Shown in pieces: positions 1-64,000 of a stretch of DNA of 64,000 nucleotides. Made by a program: the position numbers and the translations under genes. How positions within the stretch are numbered: the stretch's first letter is position 1; the number at the start of each line of letters is the position of its first letter. The notes beneath the pieces are model-generated. The model saw only the letters and a list, made by a program, of their open reading frames with translations, had not been told where the DNA came from and made no database searches. Source of the DNA: an uncultured bacterium (lineage in GTDB: Bacteria; Zixibacteria; MSB-5A5; GN15; FEB-12); the NCBI GenBank assembly GCA_965372795.1, contig CBDVDR010000013.1, positions 1 to 64,000 of the forward strand, written 5' to 3'.

Positions 1-46
1 CAAGTGCTAACAATTTCTTTTAATTCAGAACTTTTATAATAATCAC

Positions 47-77
47 AAAAAATACCGGTATCCTGTTGAGATACCGG
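47..77 (-). terminator. Intrinsic terminator after the 655-100 operon
   Basis: CCGGTATC(55-62)/GATACCGG(70-77) stem; A-run at 47-52 is a U-tract on the minus strand. Confidence 0.6.
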
Positions 78-99
78 CATATAAGAGATAAACTACTCT

Positions 100-435
100 T
101 TACCCTTTAAAAAGAAGTAAAAGAGAACCAACTGTTACTGTCACTGGCAAAAGTGCAAAAAATGAATACGGCACAAACATTGAGCCGATAAATGCCAGAG
201 CAACAGCTGGAATTACAAGAAATTTAATTGTAGAAAATGTTATTTTTGCAAGCCTTGAAGCTACAAAAACTAAAACAGCAGCCAAAGTAATATATGCCGC
301 AATCAGACCATTCTGCCCAAAATGCTCGATAATTAAACCCTTTACAGTTCCAAGCAGACTTGAATATTCTTCTGCCTTGACTGAAGCACTTTCAGTAAAA
401 TCTTGTACCTGACTGAGCAAATTATCTTTAAGCAT
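100..435 (-). CDS. Hypothetical membrane protein
   Basis: 111-aa ORF with about 3 hydrophobic segments; overlaps the stop of the upstream ORF. Confidence 0.75.
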   Translation of the reverse strand: MLKDNLLSQVQDFTESASVKAEEYSSLLGTVKGLIIEHFGQNGLIAAYITLAAVLVFVASRLAKITFSTIKFLVIPAVALAFIGSMFVPYSFFALLPVTVTVGSLLLLFKG

Positions 436-655
436 TTTCTGCCTCTTCTAAAGGTTCAATGGTTAATGTTGATTCACCAACTCTTGTTAGTCCCTCCATT
501 CTTGTAGTGAGAAAATTCTTGGAAGTTATCCACTTATGAGACACTTCTAAAATTTCCTGCTGGTCAACGTCACTTTCCCAATCCAAAATGACCTGATCAA
601 TACTTTGGTCATCTACAACGAGGTTTTCCATGGTCAAAACGAACTTCACTTTCAT
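428..655 (-). CDS. Small acidic hypothetical protein
   Basis: 75-aa ORF directly downstream of a sigma54 promoter and coupled to the 111-aa ORF. Confidence 0.7.
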   Translation of the reverse strand: MKVKFVLTMENLVVDDQSIDQVILDWESDVDQQEILEVSHKWITSKNFLTTRMEGLTRVGESTLTIEPLEEAENA

Positions 656-702
656 AACGTACCGTCCCGTTACAGGTTCTTATTTGTTCCACAGAAACTT
701 AT

Positions 703-718
703 TGCAACTCTAGTGCCA
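703..718 (-). promoter_or_regulatory. Sigma54 (-24/-12) promoter
   Basis: Minus strand reads TGGCAC-TAGAG-TTGCA, matching the TGGCAC-N5-TTGC(A/T) consensus, ~50 nt upstream of the ATG at 655. Confidence 0.75.
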
Positions 719-863
719 GTTTACGTCCACAGTTCAGCTCATGAAGTAAGTTGTTGCATGTTATGGTCTTAATGTTTATAAATGTTGGATTATTGAACAG
801 TTTTTGAATTTTATGTGATTATTTGAGATAGTAAATTGTATTGGAAACATCCCATAGGTGTTG

Positions 864-893
864 AAAAAAAACCCGGCAGAATCAACTGCCGGG
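864..893 (-). terminator. Intrinsic terminator
   Basis: CCCGGCAG/CTGCCGGG 8-bp GC stem followed on the minus strand by 8 T. Confidence 0.8.
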
Positions 894-1237
894 CATGGTA
901 TTACAGAATTTTAACTGAAGATAGTTTCCAAGCTTATAATATTGTTGGGCAATTTTACAAGAACTCACTCCAATTAGCTCTTACTTCAAGTCATCCCTGA
1001 CCTGAACAATATTACTCCGCTTTTTTATAATCTTCTAACTTTGATTTGTGGTTTAAATCATTACTCTGCATAGGAAAAAGCTTAAGAATCTATCACGCCA
1101 TAAGCATACTCTCCTTGGTTAAAAGTCACTAACAGGCGGTTAGGATTTTGAAAAGTCAGGGCTGGAGTCAAAGTGCTTCGTATTTCAAATTTGTGAGGGT
1201 CGCGTTAAGGCGAGTCTGGAGTCAACTCGCCTTATTT
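864..1237 (-). ncRNA. Candidate small RNA (~370 nt), no recognised family
   Basis: TTGACA at 1272-1267 with a TATTAT/TATCTT -10-like box, a 5' 10-bp hairpin, a terminator at 864-893, and no ORF of 60 aa or more in the ORF track. Confidence 0.35.
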
Positions 1238-1328
1238 AATTTAAGATAATACGCGCCTGCTAAATGTGTCAAGCTAAAAGTGTAATAAATTGGTCGATAT
1301 TTCGATTTAAATTAATAAATGAAAGTGA

Positions 1329-1907
1329 CTATTTAGCACAAACTTCTATCACATCAGCATTAAAATAGAAGTAATCAATTAAAACTGTCAGATCAACTAT
1401 GTTTATCTCATTGTTAGCGTCAGGATATACATTTGCTTCACCCAAGCAGCATTGCAAATTACCCTGTAAAAAGATATAATCTACCAAAGTTATAATATCT
1501 GCGATATTAATTATTTCTTCTTCATCACAATTAACGTTCCCCTTCATACCCTCACAAACTCCCATTCCTGCTTTCCTTAAAACTACATTGGACATAACGG
1601 CCCAATTATCCACATCATCACATGACTTCAATGCGAAGTAATAATTCGTCCCTGTTTCGAGCCCTTCAATTAATACAGATTGTTTCCCCCCGGCTTGGAC
1701 GGGTGTTATAATTGTATTCGCTGACTGGGCTAAATCCCAATTACTCTCCGACAAGAAAGAAGTGGAATAACGAATGTCATACTTGGAGACTATGCCTTGC
1801 ATCCCGTCATCACCGGGAGCTGTCCAACTAAGAGTCACTGAACATGGCAGTGCAGATTGCGTCAGTAATAGCACATAGCTAATTACGACAACTAAGATTT
1901 TTTTCAA
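1329..1907 (-). CDS. Secreted fibronectin type III + dockerin-like domain protein
   Basis: Signal peptide; VTLSWTAPGDD...YDIRYS...YYFALK FN3 motif; duplicated GNVNCD...INIADITLVDY-like dockerin loops. Confidence 0.8.
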   Translation of the reverse strand: MKKILVVVISYVLLLTQSALPCSVTLSWTAPGDDGMQGIVSKYDIRYSTSFLSESNWDLAQSANTIITPVQAGGKQSVLIEGLETGTNYYFALKSCDDVDNWAVMSNVVLRKAGMGVCEGMKGNVNCDEEEIINIADIITLVDYIFLQGNLQCCLGEANVYPDANNEINIVDLTVLIDYFYFNADVIEVCAK

Positions 1908-2239
1908 CTAACGATCCCTCAACCTTTGTGCTTCCGGTCCCTCAACCTCAGCAACTTTTTTTTTGATCCGCGGCTCTGTCAGTTTACCTCCCGTGATTGA
2001 CAAAACCATTTTCCTTAAAAAGAGAGTAATGCGATAAACAAAATTAATCAATAAAAACCTTTGCCTGGAGCCGCTTTTCATAGGGTAAAATTCAATAAAT
2101 GATATTGGATTAAATTAATCTTTATAATCGAATATCCCCCTATAAAAATCCATTTTTGGCTAACCTCTTTCAACGCTTGTGTTTTTCGCATTCTTGTACT
2201 ATTTTTTAACATACAAGAAAAATGAAACGGAGGAACTGT

Positions 2240-4711
2240 ATGTCAAGAATCGTCACCCATTTAATTTCAACTTTACTTTTCTGTATAGTATTAATCTATT
2301 CAAATGCTCTTGCAGGATCTAATGAGGGTTATCAACTGCCACCCAAACCCGTTGCCGATTTGATTGACGCCCCATGGACTCCGAGTGTCTCTATTAGTCC
2401 TGATAAAAAATGGATGTTGCTTACTCAATACCCCGGCTATCCGAGCATTGAAGAAGTCGCTCAAAAAGAATTACGAATCGCCGGATTACGAATCAATCCA
2501 AAAACCAACGGTCCCAGTCGTGCCTGGCGGGCAGTCGGACTAAAACTTAAAAAGATTTCTGACGGTTCAGAGTATGAAATTTCCGGACTCCCTGAAAATG
2601 CTTTGATAACCAACTCGTCATGGTCTAATGACGGCAATTATATCTCTTTTATAAACACAACCGAAACCGGTCTGAACCTTTGGTTAATTTCAGTCAAAGA
2701 TCGGACTGCTAAAAAATTATCTGATGTTTTCCTAAACGGTGCCTCGGGAACTCCATATCGTTGGTCATCTGACAATAAAACGATTTATGCCCGGTCAATT
2801 ATATCTTCTCGCGGTGAAGCTCCGGTCAAACCAGGCGTACCGGTCGGACCTATCATTCAGGTTAACTTAGGACGGAAAGCTCCGGCCAGAACCTATCAGG
2901 ATTTGCTGACCAATAAATATGATGAATCGCTTTTTGAATATTACATGCTTTCTCAAGTTATCAAAATTACGCTTGATGGCACAACCACCAAACTTGGAAC
3001 TCCGGGATTATTCACCTATGCCGGTCCTTCCCCGGATGGTAAATATCTGCTGGTCGAACAAACTCATCGACCATTTTCATACACCATTACCTATCGCCGT
3101 TTTCCTGAAAAATCACAAATTTGGGATACTGATGGTAAACTGATCTATGAAGTTTTTGATGCTCCGCTCTCTGAAGAAATTCCAATCTCCTACGGTTCGG
3201 TTCGAACCGGACGGCGTTCAATCAACTGGCGCAATGATGCCCCGGCTCAGATCGTTTGGACAGAAGCTCTTGATGGCGGCGATGCCGGCGCGGAGGCTGA
3301 ATATCGCGATGAAATTTTCATGCTTGATACCCCGTTTGATAAAGAACCGGTTTCATTGATTAAACTACCATTACGTTCCGGTGGAATTACCTGGGGTAAT
3401 GATAAACTGGCTATTGCATCATGCTGGTACTGGAAAACCCGCCAAACACAATCCTGGATCGTTCAACCGGGCAACCCATCAGCCAAACCGGAACTTCTGA
3501 TTGACCGAAGCTGGGAAGATCGCTATGGTGATCCGGGTAACCCGTTAACTAAAATGAACAAATGGGGCAAGTCGGTTCTACTGACTGATAAAAAAGGCAA
3601 GTTCCTTTATCTATCAGCTCAGGGTGCCTCCGATGAAGGCGACCGTCCGTTTATTGATGAGTTTGATATTAAAACCAAAAAAGCAACCAGACTGTTCCGT
3701 TCGGAAGCTCCTTATTTTGAAAGTCTGGTCAAATTTATTGATGTTGATAAAAAAATACTTCTCACCCGTCGTGAATCAGTCACCGAACAACCAAACTATT
3801 TTATCCGTGACTTGAACAACAACAAACTGACTCAGGTTACAGATTTTCCACATCCGACTCCTCAGTTAAAAGATGTTCAAAAAGAGATGATTCATTTCAA
3901 GCGTTCCGACGGTGTTGACTTGACCGGTACTCTGTATCTACCTCCCGGCTATACAAAAGATCAGGGACCCCTTCCGATGTTGATGTGGGCATACCCACAG
4001 GAATTCAAAGATGCTTCTGCGGCCAGTCAGGTCACCGGATCGCCACACAAGTTTGTCCGTGTCAGTGGTCATTCTCCGCTGTTGTGGTTGATGATGGGTT
4101 ATGCGGTGCTTGATGATCCTTCGATGCCTATCGTTGGTGAAGGTGACGATGAACCAAACGATAAATTTATCGAGCAACTGGTATCTTCGGCACAGGCTGC
4201 GATTGATGAAGTTGTCAAACTCGGTGTGGCTGATCGTGAAAAAATTGCTATCGGCGGACATTCTTATGGTGCTTTTATGACAGCGAACCTTCTGGCTCAT
4301 TCCGATCTGTTCCGTTTGGGAGTGGCTCGAAGCGGTGCCTATAACCGAACTTTGACACCATTTGGATTCCAGTCTGAAGAACGCACATTGTGGGAAGCTC
4401 CGGAGGTTTATTTTACAATGTCGCCGTTTATGCATGCTGAGAAAATTGATGAACCGATTCTTTTGATTCATGGTCAGGCTGACAATAATTCCGGCACTTA
4501 TCCTTTGCAGAGCGAACGTTTTTATTCGGCTCTGAAAGGTCATGGTGCGACTGCCAAGCTGGTCATGCTTCCACATGAAAGCCATGGTTATCGGGCGCGT
4601 GAATCTTTGATGCACATGCTTTATGAGACGAATAACTGGCTTGACAAATATGTTAAGAACGCCGAACCTCGCGAAGTCTTGAAAACCGAAACCGAAACCG
4701 GCGGCAAGTAA
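2240..4711 (+). CDS. Secreted S9 family (prolyl oligopeptidase-like) serine peptidase
   Basis: GHSYGA nucleophile motif, IHGQADNN and LPHESH triad motifs, propeller-like N-terminus; ATG at 2240 follows a GGAGG RBS (ORF track starts at 2222). Confidence 0.9.
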   Translation: MSRIVTHLISTLLFCIVLIYSNALAGSNEGYQLPPKPVADLIDAPWTPSVSISPDKKWMLLTQYPGYPSIEEVAQKELRIAGLRINPKTNGPSRAWRAVGLKLKKISDGSEYEISGLPENALITNSSWSNDGNYISFINTTETGLNLWLISVKDRTAKKLSDVFLNGASGTPYRWSSDNKTIYARSIISSRGEAPVKPGVPVGPIIQVNLGRKAPARTYQDLLTNKYDESLFEYYMLSQVIKITLDGTTTKLGTPGLFTYAGPSPDGKYLLVEQTHRPFSYTITYRRFPEKSQIWDTDGKLIYEVFDAPLSEEIPISYGSVRTGRRSINWRNDAPAQIVWTEALDGGDAGAEAEYRDEIFMLDTPFDKEPVSLIKLPLRSGGITWGNDKLAIASCWYWKTRQTQSWIVQPGNPSAKPELLIDRSWEDRYGDPGNPLTKMNKWGKSVLLTDKKGKFLYLSAQGASDEGDRPFIDEFDIKTKKATRLFRSEAPYFESLVKFIDVDKKILLTRRESVTEQPNYFIRDLNNNKLTQVTDFPHPTPQLKDVQKEMIHFKRSDGVDLTGTLYLPPGYTKDQGPLPMLMWAYPQEFKDASAASQVTGSPHKFVRVSGHSPLLWLMMGYAVLDDPSMPIVGEGDDEPNDKFIEQLVSSAQAAIDEVVKLGVADREKIAIGGHSYGAFMTANLLAHSDLFRLGVARSGAYNRTLTPFGFQSEERTLWEAPEVYFTMSPFMHAEKIDEPILLIHGQADNNSGTYPLQSERFYSALKGHGATAKLVMLPHESHGYRARESLMHMLYETNNWLDKYVKNAEPREVLKTETETGGK

Positions 4712-4729
4712 AATCCAAAGTTATTAATT

Positions 4730-4756
4730 GTCATCCCCGCGAAAGCGGGGAACCAG
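4730..4756 (+). repeat. GTCATCCCCGCG-AAA-GCGGGG palindromic REP-like element
   Basis: Hairpin CCCCGC-GAAA-GCGGGG preceded by GTCAT, a common short dispersed palindrome type. Confidence 0.55.
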
Positions 4757-4761
4757 TCTTT

Positions 4762-4792
4762 GTAGGGCAGGTCTCACTCACTGAGACCTGCC
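4762..4792 (+). repeat. GTAG-type REP hairpin
   Basis: GTAG followed by GGCAGGTCTCA-ctcac-TGAGACCTGCC; related copy at 9381-9407 on the minus strand. Confidence 0.6.
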
Positions 4793-4810
4793 TTATTTGT
4801 AGAAACAGTC

Positions 4811-4876
4811 GTTTTTTCACTATAAACCATTGTAGTAAATCATAGTACAACCAAAATGGGTTCGTTTTGTTACTTT
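4811..4876 (+). repeat. Left inverted repeat of the R-M cassette
   Basis: 29-bp core 4840-4868 is the exact reverse complement of 7980-8008; imperfect similarity extends to ~65 bp. Confidence 0.85.
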
Positions 4877-5010
4877 TATGCTTTACATTCCAATTTGTGA
4901 TTGACATTCGCTGGGAATTTTTGATATCATATAATAAATATTAGGAAGGATAAACTCTCATCGCAGATAAAATACTTGTAAGACAAGTACCACCAAAAAT
5001 CCAAAAGTGG

Positions 5011-6147
5011 TTGAAGTCTGAAACTAAGAGAACAGGTGCAACCCAACAGAAAATAATTTTATCAGCTCTTAAAAGAGCCGTTGATAGTGGCCAGACACCC
5101 CTTTTTCATGAACCCCAAATATCAGATAATAATGTAGGCAGTATAAACATACCATTTACATTCATTGACCTTTTTGCTGGGATTGGGGGATTTCGATTTG
5201 CGTTAAATGGATTGGGTGGAGACTGTTTATTTACATGTGAATGGGATAAGTATGCCCAGAAGACATACAGAGAATGGTTTGGTGATCAGGAAATAGCTGG
5301 TGATATCAGAGATATAAATCCTGCTGACATACCTGATCATGATATCATGGCAGCTGGATTTCCCTGTCAACCCTTCTCAATAGCTGGTGTTTCAAAGAGA
5401 ACAAGTCTTGGCAGAGCCCATGGATTTAAAGACCAAACACAAGGAACATTATTTTTCCAACTTGCTACAATTGTACAAATTAAACGCCCACCTATTCTAT
5501 TGCTTGAAAATGTGAAAAACCTTCTATCTCATGATAATAAGAGGACATGGAATGTTATTGAATCAACTTTAGATAAAGAACTCAACTATAAAGTTTTTAA
5601 GAAAGTAATTGATGCTGCAGACTATGTTCCTCAACACAGAGAAAGAGTATTTATTGTTTGCTTTGACAGGGAAGTTTTTGGAGATAGTATTCCTTTTGAA
5701 TTCCCTACTCCACCATCAAGTGATAAACCGATATTAAAAAATATTTTAGATAAAAGAGTATCGGGCAAATATACTTTATCAGACAAACTATGGAAATATT
5801 TACAGGACTATGCAGCATCACATCGAGCAAAAGGTAATGGCTTTGGTTATGGATTAGCTGATAGAAATGGGATCAGTCGAACGCTTAGTGCAAGATATTT
5901 TAAGGATGGTTCAGAGATACTTATTCCACAATTAAATGGCAAGAATCCACGAAGACTTACTCCAAAAGAAGCAGCACGATTGATGGGATTTACAGATTTC
6001 TCTGATAAAATTGAAGTTTCTGATACTCAGGCTTATCGTCAATTTGGGAATGCAGTCGTACCTGCAGTAGTCTCAGCAGTAGGAAAACAAATCTTAAATG
6101 TTATCCTTTGGCATGTACTTAAAAATGGTAGTATTATAAAAAGGTAA
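5011..6147 (+). CDS. dcm: DNA (cytosine-5)-methyltransferase, Dcm/M.EcoRII-like (probably CCWGG)
   Basis: FIDLFAGIGG, GFPCQPFS, ENVKNL, PQHRER, GFGYG...RTLSARYFKDGSEILI and QFGNAV motifs; exact start uncertain. Confidence 0.9.
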   Translation: MKSETKRTGATQQKIILSALKRAVDSGQTPLFHEPQISDNNVGSINIPFTFIDLFAGIGGFRFALNGLGGDCLFTCEWDKYAQKTYREWFGDQEIAGDIRDINPADIPDHDIMAAGFPCQPFSIAGVSKRTSLGRAHGFKDQTQGTLFFQLATIVQIKRPPILLLENVKNLLSHDNKRTWNVIESTLDKELNYKVFKKVIDAADYVPQHRERVFIVCFDREVFGDSIPFEFPTPPSSDKPILKNILDKRVSGKYTLSDKLWKYLQDYAASHRAKGNGFGYGLADRNGISRTLSARYFKDGSEILIPQLNGKNPRRLTPKEAARLMGFTDFSDKIEVSDTQAYRQFGNAVVPAVVSAVGKQILNVILWHVLKNGSIIKR

Positions 6148-6155
6148 AATGCTTT

Positions 6156-7313
6156 ATGCCAAGTGCTATATGTGAACTTGCTATTACGGATTCCTTAAAG
6201 GCTGGTAAAGCACTTCTAAAGTTTATCTCTGCAAATAATGTGGGTAGTACTGGTAGTCATGAATGTGGTTACTATCTTCCTAAAGCAGCATGGCCTTTAT
6301 ACGCACCCTTCCCCCCTGAAAAAGGAGATAACAAAAAGAATGATGTCAAGATAACATGGCAAGCAGATATACAAACAGATTCAGTTGTTACGTGGTATGG
6401 GAAAGGCACCAGAAGTGAATATAGGCTTACACGGTTTGGATCGGACTTTCCTTTCTTAAATGAGGATTGTATTGGTAACTTATTAATATTGATACCTGTC
6501 TCTATGAATCAATTCAATGCTTATGTTCTTGATACTGAAGAAGACATTATAGAAATTCAAGCAACATTAGGGGTAGATATTGTTGGATCATGGGGAGTTT
6601 TTGATTCACAAGGTTCTCTCATTTTTGAGAATCCCCAAAATTGTATAAGTAGGTTATTTCGTAAATTTTCAAGCTCCCAATCTTCTTTTCCAACTGGGCA
6701 AGTCTTCTCAGACTACACTCAGAATGCTGTCAATAAATGTATAAGTAAATTTGGAGAAAACTCCACTGACAAACAACTTTTACGCCTAATAGAAAATGAG
6801 TATCGACTATTCAGGATGGTTGAGAGAAATTTATGTCAGTCAAAAGTAAGCCGATTATTTAAAAACATAGATGACTTCCTATCTACTGCAGCAACAATTT
6901 TGAATCGGAGAAAGTCACGGGCAGGAAGATCATTAGAAAATCATGTAGAATACCTTTTCAACAGTGCTTCACTAAATTTTGATATGCGTCCACCCATTGA
7001 CGGTAACCCTGATGTTATCTTCCCAAGCAAAGAAGCTTATTTGGATGACACATTTCCTGTTGATAAACTGACAATGCTGGGAGTTAAAACGACTTGTAAA
7101 GATAGATGGCGGCAGGTCCTTAATGAGGCTAAACGGATTCCAGTGAAGCATCTTTTGACTTTACAATCAGGTATATCAAAGAAACAGTTGGATGAAATGG
7201 CTATTGCCAAAATAGTTCTAATTGTCCCAAAGGGGTTGCATAAGGATTATCCAGCTGAATATAGAAGCAAATTATTATCAATTGATTCATTTATAGATAA
7301 GATGAAAGGATAG
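6156..7313 (+). CDS. Type II restriction endonuclease, EcoRII-like (N-terminal effector + C-terminal catalytic domain)
   Basis: KFISANNVGSTGSH and RSEYRLTRFG (EcoRII-N); NRRKSRAGRSLENH, PD...KTTCKDRWRQVLNEA (EcoRII-C). Confidence 0.85.
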   Translation: MPSAICELAITDSLKAGKALLKFISANNVGSTGSHECGYYLPKAAWPLYAPFPPEKGDNKKNDVKITWQADIQTDSVVTWYGKGTRSEYRLTRFGSDFPFLNEDCIGNLLILIPVSMNQFNAYVLDTEEDIIEIQATLGVDIVGSWGVFDSQGSLIFENPQNCISRLFRKFSSSQSSFPTGQVFSDYTQNAVNKCISKFGENSTDKQLLRLIENEYRLFRMVERNLCQSKVSRLFKNIDDFLSTAATILNRRKSRAGRSLENHVEYLFNSASLNFDMRPPIDGNPDVIFPSKEAYLDDTFPVDKLTMLGVKTTCKDRWRQVLNEAKRIPVKHLLTLQSGISKKQLDEMAIAKIVLIVPKGLHKDYPAEYRSKLLSIDSFIDKMKG

Positions 7314-7322
7314 TTTAGTATT

Positions 7323-7730
7323 ATGGCAGATGTCCTTACTCCTGAACAACGAAGAAGGAACATGTCTGCAATCCGATCAAAGGACACTACGCCAGAGATG
7401 ATTGTAAGAAAGTTGGTCCATGGTATGGGATACCGATATAGACTTCATAGAAAAGACCTGCCTGGTAAACCCGATCTTGTTTTCCCCCGTATGAAAAAAA
7501 TTGTTTTTGTAAATGGATGTTATTGGCACATGCATAATTGCAAATATGGAAAAGTTGTCCCTAAGACTAATGCTAAATTCTGGCGTGATAAAAGAACATC
7601 TACTGTTACAAGAGACAAAAAAAACATTCAGCAATTGAAGAAACTTGGGTGGGATGTATTGGTTGTCTGGGAGTGTCAAACTAATGTTCTCCCAATAATA
7701 AAAAGAGAGATAAGTCATTTCTTTAATTAA
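7323..7730 (+). CDS. vsr: Very short patch repair endonuclease
   Basis: RRRNMSAIRSKDTTPE, LPGKPDLV, FVNGCYWHMH and GWDVLVVWEC motifs. Confidence 0.92.
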   Translation: MADVLTPEQRRRNMSAIRSKDTTPEMIVRKLVHGMGYRYRLHRKDLPGKPDLVFPRMKKIVFVNGCYWHMHNCKYGKVVPKTNAKFWRDKRTSTVTRDKKNIQQLKKLGWDVLVVWECQTNVLPIIKREISHFFN

Positions 7731-7971
7731 TAAGTAAATAAAACAACTTATGTGAATTCTTTAGAGCGGAACCAATTTGTAGTTCTACCATCAAATTCAA
7801 TATCCGATACCAATTTCCCCACCAAATCATTGATGAATGCGATCTCGCGACCCTTTATAAAGGAGGTACGGTGAGTTATGTCTCAAATTCCAACTGCAAA
7901 AAACAGTAAATTTCACAAAGTAATAATTCAAAGAAAAACACACAATGTGCCTTTAAAGTACCGTAACACTC

Positions 7972-8036
7972 AAAGTAATAAAACGAACCCATTTTGGTTG
8001 TACTATGAATTATCATAATGATTTACAGCAAAAACA
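7972..8036 (-). repeat. Right inverted repeat of the R-M cassette
   Basis: AAAACGAACCCATTTTGGTTGTACTATGA (7980-8008) is the reverse complement of 4840-4868. Confidence 0.85.
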
Positions 8037-8147
8037 GCAGGACTCGGACAACCACAGGCAGACGAGGGTGACTGCTGTCCACACAACGTCTGCCGCCTTC
8101 TAGAATCAACTCACACCGGATTGTTTGAGGTTATACAATCATCAGAA

Positions 8148-8372
8148 TTAAGTTGATGAATCTTCTTCATCGGTGGTGAATTCTAAAATATCACCTGGCT
8201 GACAATCGAGCACATCACAAATTGCGTTGAGTGTTGAAAACCGTACTGCCCGAGCGTGACCTTTTTTGAGAACCGACAGATTCGCAATGGTAACACCCAC
8301 TTTTTCAGACAGCTCGGTCAGGCTCATCTTGCGCCGAACCAACATGAGATCGAGGTTTACTAATATTGCCAT
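8148..8372 (-). CDS. Cro/C1-type HTH transcriptional regulator (YozG-like)
   Basis: MSLTELSEKVGVTIANLSVLKKG...RFSTLNAICDVLDCQPGDILE. Confidence 0.88.
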   Translation of the reverse strand: MAILVNLDLMLVRRKMSLTELSEKVGVTIANLSVLKKGHARAVRFSTLNAICDVLDCQPGDILEFTTDEEDSST

Positions 8373-8382
8373 TATCCCTTCC

Positions 8383-9231
8383 TCATATAGTCAACTCGTT
8401 TTCACGCTGAATACGCGAGCCTAACTCAAACAGATGAGCAATAGCAATGATCACCAGTCCAACAATGATAAGCTTTGGATATAAATGGAGTTCAACGCTG
8501 GTACGTGCATTCGACAATCCAAGCCAAGGCAGATAGTATGCACCCTGTAAGAAATTAAATGTGCCGTAGACAGGACCCCATATTGCTATAAGATAGCCAA
8601 CTTTCAGAAGATCTTTTGAGTTCTGTTTAAAAAATGGTTTGTCGTTTAATATTGATCTGAAAATTCTCCTCAGGAAAAATGTTGCTGCCATCACAAACAG
8701 AGCACTAAGAATCATGTCAACCACAACCGATGACGGCCAATTACCTCCCGGCATATGGTACACAGAGTAATTATGACCAATAAGTTCTATGCCATCGCCA
8801 CGATTACTGAATTCAGCGCCCTCCCATGGAATCAATTCCGGCGACTCATGCAGGTAAACCCTGATCGGCAACTCAAGCGTCGGGCCACTGAAGAAACTTA
8901 TGTTTGAACTAAAAACAACTTCACTAATAATAGTCAGGGCTACAAATACCAATCCTCCGTACCAAACCGCATCAAGTATAAATTTTACTGCCCTTACTGA
9001 TGGTGTCCGGATGATTTCTTCTCTTGTCCGTTCCCGCCTCCGCTCTTCATCCTGCTTGATGGGCAAGCTTGATCGAGGAGCCGGAGCCGGTCTTTGCATA
9101 TCAAAATACTCAGCCGATTCCGGCACTGTTACCTGTTTATCACAGTTAGTGCACTGAGCTTGCTCACCTTTTTTGAGATAATAAACTATCAGTTCCTTAT
9201 CACAATGCTCACAATTGAATTTGATTGCCAT
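8383..9231 (-). CDS. DUF2975-like membrane protein with N-terminal zinc ribbon
   Basis: CEHC...CTNC N-terminus; PF..N..L and C-terminal ENELTI typical of DUF2975; usual pairing with a YozG-type HTH. Confidence 0.75.
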   Translation of the reverse strand: MAIKFNCEHCDKELIVYYLKKGEQAQCTNCDKQVTVPESAEYFDMQRPAPAPRSSLPIKQDEERRRERTREEIIRTPSVRAVKFILDAVWYGGLVFVALTIISEVVFSSNISFFSGPTLELPIRVYLHESPELIPWEGAEFSNRGDGIELIGHNYSVYHMPGGNWPSSVVVDMILSALFVMAATFFLRRIFRSILNDKPFFKQNSKDLLKVGYLIAIWGPVYGTFNFLQGAYYLPWLGLSNARTSVELHLYPKLIIVGLVIIAIAHLFELGSRIQRENELTI

Positions 9232-9376
9232 ATTTCCCTCTATACCGTTATAGTTGATTACGTATCTATTATCGGCATATAATTACTATTTGTCAATATA
9301 TATTTATCGTTTATCAATAATATTTTAATTGTAAGTATTATTAGAATTGTTATCTGTATGATTAGTAATGAATTAG

Positions 9377-9407
9377 AAAAGGCAGGTCTTTTAAAGACCT
9401 GCCTTAC
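9377..9407 (-). terminator. REP-derived hairpin / terminator after the M14 operon
   Basis: GGCAGGTCT/AGACCTGCC stem with U-tract on the minus strand; same arms as the REP at 4762. Confidence 0.65.
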
Positions 9408-9466
9408 ACACTTCGTGTGATTTATTATAAAATCAAAAATATAGAAATTCTGATTTAATCCTAAAA

Positions 9467-11203
9467 TCAAATATCAATCGTGATGGATTTGTTTTTGGCT
9501 TTGACGGCATCGTAATTTATTGTGATTTTGCCTTTGCCCTTAACTATCCATTGCACTTCGCGAGTTCCGAATGATCCAATCGAAGTAAATATTTTGTCCG
9601 GTCGATGTTCGATATTTGAAACCCGATCAAAAACCAGATCGTTTACTATCCCGCCCGAGACAACTTCAAGTCCGTTTCCTTTGATACTGAACACATCTTT
9701 ACGATAGATACTTTTCCGAAGAGCGTTACTTGAAAGGGTCGGCAGTGCATGAGGGTTATACGCCCGCACCCGAACCCGTTTGAGACCGTCACCGATATCT
9801 TTTACATCAATCAGCGAGAGTTCAATATCAGGGGCATGCTCAGCAGTAAAGATTACCAGCGATGCGTTGCGATGAACCATTTCCTGAATCAAGAATGTTG
9901 GCGGGATACGGGTTGTAAAGGTTCTCCAACCGCCAATTTCAATTTCACCTAATTGCGGATGGTCAAACTTTTTCCATTCGGTAAACATCGCCCCTTGATT
10001 GACATGGTCGTTAAATTTCTGTTTTTCGATTTCTTCGGTATCGCCAAACCAGTCAACTTCCTCATCATCGTCGCCATCTTTTTTTGGTTTGCTGTATTTT
10101 TCCTGTTCGCTCATAAACAGTTCGCCGACAAACCCGAAGATACCGAGATTTGAAAACATGAATTCATCAAAATCACCGTGGGTGGTATACATATCCTGAC
10201 CACCGATGATATATTTATAACCGGGGATAATTTTTTCGCCTTCTTTTCCAAAATAATCATACACTTTGATATCACTCTGGGGATACATCCCGGCAAGTTT
10301 CGATCCGGGACCGCGTACAATCAGACCGCCCATATTATGGAAGGCAAAGTTAAAAGTAATATTCGGTTTGGTTATCACAAAATTTGCAATCGCATTGTTG
10401 GGATTGGCAGACATCGGAAAATCGCCGGACCCGCTTTGCACATAAGGGGGCTGCCATTTAAAACCGTAGTTGCGGTTCATGTCAAGATAACCGATGCCAT
10501 CTTCATTGATTTCGCCATCATCATCGTTGTCGATACCTTCGCTTCCCAGTCTTCTCCATTCGCCTTTTTCCCACGGTTTGGTTCTGACCATAACCCGCGG
10601 ATCATCCGGATGAGTTTTCCATCCGCCAAACGGATCACGGATACGCATCCTTAGAATTTCGCCGTCACCATCGATATCCTCCGGTGGGTCTTCATCAGCA
10701 CGGCCATCGTTGTCATCATCATAAGGCACAATAGCTGATCGACCTATGCCATATCCTCCGGGTTCGGTAAAGAACCGCCAGCGACTGTCAACATTGACAA
10801 CCGGAATGATATAGAATGCTTTGGTATCGATGATCTTGGTGATCTTTTCATTTGTTCCATAGTTATTCAACATATATGAAGCTAAATACAAGCATACTTC
10901 AGTTGCCTGAACTTCGTTGCCATGAATGGTACCATCAACATAGATACCGGGTTTTTCAAGATCGCTACCTGTTTTTGGATTATTGATCGTGAAGAGCCAT
11001 ATATCGCGACCCTCTTCGGATTTTCCAATAGATTCCAATTTGGTTAAATTGGGAAAAGCTTTGTTCAAAGTTTCAAGAGCATCCATAACTGCCGGACCAT
11101 CATAATAATGATCAAAGGTTAGTTTTGAATCAGATGCAAAGCCAGCCGTTGCAACCAACAGAAGGAACAACGCAGACATTGTCAAAATTTTCAGAAGTCT
11201 CAT
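9467..11203 (-). CDS. Secreted M14 zinc carboxypeptidase
   Basis: Signal peptide; IHGNE (HxxE), DMNRNY, FAFHN zinc and substrate motifs; DxDxDG loops. Confidence 0.88.
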   Translation of the reverse strand: MRLLKILTMSALFLLLVATAGFASDSKLTFDHYYDGPAVMDALETLNKAFPNLTKLESIGKSEEGRDIWLFTINNPKTGSDLEKPGIYVDGTIHGNEVQATEVCLYLASYMLNNYGTNEKITKIIDTKAFYIIPVVNVDSRWRFFTEPGGYGIGRSAIVPYDDDNDGRADEDPPEDIDGDGEILRMRIRDPFGGWKTHPDDPRVMVRTKPWEKGEWRRLGSEGIDNDDDGEINEDGIGYLDMNRNYGFKWQPPYVQSGSGDFPMSANPNNAIANFVITKPNITFNFAFHNMGGLIVRGPGSKLAGMYPQSDIKVYDYFGKEGEKIIPGYKYIIGGQDMYTTHGDFDEFMFSNLGIFGFVGELFMSEQEKYSKPKKDGDDDEEVDWFGDTEEIEKQKFNDHVNQGAMFTEWKKFDHPQLGEIEIGGWRTFTTRIPPTFLIQEMVHRNASLVIFTAEHAPDIELSLIDVKDIGDGLKRVRVRAYNPHALPTLSSNALRKSIYRKDVFSIKGNGLEVVSGGIVNDLVFDRVSNIEHRPDKIFTSIGSFGTREVQWIVKGKGKITINYDAVKAKNKSITIDI

Positions 11204-13206
11204 TTTGCACCTCCTTCGTTGAGCGTGATCGACTGTTTATCTTTTCCAGCAGATAAAGTAGAAGTTTCCAAAATAACTTTATTTCCTTTGGGAGCCTGAA
11301 TCAGCCATGAGAATTTTTGTACACCGCTGGTGCCGTCAAGAAGTCTGATAGTTTCCTGTTTTTTACCTTCAAGGAGTGTCATGCCATCACCGGAGAGCGT
11401 CACAATAACCGGTGAGGGTCGTTGACAGCGTTTCCCCTGATGAGTTGGATATGGCAGAAAACCATTATTGCCAATCCATACATCCAGTTTCCAGATATCG
11501 GAACCGGTTTGTTTAACTTCAACTTTTTCAATTTTAATTTCAGGAAGCATTCCGACTAATTCTTTTATAAACGGAAGTTGTTTTTCTATCAAAGTTTCAA
11601 CTTGATCGTCCGGAGGAGTTAGATTTGCAAAAGGAATCTGTCCGCCGATTTCCACTTTGCCTAAGGTAGGATGATCGTATGCGGTCCATTGGAGAAACGA
11701 GCCTGGTTTTATTGCAAATAGAGCTTCATCTTTTTTATCAGGTCCGCCTTCGTCATCATCCTTTTTAGATTTACCGATGAACTTAGCCATTTCCTTAGTG
11801 TCCATCCTACCGCCCTTGAGTCCTCTGATAACCATAGCGGCAGTGTACATCTTGGGGGCTTCATGATCTATTAAGAACTTGGCTATTTTTTCTTCACCTA
11901 ATTCAATAAACTGTTCGCTGGTCATATTCTTTAGGGAATCGAGTGAGATAAAAGTCGAGTCGGTATTTTTCTCTTCTTTTTCAGGTTCCGGCAGAGTCCA
12001 GAAATCTAAACTAAAGGTTGGTACTCCGAACTGATAGTACGCCCATTCTTCAACTGAGCCGGATGGAAATGATGGCGGGTCGAGGCGTTTGTCTTTCAGT
12101 TCAGCATCTTCGATAAATTTGTTATATTTCTCGCTGATTTCATCCCAATAGGTCAGGTCACCTTTATCAGGATTTACCGCAGCGCCAACGCCGAGCCATT
12201 GAAGCAGCATATCTTCAGATAATTCTTTATAGCCGGTGTAGTCGCGAGCAAGTTCCAGCAGATCTTTGATTGGATATTCTTTATCTTTATCAAGCCCCAT
12301 GCGGTTTGCCCAGCGTTCGGGTACTTTATATTTATCAAAAGCGGATTCGGATTTCCTTGAGCTTTGCGGTACTTCTTTTAAAGTATTGGTTCGGCTGAAA
12401 CTGATTATCATTGCAATTTCAGGATGATCAAAAGCAAATTCTAAAATAGCCCGTGATTCAGCTTCACTTGCCGCCCATAGACCATCGGACTTGGTATGAT
12501 GCTGGAAATCATGGGGGAAATTATGGCCGGGGTTGACTCCGCCACGTCCGTCTTCATTGATTTTTCCATCACCATCATTATCTATACCTTCGGTGAACAA
12601 TCGATACATCCCTTTTTCACCTTTGGCGTTATCAGCCTTTCTGAGCAAAAGCGGATTTGAGGAAACTTCAACCCATTTTCCTTCCGGATGCACTTGACGC
12701 ATCTTTGTAATAAAGCCGTCTTTGTTCAGATCTTCAGGACCGTCTTCGTTGGAAGCGTCATCTTTATCATCATTAAATGATTTATCGTTTCTAAAATTTG
12801 CATAGAGAGGTTTACTAAAAAATGAAGCATATCCATCGGGATTCCCGCATGGGAAAATATAAAACCGATTTGATTTAAGAAGATCACTCCAGTCGTCAAC
12901 GAGATGATTAACAAGCGAGAGAGCAGCTTCAGTTGCCATTGGGTAGTTTCCTTCCATATTGGCAATCACCATAATGGCGGGAAGGTTTTTATTTTCTCCC
13001 AATTCAATCATCTGAAAATTTCTGTTACCGGGAGTTTTGGCAAGATTGTGAAGTGTTGCTGTTTTGTTTTGACTTGCAATCTCCTGAAGAACTTTATCAA
13101 CAGCTTTTGGAGAGTTGTAATTGTACTCCTTGGCACTTTCACTTGATAAAACATTCATTGTCATTAACAATGCCAGTGTAAAAAAGATGAAAATCTGTTT
13201 TTTCAT
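11200..13206 (-). CDS. Secreted M14 carboxypeptidase homologue, probably non-catalytic
   Basis: Paralogous layout (NPDG, EDLNKDG, EGIDNDGDG, HPTLGKVEIGG) but zinc ligands replaced; ATG at 13206 has a GGAGG RBS. Confidence 0.8.
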   Translation of the reverse strand: MKKQIFIFFTLALLMTMNVLSSESAKEYNYNSPKAVDKVLQEIASQNKTATLHNLAKTPGNRNFQMIELGENKNLPAIMVIANMEGNYPMATEAALSLVNHLVDDWSDLLKSNRFYIFPCGNPDGYASFFSKPLYANFRNDKSFNDDKDDASNEDGPEDLNKDGFITKMRQVHPEGKWVEVSSNPLLLRKADNAKGEKGMYRLFTEGIDNDGDGKINEDGRGGVNPGHNFPHDFQHHTKSDGLWAASEAESRAILEFAFDHPEIAMIISFSRTNTLKEVPQSSRKSESAFDKYKVPERWANRMGLDKDKEYPIKDLLELARDYTGYKELSEDMLLQWLGVGAAVNPDKGDLTYWDEISEKYNKFIEDAELKDKRLDPPSFPSGSVEEWAYYQFGVPTFSLDFWTLPEPEKEEKNTDSTFISLDSLKNMTSEQFIELGEEKIAKFLIDHEAPKMYTAAMVIRGLKGGRMDTKEMAKFIGKSKKDDDEGGPDKKDEALFAIKPGSFLQWTAYDHPTLGKVEIGGQIPFANLTPPDDQVETLIEKQLPFIKELVGMLPEIKIEKVEVKQTGSDIWKLDVWIGNNGFLPYPTHQGKRCQRPSPVIVTLSGDGMTLLEGKKQETIRLLDGTSGVQKFSWLIQAPKGNKVILETSTLSAGKDKQSITLNEGGAK

Positions 13207-13435
13207 TTGATCCTCCAGCAAGGGGTAAAGAAGGCACGATTCAATTTCTACAAAATAGATCAGAAAAATTAACTTATAATAATAGAATTATCAAGCGATT
13301 TTCAAAAAGTAAACAAAATTTAAAAATCATATTTATTCTAAAAATGGATAAAATAATTACTTTTCCTGTTTGAAATCTTGAGTCTTTTAGCATAAATTAG
13401 CTTCAATTAAATTTTTATTAATTAAAAGGTTCAAA

Positions 13436-14869
13436 ATGTCATTTAAAATAATTGTTCTGGCGGCTTATGCTCTTACTATCGTTGCCGTTGGTATTGCAGG
13501 ATTTCGTAAAACTCATTCATTTTCTGATTTCTTCTTAGGGGGCGGAAAAGTTGGTCCCTGGATGTCAGCCTTTACATACGGTACCGCTTATTTTTCAGCT
13601 GTTCTGTTTATCGGTTTTGCCGGAAAGATCGGCTGGGGATTTGGTTATTCCGGTCTATGGGTAGCCCTTGGCAATACATTAATAGGGGTACTGGGAGTTT
13701 GGTGGTTTTTAGGATATCGTATAAAAAAGATGTCGGTTGATTATGGTGTTCATACAATATCTGAGTTTTTAGACAAACGATACAATAGCCCGTTTTTGAA
13801 AATTTTCGCATCAATCTGTATTTTTGTTTTCTTCATCCCCTATACAGCGGCAGTATTTATGGGACTTTCATATCTGTTCCGCTCAACCTTCGGAATTGAT
13901 TATACACTGGCATTAGTTTTGATGGGCAGTTTTACCGCTATATATCTGGTTTTAGGCGGCTACAAGTCGATGACTATTATTGATATGATTTTTGGGGTGA
14001 TAATGTTAGTTGGAGTCGGTACGCTGCTTGTCTCGGTACTAAACAAAGGGGGCGGTTTAGGAAACATCACCGAAGGTATTGCGGCAATTGATCCAAAACT
14101 CGTGGCACCGATTGGTCCGCCGGGATGGTGGCCCTTATTTTCACTTGTCTTTTTAACCAGTGTGGCACCGATGGCGATGCCTCAATTGGTGCAAAAATTT
14201 TATGCTATTAAAGATAAGCGTTCAATTAGAATCGGTATGATTGCCTCTACTGCTTTTGCATTCATAATAACCGGTATCGGTTATTTTACCGGAGCGACAA
14301 CGAGGTTCTTTTTAAATCCTGAGACAACTCCGATAGCGTTTGATAATGGCAAACCGATCTTTGATGCTCTTATGCCGGAACTATTGACGAATATTATTCC
14401 CGAAGGGTTATCAATATTGATTCTTCTTCTGATTTTATCAGCCTCGATGTCAACGCTGGCAGCTTTAATTCTTATTGCAAGTTCTACTTTAGCAAAAGAT
14501 TTATATGCCGGTTTTATCAACCGATCCGTGTCGGATAAAAAGCTGACGATGCTTATGCGTTATTGCAGTACTTTTATTGTTATTTTAGCAATAATCTTAG
14601 CCTACTATCGCCCATCTACGATTGTCAGTATTCTTGGTATCTCGTGGGGTGCGATAGGAGCTGTTTTTCTGGGTCCTTTTATCTGGGGATTATTTTCCAA
14701 GCGGATGAATAAATTGGGGGCAATTGTATCATCGTTAACAGGTCTGACGGTTTGTTTATTGCTTTATGCTCAAGGGACTCCCTCACCGCAGGCAGGAACA
14801 ATCGGGATGATCCTTTCATTGGTTTTGAATCCGGTAGTAAGCTATTTAACCCCATCATATAAAAATTAG
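13436..14869 (+). CDS. Sodium:solute symporter (PutP/PanF family)
   Basis: DFFLGG, about 13 TM segments, MPQLVQKFYA and SASMST motifs. Confidence 0.88.
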   Translation: MSFKIIVLAAYALTIVAVGIAGFRKTHSFSDFFLGGGKVGPWMSAFTYGTAYFSAVLFIGFAGKIGWGFGYSGLWVALGNTLIGVLGVWWFLGYRIKKMSVDYGVHTISEFLDKRYNSPFLKIFASICIFVFFIPYTAAVFMGLSYLFRSTFGIDYTLALVLMGSFTAIYLVLGGYKSMTIIDMIFGVIMLVGVGTLLVSVLNKGGGLGNITEGIAAIDPKLVAPIGPPGWWPLFSLVFLTSVAPMAMPQLVQKFYAIKDKRSIRIGMIASTAFAFIITGIGYFTGATTRFFLNPETTPIAFDNGKPIFDALMPELLTNIIPEGLSILILLLILSASMSTLAALILIASSTLAKDLYAGFINRSVSDKKLTMLMRYCSTFIVILAIILAYYRPSTIVSILGISWGAIGAVFLGPFIWGLFSKRMNKLGAIVSSLTGLTVCLLLYAQGTPSPQAGTIGMILSLVLNPVVSYLTPSYKN

Positions 14870-14882
14870 AAAGTTTTAGCAA

Positions 14883-16175
14883 ATGACACGATCAAAACTA
14901 ATATTTCTCTTAGCACTGCTTATTTTGGTCAGCAATGTTACCGGTAAACAAATTAGTGATAAGCTGTCAATCGATTTTTCCGAACGATTTCGATATGTAT
15001 ATTGGGATAATGCCATTGATCTTTCAGATTACTATGATAATGAGAATAAATTTACCCGTTATAGAACATCAATCGGCAGTTTATGGCAGCCAAATGATAA
15101 GATTGATTTCCGATTAAAAATCACTAACGAATTTCGTCATTATTATAAACCGGATAATAAATATAATGGGATTGATGAATTTATTTTTGATCAACTATAT
15201 CTGAAATTTAAAAAAATATTTAATTACCCTGTCTCCCTAACAATTGGTCGTCAGAATATTATTCTGGGTGAAGGATTTATAATGATGGATGGTGGTCCGC
15301 TTGATGGCTCGCGTTCGATATATTTTAACGCTATCAGGCTCGACTGGGCAATAAATAAATACAATCAAATAACAGCTTTTTATACTAATCAACAGGAAAC
15401 TGATGAACTGTTTCCGATTATAAATGATCAGAATAAAAAATTAGTTAGTGCGCATGATGAAGGGTTTGGGATAAATTATACATCTAAGTTTTATAACAAT
15501 TTGTTAGATATTTATTTTATTCGTAAAAATTATATTTATGATAGAGATGATTTTAAATTCAATATTAACGCACTTGGTTTAAGATTAAAATATAATCTCT
15601 CTAAAAATCTGATCTACACAATTGAAGGAAATTTTCAAACCGGGCGTATAGGAACAATTAACCGAAATGCATTTGGTGGATATACTTATCTTAATTTCAA
15701 ACCGAAATATAAAAAACAATATTTCTTTTTGCCTTACTATATTGAGATTGGTGGCATTTATCTTAGCGGTGATGATCGTTCTACTGATAAAAGGGAAGGG
15801 TGGGATCCGATGTTTGCGCGGTGGCCCAAGTGGAGCGAATCATATATCTATACTCTTGGTATGGAGGAGGGTATAGCTTATTGGACAAATTTAAAATCTA
15901 TTTTCACTAAACTTGATTTTAGATTAAATGATAATATAAATTTCACTTTCGACTATCACCATCTGATGGCATCACAAAAGCCTATCAATCCTATTTTAAA
16001 TCTCGGAGGAGATGGGTCAACCCGAGGTGATCTGTTTATTAGTAAATTAACTTACAAACTCGATAATAGTTGGTCCGGGCATATTCTTTGGGAAGGATTT
16101 ATACCGGGAAACAGCTATTTTGATGAAGCTGACAGATATAACTGGCTTCGGATGGAGTTTATGTATCGATATTGA
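14883..16175 (+). CDS. Outer-membrane beta-barrel, alginate-export family
   Basis: Signal peptide, LTIGRQNIILGEG, YLSGDD, aromatic C-terminal residue. Confidence 0.7.
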   Translation: MTRSKLIFLLALLILVSNVTGKQISDKLSIDFSERFRYVYWDNAIDLSDYYDNENKFTRYRTSIGSLWQPNDKIDFRLKITNEFRHYYKPDNKYNGIDEFIFDQLYLKFKKIFNYPVSLTIGRQNIILGEGFIMMDGGPLDGSRSIYFNAIRLDWAINKYNQITAFYTNQQETDELFPIINDQNKKLVSAHDEGFGINYTSKFYNNLLDIYFIRKNYIYDRDDFKFNINALGLRLKYNLSKNLIYTIEGNFQTGRIGTINRNAFGGYTYLNFKPKYKKQYFFLPYYIEIGGIYLSGDDRSTDKREGWDPMFARWPKWSESYIYTLGMEEGIAYWTNLKSIFTKLDFRLNDNINFTFDYHHLMASQKPINPILNLGGDGSTRGDLFISKLTYKLDNSWSGHILWEGFIPGNSYFDEADRYNWLRMEFMYRY

Positions 16176-16571
16176 TAGTTAGCAATATTCTTAAAATATG
16201 GAATTCAATTTCAGCAAATAAACCAAGACTAAAGTAGACCTAAATGGGAAAAGATTTCCTCAAAAGCCCGAATACAAATGGTATATTGTTGTTTTTCTTA
16301 GCCTTACGGTGATTATTTCAGTATTATTATATAAAATAAAGATTGTAAAATAGTTAATTTAGTTGTGGACAAACATTTAATAAGTGTTATATTTTTCATG
16401 AGAAAATTGGTTTCCGTCAATTGGTTTTGTCAAGACATTGTTCACCTAAACAAATCATGTATAAGCTGAATCTCGGGACCGTAGCGCAATTATGCGCAAG
16501 AACAGGTTTACCCAAACAAGTCAACCTATAAAATTAAGTTAATTGTTTGGTTAGACAAATTGGAGTTTAGA

Positions 16572-16901
16572 ATGAATATCTATGTAGGTAACATGTCTTA
16601 CGATTTGACAGAAGACTCATTGCGAGAAGCTTTTGAAGGTTTCGGTGAAGTCTCAAGTGTAAACATCATCATGGACCGAGACAGCGGAAGACCTAAAGGT
16701 TTTGGATTTGTCGAAATGGCAAATGACACTGAAGCTTCGGCAGCTATCGAAGGTCTTAATGGTAAAGAATACAACGGCAGACAGCTTAATGTAAATGAAG
16801 CTCGCCCAAAAAATAATGATCGTGGCGGTCGTGGCGGCGGCGGTGGCGGCGGACGCGGCGGCGGCGGCGGCGGACGTGGCGGTTACGGTAATCGTTACTA
16901 A
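16572..16901 (+). CDS. RRM RNA-binding protein with Gly-rich tail
   Basis: RNP2 IYVGNM, RNP1 [18 protein letters not shown]-repeat tail; ATG at 16572 follows GGAG. Confidence 0.93.
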
Positions 16902-16930
16902 AATTATTTCTTTATAATCATAAAGAATAT

Positions 16931-16965
16931 AAAAAAAGACCCGTTTTTTAACGGGTCTTTTTTTT
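16931..16965. terminator. Bidirectional intrinsic terminator
   Basis: A7-GACCCGTT...AACGGGTC-T8 between convergent genes. Confidence 0.85.
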
Positions 16966-16982
16966 GTAAACTTTATTAGAAG

Positions 16983-17894
16983 TTACATATCCATGTCACC
17001 GGTATATTGATCAGAATGTTTTGGATCCACTCTTAAACGATACTGTGATGCCCAAGCTTTCATTCCAGCTTCAGCATAAGGAGCAGCATCTTCTGCATAA
17101 ATAAGATTATTATCTTCCACACCATTGAGCCAGTAATAGGTCCAGGCACCCTGACTTAAATCAGGTGCATCATAGGAATCTTTCCTATTTGAAGCGGTAG
17201 CCATGTAGGTACCTGCTTCTACGTCTTGATGGAAATCACCAATAACACAGGCATCTATGGTTACTAATTTTTTGGTACAATTAGCTGCGTTAAAGTATGA
17301 CATCACATATCCATGAGTAACATAGTAAAGGTCAGCAGAAACTAAAGCTGAGCCTTGAGATGATTTTCCGCCATGTCCTGAATAACAGAAAGCGATTTCA
17401 TCGCCAGGATCTGCATTGTCAATCAACCATTGCAGTCCGGAAGTAATAGCATCACCGGTAGCCTGCAGATCTAAATCCATTTTCACTGTGAAGCCTTCAC
17501 CCATGAACCATGATTTCATAGCTCTGGCATCATCATCACAATAGGTTAGGTCATTGGCAGTACCTTCATAATTCGAAATCCCAACTATGTAAACATATTT
17601 GTGGGCTGGGTTTGGATTAGGATCACCGGCAGTTGTTGTGTCATCCGGTGGTGGTTTTATAGGTTTTTTTTCGGCACTATAAAACGGTACATCTTTCTTT
17701 TTCATAGTAAATTTCTCAATCACATCCAATGGGCGGACATCGACAAAGTTCGGACGCTGCACTAATGGAGACGAATGATCGATCTTAAATAGTGCGGTGT
17801 GATCGAGATTCGATTGAGTTGGCGGTGCATCACTGCAACCGAAAACGAAGGTTAGTAAGGCTGCGACAAACATGAGGGTAAGCAGCTTTTTCAT
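16983..17894 (-). CDS. Caspase-family (C14) peptidase, lipoprotein
   Basis: Lipobox VFGC; VGISNY...LTYCDDDA, YSGHG and DAC catalytic dyad motifs. Confidence 0.82.
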   Translation of the reverse strand: MKKLLTLMFVAALLTFVFGCSDAPPTQSNLDHTALFKIDHSSPLVQRPNFVDVRPLDVIEKFTMKKKDVPFYSAEKKPIKPPPDDTTTAGDPNPNPAHKYVYIVGISNYEGTANDLTYCDDDARAMKSWFMGEGFTVKMDLDLQATGDAITSGLQWLIDNADPGDEIAFCYSGHGGKSSQGSALVSADLYYVTHGYVMSYFNAANCTKKLVTIDACVIGDFHQDVEAGTYMATASNRKDSYDAPDLSQGAWTYYWLNGVEDNNLIYAEDAAPYAEAGMKAWASQYRLRVDPKHSDQYTGDMDM

Positions 17895-18107
17895 AGATCC
17901 TCCTAAAGGTGAGGGTTAAGGATTTTGAGAATACCCCTTAAACTATACATATAGATATTGTTGTCAACAATAAATATAGATATATTTTAGCATTATTAAT
18001 CACATTAACATTTTTATAAGTTCTTTAGAATATCAGTGATATAGTATAGTTGAATTAAAAAAGAACAGCCCATATGGCTGTTCTTTATAAATTGAATATT
18101 AGCAGGA

Positions 18108-18683
18108 TTAAAATGTTAGTCCGCCTCGAAGTAAAAAGCCGGGACCAAATGACATTTCAAAATCGTCATTACCACCTCCGGCAGAACCGCCTAATAATTG
18201 TATTTCAGCAAGGTAGGTTTTTCCATTTGATTGAACAAAATGAACTTCAAAGATGCCTCTTAGCATTAGATAACTTGAACCATCAATATAATCACCTACT
18301 GATCCAACGGTTCCATACCCAAAACCGATACCCGGCTTAAAAATCATTTTACCGGTAGCATTAACAAACATCGCTTTTAGAGTGACATTGAAATCAATTA
18401 GGCTTGTACCTTCCTCATATACTCCAAGGGTACTAATATTTATTGATCCCCCGCCTAATAATCTTTCACCTAACTGAGTATCAACGAAACCTCCGATACT
18501 GAAACCGAGATCGGTATCAAATTCTCCATAACTAAAATCTGTAATATAGTATGTTCCGGGACTGTACAATCCGCCTTTAATACCATACAAGGTGTTAGAA
18601 TTGCTCTCTTCCTGTCCAATAACACTGGAGCATAAAGCAATGATCAAAGTAATAATGACGGTTAGAAATGTTTTTTTTGACAT
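18108..18683 (-). CDS. Small outer-membrane beta-barrel protein
   Basis: Signal peptide from MSKK (GGAG RBS), YGIKGG, alternating beta pattern, C-terminal Phe. Confidence 0.65.
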   Translation of the reverse strand: MSKKTFLTVIITLIIALCSSVIGQEESNSNTLYGIKGGLYSPGTYYITDFSYGEFDTDLGFSIGGFVDTQLGERLLGGGSINISTLGVYEEGTSLIDFNVTLKAMFVNATGKMIFKPGIGFGYGTVGSVGDYIDGSSYLMLRGIFEVHFVQSNGKTYLAEIQLLGGSAGGGNDDFEMSFGPGFLLRGGLTF

Positions 18684-19212
18684 GATGTCTCCATTAATGG
18701 TTGACTCTTTAGTTATTATTAGCATTTTTTTCTATATAAAATTAATAGATTTAACTATCTGCATTATATTTTTTTAGGAAAATAAAAACAAGATTAAATT
18801 TATGATAATTGATTTTAAATATGGTCTTAATTACCCTCAAATCATTGAAAATAGATGATTTACTAAAAATTTGACCTATTATCACATAATAAATAGATTG
18901 TAAACTTTGAAAATACTATTATTTTAAATTACAGGTCAATATTGACAAAAAGGGTAATAATTGACCAGGGATATTCATATAATAATGTGATTTTCTTCAC
19001 TCAATTACAACATGGGGTATACAGAATATAGTAATGTTGCAACGGTTCAGGTAACCGCTCCAACCCGCCAGATAACCCTTTACAATAATTCCTCCACGTC
19101 GGTTAAGATGGAAGAAGTTGTGCAATTCAAAATTGCCAATCCTTATGTTCAGTATTAGAACAGACTACAATCCAACTCCGTAAAAATTAGTTCATAATTT
19201 TATTCTGATCTT

Positions 19213-19247
19213 AAAAATAACCGAGATAACAATCCCGGTTATTTTTT
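19213..19247 (-). terminator. Terminator of the respiratory operon
   Basis: AATAACCGGGAT/ATCTCGGTTATT stem on the minus strand with flanking A/T runs, immediately after the stop at 19248. Confidence 0.65.
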
Positions 19248-20795
19248 TTACATCAAACTTGTTCGCATATTCATATCAAGGTGCATTATCCAAAGTGACA
19301 CAAATGAGAAAAGCACCATCGCTACCAAGAGTGGAATTTGGGCTATAAATGATTTTTTCCCAACCCCAAACATTTTCTCTCCGGCCTTAGCGGCTATTTT
19401 GATTCCGATGATATGTCCGGTTACCACTAACATGATTTGTAGAATCCACACGGTAGTATCCCCCAATAGCATTGGGTATACTTTCCCTATTGTGCCGAAC
19501 AAATCCCACCCGTAACCAAACGGATCTGATAAGAGAGGGATTACCATCTGTCCCTCCATTGCAACATGCATCCCGTTATGAGCCAGATGATAAAATAAGG
19601 CGATTGGAATTAAGCTATAAGAGAAACGAATAAATATTTCTTTTGTGGAAATTCCGTTGTTTGATATTTTAGATGATAAAAAGCAAAGCAGATAATAAAT
19701 AAGAAACGGAATTAGTAATATCGCTGTCATGCCTACGGTAAAGGAAAACAGGGGTCCTAAACCAAAATAAGAATTTAAAAATGAAATAATTGAATCACCG
19801 CCCGAGGTTAAATCTTCCCATACCGGAGTCATGGTTAAACCATGAAAAGATGTCAATGATAAAAGGATAACGGCTAAAATTGATTCATCGGTTCTTGGAC
19901 GAGGATAATCAAGAATATCAGCTGCGAATGGTCGAATATTTAAAGCGACATTATCCTCAGGGCATGACTTAAAACATTCGGTACACATGATACAATATGT
20001 ATTTTCATTTAAACCGGTAAGATTTAATCCGGTCGGACAAGGATAACCCTTTGAGTTACCGTTGTAGCATTCCTTAGTTGTACAGCTGGCACAGACATCA
20101 CGGTTTTTGGCACGGATTTCTATCGGAGAAATATTAGCATACAGACCGGAGATTCGACCAATCAAACAGCCGTATCGGCAAAAAGATTTTTTTTCAAATA
20201 TGAAAATTGGCAGGATAACCATCAGCGCCATTGCCAGTCCCATGATCGCAGTGGCGAAAGGATTATTTGTAACTTTGTATCCTAGCTCAAGCCAGGTAAG
20301 AATTATAAATAAACCGATGGCAAGAACTATGTTTCGCGCCCATGGCGGCCATTTAAGATTCAACGAAAGCGGTTCTTTATTCACATTCCAGAATCGTAAA
20401 TGACTGACAAAAGAAGCAATCATATCCCAGGGACACATGAAGCACCAGATTTTCCCAAAGAGGAGAATCGCAAAGATTAACCCGCCCCACCAGATCGTCC
20501 AAGTTAAGGCCGGTCCGATATTTATTTGCGGGTTCCCAAATAACCCGGCATAAATAATTACGGCAAATAAAAATAATATCGGTAACTGAAAGACAAATTG
20601 TATCCAGCGTCTTTTTACGAGCCAGTCGATAACCGGTATTTTTGTTAGATCAATACGGAGTTTGGATTTTTTCCCGGGGTTAACAAAATAAAATAGAAAA
20701 GAGATGCCTAATACAAGCCCTATACCGGAAAAAAACATCCAGTCAGGATTCCCGGGCATCATATGGATGCCATTTTCAATTTTACAACAATCCAT
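19248..20795 (-). CDS. Polytopic membrane 4Fe-4S binding protein (NapH/YccM-like polyferredoxin)
   Basis: GKIWCFMCP, FCRYGC, CASCTTKEC and CIMCTECFKSCP motifs plus many TM helices. Confidence 0.75.
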   Translation of the reverse strand: MDCCKIENGIHMMPGNPDWMFFSGIGLVLGISFLFYFVNPGKKSKLRIDLTKIPVIDWLVKRRWIQFVFQLPILFLFAVIIYAGLFGNPQINIGPALTWTIWWGGLIFAILLFGKIWCFMCPWDMIASFVSHLRFWNVNKEPLSLNLKWPPWARNIVLAIGLFIILTWLELGYKVTNNPFATAIMGLAMALMVILPIFIFEKKSFCRYGCLIGRISGLYANISPIEIRAKNRDVCASCTTKECYNGNSKGYPCPTGLNLTGLNENTYCIMCTECFKSCPEDNVALNIRPFAADILDYPRPRTDESILAVILLSLTSFHGLTMTPVWEDLTSGGDSIISFLNSYFGLGPLFSFTVGMTAILLIPFLIYYLLCFLSSKISNNGISTKEIFIRFSYSLIPIALFYHLAHNGMHVAMEGQMVIPLLSDPFGYGWDLFGTIGKVYPMLLGDTTVWILQIMLVVTGHIIGIKIAAKAGEKMFGVGKKSFIAQIPLLVAMVLFSFVSLWIMHLDMNMRTSLM

Positions 20796-21347
20796 TTAAG
20801 AAACCCTGATTCTATTTTTGTTTTGTTTTTTACGAATTATTCCCGTGATAGCAGCGAAAACCATGACACTTGCAATTGAAAGCACAAGATAAAGCCACAC
20901 ATTATTTTTGCCACCGACCTTCATTTCGAATAAAACATTATGTACTTTTACAGTGTCAGCAAATGTTACCCGAACAAAATAATCACCCTCTTCTTCATAC
21001 ACCCAGCCGACCTTATATATATTGGTTTGGTTTCGAAAGGCGGTATAGGGATGGGAGTCCTCGGGGTCTTCATGTCTTCCAAAAACTAAAAATACAACTG
21101 GTTCAGTAAACGGAAGATCATTGATTGTGTCACGCACGTAGACGGCTAAATCAAATGCAGTTTTAGCAGGAATTTTATAGTATGTGAAAGTGACTTCATA
21201 TTGAGAAACATTTTGAATCACTTCATAGACCGGAGTCTCAGGATAATTATCACGATAACTATAATGAGGTATTCCTCGAATATGATGGCAGTCACCGGAT
21301 TCAACCGTAATCAATAATAAAATAATTATTAATAATATTTTTTTCAT
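20796..21347 (-). CDS. Exported, C-terminally anchored hypothetical protein
   Basis: Signal peptide, HHIRGIPH near the mature N-terminus, C-terminal TM helix with basic tail. Confidence 0.7.
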   Translation of the reverse strand: MKKILLIIILLLITVESGDCHHIRGIPHYSYRDNYPETPVYEVIQNVSQYEVTFTYYKIPAKTAFDLAVYVRDTINDLPFTEPVVFLVFGRHEDPEDSHPYTAFRNQTNIYKVGWVYEEEGDYFVRVTFADTVKVHNVLFEMKVGGKNNVWLYLVLSIASVMVFAAITGIIRKKQNKNRIRVS

Positions 21348-21348
21348 A

Positions 21349-22242
21349 TCAACCCTTAATTCTTATAACATTTTTTAAAGCATTTCTATTATTATCATTA
21401 CAGGCATCTATACATAATGAACAATTATCACACTCGGGAGGGAAAATTCCCTCCGCCGGTTTTAAATCATAAGGACAAGCCGGATTACAGACACCGCATA
21501 AATCACATTTTGATTTAATTCTCTCTATTCGCCAAACCCTCCATCGTCCTAACAAAGAGAACAGCGCGCCTCCGGGACACAAACGACGACAAAACAGATG
21601 CGGTGAAATTATAATTTCTCCGAGCCACAAAAAAATGATAAAAATCAAACCAGAAGTAATAAATCCGGATAGGATCAAATGGTAGATAGCTTCAGTAAAA
21701 ATTCGCGGTGGATAGATCAGGGTAGTAATTGGAATAGAAATAACTGAGCCCATGAAAAGTGAAATAATCAAATAAAACAGAGGTGTTTTGGCGGGTAGAT
21801 CAAAATGAAAATATTCGATTCCAAACTTTCTTAATAAAACCGTAATGCTTTTCCCAATTTCAGCAAAGAAAGAGTAGGGACAAATCCAGGAACAAAAGAA
21901 CCGGCCAAATAAAAGTATTAACCCAAGCGGAATTAATATTGACAGGAACAAGGTCAGATTAAATTCTAAAGCTGTTACGGTTGAGACCAGGAAAGCCAAC
22001 GGATCGGATAATGATAGAATAAAGAATCGAAAGCTCCAAAGTCCTCCCTCAAAATCACCTTGGAAGAGCATCGGTTTATTTTCATCTCCGAAAACATAAT
22101 CATACATAATCAAAATTGTTGATTCTTCTATTTCAAACTCTGCCCCGATTTGCCCAGCCTTTTTTTCGTATAAGTTATAATACACAAGAGCCACCATCAG
22201 AAACAGAACCAGGCAACGGGTGAAAATTCTATATTTTCTCAC
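21349..22242 (-). CDS. napH: NapH/MauN-type membrane ferredoxin (quinol dehydrogenase subunit)
   Basis: DPLA, GRFFCSWICP, FCRRLCPGG, CDLCGVCNPACP, CDNCSLCIDAC. Confidence 0.8.
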   Translation of the reverse strand: MRKYRIFTRCLVLFLMVALVYYNLYEKKAGQIGAEFEIEESTILIMYDYVFGDENKPMLFQGDFEGGLWSFRFFILSLSDPLAFLVSTVTALEFNLTLFLSILIPLGLILLFGRFFCSWICPYSFFAEIGKSITVLLRKFGIEYFHFDLPAKTPLFYLIISLFMGSVISIPITTLIYPPRIFTEAIYHLILSGFITSGLIFIIFLWLGEIIISPHLFCRRLCPGGALFSLLGRWRVWRIERIKSKCDLCGVCNPACPYDLKPAEGIFPPECDNCSLCIDACNDNNRNALKNVIRIKG

Positions 22243-22840
22243 TGGTTGCCTCCTTCAAATCATCATGATGCACTACTCGTATTGCCTGGGGATAATGAAT
22301 ACAGGCTTGTTCGCATAACCCGCAACCAACACACTTATCAGTTACGACCGGTTGCTCCCAGGTGTCCCCCCAAATAGCGATGCCATCGTATGGGCAGGCA
22401 AAAACACAAACCCCGCATACATATCCGTTAAATGAATTACAAATATTTTTATCTACAACTGCTTTTCCGATTTTAACTTTTTTTAGAATTACATCCGGAT
22501 CATCCGCAATCGGCACCAAAGCTCCACTGGGACAGGTGTTATTGCATTTCATACATAAGATGCATCCTTTTTCGCGAGGTATAAAATGAGGCGTACCGGC
22601 TAATACCAGATTGAGAGTATCAAAGTATTTAATTGTTTCATTTGGACAAACCTGACCGCAACGGCGACATCGAATACATTTTTCTAAAAATTCTGTTTCA
22701 GCTAAAGCCCCGGGCGGTCTGAAGGGAGGTTTTTTTCTTTTTGGTATTAACTTTATGAAGCTATACCAGCTTCCTCCAAGAAGAGCCGTTGAGGGAATCA
22801 ACGATGCAAAAAATGCTTTTAAAAAATCTCTTTTATTCAT
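22229..22840 (-). CDS. napG: NapG/MauM-type periplasmic ferredoxin
   Basis: KRDFLK Tat-like leader, RPPGA..E.EFL..CIRC, four Cys clusters. Confidence 0.82.
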   Translation of the reverse strand: MNKRDFLKAFFASLIPSTALLGGSWYSFIKLIPKRKKPPFRPPGALAETEFLEKCIRCRRCGQVCPNETIKYFDTLNLVLAGTPHFIPREKGCILCMKCNNTCPSGALVPIADDPDVILKKVKIGKAVVDKNICNSFNGYVCGVCVFACPYDGIAIWGDTWEQPVVTDKCVGCGLCEQACIHYPQAIRVVHHDDLKEATSEKI

Positions 22841-22909
22841 TGTACCAAAAAGAACTGTCCAACGATTGTGCCGGACAGTTCTTCATTTATAAACCCAAAA
22901 AGTAAAAAA

Positions 22910-25570
22910 CTAAATCTTCTCAATTCGAGCAGCAAGTTTCTTAAAGTCAACCTGACCGGAAACCGGATCATAAGCCCGATGTGAGGTTGCATTGACCAGC
23001 CATTTGTTTTTCTTCGGATCAGCTGAATCAGCAACCGATAAATTCCATGGTGAAAATATATATCCCCGAGGAACTTCATTACGCGATGGTTTAATTTTTG
23101 AACGAATACCTCCGACCGAAACCCGTGCCTCATAATGTCCGCGACGGGTGTGAATCCGAATCTTATCACCATCGTTCAGACCATTGATTTCGGCATCTTT
23201 TGGATGCATCTCGACATACTGTTCAGGAACCAACCGTCTGGTTGTAGCACCTCTGATTGTTTTGGCAGTATGGAAATGTTCATAGACAATTCCCAAGCCA
23301 AGCCAGAACGGATATTTCCCTTTTGGAACCGATTTCCAATGTTTCTGGCATTGTTCAAAATCAGGGAGTTCAGGAGTTAACGCCATATCACGAGCCTGTA
23401 TTAAAACATCTTCATGATCAACAGCATAGTAACCTTCTACAGTTCCCATTTTCTCAAGTTCTTTCATAACTTTAGCACGATTGGTATAATCCTGTCGGCA
23501 AACTTTGAAATGCATCTTGCCATCAGGTTTACGGAACATGCCATACGGTTTATCAGCCCATTCTTCCTGACCCATAAAGCGTCGCGCAGTGCCGCCTTTT
23601 TTTGCAATTTCATAAGTAGCCGCCGGCCATTGTATACCTCGAAGGCGGCGCAATTGATCATATAGACCGATACCATCACGGTCGCGAACCTCAAGCATCC
23701 CTGTCATATCACAGTCAGTCCCTTTGGAGCCTTTGACAATTTCATCAAAAACTTCTTCTGAATCATACAATTCGGGACCGTCTGGATGAAATCGTTTTTT
23801 CTTATATGGGAAAATCTTATCCCCATCCATCCCTAACAGATTAGCCATCATCTTCCCTTTATCAATAGCCATATCCAAATCAGGAACGCAGTTTTCAAGT
23901 CCCGGGGCACCCTTGCCAACTCCATCAACGACATTAAAACGTCGTTCAGATGAAATATAGGTTCCACCCGGCCATTCGCCCCAGGTAAGGGCAGGGAAAA
24001 TAACATCGGCATATAAGTTATTGGGGGCATGACGATAAATATCCTGCACCACGACAAACAACTTTTTCAATGCCGGACGAATCAAATTATTTAAATCAGG
24101 TTGATGAATATGGGTTGTGTACATATAGAACATACCCTTAACATCACCTTTTAAAGCCCGTTCAAACAGACCTACCATCATTCCGGGATTTTTTTCCTTG
24201 TTGGCAAGATCTAGCTGTCCTGGAGGTAAATTCCAAACTTTATTCATCCATTCACGGTGCTTGTCATCTTTGAGAGCAACGTTATAAGGCAGTCTTCCGG
24301 TTAGACCGCCCATTAATCTTTCACCCATCGCATTCGGTTGTCCGGTCATCGAAAATGGTCCGGCTCCCGGACGTCCAAGATTTCCGGTTAGAGCGTGCAG
24401 ATTGATAATACTGATCACATTGTGTTGACCGTGGATGTGCTGGTTATAGCCAATTCCCCAGAAAGAAATAACGCCGCCTTTGCCGCGTTTTTTTCCTTTG
24501 ACAGAAGCTTTTGCCCATTGGGCAGCAACTTTACGGATTAAGGCAGGTTCGACCATGGTACGATCCTGTACCTGTTCGGGAGAATATTCTTCTTTCATCA
24601 CTTTGATATATTCTTCCCAGCCATTGGCATGGTTTTTCAAAAATTCATAATCAATAGCTTCCGGATGATCCTTGATAATCACATGAGCGATAGCATTCAA
24701 AATTGATATATCGCCGTTGATTGTCTGGAAGTGAGTAGAATTTCTTGGATTAATAGCTTCCAACGCCTGAACCGTGCCGGTTCGACGAGGGTCAACCACA
24801 ACTGTCGGAATTCCATTTTTCTTTTTATGGTCGGCTACTCTCCAAAAAACAATTGTATGAGACGCACGAGCATTATGTCCCCAGTGAGTAATCATGTCGG
24901 ATTCTTCAATATCATCATAAGACATTGGAGGAGTATCCGAACCAAAGGTTGCAAAATACGCTGTAACGGCTGAAGTCATACAGGTCCGGGCATTAGCTTC
25001 AATAGAGTTAGAACCTAAAACTCCTTTTACCAGTTTATTCTCAATCCATTGAGCTTCCACAGTTAACTGACCAGAACCATACAGACCGATTGAGTTCCCA
25101 CCATGAGCATCGTAGATAGCTTTCATTTTTTCGCCGACAATACGTTCACCTTCTTCAAAAGAAACTTCCTCAAACATATCATCGTCAAAACCGCCTTTGG
25201 TTTGCGACTCATAACCTGTCAGAGGGTCGGACATATCTTTCCGAATCAGAACTTTGTCCAGACGATCCACATAGGTCGGTTCATCTGCATTCAGACCTTT
25301 AATGCATTGAACCCCTTTGTTGGTTGGATGTTGTTTATCCGGTACAACCCCCAAAATACGACCATCTTTAGCGGCTTTAATTACTGTGCCGCACCCTACA
25401 CCGCAGTACGGGCATTGGGCGAGAATATTTTGTGCAACCGGTGAAACACCCGTTGCTTCGGCTAAAATCTCTTCGGGTGAAAAGATTGCTGAGCCTAAGC
25501 CTATCGAGGCGGCGCCTGCGACAGAGCCTTTTAAAAAATTACGTCTGTTGATAGAGCCTTTCTTCCCCAT
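22910..25570 (-). CDS. napA: Tat-exported molybdopterin nitrate reductase catalytic subunit (NapA/NasA family)
   Basis: NRRNFLK signal; CPYCGVGC...C FeS motif; YGSGQ; NARTCM Mo ligand (Cys-Met); TGQPNAMG; C-terminal DPVSGQ. Confidence 0.8.
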   Translation of the reverse strand: MGKKGSINRRNFLKGSVAGAASIGLGSAIFSPEEILAEATGVSPVAQNILAQCPYCGVGCGTVIKAAKDGRILGVVPDKQHPTNKGVQCIKGLNADEPTYVDRLDKVLIRKDMSDPLTGYESQTKGGFDDDMFEEVSFEEGERIVGEKMKAIYDAHGGNSIGLYGSGQLTVEAQWIENKLVKGVLGSNSIEANARTCMTSAVTAYFATFGSDTPPMSYDDIEESDMITHWGHNARASHTIVFWRVADHKKKNGIPTVVVDPRRTGTVQALEAINPRNSTHFQTINGDISILNAIAHVIIKDHPEAIDYEFLKNHANGWEEYIKVMKEEYSPEQVQDRTMVEPALIRKVAAQWAKASVKGKKRGKGGVISFWGIGYNQHIHGQHNVISIINLHALTGNLGRPGAGPFSMTGQPNAMGERLMGGLTGRLPYNVALKDDKHREWMNKVWNLPPGQLDLANKEKNPGMMVGLFERALKGDVKGMFYMYTTHIHQPDLNNLIRPALKKLFVVVQDIYRHAPNNLYADVIFPALTWGEWPGGTYISSERRFNVVDGVGKGAPGLENCVPDLDMAIDKGKMMANLLGMDGDKIFPYKKKRFHPDGPELYDSEEVFDEIVKGSKGTDCDMTGMLEVRDRDGIGLYDQLRRLRGIQWPAATYEIAKKGGTARRFMGQEEWADKPYGMFRKPDGKMHFKVCRQDYTNRAKVMKELEKMGTVEGYYAVDHEDVLIQARDMALTPELPDFEQCQKHWKSVPKGKYPFWLGLGIVYEHFHTAKTIRGATTRRLVPEQYVEMHPKDAEINGLNDGDKIRIHTRRGHYEARVSVGGIRSKIKPSRNEVPRGYIFSPWNLSVADSADPKKNKWLVNATSHRAYDPVSGQVDFKKLAARIEKI

Positions 25571-25577
25571 TAGAAGA

Positions 25578-28085
25578 TTACTCCTTTCCCATCTTTATAT
25601 AAGAGATGATATCATTTATTTCTTTTGAACTAAGTTCAGTTAATCCGGCATTCCCTCGAATCATCGACTGCATCGCCGTCTGGTGGCGACCCAGTGACAT
25701 CGTTGCCTGCAGATACCCGACCGGGACTGCTTTTACAAAAGCCGAACGCATCAAGTCAGGTGCGAAGGAACCTCTTTGATGACATTGAATGCACTGGCTT
25801 TCATAGATAATTTTTCCGTTTTGCGGAGTGCCGACAATATATTTTTGACCGATTTCTGATTTTTCTTTATTTCTCAAATAATAGGTAATTGACATCGCCG
25901 TATTCATATCAAGTTCCACGATCCCCCCGCGACCAAATTTTTTCATTTCGGTTCCATCACGTCCGGACATCATCATTGCGATAATAAATCCGTCAGAGAC
26001 CGATTGCAAAAATCCTTCTTTACCGATACCGGGACCATTGCCGCCGCCTCCGCCTTCGCCATGACATTGAGCACACATCCGACTGAATTCATCCCGCCCG
26101 TTATCAAGATCTCCGGGGATGGTACTTATCCCTCTCAAGTCAGCTGGATTTTTTTCAAGGGTTCTGATATAGCTGACAATATCATTCAATTCTCTTTTGC
26201 TCAAATCAGAGGTACCGCTCTGTCCATGAAGATTTCCCTTCATTTGGCTACCGGAACGACCGTAGGCTGCCATCATCCAAATATATTCATCCGATGCATA
26301 AGCAAGGAAATCTATGCTTCCAATTGCCGGACCGTTCAAGCCAACGCCTTGTTGGCCATGGCACTGGGCACAAGTTCGTTCGAATAAATGTTTACCGTTA
26401 AATTCAGAACCGTTAATTTTCTTTTTACTCGTACCGGTAATTGAACCGGAATATCCGGAACGTAAATATGCTGTTATATCGGCGAGGCTTTTTTTACCAA
26501 GATAATTATATGATGCCATCGCTGTATTACGACGCCCTTTAACAAGGGTGTTATACAAGAATTTATTATCAGCTAACTTTAGAAATTCTTCCGAGTTTAA
26601 CGATGGTCCAATCCCGCCCTCTTTTTCATCACCATGACAGGAGGCACAGTTTTCATAAAATAATCTTTTACCTTTGTTACTTGAACCATATTGAACAGCA
26701 TTTGCAAACGAGTTGTATCTTATTGTTTTATCTCGCCAACTATCAAGATACTCCATCAGATCAGCAAGTTCCTGCACCGACAAGAAATTCCACGCCGGCA
26801 TCGCCGTACCGGCTCTGCCATTTACAATCGTTTCATAAAATTGTTCACTATCAAAGGTCGATAACAATTGCGGTGAATTCAATGTCGGTCCGATTAAATC
26901 CGTTTCATAATCTCCGTCAATACCATGGCAACCGGCACAATTCGCATTAAAAGATATGCGACCATAATCTGCTACACCAATGGTAGATTCAATTTCTTCA
27001 AATGGTTTAGGTTTCTTTCTTAAACTTAAGACAAAGTCAGATATTTTTGAAATTTCACTCTTAGAAAGTCCGCCGCCTGAACCCCAGGCAGGCATAACCG
27101 AAGAACCGGAACCACTGATAATTGCTGATAAGAAATCATTATCAACAATTGCCAAAAATTGAGGATTTCCCAAGGCCGGACCGAGTTTTCCGATCTCGGT
27201 CAGATTTGTACCCTTGCCGTTTTTTCCATGGCAGGCGGAACAGTTACTCATATATAAATCCCGACCGCTCTTTTCAACATGACCCGAGGCGGCAATCATT
27301 CCTTCCGGGACAGAGAATTCCTGAAATGATTTTAAATAAACAGTTAGATCCATAGCTTCCTGTTCAGTGAAACCATAATTGATCATTTGTGAAGAATCCG
27401 GCTGGATCTTTGGTTGATAAACAGCTTCAAAGAGATACGCCAGATTTACATTACCATTAAACTTTTCAATTAAATCATGATTATCTTCATGCGGACGTTT
27501 TTCATGAAAAGAAGCCTGACCGATGGTTGTTAACTCCGGTCCAAGGGAGCCCCCTCGTCCTTGAACAGAATGACAACTTTGGCACCCGTTTTCAATAAAC
27601 AATCGTTTACCTTTTTGGTATGCCCCGGTGACTTCCGGCATTTCTGAACGATGACAACGGGCACAATTAGATTCTAAGTATGGCGATAAAAGAACCGGTT
27701 CTTCCCAATATAGTTCTTTTTTATGAGCAAGGGCATCAGTCAGCGTAGTTGCCCGACCCTGCCCGTCATGACAAATTGTACATCCGAATTGATCCGGATC
27801 GTGATCATTTAGATAATTCCCTGGATGAACAGCCAGCGGGTTATCCAATTCTTCAGCATTTGGATTTGTTATCCCTACATGGCAAATAACACACCGATCA
27901 ATTTTATCTAAATGGGGCAAAACCAACTGCCGATAATCTACATTAAAATCAAAACCTTTTTCAGAAACAAAATCAGCATACTCGGTTTGATAGTCCCGCC
28001 AATCCGTTGTTAAATATTCCTGTACTGCACCGTATATTAAAAAAACGATAACGACTAAACTGGATATAAACATTATTTTTTTCAT
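25578..28085 (-). CDS. Membrane-anchored decaheme cytochrome c
   Basis: N-terminal TM helix; 10 CxxCH motifs (CVICH, CTICH, CARCH, CQSCH, CSACH, CAGCH, CASCH, CAQCH x2, CIQCH). Confidence 0.88.
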   Translation of the reverse strand: MKKIMFISSLVVIVFLIYGAVQEYLTTDWRDYQTEYADFVSEKGFDFNVDYRQLVLPHLDKIDRCVICHVGITNPNAEELDNPLAVHPGNYLNDHDPDQFGCTICHDGQGRATTLTDALAHKKELYWEEPVLLSPYLESNCARCHRSEMPEVTGAYQKGKRLFIENGCQSCHSVQGRGGSLGPELTTIGQASFHEKRPHEDNHDLIEKFNGNVNLAYLFEAVYQPKIQPDSSQMINYGFTEQEAMDLTVYLKSFQEFSVPEGMIAASGHVEKSGRDLYMSNCSACHGKNGKGTNLTEIGKLGPALGNPQFLAIVDNDFLSAIISGSGSSVMPAWGSGGGLSKSEISKISDFVLSLRKKPKPFEEIESTIGVADYGRISFNANCAGCHGIDGDYETDLIGPTLNSPQLLSTFDSEQFYETIVNGRAGTAMPAWNFLSVQELADLMEYLDSWRDKTIRYNSFANAVQYGSSNKGKRLFYENCASCHGDEKEGGIGPSLNSEEFLKLADNKFLYNTLVKGRRNTAMASYNYLGKKSLADITAYLRSGYSGSITGTSKKKINGSEFNGKHLFERTCAQCHGQQGVGLNGPAIGSIDFLAYASDEYIWMMAAYGRSGSQMKGNLHGQSGTSDLSKRELNDIVSYIRTLEKNPADLRGISTIPGDLDNGRDEFSRMCAQCHGEGGGGGNGPGIGKEGFLQSVSDGFIIAMMMSGRDGTEMKKFGRGGIVELDMNTAMSITYYLRNKEKSEIGQKYIVGTPQNGKIIYESQCIQCHQRGSFAPDLMRSAFVKAVPVGYLQATMSLGRHQTAMQSMIRGNAGLTELSSKEINDIISYIKMGKE

Positions 28086-28094
28086 AGTTTTCCT

Positions 28095-29663
28095 CTAATG
28101 TGCCGGCCATAGTGAGGGCCACCAATAAAAGTCCCAGTTTGGTCCCCGATGTTGGTATGCAAAATAAGTTAATATGGCAAAGCCAACTATAAAGCAGGTG
28201 AAAATCGCCTGTGCTCCCAATCGAGTTGAATCTGTTTTATTCAAAACGCGAATTGACCACCAGACAAATAATCCGGTTATAACCGTTCCGGGATTTATCA
28301 GCACAATTAATATTTGAGGAATACCCGGGAACCAACTTCTAAGCCAGCCGAAATTTACCGTAAAGATCAGCATTGCTAATATGACTGCTGTTGAAAAAAT
28401 CACCGAACTTTTAAAGATGGATCGTTCATCTTTATCAGGAAACCATACCCCCGACTCATTGCGGGTTTTATCCAAAAATGGGATTAACATTAATCCTAAT
28501 ACTGCAAGCCCCGGAATAAATACTCCACCCATGAACGCCGAATAGGAGACTAACTCCTGAAGCCCGAGGAAATACCACGGAGCTTTAGCCGGATTTTCCG
28601 GTACCGCCGGATTAGCCGCTTCTTTCAAAGGAGCATCTCCGAAAAATGAGAGCACGACTACAATAGCAAGGATTAATGCAAATATAGCCATCTCAGAATA
28701 GAACAGATTCGGCCAGGTTTGAACAGTTTGATTAGGGCTGTTTTTTACATTGTTACTTTTTCCTTTTACAAGGCACATCAATCCATACGTTTTACCTTCT
28801 GTTGGAAATGCCATCTCAGCCAGTTCATCTTTGGGTGTTCCCGCAAGCATCTCCTCAGTAACAACCGTTGGTCGTGACATCCCCCCATCTTTTCTAATTC
28901 TCCAGAAATGGACGCCCATAAACCCAATTAGAATTAATGGCAGGAAAATACAGTGAAGAAAATAAAACCTTATGAGGGCTTCTTCACCGACAATATCCGC
29001 CCCAAGTAAAAGTCGTTTTTGCATCCCTCCAATATCCATCAATTTTGTAATGCCCAGCGCATCGGTAACTTCTACGGGTGAACCCGCAATTTGCGCTCCG
29101 ATGGTTGTTGCCCAATAAGCTAATTGATCCCACGGCAGAAGGTATCCGGTAAACGACAACCCCAGAGTAACCGCAAAAAGAACAATCCCAACAACCCAGT
29201 TAAACTGGCGGGGATGTCGGTATGATGCGGTCATGAACACTCGTATCATATGAAGAATGACTGTGATTACCATGACATGCGCCGCCCAGCGATGGATATT
29301 GCGCATCAAGCGCCCGCCCGGGACAGCATAATGAATATCTTTAATTGAATTATATGCCTGTGCCAGAGACGGTTTATAATAGATCATGAGTAAAACGCCG
29401 GTAATCACAAGAATAACAAATGCCGCCGCCGATGCCACACCCAACCCAACTGTAAAAGTTTTTTTAAAATTATAACGGTGGGTCCGCACTGAATGAATAT
29501 GCAAAAACAGGTTCGAAAAAACTGATTGTGAGGCAGCCCGATTAGATGAGCGCGGTCCATGCCGAACAGTTGCATCTTTGAAAGACCGGGGCAGATTCTT
29601 TAAGTTCTCAAGGAATATATCCAGACCGGATTGTTTTTTGTCTTGATCGGAAGAATTAGACAT
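28095..29663 (-). CDS. qcrB: Cytochrome b of a Rieske/cyt b complex (b6-like + subunit IV fused)
   Basis: IHRWAAH and LHC...VHF heme ligands, SFTGYLLPWDQLAYW, APWYF Qo-site motif. Confidence 0.88.
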   Translation of the reverse strand: MSNSSDQDKKQSGLDIFLENLKNLPRSFKDATVRHGPRSSNRAASQSVFSNLFLHIHSVRTHRYNFKKTFTVGLGVASAAAFVILVITGVLLMIYYKPSLAQAYNSIKDIHYAVPGGRLMRNIHRWAAHVMVITVILHMIRVFMTASYRHPRQFNWVVGIVLFAVTLGLSFTGYLLPWDQLAYWATTIGAQIAGSPVEVTDALGITKLMDIGGMQKRLLLGADIVGEEALIRFYFLHCIFLPLILIGFMGVHFWRIRKDGGMSRPTVVTEEMLAGTPKDELAEMAFPTEGKTYGLMCLVKGKSNNVKNSPNQTVQTWPNLFYSEMAIFALILAIVVVLSFFGDAPLKEAANPAVPENPAKAPWYFLGLQELVSYSAFMGGVFIPGLAVLGLMLIPFLDKTRNESGVWFPDKDERSIFKSSVIFSTAVILAMLIFTVNFGWLRSWFPGIPQILIVLINPGTVITGLFVWWSIRVLNKTDSTRLGAQAIFTCFIVGFAILTYFAYQHRGPNWDFYWWPSLWPAH

Positions 29664-30120
29664 AAAACTGTTCCTTTGTTCCGGTTTTAACAGCTTTGCT
29701 CATATCAATGGCTAATTGACCTGATGGAAGTTTCTCAATTTTGTGCCATAATAAACCTTTTGGTGCCGGACCCTGAACTATTTCACCTTTTAAACCGAAT
29801 TTTGAACCGTGGCAGGGACAATCAAAACCTCTGCCCGACCACTTTACAACACATCCTAAATGGGTGCATGTCGTAGATATAGCAAAAATTCCTTCATCAT
29901 CTGCGAAAAGAACTACTCTCTCTTTCTCAAAAATTTTGACTGATCCGGCGGGATAATCAGCAGGCATCCCCAGTTTTATTTTTTTTGATTCCTGCGGTAA
30001 CAGGGTCGGCATGGTAAACTTTGCTAAGGCTCCGCCCCATACTAATAATGAACCCCAAAAGGTTGCAGGAGCATATTTGCTTATAAAGTTACGCCGTGTT
30101 TCTTTTTTCTCTTCCATCAT
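29656..30120 (-). CDS. qcrA: Rieske 2Fe-2S subunit
   Basis: TRRNFI Tat anchor; CTHLGC and CPCHGS boxes; GPAP; start at 30120 or 30117. Confidence 0.9.
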   Translation of the reverse strand: MMEEKKETRRNFISKYAPATFWGSLLVWGGALAKFTMPTLLPQESKKIKLGMPADYPAGSVKIFEKERVVLFADDEGIFAISTTCTHLGCVVKWSGRGFDCPCHGSKFGLKGEIVQGPAPKGLLWHKIEKLPSGQLAIDMSKAVKTGTKEQFYV

Positions 30121-31954
30121 TACCACCTATTTCGCAAAAAGTAACTCTTTCCATTGTAATAGCACCAACCGGACAACGATCAACGCAGCATGCACAACGA
30201 ATGCATTTTGTTTCATCCTTAATAATTGCTGAATCAGCTTCTGAAAATCCTGCTTCGTGTAAATCAAAATTATTTTCAATTGCCAACTTAGCAACATCTA
30301 CCAATTGAAGACACAACTCGGGGCAAACATCAGCACATCCCCCGCACAAGACGCAAGCCTCGCCATTAAAAATTGTGTTCACACCACAATCAAGACAGCG
30401 AGCAGCCTCATTGACGACATCCATTTGTGTATAGCCAAGCTCAACCGCCGGACGCACCTGTTTGAGTCGATCCCGGACTTCCAAAACAGGGATATTCTGT
30501 CTTTGGGTTTCTTCATAGGAGGCTTCACGGGCATAATTATCAATAATTGCGTGGGCTATGTTAAACTCATGCTTCTGTTTCATGCCTGTTAATTGTGATG
30601 CGATTGTAGTTGCAACTTTTTTCCCATCAGCAACCGCATCAATTACCAATTTTGTACCGTAGGCACAGTCACCGGTAAAAAATATGTCAGGAACGGATGT
30701 TGATCCATCAGGACTGACCTCTACCATGCCGAAATTATTAAATACCAGCTGATCGCGCTCCGGATTTATAAATGACAGATCAATCTGCTGACCGATAGCC
30801 ATTAAAATATTGTCACATTCAATCTCAATTATATCAGCCTCATCAAACTGTGGAGCAAATTTCCCCTGATCATTAAGTATTGATAAACATTTTTTAAATT
30901 TTATACCAACCAGCTTATCATTTTTAATTATTACTTCATGAGGACCGACTGAATTTATACGAACGATGCCTTCCTCTTCACCTTCAACAATTTCGGTTTC
31001 GTCAGCCATCATCTCTTCAAGTGATTCCAGGCAACAAAGATGTACTTCCCGGACTCCTTCAATTCTTTTTGCCTGACGTGAGATATCGAGTTGTTCATAC
31101 CTTAAAGCCGACCTTCCGATATCATAAGCGACTGAGCCGCCGCCAATCACGACTATTTTTTCACCTAATTCAATATTTTTATCCAAATAGAAATCTCGCA
31201 AAAATTCAACTCCGCCCAAAACTTTCGAATGATCAAATCCCGGCATAGGCAATTTCCTTGATCGTTTGGCACCGACAGCGACAACCACTGCATCAAAATC
31301 TCTTGTCAACTGATCAAATAAAACATCTTTGCCAACAGTTGTATTGACCTGAAATTCCACCCCTAGGGCTTTGATAATATCAACTTCGCGTTGAATTATT
31401 TCCCGTGGTAAACGATAATCAGGAATGCCAACTGCAAGCATCCCCCCGGCAATCGGTTCAGTTTCAAAAATAATTGATTCTATTCCATAAAGAGCAAGAT
31501 CATGAGCGCAGGCTAAACCGGCCGGACCGGAACCTATAATGGCAACTTTTTTGTTAGATTTAGGAATATCATGATTTATTGATGTTAACTCATTTGAAAG
31601 CAAATTTTCACGATTTGAAACAAATGAACGAATATGATCCAACACCTTCAAAACCTGGGCATCACTATGAGCGGTGTGATACTGTTCGGATGCGAATCTT
31701 TTTAAAGCTCTAATAGAAACCGGCTTATCAATATCACCCCGGCGACAATTAACTTCACAAGGTGCCGCACAAATCCGTCCGCAGATAGAAGCCAGCGGAT
31801 TGGGACCCCGGGCAATCAAGTATGCCTTTTCGTAGTCACCCTGTGCCAAAGCACGAATATATCCGCGTGCATCTGTCCCTACCGGGCAGGCAGACTGACA
31901 ATTAATCAGGTCGAGCCAATACTGGTCATCAGGTACGTTTACAGAATAAGGCAT
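30089..31954 (-). CDS. NAD(P)H-dependent FAD/FeS oxidoreductase (GltD/NfnB-like) with C-terminal 2x[4Fe-4S] domain
   Basis: CQSACP...CGRICAAPCEVNC; GSGPAG; GGGSVA; EAARCLDC; CVLCGGCADVCP; CIRCACCVDRCP; no signal peptide. Confidence 0.85.
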   Translation of the reverse strand: MPYSVNVPDDQYWLDLINCQSACPVGTDARGYIRALAQGDYEKAYLIARGPNPLASICGRICAAPCEVNCRRGDIDKPVSIRALKRFASEQYHTAHSDAQVLKVLDHIRSFVSNRENLLSNELTSINHDIPKSNKKVAIIGSGPAGLACAHDLALYGIESIIFETEPIAGGMLAVGIPDYRLPREIIQREVDIIKALGVEFQVNTTVGKDVLFDQLTRDFDAVVVAVGAKRSRKLPMPGFDHSKVLGGVEFLRDFYLDKNIELGEKIVVIGGGSVAYDIGRSALRYEQLDISRQAKRIEGVREVHLCCLESLEEMMADETEIVEGEEEGIVRINSVGPHEVIIKNDKLVGIKFKKCLSILNDQGKFAPQFDEADIIEIECDNILMAIGQQIDLSFINPERDQLVFNNFGMVEVSPDGSTSVPDIFFTGDCAYGTKLVIDAVADGKKVATTIASQLTGMKQKHEFNIAHAIIDNYAREASYEETQRQNIPVLEVRDRLKQVRPAVELGYTQMDVVNEAARCLDCGVNTIFNGEACVLCGGCADVCPELCLQLVDVAKLAIENNFDLHEAGFSEADSAIIKDETKCIRCACCVDRCPVGAITMERVTFCEIGGNDGREKRNTA

Positions 31955-32046
31955 TACTATCCTGTTTATTATTAAGTTTAAAAAACTACATCAAAAGCGA
32001 TAACGGAAATGCATTTAAATAATATAGAGTTTATAGGGCTATAAAC

Positions 32047-32060
32047 TTGACTTAAGTCAA
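32047..32060. promoter_or_regulatory. FNR/Crp-family-like palindromic operator
   Basis: TTGACTTAAGTCAA perfect palindrome (TTGAC-N4-GTCAA; FNR consensus is TTGAT-N4-ATCAA) between divergent operons. Confidence 0.55.
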
Positions 32061-32104
32061 TGCATTCAATCTTAATTAAGACTTTTTTAAGTCTAAATAA
32101 ACTA

Positions 32105-32193
32105 TCTCCGAACTCCGGAAGACCCCTGTGGCCGCCGGAGACTCTACGGCCGGAAGAGCAATTTTCCGACCTGCCCGGTATTGGCAAAGGAGA
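32105..32193 (+). ncRNA. Molybdenum cofactor (Moco/Tuco) riboswitch-like RNA motif
   Basis: 5' TCTCCGA pairs with 3' GGAGA; 3' segment CCTGCCCGGTATTGGCAAAGGAG resembles the Moco motif; lies upstream of Moco genes. Confidence 0.7.
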
Positions 32194-32242
32194 CTATCTG
32201 GATATGATGTCATGTCTTAGCCAACCGGTTAAGGCTTTTTTT

Positions 32243-32812
32243 ATGAGTAAAACAAACATAGCAGCATATATTCTTGCCGGTGGTCAAAGCCGTCGCATGG
32301 GTCTTGATAAACTTTTTGAATCGGTTGGCAGTCAATCACTTTTGACAAAAACTATCGAAACTTGCCATAATATAACTTCTGAGACTTATATCGTAGCTAA
32401 AGACAAAAGGAAGTTTGAAGCTTTACCTTACAAAATCCTAATTGATGACCCGATTGCTGATGGTCCTCTGGCTGGCATAATTACCGCCTTAAAAAATTGC
32501 AAAGAGGAATATTGTTTTGTCACAGCTGCTGATTTTTATGATTTGAATCCGGAACTCATTCAAAATCTGGCTAAAATTTATAAAAACGAACAATTTTTAG
32601 GTATGAATATCAATAATCGAATCCAACCGCTATGTGGGATCTATAACAAGAGCTGTCTTCAGGTTTTGCAAGAGGCGGCAAAAAATTGTAACTACAAGAT
32701 GAAAAACATACTTGAAAATATAAACAGTAAATTTATAAATATTGAAATTTCGCCCTGGCGTAATATTAATTTACCCGAAGATTTAGAGGATATAAAGCAA
32801 GCCTATGTATAA
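32243..32812 (+). CDS. mobA: Molybdenum cofactor guanylyltransferase
   Basis: ILAGGQSRRMGLDK, GPLAGI, QPLCGIY, NINLPED; start at 32243 or in-frame 32204. Confidence 0.88.
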   Translation: MSKTNIAAYILAGGQSRRMGLDKLFESVGSQSLLTKTIETCHNITSETYIVAKDKRKFEALPYKILIDDPIADGPLAGIITALKNCKEEYCFVTAADFYDLNPELIQNLAKIYKNEQFLGMNINNRIQPLCGIYNKSCLQVLQEAAKNCNYKMKNILENINSKFINIEISPWRNINLPEDLEDIKQAYV

Positions 32813-33308
32813 AATAGCCATCATCGGAGCAAAAGATTCCGGCAAAACCACTTTAGTTGAAAAACTTATCAAGTTGCTTTCAAAGCAGGCAATATCGGTT
32901 ATGTCTATAAAACATTCGGCTCATAATCATAAATTTGATGTGAGCGGAAAAGACAGTGATCGCCATCGTCAGGCAGGATCAAAATTAACTTTGGCTATTA
33001 ACCCAAATGAATTTGCAATTTATTCTGAAAATGACACGATTATTCTTTCTGATTTGGAAAGTGCCTATTCAAAACTGTTTGATATATGCATCGTTGAGGG
33101 AGATAAATTTTCTGACATTCCAAAAATATTGCTAACCAGAAATATAGAGAATATCGACACAGAAAATATTACAGATGTTCAAGCAACCTATGGAAATATC
33201 GATATTAATTTTGTGAACAATCATTTCTTTAAAGATGACATCCCGCAACTTAGTGACGAAATCCTCAGACAATTATCCGAACATTCAGCAATTAGGAGGA
33301 CAGTTTGA
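32805..33308 (+). CDS. mobB: Molybdopterin-guanine dinucleotide biosynthesis protein B
   Basis: GAKDSGKTT P-loop, IKH, GKDSDRHRQAG, VEG. Confidence 0.88.
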   Translation: MYKIAIIGAKDSGKTTLVEKLIKLLSKQAISVMSIKHSAHNHKFDVSGKDSDRHRQAGSKLTLAINPNEFAIYSENDTIILSDLESAYSKLFDICIVEGDKFSDIPKILLTRNIENIDTENITDVQATYGNIDINFVNNHFFKDDIPQLSDEILRQLSEHSAIRRTV

Positions 33309-34246
33309 TCAATCGACTGCATTACCTTCGCATCTCTCTCTTAAACAGTTGTAATTTAAACTGTTTTTACTGTCGTCCCCCGCAAGAGGAGATTGGTAAA
33401 CAGGATACAGCAAATTTTGATAATTTCAAATCTTCTATCAAACTGCTCCACTCTCTTGGGGTTGGAAAAATTCGTTTTACCGGCGGTGAACCTACTCTTT
33501 ACAATAAACTACCTGATCTTATCCGTTTTGTAAAAAAATATGATACGTCAATCTACACCGGCATCACAACAAATGCTGTTTTGATGAATCAAAAAGCCCA
33601 GTCTCTTGCCGAGGCAGGGTTAGATTCTGTGAACCTTTCGATTGATACCCTGCATAAAGATAAATTTTGCAGAATTACCGGTCGTGATCGTTGGCAGGAT
33701 GTTATGGATGGGATCAATAAATCTGTTCAATATATTCCTAAAGTTAAACTAAACACGGTTATAATTCGAAATATTAATGATTCCGAAGTTACAAATTTAA
33801 TAAAATTTGCTAATGAATTAAAAATCGATATTCGATTTATCGAATTCATGCCGACCAAACACAACTCACAAATTTCTGATGAATATATTTCAGGGGATGA
33901 AATCATGAGTAGCCTGCCCTATTCATTTACCCCGACAGACTCAGATCAATCATCAGCCGCCAGATATTTTTCTTCACCTGAATTAGACATTAAAGTAGGT
34001 TTTATAAATCCGGTCTCACATTCATTTTGTAATATGTGCAACCGTATTAGATTAACATCCGATGGTCGTTTATTTGGATGCCTTTTTTCCGGTGCATCAT
34101 TCAATCTGTTTGATGCATTACAAAACGGGCAGGATAACGCTTCATCACAGATCCAAGAATTGGTTCGTAACAAAACTTATGCCGGATGTTCGATTGATAA
34201 TAATAAGAACACCCATCTACCATCATTTATAAATATGGGCGGGTAA
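33305..34246 (+). CDS. moaA: GTP 3',8-cyclase
   Basis: YLRIS...CNLNCFYC, RFTGGEP, FCNMCNRIRLT...C, C-terminal GG. Confidence 0.93.
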   Translation: MINRLHYLRISLLNSCNLNCFYCRPPQEEIGKQDTANFDNFKSSIKLLHSLGVGKIRFTGGEPTLYNKLPDLIRFVKKYDTSIYTGITTNAVLMNQKAQSLAEAGLDSVNLSIDTLHKDKFCRITGRDRWQDVMDGINKSVQYIPKVKLNTVIIRNINDSEVTNLIKFANELKIDIRFIEFMPTKHNSQISDEYISGDEIMSSLPYSFTPTDSDQSSAARYFSSPELDIKVGFINPVSHSFCNMCNRIRLTSDGRLFGCLFSGASFNLFDALQNGQDNASSQIQELVRNKTYAGCSIDNNKNTHLPSFINMGG

Positions 34247-34249
34247 TAA

Positions 34250-34723
34250 ATGACAAAACTAACTCATACAGATAATAATGGTAAAGCGATGATGGTAGAT
34301 ATTAGCGGGAAAAATAATTCTATCCGGGAAGCAACCGTTTCAGTTGAAGTGAAGCTTAATCAGGAGACTTTTACAAAAATTCAGGGAAATCAAATTGCCA
34401 AAGGTGATGTCTTATCAGTTGCAAAAATCGCCGGAATTCAAGCTTCAAAAAAAACAGCCGATCTAATCCCCCTCTGTCATCAGGTGCCAATAGATCATGT
34501 TGATATATCTTTTAATCTGGATTCTGTTAATTTAAAAATTGTGATCATTTCAACAGTGAAAACATCATCATCAACCGGGGTTGAGATGGAAGCATTTTGT
34601 GCCGGTTCAATTGCGGCAATTACAATTTATGATATGGTAAAAGCTGTTCAAAAAGATGTTGTTATTTCTGAATTGAAATTACTTCATAAAAAAGGAGGGA
34701 AATCTGGTGAATTCAACCGGTAA
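34250..34723 (+). CDS. moaC: Cyclic pyranopterin monophosphate synthase
   Basis: MVDISGK, KGDVL, LIPLCH, TGVEMEA, YDMVKA. Confidence 0.95.
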   Translation: MTKLTHTDNNGKAMMVDISGKNNSIREATVSVEVKLNQETFTKIQGNQIAKGDVLSVAKIAGIQASKKTADLIPLCHQVPIDHVDISFNLDSVNLKIVIISTVKTSSSTGVEMEAFCAGSIAAITIYDMVKAVQKDVVISELKLLHKKGGKSGEFNR

Positions 34724-35147
34724 AATTTATAAAATTTCTATCGCTTCCCAAAAAGGAATTAAAAAAACAAATATTGATAAAGTTGTGCTCAAAGAAAACT
34801 TTGGCATTATCGGTGATGGCCATGCCGGAAGTCTCAGACAGGTCTCAATGTTACCGTTTGAGTCGTTTGACAAAGTCAAAAATGATATTGTAGAAATCAA
34901 TCCCGGCGATTTTGCTGAAAATATTACAACAATCGGAATCGACTTCAAAAATATATTTATAGGTAAAAAAATTAAACTCGGTAAATCAATTGAACTTGAA
35001 ATCACCCAGATCGGTAAAGAGTGCCATCATGGTTGCTACATTCGCGAAGCGGTTGGTGATTGTATTATGCCAAGAGAGGGTGTTTTTGCAAAGGTACTAA
35101 CCGGCGGTGATATGTCTGTTGGTGATGAAATAAGTTGGGTCGAGTAA
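34707..35147 (+). CDS. MOSC domain protein
   Basis: GIIGDGHAG, RQVS, PGDFAENIT, TQIGKECH...C...CIMPREG. Confidence 0.85.
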   Translation: MNSTGKIYKISIASQKGIKKTNIDKVVLKENFGIIGDGHAGSLRQVSMLPFESFDKVKNDIVEINPGDFAENITTIGIDFKNIFIGKKIKLGKSIELEITQIGKECHHGCYIREAVGDCIMPREGVFAKVLTGGDMSVGDEISWVE

Positions 35148-35656
35148 TGTCATATACGGTTGGGATAATTATTATTTCGGATCGCGCTTATTCCGGTGAA
35201 CGTAAAGACGGCTGTATCGAAATTTTTGAAACTACTCTCGATAACAGATTTCAGATTGAAGATAAAACAATTGTAAGTGATGATCCCAAACTGATTGAGA
35301 AATCATTAAGAGAGTTTATTAAAAATAAATATAATTTAATTTTCACTTCCGGTGGAACAGGATTTGCAAAAAGAGATAACACTCCGGAAGTCACTGCCAA
35401 ACTAATTGAGAAACCAACTCCGGGAGTTGATGAAGCAATCAGAGTTTTTTCTCAAACAAAATCGCCTTATGCTATTTATTCCCGAGCAATATCAGGGATT
35501 GTTGGAAACTCTTTTATCATAAATCTGCCCGGTTCTCCTAAGGCTGTGCAGGAGATTCTTGAATTTTTACAAAAGACAATAGCACACCCGCTGCGATTGA
35601 TAACCAATCAAGTTGCGGATTGTCAGAAAGAATTTGAGAATGAAAACCTACGCTGA
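35147..35656 (+). CDS. mog: Molybdopterin adenylyltransferase (MogA/MoaB family)
   Basis: SDR, TSGGTG...RDNTPE, SRA, INLPGSPKA; TAATG coupling at 35147. Confidence 0.88.
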   Translation: MSYTVGIIIISDRAYSGERKDGCIEIFETTLDNRFQIEDKTIVSDDPKLIEKSLREFIKNKYNLIFTSGGTGFAKRDNTPEVTAKLIEKPTPGVDEAIRVFSQTKSPYAIYSRAISGIVGNSFIINLPGSPKAVQEILEFLQKTIAHPLRLITNQVADCQKEFENENLR

Positions 35657-36833
35657 AGCTGTCAACATCATCATCGAATGTATTAAAAAATTAGACAGCA
35701 TCGAATTACCGATAGAAAAAACAGTCAACTATGTTCTGGCAGAAGATATTGTTTCCAATATGGAGGTTGCTCCTTACAGGAATTCAGCTATGGATGGCTT
35801 TGCGATTGCCTACGAAGATATCATATCAATTCCTCAAACCCTTCCTATAAGAGCGATTTCTTATGCCGGAGATTCTAAATCATATTCTTTCAAGAAAAAA
35901 ACTGCCTTAAAAATAATGACAGGTGCCCCGGTTCCTGATGGATACGACACGGTTGTTCGGGTAGAAGATACAACCTTTGATGACACTGAGGTAACTTTCA
36001 AAATTCCAATTAATAAAAATCAGAATGTTCGAATGCCCGGTGAAGATATTCGTGCGGGTGATTTGATTTATAGATCAGGAAAATTGATCAATCCGCTTCA
36101 TATAGGAATTTTTGCATCTATCGGTTTAAAAAATATATTAGTTATACGAAAACCAAAAGTTTTGATTTTGAGTACCGGCAATGAACTTGTTGAACCCGGA
36201 AAACCTTTAAAATTTGGACAACTTTACAATAGCAACAGCTATACCCTTCGTTCAATGTTGGCTCCATTCTGTGAATTAATCACGGTTGATTCTATTGTCC
36301 TTGATGAACAGGACGAAGTAGCCAAAGCGTTGTCTCAGAATTATGACGTTATTATTACCAGTGGCGGTGTTTCTGCTGGAGATAAAGATTTTATTCCTGA
36401 CATTGCTAAAAGTTGCGGGTGGAATAAAAAATTACATAAAGCAGCCATCAAACCGGGTAAGCCGATATTTTTTGCTCAAAAAAATAATCAGTACTTATTT
36501 GGTTTACCGGGGAATCCGTTATCGACAGCTGTTACCGCAGCTTGTTTTGTAATTCCAGCCTTAAAAAAAATGATGGGCATCAAAAACTATCAGTTAAAAC
36601 CTTCTTCTGCCAAGCTAAGTAAAGATTCAATGATGAAAAGCGGGCGGACTCTTATATGGCCCGGGAAAATATTTTCTGAAAATGGAAATCTATTAGCATG
36701 TTTCTCATCAAAAAGATCTTCAGCTGCTCTTTCGGCTCTGTTAGACAGTGATGGTTTAATATTTCAATTTCAAACAGAAGATCAGCCGCAAAAGATTGAG
36801 GTTGTAAATTGGCAACAGATATTAAACATATAG
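35640..36833 (+). CDS. moeA: Molybdopterin molybdotransferase
   Basis: SAMDGFA, IMTGAPVP, STGNEL, TSGGVSAGDKD, KPGKP, GLPGNP. Confidence 0.92.
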   Translation: MKTYAEAVNIIIECIKKLDSIELPIEKTVNYVLAEDIVSNMEVAPYRNSAMDGFAIAYEDIISIPQTLPIRAISYAGDSKSYSFKKKTALKIMTGAPVPDGYDTVVRVEDTTFDDTEVTFKIPINKNQNVRMPGEDIRAGDLIYRSGKLINPLHIGIFASIGLKNILVIRKPKVLILSTGNELVEPGKPLKFGQLYNSNSYTLRSMLAPFCELITVDSIVLDEQDEVAKALSQNYDVIITSGGVSAGDKDFIPDIAKSCGWNKKLHKAAIKPGKPIFFAQKNNQYLFGLPGNPLSTAVTAACFVIPALKKMMGIKNYQLKPSSAKLSKDSMMKSGRTLIWPGKIFSENGNLLACFSSKRSSAALSALLDSDGLIFQFQTEDQPQKIEVVNWQQILNI

Positions 36834-37993
36834 AAATTCCGCCTGCTCCTCCAACTGTTTCTCATATAAAAAATATGCGCTTCAGTCTGATAGAATTTTC
36901 AGGCGGGCTGGGTGATCTTGGTACCTTTATTCCGTTAGTAGTTGGCATCTCTGCTGTTTGTGGAATGGATATCGGTCTCATTTTAATATTTGCAGGAATA
37001 TTTAATATTTTAACAGGGTTTTTATTCGGACAACCGATACCCGTTCAACCGATGAAAGCTATTGCAGCGGTTGCGATAACCGAGCAACTTCTCCCGGCTG
37101 AGATTGCAGCCGCAGGATTATTAGCAGGAGCTATTATTTTTGTTTTGGCAATCACAGGAATTATTGAAAAAATTGAACATCTGGTTCCGAAATCAATTAT
37201 CAGAGGTATCCAACTGGGGATCGGCCTAAAATTAGCTTTAAAAGGAATCGAATTTATAATCGGTACTCCCATAACCGGTTTAAATTCTATTTCAACAGCA
37301 ATCATATTTGGACTGTCTATTGTTTTGTTAACAAAAATCAAAAACTTTCCTGCAGCACTTTTCTTGTTTCTTAGTGGTATGCTAATTTTGTTTATTTCGG
37401 TACCTTCATTATTGTATGAGATCAACTTTTCACTTCCAAACTTTACGATAATAGTTCCTACGTTGGATAATTGGTTAACCGGTTTTACTCACGGTACTCT
37501 TCCACAAATTCCATTAACATTATTGAACTCTGTTTTTGCGGTTTGCATTCTTTCGGGTGATCTGTTTCCCGGTCAGAAAATATCAAGTCGAAAAATGGCC
37601 GCTTCGGTTGGTTTGATGAATCTTATCGGATGTGGGTTCGGCGGTTTGCCGGTGTGCCATGGTTCCGGAGGTCTTGCCGGACAATATCATTTTGGTGCAC
37701 GAAGCGGCGGGTCGGTTGTGATGCTTGGTATGACAAAACTTATAATTGGAATGTTTTTAGGAACCACGATTATGACTCTCATCCAGCAATACCCACTCTC
37801 AATATTGGGTATCATGTTGATATTTGCAGGCTATGAATTAAGCAAAGCGGTAAAAGATCAAAAAACATTTATCGGGCTTGGCGTCACTCTAACAACTGCA
37901 ACAGGAATATTATTATTTAACACTCTTTATGGTTTTTTAATCGGCATCGCAGTTTTCATAATTATAAAAAAAATAAATTCCGGTCATAAATAA
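36809..37993 (+). CDS. MOT1-family (MFS) molybdate transporter
   Basis: GDLGTFIP, PVQPMKAIAA, PQIPLT, PVCHGSGGLAGQYHFGARSG motifs. Confidence 0.82.
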   Translation: MATDIKHIEIPPAPPTVSHIKNMRFSLIEFSGGLGDLGTFIPLVVGISAVCGMDIGLILIFAGIFNILTGFLFGQPIPVQPMKAIAAVAITEQLLPAEIAAAGLLAGAIIFVLAITGIIEKIEHLVPKSIIRGIQLGIGLKLALKGIEFIIGTPITGLNSISTAIIFGLSIVLLTKIKNFPAALFLFLSGMLILFISVPSLLYEINFSLPNFTIIVPTLDNWLTGFTHGTLPQIPLTLLNSVFAVCILSGDLFPGQKISSRKMAASVGLMNLIGCGFGGLPVCHGSGGLAGQYHFGARSGGSVVMLGMTKLIIGMFLGTTIMTLIQQYPLSILGIMLIFAGYELSKAVKDQKTFIGLGVTLTTATGILLFNTLYGFLIGIAVFIIIKKINSGHK

Positions 37994-38020
37994 TAATCTT
38001 AGAACAAAGCTAAGCCAAAA

Positions 38021-40057
38021 TTATCGCAAATATATTTCCATCTGAGGATATTCTTTAAGTACGGAATTAATGTATCGCTTATCTAATCCTCTTTCAAGAG
38101 CGAGCTTTAAATTATAAGCCGCTTTTATATAATCTCTTCGTAACAGATAGTACTCCCCTAATTCGGAATAGACATAGTACGGACAATTTTTTAATTGGGA
38201 GGCTTTATCCAGATAGTAAAACCTTTTGTCTTGATCGTTGATTTGCTTATATAACCCGGCTATTCCAAAAAAGTAAACTGCGGTTGTATCATCCAATTTT
38301 AAAGCTTTTAACCAAATATTTTCAGCTTTTTCAACATTACCTTTATTCAAATTAGCAACAGCCATATTGTGCAGAGTGGTAGCATTGTTTGGATTCATAC
38401 CATTGGCAATATTTAGATAGTACATTGCGGAATCGATATTTTGTAAATATAAAAAACAATCTCCAATATTCATATATGCCCCGGCTAGCATCGGATTCAA
38501 TTCGATAACATTTTTATAGATTGAAATTGATTTATAATATTGTCTGGAAGTCTTAAACTCAAGCGCGGTTTTTAGAAGTTCCATCTCCGGATAAAGCTCG
38601 AACCATTTTTGCTGGTACTTTCTAATATTGTTATCATCACCACTATTAGAAATATATTTGAACAAGGTTGTAAACACCGGATTATTTTTCTTAACATCTA
38701 ATTCAATCAGGTTATCAAGTTTCTTAATTGCCATATCCGGTTGGTTTTGAGTGTACACTCGCGGAATTAGTGATAGAACACTAAGGGCAATAACAAAATA
38801 GATTGTCGAAACTGGGATGTGTTTTTTAAACTTAAATTCAAGAAAGGAATAATAAAATAACAGAGACAAAGGAATGCCTGCATAAGAAAACAAATCCCAA
38901 TCACGAGGCATGCCTAATTTAGGATTGAAAATAAAAGCCGCTCCAAAGGCTGATACAATAGTAATAATTAGAAACTTAATTTCAGCTTTTTTAAAATGAA
39001 CCGAGAAATTATTTTTAAATAGAAAAATGAAAAATAAGAGAGGTGGAAATAAAATGAATAATAAATTTATATAATCAACGATATGTTTGAATGAAAAAAG
39101 AGAGTAGCCTTCTACTGTAAACTTATCATTTACAAATGGCATGAATGAGAATCTGAAGAAATAGAAATTTGAATAAAAATATGAAAACATAAATATCAAT
39201 ATCACAGACAATAATAAAGCCATCAAGAGTTTTATTTTCTTACTTTGAGCTGATAATTTTGAATTCATTAATAGTATAAATATAGTGCCGGGTAACAATG
39301 TCACACCCATAATATGAAAAAAGATAGTTAAAACCTGTACGGGAATTATCATCCATTTGTTTATTAATCCTTTAGAAATCAACAACCCTGTTATTGTGTA
39401 AAGCAAAACAGAAAGTACAAAAAGAGAATAAAATTCTACATATCCAAAAAACAATAAAGCATACCCGCCAACCGACATCCCAATCGTAAACAGAAATCTT
39501 TTTTCAATACTGTGAAATAATTTGATAGAACAAATAAAGGATCCGATTATAAACAAAATTCCGCTTAAAATGGAAATTAACTGAAAGCTAAACAGGGCAG
39601 CTTCTTCCCCGGTACCGGTAAGATTTATTACAAATTGATGCACAAGAAATTCACCAATTTCACGTGAGTGCATAAGAGGGTTTTCCGATGACATGATTGA
39701 CAATATTAAATAACCGTCGCCCATGAAAAAAGTTTTCGCTCTGAAAATCACAAAAGAAATTGCGAATAATAACAGAACCGCTATGCCTGTTATGATTGTT
39801 TTGATTTGATATTTATTTTTATTAGTATTTTCAAACGATGCTTCGTTGGTGTCTTTAAAAAATAAAATTAAAAATGGTAGTACCATAAAAATAGTGAAAA
39901 ATAAATTTTTGATTAGCGGAGTTTGAAAAGCCCAATCGTTAAATCCCCATAGCCTGAGTTCGGGGAAAAATGAGCAGGCATATAGAATAGTTACTGAACA
40001 ATAATATAATATTAAAATTTGGGTGTTATTTCTAATTTTTCCGATGTAATTTTGCAT
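38021..40057 (-). CDS. Polytopic membrane protein (GT-C-like) with C-terminal TPR repeats
   Basis: About 12 TM segments with GDGY, FFGYVEFY and RDWDLF loops; TPR-pattern C-terminus. Confidence 0.7.
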   Translation of the reverse strand: MQNYIGKIRNNTQILILYYCSVTILYACSFFPELRLWGFNDWAFQTPLIKNLFFTIFMVLPFLILFFKDTNEASFENTNKNKYQIKTIITGIAVLLLFAISFVIFRAKTFFMGDGYLILSIMSSENPLMHSREIGEFLVHQFVINLTGTGEEAALFSFQLISILSGILFIIGSFICSIKLFHSIEKRFLFTIGMSVGGYALLFFGYVEFYSLFVLSVLLYTITGLLISKGLINKWMIIPVQVLTIFFHIMGVTLLPGTIFILLMNSKLSAQSKKIKLLMALLLSVILIFMFSYFYSNFYFFRFSFMPFVNDKFTVEGYSLFSFKHIVDYINLLFILFPPLLFFIFLFKNNFSVHFKKAEIKFLIITIVSAFGAAFIFNPKLGMPRDWDLFSYAGIPLSLLFYYSFLEFKFKKHIPVSTIYFVIALSVLSLIPRVYTQNQPDMAIKKLDNLIELDVKKNNPVFTTLFKYISNSGDDNNIRKYQQKWFELYPEMELLKTALEFKTSRQYYKSISIYKNVIELNPMLAGAYMNIGDCFLYLQNIDSAMYYLNIANGMNPNNATTLHNMAVANLNKGNVEKAENIWLKALKLDDTTAVYFFGIAGLYKQINDQDKRFYYLDKASQLKNCPYYVYSELGEYYLLRRDYIKAAYNLKLALERGLDKRYINSVLKEYPQMEIYLR

Positions 40058-40157
40058 GATGAGAATTTAAGAAGTTTTTAGAATTCAGCAACTATAATAA
40101 AGTATTGCTTCAAAAGGACCAGTCCGGGTATATCAGGCATAGCCTGTTTGATTTTTC

Positions 40158-40182
40158 GTGGGCGGCAGACGTCCTCGTCTGC
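40158..40182 (+). repeat. GTGG-type REP hairpin
   Basis: GTGGGCGGCAGACG-tcct-CGTCTGC; copies at 49734-49760 and 52128-52154, degenerate copy near 8055-8098 on the minus strand. Confidence 0.75.
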
Positions 40183-40221
40183 ACTTTTTTATCTATGTTT
40201 TTTTCGTGGACGGCAGTTCGA

Positions 40222-40248
40222 GTAGGTCAGGAGCCGTGCGCTCCTGAC
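40222..40248 (+). repeat. GTAG-type REP hairpin
   Basis: GTAG-GTCAGGAGC-cgtgc-GCTCCTGAC. Confidence 0.6.
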
Positions 40249-40289
40249 ATCTTTATTTCTCCATAAACTTCATCAATTTAATTTACCAT

Positions 40290-40462
40290 ACATACGAAGT
40301 ATGCGGAGAAGCAGGGATTCTCCATGCGGCATATTCAGTAACTTGCTGAATAGTAAGTAATTATGCATAAAGCGATAACTTTCAGAATGTTAAGTAGAGT
40401 CAAGTTGAGTTAGCTTCAGTGAAGTAGGTTGTTTGAAAATTGTTTAAAAAAGTGTATGTCAA
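40290..40462. repeat. att-like tRNA-Ser 3' copy plus conserved cassette end A (copy 1)
   Basis: 40290-40320 equals 52421-52451 with 1 mismatch; 40386-40462 is similar to 50132-50228. Confidence 0.85.
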
Positions 40463-40523
40463 GAAACCCCTAATATAGAAACTAGTTGAAATAATTCAAA
40501 TCGTTTCGTGTGAACACCTTTTA

Positions 40524-43500
40524 CTACTTTGATTCAACAGTTTCATTTGGGTGTATTCCATTCGCCAAAATTGATCCCAGATATGACATAGATCTGGCAA
40601 TTCCAAAATTAACGAAATTATTGTACACACCGCTACCTCGTCCATTCCCAAAATTTCTAAATCCAGCTTGCCCTAAAACATCTGCTGCAAAATGAGAACA
40701 GTTGGCACAATCAAAATCAAACGGTTCAACTCCGTTCTGTCTCATTCTTGTATTAGCATATTCCGAAGCTCGACTGGCATTTCTGGAGGAAATCCTTTGA
40801 ACAGAATATTCAAAAGGTCGTGGACCAAATCGCGGGTCAGGACCATAAAATTCAGGTAAACCTTGTTCCATCTTATATGCTGCAACAAGAGAACGATCTT
40901 GAAGCCTCATTGCATTTTTTTCAAAGAAAGTAAAAGTAGAATCAGGATTTTCAACCACGGCTGCTGCATGACCTTCTGCAGTTTGACCTGGTCGTACACT
41001 TCTTGAGAAGCCTATTCCAATTCTTCTTCCGAAAATTGAAGGTACAAAATTCCCCGCTGCATTCCCGATTAAAGTAAATCGGCCCAATCTTGCGTTCCAG
41101 GAATACGATGGTCCCAACCCTCTCATCTGACCGATTCTTGAACCACGTCCAAAAGTTGCACCTCTGACACCCTTGAAACCAAATGGGGCTAAAGATGTAA
41201 CTATATCAAATGTACCTGTTGCATAATTACCTTCAGCTATTCCGGCGACGCCATTTCTTACTCCATAAATTGCCAAAGGTACAGCTAATTCTGGTGCAAC
41301 GACTAAAAGAGGACCAGCTACTACACCAATTCCAGTTGAAATTCCAAACTGCCCCCATTCCCATTCCTCTTGAGAACCTTCTGCAATAGCAATGTGCTGC
41401 CTTGTGGCATTAAGACCGCCTGAGACCAAAGCACCTACAAGCGCAGCTATCGCCAATCCTGCTAAAAATGCTAATTCTCCTTCTGGATCAATTAGATCAA
41501 TCGGATTCTGAGCTACATAAACATATAAAGAAGGCGAGTCTGCATATCCTTTAGGATCAGTTGATAAGTATATCCCATTTACGGGATTCATTAATCTTCG
41601 TTTAGATAGATAAAGACCTACAGAAGAAAGATATCGCTGACCACCAAACACAGGCTCTAATCCGAAAGAGGATGTAAGAATTTTAACTCCGGCGCCATCA
41701 TAAATTTCTGGCTCACCAAAGGACTTGTAACGGTAACTTTCTATTAAATTCCCACCACTATCAGATAAGCCTATTAAATTGAATCGATTATCAAAAAGAG
41801 TATTGTAAGTGTCAGATAAAATATGATGGGATATTGGAACGCCTGTTATTGGATGAGATGTAATTTGTTTGGAAGCAATTCCATTTTCTTTTTCCTGCTC
41901 TACAATACCACCTAAGTAATTAAGGGACAGGATTGGTTTCCCTTGCTCTTTGACAATACTTGGTCTGCCTAAAGCATCATACTCTATTTTACAAACAATA
42001 TTTATACCTGATTTTATTTCAATAATTCGTCCCAAGGCATCAATTTCATAAGTTAACACGCTGTCATTTTGTAGGGAACCATCTGTATGATGAGTGTAAA
42101 TATTTGTGCCATCGGTCTGAATTCTATAGCCGGGAGAATAAGAATAATTCTTATCAGGGACACCTGATTCTGTATATTTCACCCTTGCGTCTGAGTGATT
42201 GTATTCAAAACCTTCTTCGTGTGAAGCTCCTGCTGAAGCTGTTTTGATGGCAGTAATAGCAGCATCGTGTTCTGCTTGTGTAATAGCATTTGATATCACA
42301 GACGCAAAACCGTTTTTCGCTTCAGTAAGCCTGTATTTTTTATCAAAATCGTAGAAACTAAGTTTAGGATTTTGACCTACAATAGCTTCAACCTGTTTTC
42401 TGTTTGCTGTATCATACCGGTACTTTAAATTTTTATTCAAACCTGCCGGACTATTAATCATGGTTTCAACTAATCGTTTTCTCTCATCATATTGATTAAT
42501 AATATTTGTACCGCCCTGATAAGATGCTTCGCCGAAATAGTTACTCCCACTTGGTTTAAAAGATGCTATAGGGCTTGTTCCATTCCCCAGCGTTCCGCCA
42601 ACAGTTTCTTTGATTTCTAACAACACACCATTTAGATCATGTGAATATTCTTCAGTTCGACCATCGGGTAATATTTTTTCAATTGTACCGGCATTATCAT
42701 TATAATGACACGTTACATCGTCTCCATGAGTTTTCTCTAACAGCAATCGGCTAAGACTGTCATATTTTCGATCAACTTTATTTGTCCCAATTTTAGCCAA
42801 CACTAATCGATCTAAACCATCGTAAGCAAATTCATGCGGTTGCACCCCCGTTACAGATGAAGGTGCCCCAGTATTCTTAATATTGATTAACCTATTTGAA
42901 CTATCGTATGTAAATTCAAATTTCACTCCGCTGCTTAATGTCTCTTCTATAACTTGCCCTTTGTCGTCAAATGTTTTGGTACTCGAAAAACCATTCGGGT
43001 AATCTGTTTTGGTTATTCTTCCAACGCCATCCATTTGGTAACTTGAAACCTGGCCGGTTGGGTCAATATATGACGTCAATCTGGACATATTATCTAAGAT
43101 CCATTTATGAGTGATGTTTAATCCGCCGACATCATGAGTTTCTTCAACCTTATTGTTAAACGAATCGTACTTTGTTTGTAGGATAATCCCCAAATAATCC
43201 GAACGACTAACTTGTAAATTTCTGTCATCATATTCTAAGACAAGTTTAGCCCCATCAGGCTCTATCATTTCAACTATTCGGTCTCTTTCATCATAAGTAA
43301 AACTCTTAGTAATAATTGATGTTGTTCCATCAGGTTCGATATGATGATTTTCTACTTGAAAAACATTTCCATTATTATCATAATCAAAATGTTCTTCATT
43401 ACCCAGCGGATCGATTACTTTTGTTACTCTTCCTATCCCGTCATAATGAATTGTTTTGACACCGCTTCTATGGTCAATAATCTTTTCTATTCTGCCTAAC

Positions 43501-46166
43501 TGGTCATGGAAATAGGTCGTTGTCACATCCACCGAAACTGTAGGATCGGCTTCAAAGGATTTAATAGTATCACTTATTTTTCTTCCTCTTTCATCATAAG
43601 CATAACTCTTAAATGCTAATTGTCGAATTATTCCCAAATCATCTTCGCCAATTGCTTTCTCTGATCCCAACAGATCACCCTTCATCCAGTTGTATTTGAT
43701 TTGAGTATCATTAGAAAGAGTCATCTTGACTATTCGAGAAAAACCTTCATATGCATATTTAGTAGTTTGTCCGGTTGAGTTAGTATCCTGGATTAATTTA
43801 CCTGATCTGTCATATACTCTTTTTGATGTAAGTTTAGTGCCATCAAGACTAATCACTTCCTCGCTAATCAGTAAACCGCGCTCATCATAGACTCTCTTAA
43901 TTCGGCTTCCATCCGGGTTTGTTGTTACCAGAGGAAATCCTCTAAAATCTGAACATATTTCTAATTCTTTTGCTTCATCTGTATTACTGCTTAATATATA
44001 CTTTGTTGGAAATCCCAAAACATTTCTTTCAAATTTATCAATGATGTGACTACCGGCTAACGTGCCGTCGGTATAAGTTCCTTTAGGACGCTCATAACTG
44101 CTTACCTTATTATCTGAGTTATAATGAAGATGATATTCAGCCACGTTGCCGTTTATTGCCGGAAGTGTTATTTTCTCAAGCAAACCAAGAGCATTAGTTG
44201 TATTTATGGTTAAATTACCATTACCGTCAGTGCTTTTAATTCCAAATCCAAATACATCATACTTTGTGCCAAATTCAATTGCCATTCCAGTAACATCATT
44301 TACTTGTTTGGATACTCTACCAGCATTATTGCCGGTACTACCATAAGCAATTTCATGCCTGATTCCATCAGGTTGTATTCTTGCTGTTAATTGTCCTTTA
44401 CTATTGTATTCGAATTTACTTATGCCGCTTTGTATTGTTCCATCAGGAAGCGTAACGTCCGGATGATGCAACTCCAATAGTTTGCCTGTATTAGTAGAAG
44501 ATCCGGGATTGATATTAAAATCATATTTGTATTCTGTTAACGAACTTAATTCATTTTTTTCTTCTGTTATTAATTGATAAGTTGCTTCATATTTTGCTCT
44601 CCAAACAATACGACTCGGCGATGGAAAACCTATTGCCGAAGTAAGTTCTCTTTGAAGCATATTTCTTCTCATGCGTGGATCAGTATTCCCAAAATCATAA
44701 GTAATAATTTCCCGGCTCCCATCAGGTTTGGTTATAACTGAAAGATTACCTTGTTCATCAAAATCATACTGCCAGATTACTATTCGAAATGATTTGTCTT
44801 TATTCAACCTGAATCTGCGATCTATTAAATCTCCTCTATAATTGAATGTATAAGTTTCAAGTCCAAAGCCCGGATTCATCACTTCTACACTTACTGCAGG
44901 TATATTTATATAAATAGGATCTGCCGGTACCGATTGAAGTTGAGTATAACGAAATTGAAATAAACAATTACCATACATCTGTTTAGTTAAACGAGCATAA
45001 TGCCATGAGGCGGGATCTTGCTCATACTTATTTTCTAAATATACATTGCCTTCAGAATCTTCTATCCTGAGAATATTATGTCTTAATTCCGGATATTTAA
45101 AAGGTTGCTCATAATGATAAACTCTTGTAATTCCTTCCGGATGGTCTGTAGTCGTCGGACTGTGAACACATTTTAAATGCTGAGTTTGATCATCATGACT
45201 ATATCTGTATTTCCTTCCGGAATGATCTTCTATGGAAACTATACTACTACATTCATTATATTCAAAACGTATGTATCGTTTGTTATCATCAGTAACTGCC
45301 AATAATTTATCATCGGAACCATAGGAATAACTTAATTTATTTCCATATCTATCTTGAGCCCAAATTATCGGAACTCTCTCTCCATCAATCCAACCAGCAG
45401 GACGTTCAAAACGCATTGTTGTACCACCGGGACCCTTTATTTCAAAAGTCTGAGATAAACCTGTTACTCGTTCAAGTTTCTCAAATTTTCCCCTTGGGGG
45501 TTCAAAATTAGCTCCGTCGAATTTAAAAATATCCTCATGCAAATTTCGCCATAATGCTATATCTCCTGTTTTCAATTCTCTAACAAAAAGATTGTGATTG
45601 TGATCCCAGTTCCATCCAAATGGTCCGTAAGATGAAGCACCACTTCTGTAAAATCTGGTTAGTCCCAATGGTAATATTGTATTCGGAATTTCAAGGTCGG
45701 TTTCATTTAAATACAATGCTCCATTAAAAATATCCACCGGATCAGCAGCATCGGTCTGATCCTGGGGTTCTTCATCACTATGTGTAGGATGTGGTTCTCC
45801 ATCTGGAGGACGTTGATCTTCCTCCTCACTACTCGGCGGTGGTGTTGGTGGAGTTGTCGGTGAATCGAGATCGCTACCGACATCGTTTCCGCCGACTCCC
45901 TGAGCGACACCAGAATCTCCCTCATCGCCGGGTGCTGCCTCGTTTGCATTATTTAATATTTGATCTCTATCTAATGGTGCTGACAATGTTTCTGATGGAC
46001 ATAATGATTGAATTAAAGCCCAACTTTCACGCGAACCGGTTCTGGTTGCTGTGGGATCTAAAGCTAATTCCGCATTACTAAAACGAATATGTTCACAAGC
46101 ATCATCGGTTTCAATTGCACGTCCGCCTCCGCCTACTTGACTCATTGGTTGATCGAGTTTTCCCAT
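40524..46166 (-). CDS. Rhs/YD-repeat polymorphic toxin with DUF6531-like N-domain and C-terminal permuted papain-like domain
   Basis: DPVDIFNG...LTRFYRS...FGWNW; many YD repeats; core end YVAQNPIDLIDPEG; GH...NCSHF in the C-terminus. Confidence 0.88.
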   Translation of the reverse strand: MGKLDQPMSQVGGGGRAIETDDACEHIRFSNAELALDPTATRTGSRESWALIQSLCPSETLSAPLDRDQILNNANEAAPGDEGDSGVAQGVGGNDVGSDLDSPTTPPTPPPSSEEEDQRPPDGEPHPTHSDEEPQDQTDAADPVDIFNGALYLNETDLEIPNTILPLGLTRFYRSGASSYGPFGWNWDHNHNLFVRELKTGDIALWRNLHEDIFKFDGANFEPPRGKFEKLERVTGLSQTFEIKGPGGTTMRFERPAGWIDGERVPIIWAQDRYGNKLSYSYGSDDKLLAVTDDNKRYIRFEYNECSSIVSIEDHSGRKYRYSHDDQTQHLKCVHSPTTTDHPEGITRVYHYEQPFKYPELRHNILRIEDSEGNVYLENKYEQDPASWHYARLTKQMYGNCLFQFRYTQLQSVPADPIYINIPAVSVEVMNPGFGLETYTFNYRGDLIDRRFRLNKDKSFRIVIWQYDFDEQGNLSVITKPDGSREIITYDFGNTDPRMRRNMLQRELTSAIGFPSPSRIVWRAKYEATYQLITEEKNELSSLTEYKYDFNINPGSSTNTGKLLELHHPDVTLPDGTIQSGISKFEYNSKGQLTARIQPDGIRHEIAYGSTGNNAGRVSKQVNDVTGMAIEFGTKYDVFGFGIKSTDGNGNLTINTTNALGLLEKITLPAINGNVAEYHLHYNSDNKVSSYERPKGTYTDGTLAGSHIIDKFERNVLGFPTKYILSSNTDEAKELEICSDFRGFPLVTTNPDGSRIKRVYDERGLLISEEVISLDGTKLTSKRVYDRSGKLIQDTNSTGQTTKYAYEGFSRIVKMTLSNDTQIKYNWMKGDLLGSEKAIGEDDLGIIRQLAFKSYAYDERGRKISDTIKSFEADPTVSVDVTTTYFHDQLGRIEKIIDHRSGVKTIHYDGIGRVTKVIDPLGNEEHFDYDNNGNVFQVENHHIEPDGTTSIITKSFTYDERDRIVEMIEPDGAKLVLEYDDRNLQVSRSDYLGIILQTKYDSFNNKVEETHDVGGLNITHKWILDNMSRLTSYIDPTGQVSSYQMDGVGRITKTDYPNGFSSTKTFDDKGQVIEETLSSGVKFEFTYDSSNRLINIKNTGAPSSVTGVQPHEFAYDGLDRLVLAKIGTNKVDRKYDSLSRLLLEKTHGDDVTCHYNDNAGTIEKILPDGRTEEYSHDLNGVLLEIKETVGGTLGNGTSPIASFKPSGSNYFGEASYQGGTNIINQYDERKRLVETMINSPAGLNKNLKYRYDTANRKQVEAIVGQNPKLSFYDFDKKYRLTEAKNGFASVISNAITQAEHDAAITAIKTASAGASHEEGFEYNHSDARVKYTESGVPDKNYSYSPGYRIQTDGTNIYTHHTDGSLQNDSVLTYEIDALGRIIEIKSGINIVCKIEYDALGRPSIVKEQGKPILSLNYLGGIVEQEKENGIASKQITSHPITGVPISHHILSDTYNTLFDNRFNLIGLSDSGGNLIESYRYKSFGEPEIYDGAGVKILTSSFGLEPVFGGQRYLSSVGLYLSKRRLMNPVNGIYLSTDPKGYADSPSLYVYVAQNPIDLIDPEGELAFLAGLAIAALVGALVSGGLNATRQHIAIAEGSQEEWEWGQFGISTGIGVVAGPLLVVAPELAVPLAIYGVRNGVAGIAEGNYATGTFDIVTSLAPFGFKGVRGATFGRGSRIGQMRGLGPSYSWNARLGRFTLIGNAAGNFVPSIFGRRIGIGFSRSVRPGQTAEGHAAAVVENPDSTFTFFEKNAMRLQDRSLVAAYKMEQGLPEFYGPDPRFGPRPFEYSVQRISSRNASRASEYANTRMRQNGVEPFDFDCANCSHFAADVLGQAGFRNFGNGRGSGVYNNFVNFGIARSMSYLGSILANGIHPNETVESK

Positions 46167-46174
46167 TTAGTACC

Positions 46175-47065
46175 TCACTTTGAAACTGCAACAACAATTG
46201 CCCTTTCTCCATCCCAAACCACGTCCCCTTCATTGACATTAATGGTTGGAATATGAGATATACATTTTGAAGCACTTGTTATAAATAAATCTATATTATT
46301 TTTTATTTTGTTCTGTTCATCTTCTGAAAATCTTCTCCCATATATTGAAAAGATTTGTGCTGGGTTATTTTCTTTTGTAAGAAATCTCTCAACTAGAAGA
46401 TATTCGTTCATTCCATTTTGATTATTGCTCACCTCATGAATTTCATAAGAATTTTCTATAAATTCATTTCTTGTAACTACAACTTTATAAGGTTTATCAC
46501 AGTTGTTAAGAAGTATCTTTCGAATATCATAAACCTCGGCCATATTCACATTGGGACATTGATTACTTATCGATTGCATTATTTCAGAGGTTTCTTTTAA
46601 TTCGATACCTGCTTCATAGTCCCTGGCTACATTAATTATGAACTGAATTTCTTTTGAACTTGAATCAACAAATGAAACATTCCAAACACTCGAGGTATGT
46701 CCCTCTTTAATGTTCCATATCTCACAATCAGCTATTTCTTCCGTTAATAACTTATCGAAATAATTCACCATGTAGAGTTTGACACAAATAGCAGATTGAC
46801 CAAATGTTAAAGTTTTGCATTCTGCCGCATATTTACAAAGCAGTAATAAATCTTCAGAATTTAAATCACTATTTAAATTCTCACGTTCCAATGACACAGC
46901 ATTATTATACCAAACCTCATTGGATACATTACTATCTATTAATTTATTAAGCAGCCCTCTACTGATAATTCCATGAAATGGCATGGTTGAATTTTCCTCA
47001 ACCATGCCGTTTTCTGACAACATAAATGACGTTTTATCAGGACCGAAGAAAAAATTGAAATCCAT
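46175..47065 (-). CDS. Hypothetical protein (weak kinase-like features)
   Basis: 296-aa ORF tightly spaced between neighbours; EGHTSSVW resembles a Gly-rich loop. Confidence 0.7.
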   Translation of the reverse strand: MDFNFFFGPDKTSFMLSENGMVEENSTMPFHGIISRGLLNKLIDSNVSNEVWYNNAVSLERENLNSDLNSEDLLLLCKYAAECKTLTFGQSAICVKLYMVNYFDKLLTEEIADCEIWNIKEGHTSSVWNVSFVDSSSKEIQFIINVARDYEAGIELKETSEIMQSISNQCPNVNMAEVYDIRKILLNNCDKPYKVVVTRNEFIENSYEIHEVSNNQNGMNEYLLVERFLTKENNPAQIFSIYGRRFSEDEQNKIKNNIDLFITSASKCISHIPTINVNEGDVVWDGERAIVVAVSK

Positions 47066-47088
47066 TGTTATTCCAATAGTATCTATGG

Positions 47089-49140
47089 TTATCTTTTCTT
47101 AACTCTTTTCCGAACGGGAGCCTTTTTCACGGTATTAAATTTCACTCCCATGGAAGTCAACTTCATTTTTTGAACTTGCTCTGGTTTCATTCCCAAAACC
47201 TTATAGAGCTCCTCAGATCTCAATGAAAGCATATCTTTGCGAGTGATTAATTTAGCATCTTTCCTAAAGTGCCTTGCTAATTTTGGAAGTACACTTCTGG
47301 GGACCTCTCGGGAGACCGACTCATCGAGGATTTCACGACCCTTTTTAAATTGTACCATCTTTAATTCCAATTGCCTGGCAAAGAATTCAGTATCTTCAAA
47401 CTTTTGAAGTTTCACATTCGGATTATTTAGGCTCTTGATTGTTTCAATTTTAATGTAATCACTCAATTCATTTGCTTTAAGAATTGTGTATTTACCTGAT
47501 TTAATTTCATTAGCCATCTTTTCTTTATCACAACATTCTTTACGCTGCTCATCCTTAAGCATTCGAGTGTCAGCCTTCTTACCTGATTCCTTCTCAGCCA
47601 TCGTAAATGATTCAAAAGCTTTGGCACTTTTTGCAATAGTATTCGTAACTCTTAATTCAATAGGAATGGGTTTAATCTCTACTATAAACTCATCCATAGG
47701 GATAGTTAAAATCCTTGATTCACAACAGCACAAACCACGTGTCGTTATCATTAATGCTTCTTCTTCCCCTATCTGTTTGGTAGGCGTAATTGATACTAAA
47801 TTCACCTGAACTTGTCTGCGGGCATTTCCAGAACGCTTCTGCCATTCATCCGGACAATCAACACATCCAAATGTATCTTCATAACAAATCTTACCATTTG
47901 CCTCAGCATGGATAGTCAACGTTTGTCGATTGGGCGATATTGTAACATTGGAACTTCCATGAGTACTGCTATTTACCAAATTATTATAACTTTCAATACT
48001 ATAACCGGTTGGGGCAGTATATACTTTATCATCTTCATCATGAGTTAAATAACATTGATAATACATATCCCAACAACCACCGAAACAGGCTTCTCCCCAT
48101 TTTTCTCGATTACCCAAAGTATCTTTCTTAGTCGGAATTGGTGCCGTTGCAGATGCCAACTCTGTGATATCTGATCTTCTGTCGTAATCCATTATAGGGG
48201 TCTTGGTCAAATGACTGGTATCCAATCTCAACGATACACAGAATTCCTTCTGCCCTTTTGGCTGGGCTACAACCATAAAAAATTCCTGCATACCTTCAAC
48301 AGGTCTTGGACCTCTAACAAAACCAGATGGCTCCTCAAGTGTATGTGGTCTCGGTTGTATAAAAAAGACGACTCTATTTGTACCTAAATGATAACTATCC
48401 AATAGATGGTACATTTGTGAAAGTTGTGTAGAAAACGAAAAACTCTCTCTCTTTTCTTGACCAACATCTGATGAACGAGATGTCATGCTTTCTTCGGCGT
48501 TTAATCTTTTAGTACCCCATTGGCCTTGTGATGAACTCGAAAAATTAAAGCCTCCTCCAGTTCCGGCATAAGAAGCTTCTGCACCAAAACCAACACTACT
48601 ACCCATATCGACATCTAATACTTCCATTGATTGGGTTGAACCACTGGACTTTGTAATGTTCAATGATTCCATAGAACGCGATTGCTTCTCATGAGTATCA
48701 GTTGCTAATTCATACAACTCCCTTTTCTTAGGCTCAAAATCCATAAAGAATGGATAATCCTTCAGAGGTAATCGAGGATTTCTCTCATTTGGTCCAACCA
48801 CAACCTGTAAAATTGCTCCATGACATGGATTGTAGGAATTCAGCAGGTCAGTTAGTCCGGCGATTGTGGCTATGTTTACACCATTCCAGTTTATTTTACC
48901 TTGTATTTCCTTATCAAGTGGTTGATAACCGGTAATTGTTGCAGTTACCTTCAAATATGTAATATCATAGTCTGGGAATAGTTGAAACTCATCTTCGGGA
49001 CGATACTTAAAAACAGCAAGTGAGGTTTGCCACTTTGCAGGCAAACGCTTATCACAAACCACTCTGTCAATCATATCCTCGGTTACACAAATTCGTTTCC
49101 AAGGAATATCTGTCGGGAGGTTCAATTTAAAACAAGACAT
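47089..49140 (-). CDS. Hypothetical protein with a Ser/Thr/Gly-rich amphipathic beta segment
   Basis: 683-aa ORF with AAGGAGAG RBS; Cys-rich central region; function not recognised. Confidence 0.8.
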   Translation of the reverse strand: MSCFKLNLPTDIPWKRICVTEDMIDRVVCDKRLPAKWQTSLAVFKYRPEDEFQLFPDYDITYLKVTATITGYQPLDKEIQGKINWNGVNIATIAGLTDLLNSYNPCHGAILQVVVGPNERNPRLPLKDYPFFMDFEPKKRELYELATDTHEKQSRSMESLNITKSSGSTQSMEVLDVDMGSSVGFGAEASYAGTGGGFNFSSSSQGQWGTKRLNAEESMTSRSSDVGQEKRESFSFSTQLSQMYHLLDSYHLGTNRVVFFIQPRPHTLEEPSGFVRGPRPVEGMQEFFMVVAQPKGQKEFCVSLRLDTSHLTKTPIMDYDRRSDITELASATAPIPTKKDTLGNREKWGEACFGGCWDMYYQCYLTHDEDDKVYTAPTGYSIESYNNLVNSSTHGSSNVTISPNRQTLTIHAEANGKICYEDTFGCVDCPDEWQKRSGNARRQVQVNLVSITPTKQIGEEEALMITTRGLCCCESRILTIPMDEFIVEIKPIPIELRVTNTIAKSAKAFESFTMAEKESGKKADTRMLKDEQRKECCDKEKMANEIKSGKYTILKANELSDYIKIETIKSLNNPNVKLQKFEDTEFFARQLELKMVQFKKGREILDESVSREVPRSVLPKLARHFRKDAKLITRKDMLSLRSEELYKVLGMKPEQVQKMKLTSMGVKFNTVKKAPVRKRVKKR

Positions 49141-49729
49141 ACTCTCTCCTTAATTATTAAAAATGACTCAATTTTAAAGCAGACCTATATTTCTCTTTTA
49201 GAATTAACTTCCTAATTAGAAGTTAATTCTAAAATACGGCGCATAATTATTCTTTGATTTCGGATGCGTTAGTGCTGATGAAAAGTATAAATTAATAATT
49301 AATTAAAGATAATATCTTTAATTTTTCAGTTGTCTATATTGTTGATATTTATTTATAATACGTCAAATTATAGATAAATAATATACTATTACATTTATGT
49401 ACGCAAGCACTTTTTTTAAAAATCTCATTTGTCCATGAAAATATATATTATTACAATCATATTTTTTCTTAATTGTACCAGGTTAGGATGGAATAAAGTA
49501 AGCATCAGTTCTATTTAGAATGATAATTTTGATTAGTCATCGCATAGTTGCTCAATCTAATAAACCCGAATTCTTATGATAGTAATAAAGTTTGAATTCT
49601 CCGCAAAAAAAAATAGCGTTTTAGTTTCGACATGAGATAATATATGAATCTTTTGTCAATGATATAAATAATAAAATGGCTGATCACAGGGATTCCGTCA
49701 TACTATAATTGCTTTGATAAATATCGATA

Positions 49730-49954
49730 TTCCGTGGGCGGCAGACGCCCTCGTCTGCCCCTTTCTATCTATCCCATTAACCATTAATGATCCTTATCAA
49801 TTTTAAGCAACCCATTTCCTGTTGTCAACTAATCAAAAGTACTTGAAATTGCACCGTGGGAATTCATACTCACCGTGACGAAGTTTCTCAAATCCATATT
49901 TCTAATAAAATATCTCCCCGCTGTCCGAAGGAATAAAACATACGAAGTATGCGG
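49730..49954. repeat. Conserved cassette end B (copy 1, ~225 bp)
   Basis: Aligns along its length with 52124-52347. Confidence 0.88.
49800..49828 (-). promoter_or_regulatory. Sigma70-like promoter in end B facing the Rhs operon
   Basis: TTGACA-N17-TAAAAT on the minus strand. Confidence 0.6.
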
Positions 49955-50046
49955 GTTACTTGGGATACATATCGAACCAACATAGTTGGATATATCTCAT
50001 AAAAAAACTGTATCTTAATTATGCCGCCAGGTCAAGCCATTTATAA

Positions 50047-50228
50047 TGGCGGAGAGGCAGGGATTCGAACGGTGGTATATTGGATAACTTATTGAATAGC
50101 ATAATATTACCCGTAATGCAATGGGCTTCAAAATGTTAAGTAGAGTTAAGTTGCGTTAAGTTCGATCAAGTTGAGTTAACTTCAGTGAAGTAGATTGTTA
50201 GAAAATTGTTAGAAAAAGTGTATGTCAA
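50047..50228. repeat. att-like tRNA-Ser 3' copy plus conserved cassette end A (copy 2)
   Basis: 50049-50070 is identical to 52434-52455; 10-bp periodic repeats and TTGTTAGAAAA x2 follow. Confidence 0.85.
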
Positions 50229-50459
50229 AACAAATATATTTTATCAATAATGAATCTTTCTAATAAATATATTTCACAATAATGTGATCGCTCCCTACCT
50301 ATTGAAATTTGTTTAGCAATTACACCAAATAATAGAAAAAAACTCTAAGAATCGACTTTATAATAAAATTAATAAAACATTTAAATTATCAAGTATTATA
50401 ATTGTATGGATTATCTAATTACAAAAATTGAATCTGTTGAGCTAAGATTTAAAATTCTT

Positions 50460-52007
50460 TTAACTCGCCCGTTTATTATCCCACCACTCGGACCACTCTT
50501 TCGCCGATTGAAATTGCTCACCAGTTTCATGTGTCAGAGCTTTTTTTGCGTATATAACTTCTTCTGGTCTACCCACCCATAGCAAATTAATCAAATTTCC
50601 TAATACAAGTTCTCTTCGGTTCCAATATAAATAATTACGATACCAGTTCATACGTTCTTCCAATGACAGTGTTGTGTCATGTTGAGCAATAATTCCTAGT
50701 GCATTAGCAAGTAAAGATTCATGCAAAAGACTCGATTGTAAATCTGTCGTTTCCATATTATTTATAAGTCTCTTCCATAGAGCTAATGACTGAATATCAT
50801 TTACAAAATCTATTTGAGAAGTATCCAACCACTTTTGCCAATATTGTAATTTAGAATATACATAAACGGAATCGATGTCTCGATGAACATCTATTGGTAG
50901 ACCAGATACAATTGTAAGATACCTCATAATAGTATTCTTGAATTGACGATGAAAATCGTTATCGAATGCTGCGAGCCTTATTAAACTCGATATCATTAAT
51001 TCTGTTGTTGTAAGCGACCATGTTTTATTAAGAGAAGTTTGAGAGCTTGAAGTCGGTTTATGCCAAATTGAGGCATCAGTAGACATTAATCTTTGAATTA
51101 TTGAATCTCTTCCGGATTTCAATAATAAGTTGTCAATAGCCACAGGAAAACTATCGCTTTGGCAAAGCTCAAACAATCCGGGAACCATATCTACTGTTGC
51201 TTGTTGAATTCGGAATAAATTATTATTTGGCTTACAATATTCATCAAGATAGTGGGCAAGATAGTAGCCATAGTCCTGTCGTAGCATTCCTCGCTTTAGT
51301 ATTTGAGTGGTTTGAAGATGTGCACTTCCATAATATACAAGAACTTTAAAATTCAACTCAGATTCCAATAGATGAATTATTTGTTGAGAAGAGTATTTAT
51401 CTCGTTCATTGAAAAAATAATCATCACGTTTACTCAATGTCCAATCATCGATATCTATTAACTTTTCGGCCCCTTTAATTTCAAAAAAAACACTATCTTC
51501 AAGCTTAATATCCCTATTAAGCTTATCTACGCGAAGTTTAATAGATTCTAAATCATGGTAAAATTTGATAACTTCCACTGTAAATTGCGGTGAAAGAAAT
51601 TGTCCAAGTCCAACCAAGTCTTCAATTTTTTTTGTTTTCCAGAATTGTTTTACCCTATGCACCTGTACAGAATCCATTTCAAGTACTAATACAAGACGTT
51701 TGGGGATTGAGGTCTCTTGTTTTTGCTGTCCTAAAGAATCGACCCAAGCGTTCAAAAACTTTACTACAGGTCGCATATATTTTGAGCTTCCATGCTGACT
51801 ATCTCCAAGCATGACAATACGATTTTCAACAACCTTCTCTAAGATGAAATCACTAACTTTATAATTACAATATTCGACTGAAATAGATTCTACTTGTGGT
51901 TTATCTCCTTCACTCAAATCACATGATACAACCACGAACAGAAGTAATGCCATGATTATATTTCGGATTTTTAAGCATTTATTACTTATTGAAATCATAT
52001 TAATCAT
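50460..52007 (-). CDS. Lipoprotein with EreA/ChaN/TraB-like hydrolase domain
   Basis: VVSC lipobox; IVMLGDSQHG, LVLE, ERD, VLVYYGSAH motif order; start may be a few codons downstream. Confidence 0.6.
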   Translation of the reverse strand: MINMISISNKCLKIRNIIMALLLFVVVSCDLSEGDKPQVESISVEYCNYKVSDFILEKVVENRIVMLGDSQHGSSKYMRPVVKFLNAWVDSLGQQKQETSIPKRLVLVLEMDSVQVHRVKQFWKTKKIEDLVGLGQFLSPQFTVEVIKFYHDLESIKLRVDKLNRDIKLEDSVFFEIKGAEKLIDIDDWTLSKRDDYFFNERDKYSSQQIIHLLESELNFKVLVYYGSAHLQTTQILKRGMLRQDYGYYLAHYLDEYCKPNNNLFRIQQATVDMVPGLFELCQSDSFPVAIDNLLLKSGRDSIIQRLMSTDASIWHKPTSSSQTSLNKTWSLTTTELMISSLIRLAAFDNDFHRQFKNTIMRYLTIVSGLPIDVHRDIDSVYVYSKLQYWQKWLDTSQIDFVNDIQSLALWKRLINNMETTDLQSSLLHESLLANALGIIAQHDTTLSLEERMNWYRNYLYWNRRELVLGNLINLLWVGRPEEVIYAKKALTHETGEQFQSAKEWSEWWDNKRAS

Positions 52008-52123
52008 CTCTATAGGATTTATTCATAGAATTATCCATGTCGTCAATTTCCTTCAACGCTTTATGGCACATATAAGTAATTCCTCTATAATCAGGCAATT
52101 TAATTGCCTGTCTTAGGAGGGTT

Positions 52124-52362
52124 TTCCGTGGGCGGCAGACGCCCTCGTCTGCCCCTTTTTATCTATCCCATCAAACATTCATAATCCTTATAATTTTAAT
52201 CAACCCATTTCCAGATGTCAACTAATCTAAAGCACTTGAAATTTAACCGTGGGAATTCATACACACCGTGACGAAATTTCTCAAATCCATATTTCTAATA
52301 AAACATCTCCCCGCTGTCCGAAGGAACAAACCATACTATGTATGCGGAGAGGCAGGGATTCG
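52124..52362. repeat. Conserved cassette end B (copy 2) plus tRNA-Ser 3' copy
   Basis: Matches 49730-49954; 52340-52362 equals 52430-52452. Confidence 0.88.
52193..52221 (-). promoter_or_regulatory. Sigma70-like promoter in end B facing the lipoprotein gene
   Basis: TTGACA-N17-TAAAAT on the minus strand; hexamers identical to copy 1. Confidence 0.6.
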
Positions 52363-52433
52363 CAGGCATAGCCTGTTTGATATAATTATCATCTTAAATA
52401 TGTATTAAAGTTTATATCAAACATACGAAGTAT

Positions 52434-52519
<86 letters not shown>

Positions 52520-52594
52520 GTAAAATTTATTAAATCGAGAAACCAAACTCTCGGCTGGTTAATTTAGGAAAATCAGTCTGTTTGTAAAGAACAA

Positions 52595-53116
52595 TTAATC
52601 TCTCAAAAATTCGCCTTTTTTCATAAGGGCTTTTTGTATATCAATCAGTTTTCTGACAATACCTAAACGAGGTCGGACAACCTGAAAAACAAGGAATGAA
52701 AAGAATACCAAAAAGACTGTTTCCTGAAACCGCGCCGTTAAATAAAAATACAAAAACCCATAAGCAGCGATAGCTACAATGATCAGGAAAATCGGTTTCG
52801 AAGCTTTCAAAAGTCCTTCGGCTAAATCCTGTTCCATCGTTTCCACCCGGCGCACCATCGGATGGGCAAAGTTTTTACTTTTTTGCCATAGAGCATAACC
52901 GGCTTGAAGCAAACTCAGAATCGCAAAGACTATAAACAAGCTGTTGGAAAAATCGCCGACCCGGTTTTCCATCCAACTATTTTGATCAGCATAATAACAA
53001 AGCATTATCCCCGCCATCGGAATCAGAATATTGACAAACATCCCGAAGTAAAGGCTTTTGATAATGATTCGGTTATAATCAACATTATTATCTTCATGAA
53101 GTAGACTCATCTTCAT
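52595..53116 (-). CDS. Hypothetical membrane protein
   Basis: About 4 TM segments; in an operon with tadA; start may be the second Met. Confidence 0.75.
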   Translation of the reverse strand: MKMSLLHEDNNVDYNRIIIKSLYFGMFVNILIPMAGIMLCYYADQNSWMENRVGDFSNSLFIVFAILSLLQAGYALWQKSKNFAHPMVRRVETMEQDLAEGLLKASKPIFLIIVAIAAYGFLYFYLTARFQETVFLVFFSFLVFQVVRPRLGIVRKLIDIQKALMKKGEFLRD

Positions 53117-53558
53117 TCACTTTCTCTAAAAATTGTTTATACTTAGCCTCACTGGGCCAATGAACAAAGGTCCAGACGATGCCAATCGGGTAGAAAAACA
53201 GGGTTCTGGCAAAATCGCCGGTTATAAAATATACTGTTAAACCTAAAACATAAATTGCATTTACTAATGCAAACTTAACTATTGATATACCAAAATTAAT
53301 TTTTTCAGGTTCAGTGGTAATCTGTTTATTTTTATACATATGAATTTGATTTCGTTCTATCAGAAATCCGAATAATGGAAGCACCATCGAAACGAAAAAG
53401 ATAATATAAAAAAGAATATGAGTTTCTCCCCCATCACGCAGGGGAACATCCACAAAAAACATTGCAATCAAATATGTTACAGGAGACAAAATTAAAAAAG
53501 GATAGACTAAAAATTTAATCATCCTAAAACTCTGTTCTTTTGATAACATCATTTTCAT
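53094..53558 (-). CDS. Hypothetical membrane protein
   Basis: About 4 TM segments; TAATG-coupled to tadA. Confidence 0.75.
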   Translation of the reverse strand: MKMMLSKEQSFRMIKFLVYPFLILSPVTYLIAMFFVDVPLRDGGETHILFYIIFFVSMVLPLFGFLIERNQIHMYKNKQITTEPEKINFGISIVKFALVNAIYVLGLTVYFITGDFARTLFFYPIGIVWTFVHWPSEAKYKQFLEKVNEDESTS

Positions 53559-54034
53559 TAATTAATCTGCTCCTTCCTTTGCCGAACCTGTTTAAAAAAG
53601 AGTTTCATCAAATCGGCAATCTCGGTTTCCAAAATACCGTTAACAACTTCAATCTGATGATTTGTCTTTTTCTCTTTTGGAATATTGAAGATTGATCCGC
53701 AGGCGCCGAATTTTGGATCTTTAGCACCGTAGATAATCGTTTTTATCCGCGATAACATCGCCGCTCCGGCACACATCGCACACGGCTCCAAAGTCGATAC
53801 CAGGATACAATTCTCAAGCCGCCAATCACCAACATAATTATAAGCCGCCGTCAGAGCTATTATTTCGGCGTGAGCCGTAGCATCTTTTAAAGTTTCGGTC
53901 TGATTATAGCCTTTGCCGATAATTTTGTTATCAAAAACAACCACAGCACCAACCGGAACTTCATCCTGCTGGAAAGCTTTGCCAGCCTCTTTGAGGGCTT
54001 CCTGCATATAGGTTATATACTTATCTGGTGTCAT
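53558..54034 (-). CDS. tadA: tRNA adenosine(34) deaminase
   Basis: EVPVGAV, HAE, TLEPCAMC, DPKFGACGS. Confidence 0.92.
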   Translation of the reverse strand: MTPDKYITYMQEALKEAGKAFQQDEVPVGAVVVFDNKIIGKGYNQTETLKDATAHAEIIALTAAYNYVGDWRLENCILVSTLEPCAMCAGAAMLSRIKTIIYGAKDPKFGACGSIFNIPKEKKTNHQIEVVNGILETEIADLMKLFFKQVRQRKEQIN

Positions 54035-54102
54035 GGATAGAATATAGAACAGAAATAGAGCTAAGACAATTTGTTTTATTGCCCTGAAAAAACAACTTTT
54101 AT

Positions 54103-55242
54103 CTACTTCAACAGCCGGCTGATAATTTCATCCGCCTGATTTAAGCCGTCATCGGAAAGTCGAAGTCTCCCTTTATCGGGGATCAAGTGACCCGATTCGA
54201 TAAAAATATCATACTGTTTTCGATCAAACAGTTCTTTAATCGGAATATTGAATTTGGCTTTAAAATCCCGTCGGTTGATTCCCTTGACAGTTCTTATTGC
54301 CATTACAAAAGCATCGATGCTCAGGACCTTTGAGTCAGACTGGTCATGTTCATGGGCCAATTGGTTATTACTTAATTTATTAATATACGTGTTTAGATCC
54401 TGCGGATTAAACCAGCGTTGCATCCTGATAAATGAATGAGCCGCCAACCCCAACCCTAAGTAATTCCCGCTTTGCCAGTAATTCATATTATGCCGACCCT
54501 CTAAATTATCCTTGGCAAAGGATGAAATTTCATACCGACTATATCCGGCTTCACTAAGACGGTCAACGGCGCCTCTATAAATAGCATACATTAAGTCAGT
54601 TTCGGGGGAAGCAATTTTATTATTTTGAACATCTTCACCGAATGAAGTTTCTTTTTCGGCAGTTAATTCATAATACGAAATATGTTTTGGTTCCAACGCC
54701 AGAAGCTCCTCGATATCCGAAGCTGCTTTTTTTGCGGTTTGACTGGGTAACCCAAAAAGAATATCGAGCGCAATATTTTCAATATTAAACAAATTCGCAT
54801 AATAAACCGCCCGATGAACATCATCGATAGAATGTTTTCTGCCGAGCAATTTTAAATAGCGGGCATCAAATGTCTGCACGCCGATTACAACTCGGTTGAC
54901 CCCAAGTTCAGCCAAAGCTTCCATTTTGTCAGCATCTATATCTTCAGGATTACATTCAATCGAAAATTCTACATTTTTAGAAATTGAGAAATTATTTCGT
55001 AATTGATTTATTGTTCCTTGAAGTAATTTATCAGTTGCCGTTGAAGGCGTTCCCCCGCCGATATATATTGTTGAAACTTCACTGTCTGATAAATCAAATT
55101 TCTCAGCTGTCAGTTTGATTTCATTATTGAGAGCTTCAAAATATTTTTTCTCAAGTTCATTATTGAAAAGTTGTTTTGAGTAATCGCAATAAGAACAGAT
55201 ATGATTACAAAAAGGATAGTGAAGATAAATTGATAGAGCCAT
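54103..55242 (-). CDS. hemW: Radical SAM heme chaperone HemW (HemN-like)
   Basis: IYLHYPFCNHICSYCDY, GGGTPS, YEISSFA, HNMNYW. Confidence 0.88.
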   Translation of the reverse strand: MALSIYLHYPFCNHICSYCDYSKQLFNNELEKKYFEALNNEIKLTAEKFDLSDSEVSTIYIGGGTPSTATDKLLQGTINQLRNNFSISKNVEFSIECNPEDIDADKMEALAELGVNRVVIGVQTFDARYLKLLGRKHSIDDVHRAVYYANLFNIENIALDILFGLPSQTAKKAASDIEELLALEPKHISYYELTAEKETSFGEDVQNNKIASPETDLMYAIYRGAVDRLSEAGYSRYEISSFAKDNLEGRHNMNYWQSGNYLGLGLAAHSFIRMQRWFNPQDLNTYINKLSNNQLAHEHDQSDSKVLSIDAFVMAIRTVKGINRRDFKAKFNIPIKELFDRKQYDIFIESGHLIPDKGRLRLSDDGLNQADEIISRLLK

Positions 55243-55246
55243 TATT

Positions 55247-55972
55247 TTATAGGGCGGTACCGAGTCTATCCCAGCGAACTTGAGTCGGGAAATTAATCAA
55301 CCCGTACCCTATCCATTGGACAGCATCGATAACATATGGAAACCCCCATTCGGGAGTATCAGGATCCGGAGCCCAGGACCAATAGGTAAATACGGCTTTA
55401 CCCCTAATATTATCAAACGGTACTGTTCCCCAAAATCGGCTGTCACGACTGTCGTCACGATTATCGCCCATCACAAAGTATTCACTTTCCATAACGGTAT
55501 AAGGTCCGAAATTATCTCTAAAAGAAAGATCACCGGGGATAATTCTCTTATCGATATGTTTTGAATGAATCGGTATCGAGGCAACCTCACCATCAATATA
55601 CACGACCTTATCAGCAATTTGAACTGTCTGGCCAGGGAGAGCAATAACTCGTTTGATAAAATCTTTAGTAGGATTATTCGGGTACTTGAAGACAATAATA
55701 TCTCCGGGCTTTGGTTCATTTTCAAACTCATAAGCGAGTTTATTAACGAAAATGTAATCACCTTCATATAAGGAGCCTTCCATTGAACCGGAATTCACCT
55801 TATAAGCCGATACCACAAAAAATCTTAATAAGATTGCTGCTACCAGAGCAACAATTGCAGTTTCGAGATACTCCCGCCAGAGCGGTTTCATTTCTCTTTT
55901 GTTGAGTACTTTGCGGGCTTCACGTGAAGTTTCAGCTCGCTTGACATCCTGTATTAAAAAATCCTGATCCAT
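55247..55972 (-). CDS. lepB: Signal peptidase I
   Basis: SGSM, FIKRVIA, GDNRDDSRDSRFWG. Confidence 0.95.
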   Translation of the reverse strand: MDQDFLIQDVKRAETSREARKVLNKREMKPLWREYLETAIVALVAAILLRFFVVSAYKVNSGSMEGSLYEGDYIFVNKLAYEFENEPKPGDIIVFKYPNNPTKDFIKRVIALPGQTVQIADKVVYIDGEVASIPIHSKHIDKRIIPGDLSFRDNFGPYTVMESEYFVMGDNRDDSRDSRFWGTVPFDNIRGKAVFTYWSWAPDPDTPEWGFPYVIDAVQWIGYGLINFPTQVRWDRLGTAL

Positions 55973-56169
55973 ATATTTAAAAGTATCGGTTTCTCCCCAT
56001 AAATCTTTAAAAACTTTCTTTATGAGGCGTTAATTAATTTAAATATAGGTTTATAACCGTACCCCAGTCAAGAATCAGCCTGAAGAATTATTAACTCGCT
56101 CGCTTCCATTAACTTAGGAGCGAGGCTATAACTGATTGTATCTTTTATTGTTCTTTACTATAATTATCT

Positions 56170-64000: not shown

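Follow-up and report, generated by a model that had tools for sequence, protein, structure and literature searches.

A flavoprotein-Rieske-cytochrome b-multihaem cytochrome c module encoded in one operon with a Nap-like molybdoenzyme: a candidate quinol:nitrate oxidoreductase

Introduction

Periplasmic nitrate respiration that depends on a bc complex and on a Q-cycle is known from Campylobacter jejuni (PMC6195509), and in Caldithrix abyssi Rieske/cytochrome b genes have been reported within a nap cluster (PMC5317091). The Q-cycle coupling of such respiration, part of the original prediction for the locus studied here, thus has a precedent in the Campylobacter system. An NAD(P)-flavoprotein on a quinol-oxidising complex has so far been discussed mainly for anammox bacteria. 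In their architecture, the cytochrome b, Rieske protein and flavoprotein of the present locus match the NAD(P)-linked Rieske/cytochrome b complexes of those organisms. Here we describe the operon, found in a window of 64,000 nucleotides (the whole stretch of DNA analysed), and ask what it may encode.

Results

Gene content, motifs, synteny and phylogeny were observed directly. The operon runs on the minus strand from 31954 to 19248 and its nine ORFs were all confirmed, in agreement with the predicted nine co-directional, mostly abutting genes. Packing is tight. Three junctions overlap, by 38 nt (flavoprotein/Rieske), 8 nt (Rieske/cytochrome b) and 14 nt (NapG-like/NapH-like), and four more span 0-9 nt: 9 nt between cytochrome b and decahaem cytochrome, 7 nt between decahaem cytochrome and molybdoenzyme, 1 nt between the NapH-like and the 183-aa gene, and none between the 183-aa and 515-aa genes, which abut. 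Molybdoenzyme and NapG-like genes are separated by 69 nt. The predicted absence of napB and napD from the window was confirmed, and neither gene was found elsewhere in the 98.65%-complete genome; napC is likewise absent from the window, NapC/NirT-type domains occurring in the genome only within larger multihaem ORFs on other contigs. The genome also encodes complex I, two HAO-like ORFs and 34 ORFs with at least three CxxCH motifs, and has the look of a multihaem-rich respirer.

Between the operon and its divergent upstream neighbour (31955..32059, no strand assigned), the sequence shows at 32047-32060 a palindrome of 14 nt without mismatches, which is of the CRP/FNR half-site type. The pattern matched once in the window with 0.78 matches expected, and three times in the genome compared with two for a control pattern, so the count alone is not significant. 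A divergent molybdenum-cofactor operon follows (32060..37990, plus strand), with Pfam matches to MobA, MobB, MoaA, MoaC, a MOSC-domain protein, a MogA/MoaB-like protein, MoeA and a MOT1-type molybdate transporter. This operon accompanies the nine genes and lies outside the cassette: the adjacency is not preserved in the related genome G010, and cofactor genes also flank the molybdoenzyme in loci L007 and L017.

The first gene (30089..31954, minus strand) encodes a cytoplasmic NAD(P)/FAD iron-sulfur flavoprotein of 621 aa (Pfam Fer4_20, Pyr_redox_2, Fer4_7), built around a GltD/NfnB-type core for FAD and NAD(P), which is preceded by an N-terminal helical domain with 2x[4Fe-4S] and followed by an additional ferredoxin domain, also with 2x[4Fe-4S], at the C-terminus. 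It scored 396 bits against NCBIfam PRK12771, under the cut-off of 516. The closest solved structures were 9bov/9bp5, reported as the relative of Kuste4570 in PMC12954380, followed by 8oh5 and the NfnI large subunit 5jca.

The Rieske [2Fe-2S] protein of 156 aa (29656..30126, minus strand; Pfam Rieske, E 1.2e-12) has an RRNF Tat-type anchor, and the cluster boxes CTHLGC and CPCHGSKF (Ser/Phe pair). Its closest solved structures are 9rk4_A (E 1.6e-17) and 9rk3_A (E 8.1e-17), which we take to be Kuenenia Rieske proteins. Together with the flavoprotein match, this bears out the anammox parallel drawn in the original prediction. Kustd1480 shares the Ser/Phe pair (PMC12954380).

The fused cytochrome b of 522 aa (28095..29663, minus strand; Pfam Cytochrome_B, NCBIfam ExtP/ExtQ below cut-off) combines a b6-like four-helix part with a subunit-IV-like part. 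Five hydrophobic segments were recognised by eye, and a conserved N-terminal extension is predicted to be cytoplasmic. When residues were placed by alignment to spinach b6, the haem ligands H124, H138, H237 and H252 and additionally H55 were invariant in all 38 flavoprotein-linked cytochrome b sequences among the matches listed. H55 is missing from the second cytochrome b of the same genome, is present in a Scalindua-labelled split homologue, and agrees with the additional haem that models of the Kuenenia complexes place at the interface (PMC12954380). The b6 haem-ci cysteine position is occupied by G73 and thus lacks a cysteine, whereas the Kuenenia models are said, in the same source, to retain haem cN. 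The Rieske gene followed the flavoprotein gene in 51 of the 52 metagenome loci, among the matches listed, that had at least 206 nt after the latter. Because of this linkage and the invariance of H55, we consider the flavoprotein likely to be a bound subunit of the membrane complex.

The decahaem cytochrome c of 835 aa (25578..28085, minus strand; Pfam Cytochrome_CBB3 in 6 stretches) is membrane-anchored and consists of an N-terminal hydrophobic anchor, three close CxxCH motifs and seven class-I monohaem domains, with the ten CxxCH motifs at residues 65, 102, 141, 168, 282, 383, 480, 572, 671 and 765. Residues ~465-645, holding haems 7 and 8, align with dihaem cytochromes whose genes stand directly upstream of the molybdoenzyme in 9 of 16 clade loci among the matches listed, none of which has bc genes; a NapC/NirT gene is adjacent in two of them. 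This homology and the adjacent NapC/NirT genes suggest that the bc module takes the place of a NapC/NirT/dihaem-type donor. Wiring from bc module through decahaem cytochrome to molybdoenzyme, as predicted, is therefore plausible from synteny and from this homology, and we lean towards the decahaem cytochrome feeding electrons to the enzyme.

The Tat-exported bis-MGD molybdoenzyme of 886 aa (22910..25570, minus strand; TAT_signal, Molybdop_Fe4S4, Molybdopterin, Molydop_binding) reached 344 bits against a NapA model with a cut-off of 904 and 326 bits against one with a cut-off of 930. E. coli NapA (2nya, E 7e-77) is its closest solved structure, and the Cys ligand motif and pocket Arg align with it. 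By phylogeny it falls in a monophyletic clade (clade X; SH-aLRT 100, stem 1.33) that is separate from and sister to NapA, making it an unstudied relative of periplasmic nitrate reductase. With scores far under the NapA cut-offs and a clade of its own, it is not a canonical NapA. Of the 95 columns that Nap and Nas both conserve, clade X retains 67, and 27 of these 67, including residues around the Mo ligand, are absent from the formate dehydrogenase rows; going by these alignments the active-site motifs are of nitrate-reductase type. Six fixed clade X substitutions adjoin the catalytic motifs near the active site: A to R235, N to T486, T to N517, W to F766, E to L/F419 and R to V/I761. In three of five genomes examined clade X coexists with an above-cut-off NapA, one of these cases being Photobacterium frigidiphilum with two copies, and a fourth has a NapA just under the curated cut-off. 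This coexistence hints at a different, non-redundant role, possibly with another substrate. A PF00384 search of the present genome found no other exported molybdoenzyme, its other two matches being NuoG and a NuoEF-linked fusion. The surroundings of homologues have an N-oxide character: Rrf2 regulators stand immediately upstream in both L003 and L005, the latter also having a hemerythrin, and there is a NarX/NarL-type pair in L009, a globin in L041 and a Crp-family regulator in L013.

Downstream follow a NapG-like periplasmic poly-[4Fe-4S] ferredoxin of 203 aa with a KR-type Tat-like leader (22229..22840, minus strand; NCBIfam NapG) and a NapH-like integral membrane iron-sulfur protein of 297 aa (21349..22242, minus strand; TIGR02163, Pfam Fer4_5). 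The predicted assignment to NapG and NapH holds as a likeness, with both scores below the curated cut-offs (121.6 bits against 269 for NapG and 108.8 against 213 for TIGR02163). The NapG-like gene stands directly 3' of the molybdoenzyme gene in all 15 clade loci with downstream sequence among the matches listed, and by synteny the enzyme is invariably accompanied by the pair, whatever the form of the locus.

The predicted unknown exported protein is a C-terminally anchored beta-sandwich protein of 183 aa (20796..21347, minus strand; structure model, pLDDT 83), for which neither Pfam nor NCBIfam gave a match. All nine homologues compared carry H21 and H22 unchanged, this His-His pair standing at the predicted mature N-terminus. 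Its model aligned to HftA, PA0388, Tp34, CrdA and FtrA-P19 with VIA-align Z of 11.6-12.6, compared with about 8-9 for generic Ig/FnIII rows, and in the Atlas it lay nearest to YtkA-like clusters (score 0.95). Judged from the model it is probably a P19/CrdA/HftA-like metal (Cu/Fe) binding or chaperone protein. The last gene encodes a membrane protein of 515 aa (19248..20795, minus strand; weak NapH match, 39 bits), and the polyferredoxin predicted here turned out to be a NapH/CcoG-type part with CxxCP and 2x[4Fe-4S], fused to a His/Met-rich C-terminal helical membrane domain. Invariant residues are C118/C121/P122, C206/C210, C235..C278, H318, H403, H406, H410, M508 and M510, and homologues in L004 and L005 carry two to three N-terminal YHS metal-binding domains; its model (pLDDT 77.5) gave no convincing fold match.

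Locus counts were taken from the best 80 of 562 and the best 80 of 584 candidates, include near-duplicates such as L145/L147 and are not population frequencies. The full nine-gene order was found in 4 of 16 clade loci among the matches listed, in one sublineage, and in three other phyla. The genomes concerned are MAGs of Gemmatimonadales, Planctomycetaceae, Phycisphaeraceae and Calditrichaceae (the sequence of L003 ends after napG), and metagenome contigs L146 and L162 have the same order. G010, a second genus of the same family, has the nine genes at 76-86% identity with unrelated flanks. Since the flanks differ and the order is kept across phyla, the nine genes travel together, and on this synteny they move as one cassette within the sublineage. 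The molybdoenzyme was present in 2 of 41 related genomes and is thus an accessory trait. Among the matches listed, 27 metagenome loci extended for 3.5 kb or more beyond cytochrome b, and in these we found in the slot behind the flavoprotein-bc module an NxrA-like enzyme in ten (7b04_B, E 1e-265), a PcrA-like type II, perchlorate-reductase-like enzyme in nine (5e7o_A, E 1e-293), NarGH and NosZ in one each, clade X in two and no recognised enzyme in four. A non-clade-X enzyme thus occupied 21 of the 27 slots and any terminal reductase 23. From its occupants, the slot serves a high-potential terminal enzyme. Each half occurs without the other, so the halves appear modular; the predicted co-conservation of the two is not general and holds as one cassette in the sublineage and in the second genus of the family.

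Discussion

The nine genes very probably form a real joint system. We see an even chance that the operon encodes one dedicated quinol:nitrate oxidoreductase, in which a mobile flavoprotein-Rieske-cytochrome b-multihaem c module is joined to a Nap-like module. The electron-transfer steps, the substrate, the binding and the direction at the flavoprotein are what we infer. The fused cytochrome b would oxidise menaquinol at its P-side site, and one electron would pass via the Rieske cluster to the membrane-anchored decahaem cytochrome. Its haem 7/8 pair, the putative counterpart of the dihaem cytochrome serving the enzyme in bc-less operons, would hand the electron via the [4Fe-4S] cluster to the Mo-bisMGD of the exported enzyme, which would reduce nitrate to nitrite. 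The second electron would cross the membrane via the two b haems and, by way of the N-terminal extension with H55, enter the flavoprotein at its iron-sulfur chain and FAD. There we favour NAD(P)+ reduction powered by the strongly exergonic nitrate branch, as proposed for anammox; by this analogy net NAD(P)+ reduction is a tentative assignment. With nitrate at about +420 to +430 mV (PMC6195509 and PMC10100899), the anammox energetic scheme in PMC12954380 would apply a fortiori.

The anatomy would suit the opposite direction equally well: NAD(P)H as donor, with electrons passing from the iron-sulfur chain of the flavoprotein over the b haems to an N-side quinone site, would make the complex a self-contained NAD(P)H:nitrate oxidoreductase incorporating its own quinone loop. 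Such transfer is energetically favourable, since NAD(P)H lies at -320 mV and menaquinone at about -70 mV (PMC12954380), and NADH synthesis by an uphill route would seem less necessary in this organism because the genome already has complex I. However, it is hard to see why a non-pumping NAD(P)H dehydrogenase should be attached to a bc complex, the module consistently goes with very high-potential acceptors, as a bifurcating uphill branch needs and a simple donor does not, and among solved structures the flavoprotein comes closest to bifurcating enzymes of the Nfn type. We therefore regard this direction as unlikely.

Returning to the quinol:nitrate reading, the molybdoenzyme may reduce another high-potential oxyanion (chlorate/perchlorate, selenate or iodate), nitrate being at most a side substrate. 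The separate clade with its long stem and six fixed substitutions, its coexistence with canonical NapA, the perchlorate-reductase-like enzymes in the same slot and the unusual metal-handling accessory genes, which a plain Nap does not explain, would fit this, and the NapA of C. jejuni is likewise able to reduce chlorate and perchlorate (PMC12769810). Against it, most residues that the two known soluble nitrate reductase families have in common, and do not share with formate dehydrogenases, are preserved, regulators of N-oxide types (Rrf2, NarXL-like) lie close to homologues, and the enzyme is the sole candidate respiratory molybdoenzyme of this genome. We thus hold another oxyanion to be improbable, and nitrate to be the more likely substrate on the motif evidence.

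The two halves could also be independent neighbours, the NapG/NapH-like pair alone feeding the enzyme and the bc-decahaem module serving HAO-like octahaem proteins or extracellular electron transfer. Each half is found alone, the enzyme gene always has the NapG-like and NapH-like ones behind it, and the many multihaem and two HAO-like ORFs offer possible acceptors. Against this stand gaps of just 7-9 nt from cytochrome b to the molybdoenzyme, the joint movement of the genes between genera and their order in other phyla, the enzyme's dihaem partner module within the enlarged cytochrome, and a terminal reductase at the same position in 23 of the 27 flavoprotein-anchored loci among the matches listed; we consider independence quite unlikely. 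That the system runs backwards, the molybdoenzyme oxidising e.g. nitrite and the complex making quinol or NAD(P)H by reverse electron transport, is very improbable despite the reversible NXR-type enzymes in the same slot, since Nap/Nas-type enzymes are known as reductases, electrons at ~+430 mV need a large energy input to reduce quinone or NAD(P)+, and the organism looks like a multihaem-rich anaerobic respirer.

In the favoured quinol:nitrate scheme, the NapG/NapH-like pair may offer electrons an additional path, from quinol or across the membrane, or act as a redox maintenance device. As the pair is always present, it may also be the sole quinol dehydrogenase, and the bc link would then be redundant. 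By their looks, the P19-like and the 515-aa proteins would make up a metal-handling pair.

Layout and gene content of the operon

The nine open reading frames were arranged in tandem on the minus strand, between positions 31954 and 19248 of the window. Three of the junctions were overlaps (38, 8 and 14 nt), four further junctions were spaced by 0–9 nt, and the only wider one was a gap of 69 nt between the molybdoenzyme gene and the NapG-like gene. The flavoprotein gene overlapped the Rieske gene.

Pfam and NCBIfam searches assigned the first product to the GltD/NfnB-type FAD/NAD(P) flavoproteins; its N-terminal part is a two-cluster domain, and a further 2x[4Fe-4S] domain is added at the C-terminus. 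It was followed by a Rieske protein and by a cytochrome b of 522 aa, whose first half was b6-like and whose second half matched the subunit-IV-like family ExtQ below the cut-off. Next came a cytochrome c of 835 aa with ten CxxCH motifs and an N-terminal anchor (the decahaem cytochrome), a molybdopterin enzyme with a Tat signal, a NapG-like and a NapH-like protein, a protein of 183 aa without a family in either database and a membrane protein of 515 aa with a weak NapH-like match in NCBIfam. The NapG-like protein scored 121.6 and 103.3 with the curated NapG models (cut-offs 269 and 178.85), and the NapH-like protein scored 108.8 and 102.1 with the NapH models (cut-offs 213 and 234). Both were thus under the curated cut-offs, and they are relatives, not equivalogs, of NapG and NapH.

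The coordinates and family assignments bore out the nine-gene co-directional operon of the original prediction. Its statement that napB and napD were missing could be extended beyond the window, as profile searches with PF03892 and PF03927 found neither gene in the whole 98.65%-complete genome. For napC the statement held for the window, but a NapC/NirT-type domain was present on two other contigs of the genome (C12 and C7), in each case only as a part of a larger multihaem ORF. A scan for promoter-like sites (48, with 38.6 expected) and terminator-like sites (16, with 13.6 expected) was uninformative.

The molybdoenzyme belongs to a clade beside NapA

When compared with the curated NapA models the molybdoenzyme scored 326 bits with TIGR01706 (cut-off 930.55) and 344 bits with NF010055 (cut-off 904), below both thresholds. 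Homologues from two other gene neighbourhoods, L010 and L004, scored similarly low, and a formate dehydrogenase model of NCBIfam scored the molybdoenzyme almost equally to the NapA models. Its best match among solved structures was E. coli NapA (2nya, E 7e-77), with which the cysteine Mo-ligand motif and the pocket arginine aligned. The domains TAT_signal and Molybdop_Fe4S4 were present, corresponding to a Tat leader and an N-terminal four-cysteine [4Fe-4S] motif; C53, C56, C60, C89 and C197 were invariant. Homologues at 56–88% identity were numerous and came from many phyla. Identity then dropped to 26–33% for the next group of relatives, which consisted of NapA (26–28%) and NasA/NarB.

A tree of 55 rows including NapA, Nas and Fdh sequences was calculated by a quick LG+G4 search with SH-aLRT support and no bootstrap. 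The 29 clade rows were monophyletic (SH-aLRT 100, stem 1.33) and stood outside the NapA group. The sister of the clade was formed by the six NapA rows with a support of 88; Nas came next and the formate dehydrogenases lay outside. Within the clade the window enzyme grouped with the bc-linked loci L003–L005 (support 99).

To describe the active site we used 95 alignment columns that were kept in 6/6 Nap rows and in at least 85% of the Nas rows. The clade kept 67 of these columns and the four formate dehydrogenase rows kept 54. Of the 67, 27 were not shared with the dehydrogenases, and these included the surroundings of the Mo ligand and the arginine-containing loop, and clade-fixed substitutions were found at six positions adjoining these active-site motifs. 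We read the active site, from the alignment, as probably of the nitrate-reductase type with an altered pocket. An assignment as formate dehydrogenase was rejected in view of the Cys-Met ligand motif and the Nap/Nas-specific columns. The enzyme had originally been named a periplasmic nitrate reductase; the Tat leader, the [4Fe-4S] motif and the cysteine ligand agree with that name, but the NapA cut-offs were missed and the enzyme falls in a separate clade.

The clade enzyme often coexists with NapA. Two NapA copies were found beside it in Photobacterium frigidiphilum JCM 12947, a cultured carrier of the enzyme without bc genes, and one each in Motiliproteus and a Calditrichaceae MAG, and a Planctomycetaceae MAG with the clade enzyme encoded a NapA just under the curated cut-off. 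In the window's own genome the operon enzyme was the sole exported molybdoenzyme in a PF00384 search; the other two hits were NuoG and a NuoEF-linked NfnB/Fdh-like fusion.

Canonical Nap sets consist of NapAB with NapC or NapGH and the chaperone NapD, the epsilonproteobacterial type being napAGHBFLD. The operon shares with them a bis-MGD enzyme that is exported by the Tat route, has its [4Fe-4S] cluster at the N-terminus and binds Mo through a cysteine, as well as NapG/NapH-like partners and an adjacent c-type cytochrome gene. It differs in that NapB and NapD are missing, in that the partner cytochrome is c4-like or decahaem, and in the presence of two extra conserved accessory proteins. The clade is widespread and includes a cultured Photobacterium. 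As the curated nitrate-reductase models miss it, its share may be underestimated when nitrate reduction is budgeted from genomes.

The two halves of the operon are separable modules

The flavoprotein, Rieske, cytochrome b and multihaem cytochrome c genes are here called the front module. In an enzyme-anchored survey of the genome collection we inspected the best 80 of 562 relatives, 16 of which fell in the clade. Front-module genes stood upstream of the enzyme in four of these 16 loci (Gemmatimonadales, Planctomycetaceae, Phycisphaeraceae and Calditrichaceae). In nine of the 16 a small dihaem cytochrome of 205–232 aa replaced the bc genes; carriers of this short form were Gallionellaceae, Motiliproteus, Photobacterium, Hyphomicrobiaceae, Rhodospirillaceae, Sericytochromatia and others. 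The remaining three had neither. A NapG-like gene followed the enzyme in all 15 clade loci with downstream sequence, and homologues of the 183-aa and the 515-aa protein were present in 9 and 10 clade loci, respectively, of this best-80 sample.

A flavoprotein-anchored survey covered the best 80 of 584 relatives in the metagenome collection. The Rieske gene came after the flavoprotein in 51 of the 52 loci with at least 206 nt behind it, followed by cytochrome b and a multihaem cytochrome wherever the sequence allowed. For 27 loci with at least 3.5 kb behind cytochrome b the terminal enzyme was tallied; since both surveys are best-80 samples and contain near-duplicates, the locus counts are not frequencies. 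An NxrA-like enzyme of about 1150 aa with a beta subunit was found in 10/27 (best match 7b04_B, E 1e-265), and a PcrA-like type II enzyme (DMSO-reductase family) with beta and gamma subunits and a chaperone in 9/27 (5e7o_A, E 1e-293; TIGR03479 above cut-off). NCBIfam identified NarGH in one locus and a dihaem cytochrome with NosZ in another. Two loci, L146 and L162, carried the clade Nap-like enzyme by BLAST to the window enzyme, and four had no recognised terminal enzyme. Behind the front module there was thus nearly always a terminal reductase of the periplasm with a very high potential, and the module looks like a general adapter for such reductases. Among the metagenome loci L111–L190 it stood directly ahead of five different terminal enzymes, for example at L145:15846–20422, L134:15383–20569, L112:15954–21189 and L118:15408–19201.

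The cassettes of the NXR type (e.g. L145, with an alpha subunit matching Kuenenia NxrA, 7b04_B) have the same four front-module genes in the same order as the operon, with a periplasmic high-potential molybdoenzyme directly behind. They differ in the Asp-ligated type II/NXR enzyme with its own beta and gamma subunits, in the lack of NapG/H-like genes and in a shorter cytochrome (6–7 haems).

Among 41 related genomes only two carried the enzyme. The second carrier (G010, from another genus) had the same nine genes at 76–86% identity between unrelated flanks, and thus the nine genes move as a cassette. It had been set out beforehand that a lack of co-conservation between the bc half and the nap half would speak against their functional link. 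The outcome was divided: the halves are modules, each existing without the other, but the nine-gene order is shared across phyla and with G010.

The bc half resembles the Rieske/cytochrome b complexes of anammox bacteria

The four haem histidines were kept in the operon cytochrome b, and its b6-like part aligned with spinach b6. Five hydrophobic segments were read by eye after residue 320, the b6-like and subunit-IV-like parts being fused. A glycine, G73, invariant in 38 sequences, aligned with the residue before b6 position 36, where no cysteine was found. This residue corresponds to Cys35 of b6, which we take to be the haem-ci ligand; the cysteine expected for haem cN (ci) of b6f was thus absent from the operon protein. 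A split cytochrome b labelled Armatimonadetes (P0358) had a cysteine at this position, so haem ci may persist in some family members.

A histidine in the N-terminal cytoplasmic extension, H55, was invariant in 38/38 flavoprotein-linked cytochromes b. It was also present in split b6-like homologues at 52–53% identity, one of them labelled Candidatus Scalindua, and absent from the second, ordinary Rieske/cytochrome b locus of the same genome. This second locus (L088, G000:C5:88000-102000, ORFs 6638–9453) had no flavoprotein and encoded a nonahaem cytochrome c; its cytochrome b contained the canonical PEWY motif, where the operon cytochrome b has APWY.

The two best solved matches of the operon Rieske protein were 9rk4 and 9rk3, which we take from their molecule names to be Kuenenia Rieske proteins. 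The best solved match of the flavoprotein was 9bov/9bp5. Two NAD(P)-linked complexes, Kuste4569-4574 and Kustd1480-1485, are described for Kuenenia stuttgartiensis, each combining an NAD(P) reductase and multihaem cytochromes with a cytochrome b of the b6 type and a subunit IV that has five helices instead of three; in that account 9bp5 is given as the closest solved relative of Kuste4570, a Ser/Phe pair is reported for Kustd1480, the Rieske potentials lie above +300 mV, and AlphaFold3 places an extra b haem between the N-terminal histidines of the cytochrome b dimer (PMC12954380).

Compared with these complexes as described there, the operon likewise encodes an NAD(P)/FAD iron-sulfur flavoprotein together with the Rieske protein, a b6-like cytochrome b with an apparently longer-than-usual subunit-IV-like part, and a multihaem cytochrome c where cytochrome f/c1 would otherwise stand. 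The Ser/Phe pair of Kustd1480 recurs in the operon Rieske protein, and the flavoprotein has 9bp5 as its nearest structure, as has Kuste4570. Together with the match to 9rk4/9rk3 this upheld the anammox parallel drawn in the original prediction. H55 may correspond to the extra-haem histidines His43/His62 of Kuste4571/Kustd1481, a likeness drawn from their description. Against the same description the operon differs in the fusion of the b6-like and subunit-IV-like parts into one protein of 522 aa without the haem-ci cysteine, and in ten cytochrome haems instead of a hexa- or octahaem cytochrome. At the terminal position a Nap-like molybdoenzyme, accompanied by NapG/H-like and putative metal-handling genes, replaces the HAO-like octahaem protein, and the genes inspected in the window's genome included no hydrazine-type genes, just two weak HAO-like ORFs.

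A complex prediction with two copies of cytochrome b residues 1–275 and flavoprotein residues 450–621 gave a score of 0.00, which, obtained without controls, counts neither way. Elsewhere in the genome (L086, G000:C1:76000-92000, ORFs 1867–7903) the gene behind a NuoE-like and a NuoF-like gene encoded a 1243-aa protein in which an NfnB/GltD-like module is joined to an Fdh/NuoG-like molybdopterin domain. The set resembles the Stn/Nfn-Bfu type complexes, which are the best solved relatives of the flavoprotein.

The decahaem cytochrome as putative link to the enzyme

The small dihaem cytochromes of the short form all aligned to decahaem residues ~465–645, i.e. haems 7/8, and the haem cysteines, histidines and axial methionines were invariant across this alignment. 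The decahaem protein therefore looks like an N-terminal anchor and a trihaem part of the kind that other cassettes have in their shorter cytochromes, extended by class-I domains which would include the molybdoenzyme's own partner module. A NapC/NirT gene was adjacent in two short-form loci, a hint that the bc module stands in for this quinol dehydrogenase. We infer, with homology and gene order as the main argument, that the decahaem cytochrome probably feeds the molybdoenzyme.

Accessory proteins and metal handling

The 183-aa protein had a signal peptide and was anchored by its C-terminus; two adjacent His residues at the predicted N-terminus of the mature protein were invariant. Its structural model reached a pLDDT of 83, with the N-terminal His-His in the low-confidence part. 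The fold matched HftA, Tp34, CrdA and FtrA-P19, periplasmic Cu/Fe-binding beta-sandwich proteins, with Z scores of 11.6–12.6, where generic Ig-like proteins scored about 8–9. The rmsd was 2.2–3.0 over 99–108 residues at a sequence identity of just 9–12%, and Foldseek matched the model to CrdA with E 2e-4.

In the 515-aa protein, cysteine motifs of the NapH/CcoG type and two motifs of the ferredoxin type were combined with a helical C-terminal domain, in which His and Met residues were invariant. Foldseek returned no match at E <= 0.001 for the whole-length model, which was longer than recommended, and the best VIA-align hits were helical bundles with Z = 6.4, within noise. Atlas proposed Caa3_CtaG with a score of 0.76, a lead only. 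In two planctomycete loci, L005 and L004, the 515-aa homologues carried two or three N-terminal YHS (metal-binding) domains (L005:14097–16373 and L004:15603–17630), which strengthens the idea of metal handling by both proteins. The 183-aa and 515-aa proteins look like a metal-handling pair. We know of no Nap or other nitrate reductase that needs or has such a pair, and its conservation may point to a cofactor requirement new for the enzyme family.

Proposed electron route and known systems

We propose, as a reading that could equally well prove right or wrong, that the nine genes specify a quinol:nitrate system of their own. Its Rieske branch would pass electrons through the decahaem cytochrome to the Nap-like enzyme, and the b-haem branch would be wired to the NAD(P) flavoprotein. 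The favoured direction, and the weakest step, is that NAD(P)+ would be reduced at the expense of the nitrate branch. We favour it because the front module is paired consistently with very high-potential acceptors and the flavoprotein belongs to the Nfn type, which is bifurcating. With the values given for menaquinol (approx. −70 mV) and NAD(P) (−320 mV; PMC12954380) and for nitrate (approx. +420 to +430 mV; PMC6195509, PMC10100899) the summed reaction would be favourable.

The alternative that NAD(P)H is the donor bears on this weakest step, and it has the high-potential partners and the Nfn-type flavoprotein to reckon with. Another oxyanion as substrate would be in keeping with the altered pocket and the separate clade, but it has to be set against the Nap/Nas-specific columns. 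Reverse operation of the route would have to run against the favourable sum. That the genes are independent neighbours draws on the separability of the halves, but chance juxtaposition was rejected in view of the conservation of the cassette across phyla.

The proposed quinol:nitrate route has partial precedents. In C. jejuni a Rieske/cytochrome bc complex, not NapC, is reported to feed menaquinol electrons to Nap, and the process is electrogenic (PMC6195509). As in the proposed route, a bc complex takes the place of NapC towards a periplasmic nitrate reductase. According to that report, QcrABC is general-purpose, serves also oxygen-linked and TMAO respiration, has no flavoprotein and works with a canonical NapAB, whereas the operon encodes its own bc complex, an NAD(P) flavoprotein, a decahaem cytochrome and an enzyme of another clade. 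In Caldithrix abyssi (Cabys_2564-2557) Rieske and cytochrome b genes lie within a nap cluster, and its authors proposed quinol oxidation by that complex with generation of a pmf (PMC5317091). The cluster is likened here by its description: like the operon it has napG, napH, Rieske and cytochrome b genes and no napB or napC; it differs in a tetrahaem NapM, the order napM-napA-napG...napH-Rieske-cyt b and an adjacent epsilon-Hao. A flavoprotein, present in the operon, is not mentioned in that description. A Calditrichaceae MAG in our survey carried both canonical NapA and the clade enzyme.

Known from these sources are a bc-dependent Nap (C. jejuni), a nap-Rieske/cytochrome b cluster (Caldithrix) and an NAD(P)-linked Rieske/cytochrome b (anammox). 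A literature search, with subscription journals and supplements outside its range, returned no description of the enzyme clade or the operon. Quinol bifurcation to NAD(P)H by a Rieske/cytochrome b complex is a proposal for anammox bacteria, which in 2025 was still argued from subunit structures and models only (PMC12954380). The operon and the metagenome tally show that the design is not an anammox oddity, since several phyla have it linked to reductases for N2O or of the nitrate or chlorate type; the bifurcation question thereby becomes testable in more organisms. Anammox bacteria are difficult to culture and manipulate. The tally points to the reaction that is probably the exergonic partner, and it offers more organisms for a test.

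A joint reading is offered more tentatively, and we would sooner expect it to fail than to hold. The front module would be a general quinol-bifurcating adapter in many phyla, bolted to a Nap-like, NXR-type, perchlorate-reductase-type, NarGH or NosZ reductase, and the clade would perhaps need a Cu/Fe-type delivery pair. Reduction of the oxidant would pay for the uphill reduction of NAD(P)+ while proton-motive force is still built. If this is true, the anammox hypothesis of NAD(P)H from quinol would become a widespread principle of anaerobic respiration.

Genomic context and regulation

Divergent from the respiratory operon lay a complete eight-gene operon for Moco and molybdate transport (32060–37990, plus strand), encoding MobA, MobB, MoaA, MoaC, MOSC, MogA/MoaB-like, MoeA and MOT1-type proteins. 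Moco genes also flanked the clade homologues in L007 and L017. The MobA domain began only at residue 69 of the first ORF, thus the true start may be further downstream and the intergenic region longer. A perfect 14-nt palindrome of the CRP/FNR half-site type was located at 32047–32060, some 93 nt ahead of the start codon of the flavoprotein gene. It was the only such site in the window, with 0.78 expected by chance, a count that is not significant. Rrf2 regulators stood directly upstream in two bc-linked clade loci, and other homologues had a NarX/NarL-type pair, hemerythrin, globin or a Crp-family regulator nearby. The neighbours of the clade homologues have an N-oxide flavour.

The nearest homologues with a name bore a truncated 'candidate division ...' label or belonged to Omnitrophica WOR_2 (74%). 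The genome contained 34 ORFs with at least three CxxCH motifs. Two of its ORFs encoded HAO-like octahaem proteins (L089:1631–3028 and L091:1526–2773) with weak hits to a hydrazine dehydrogenase model, one of them with a NapC/NirT-like N-terminal stretch. NrfA was not found in this genome, and the two HAO-like ORFs are candidate nitrite reductases.

At 40527–46166 of the window (minus strand) an ORF of 1880 aa with RHS repeats and DUF6531 was followed by two ORFs without a family, which looks like a polymorphic-toxin-type locus. Just downstream of the operon end a caspase-domain (Peptidase_C14) protein was encoded at 16986–17894 on the minus strand, and an RRM-domain RNA-binding protein at 16560–16898 on the plus strand.
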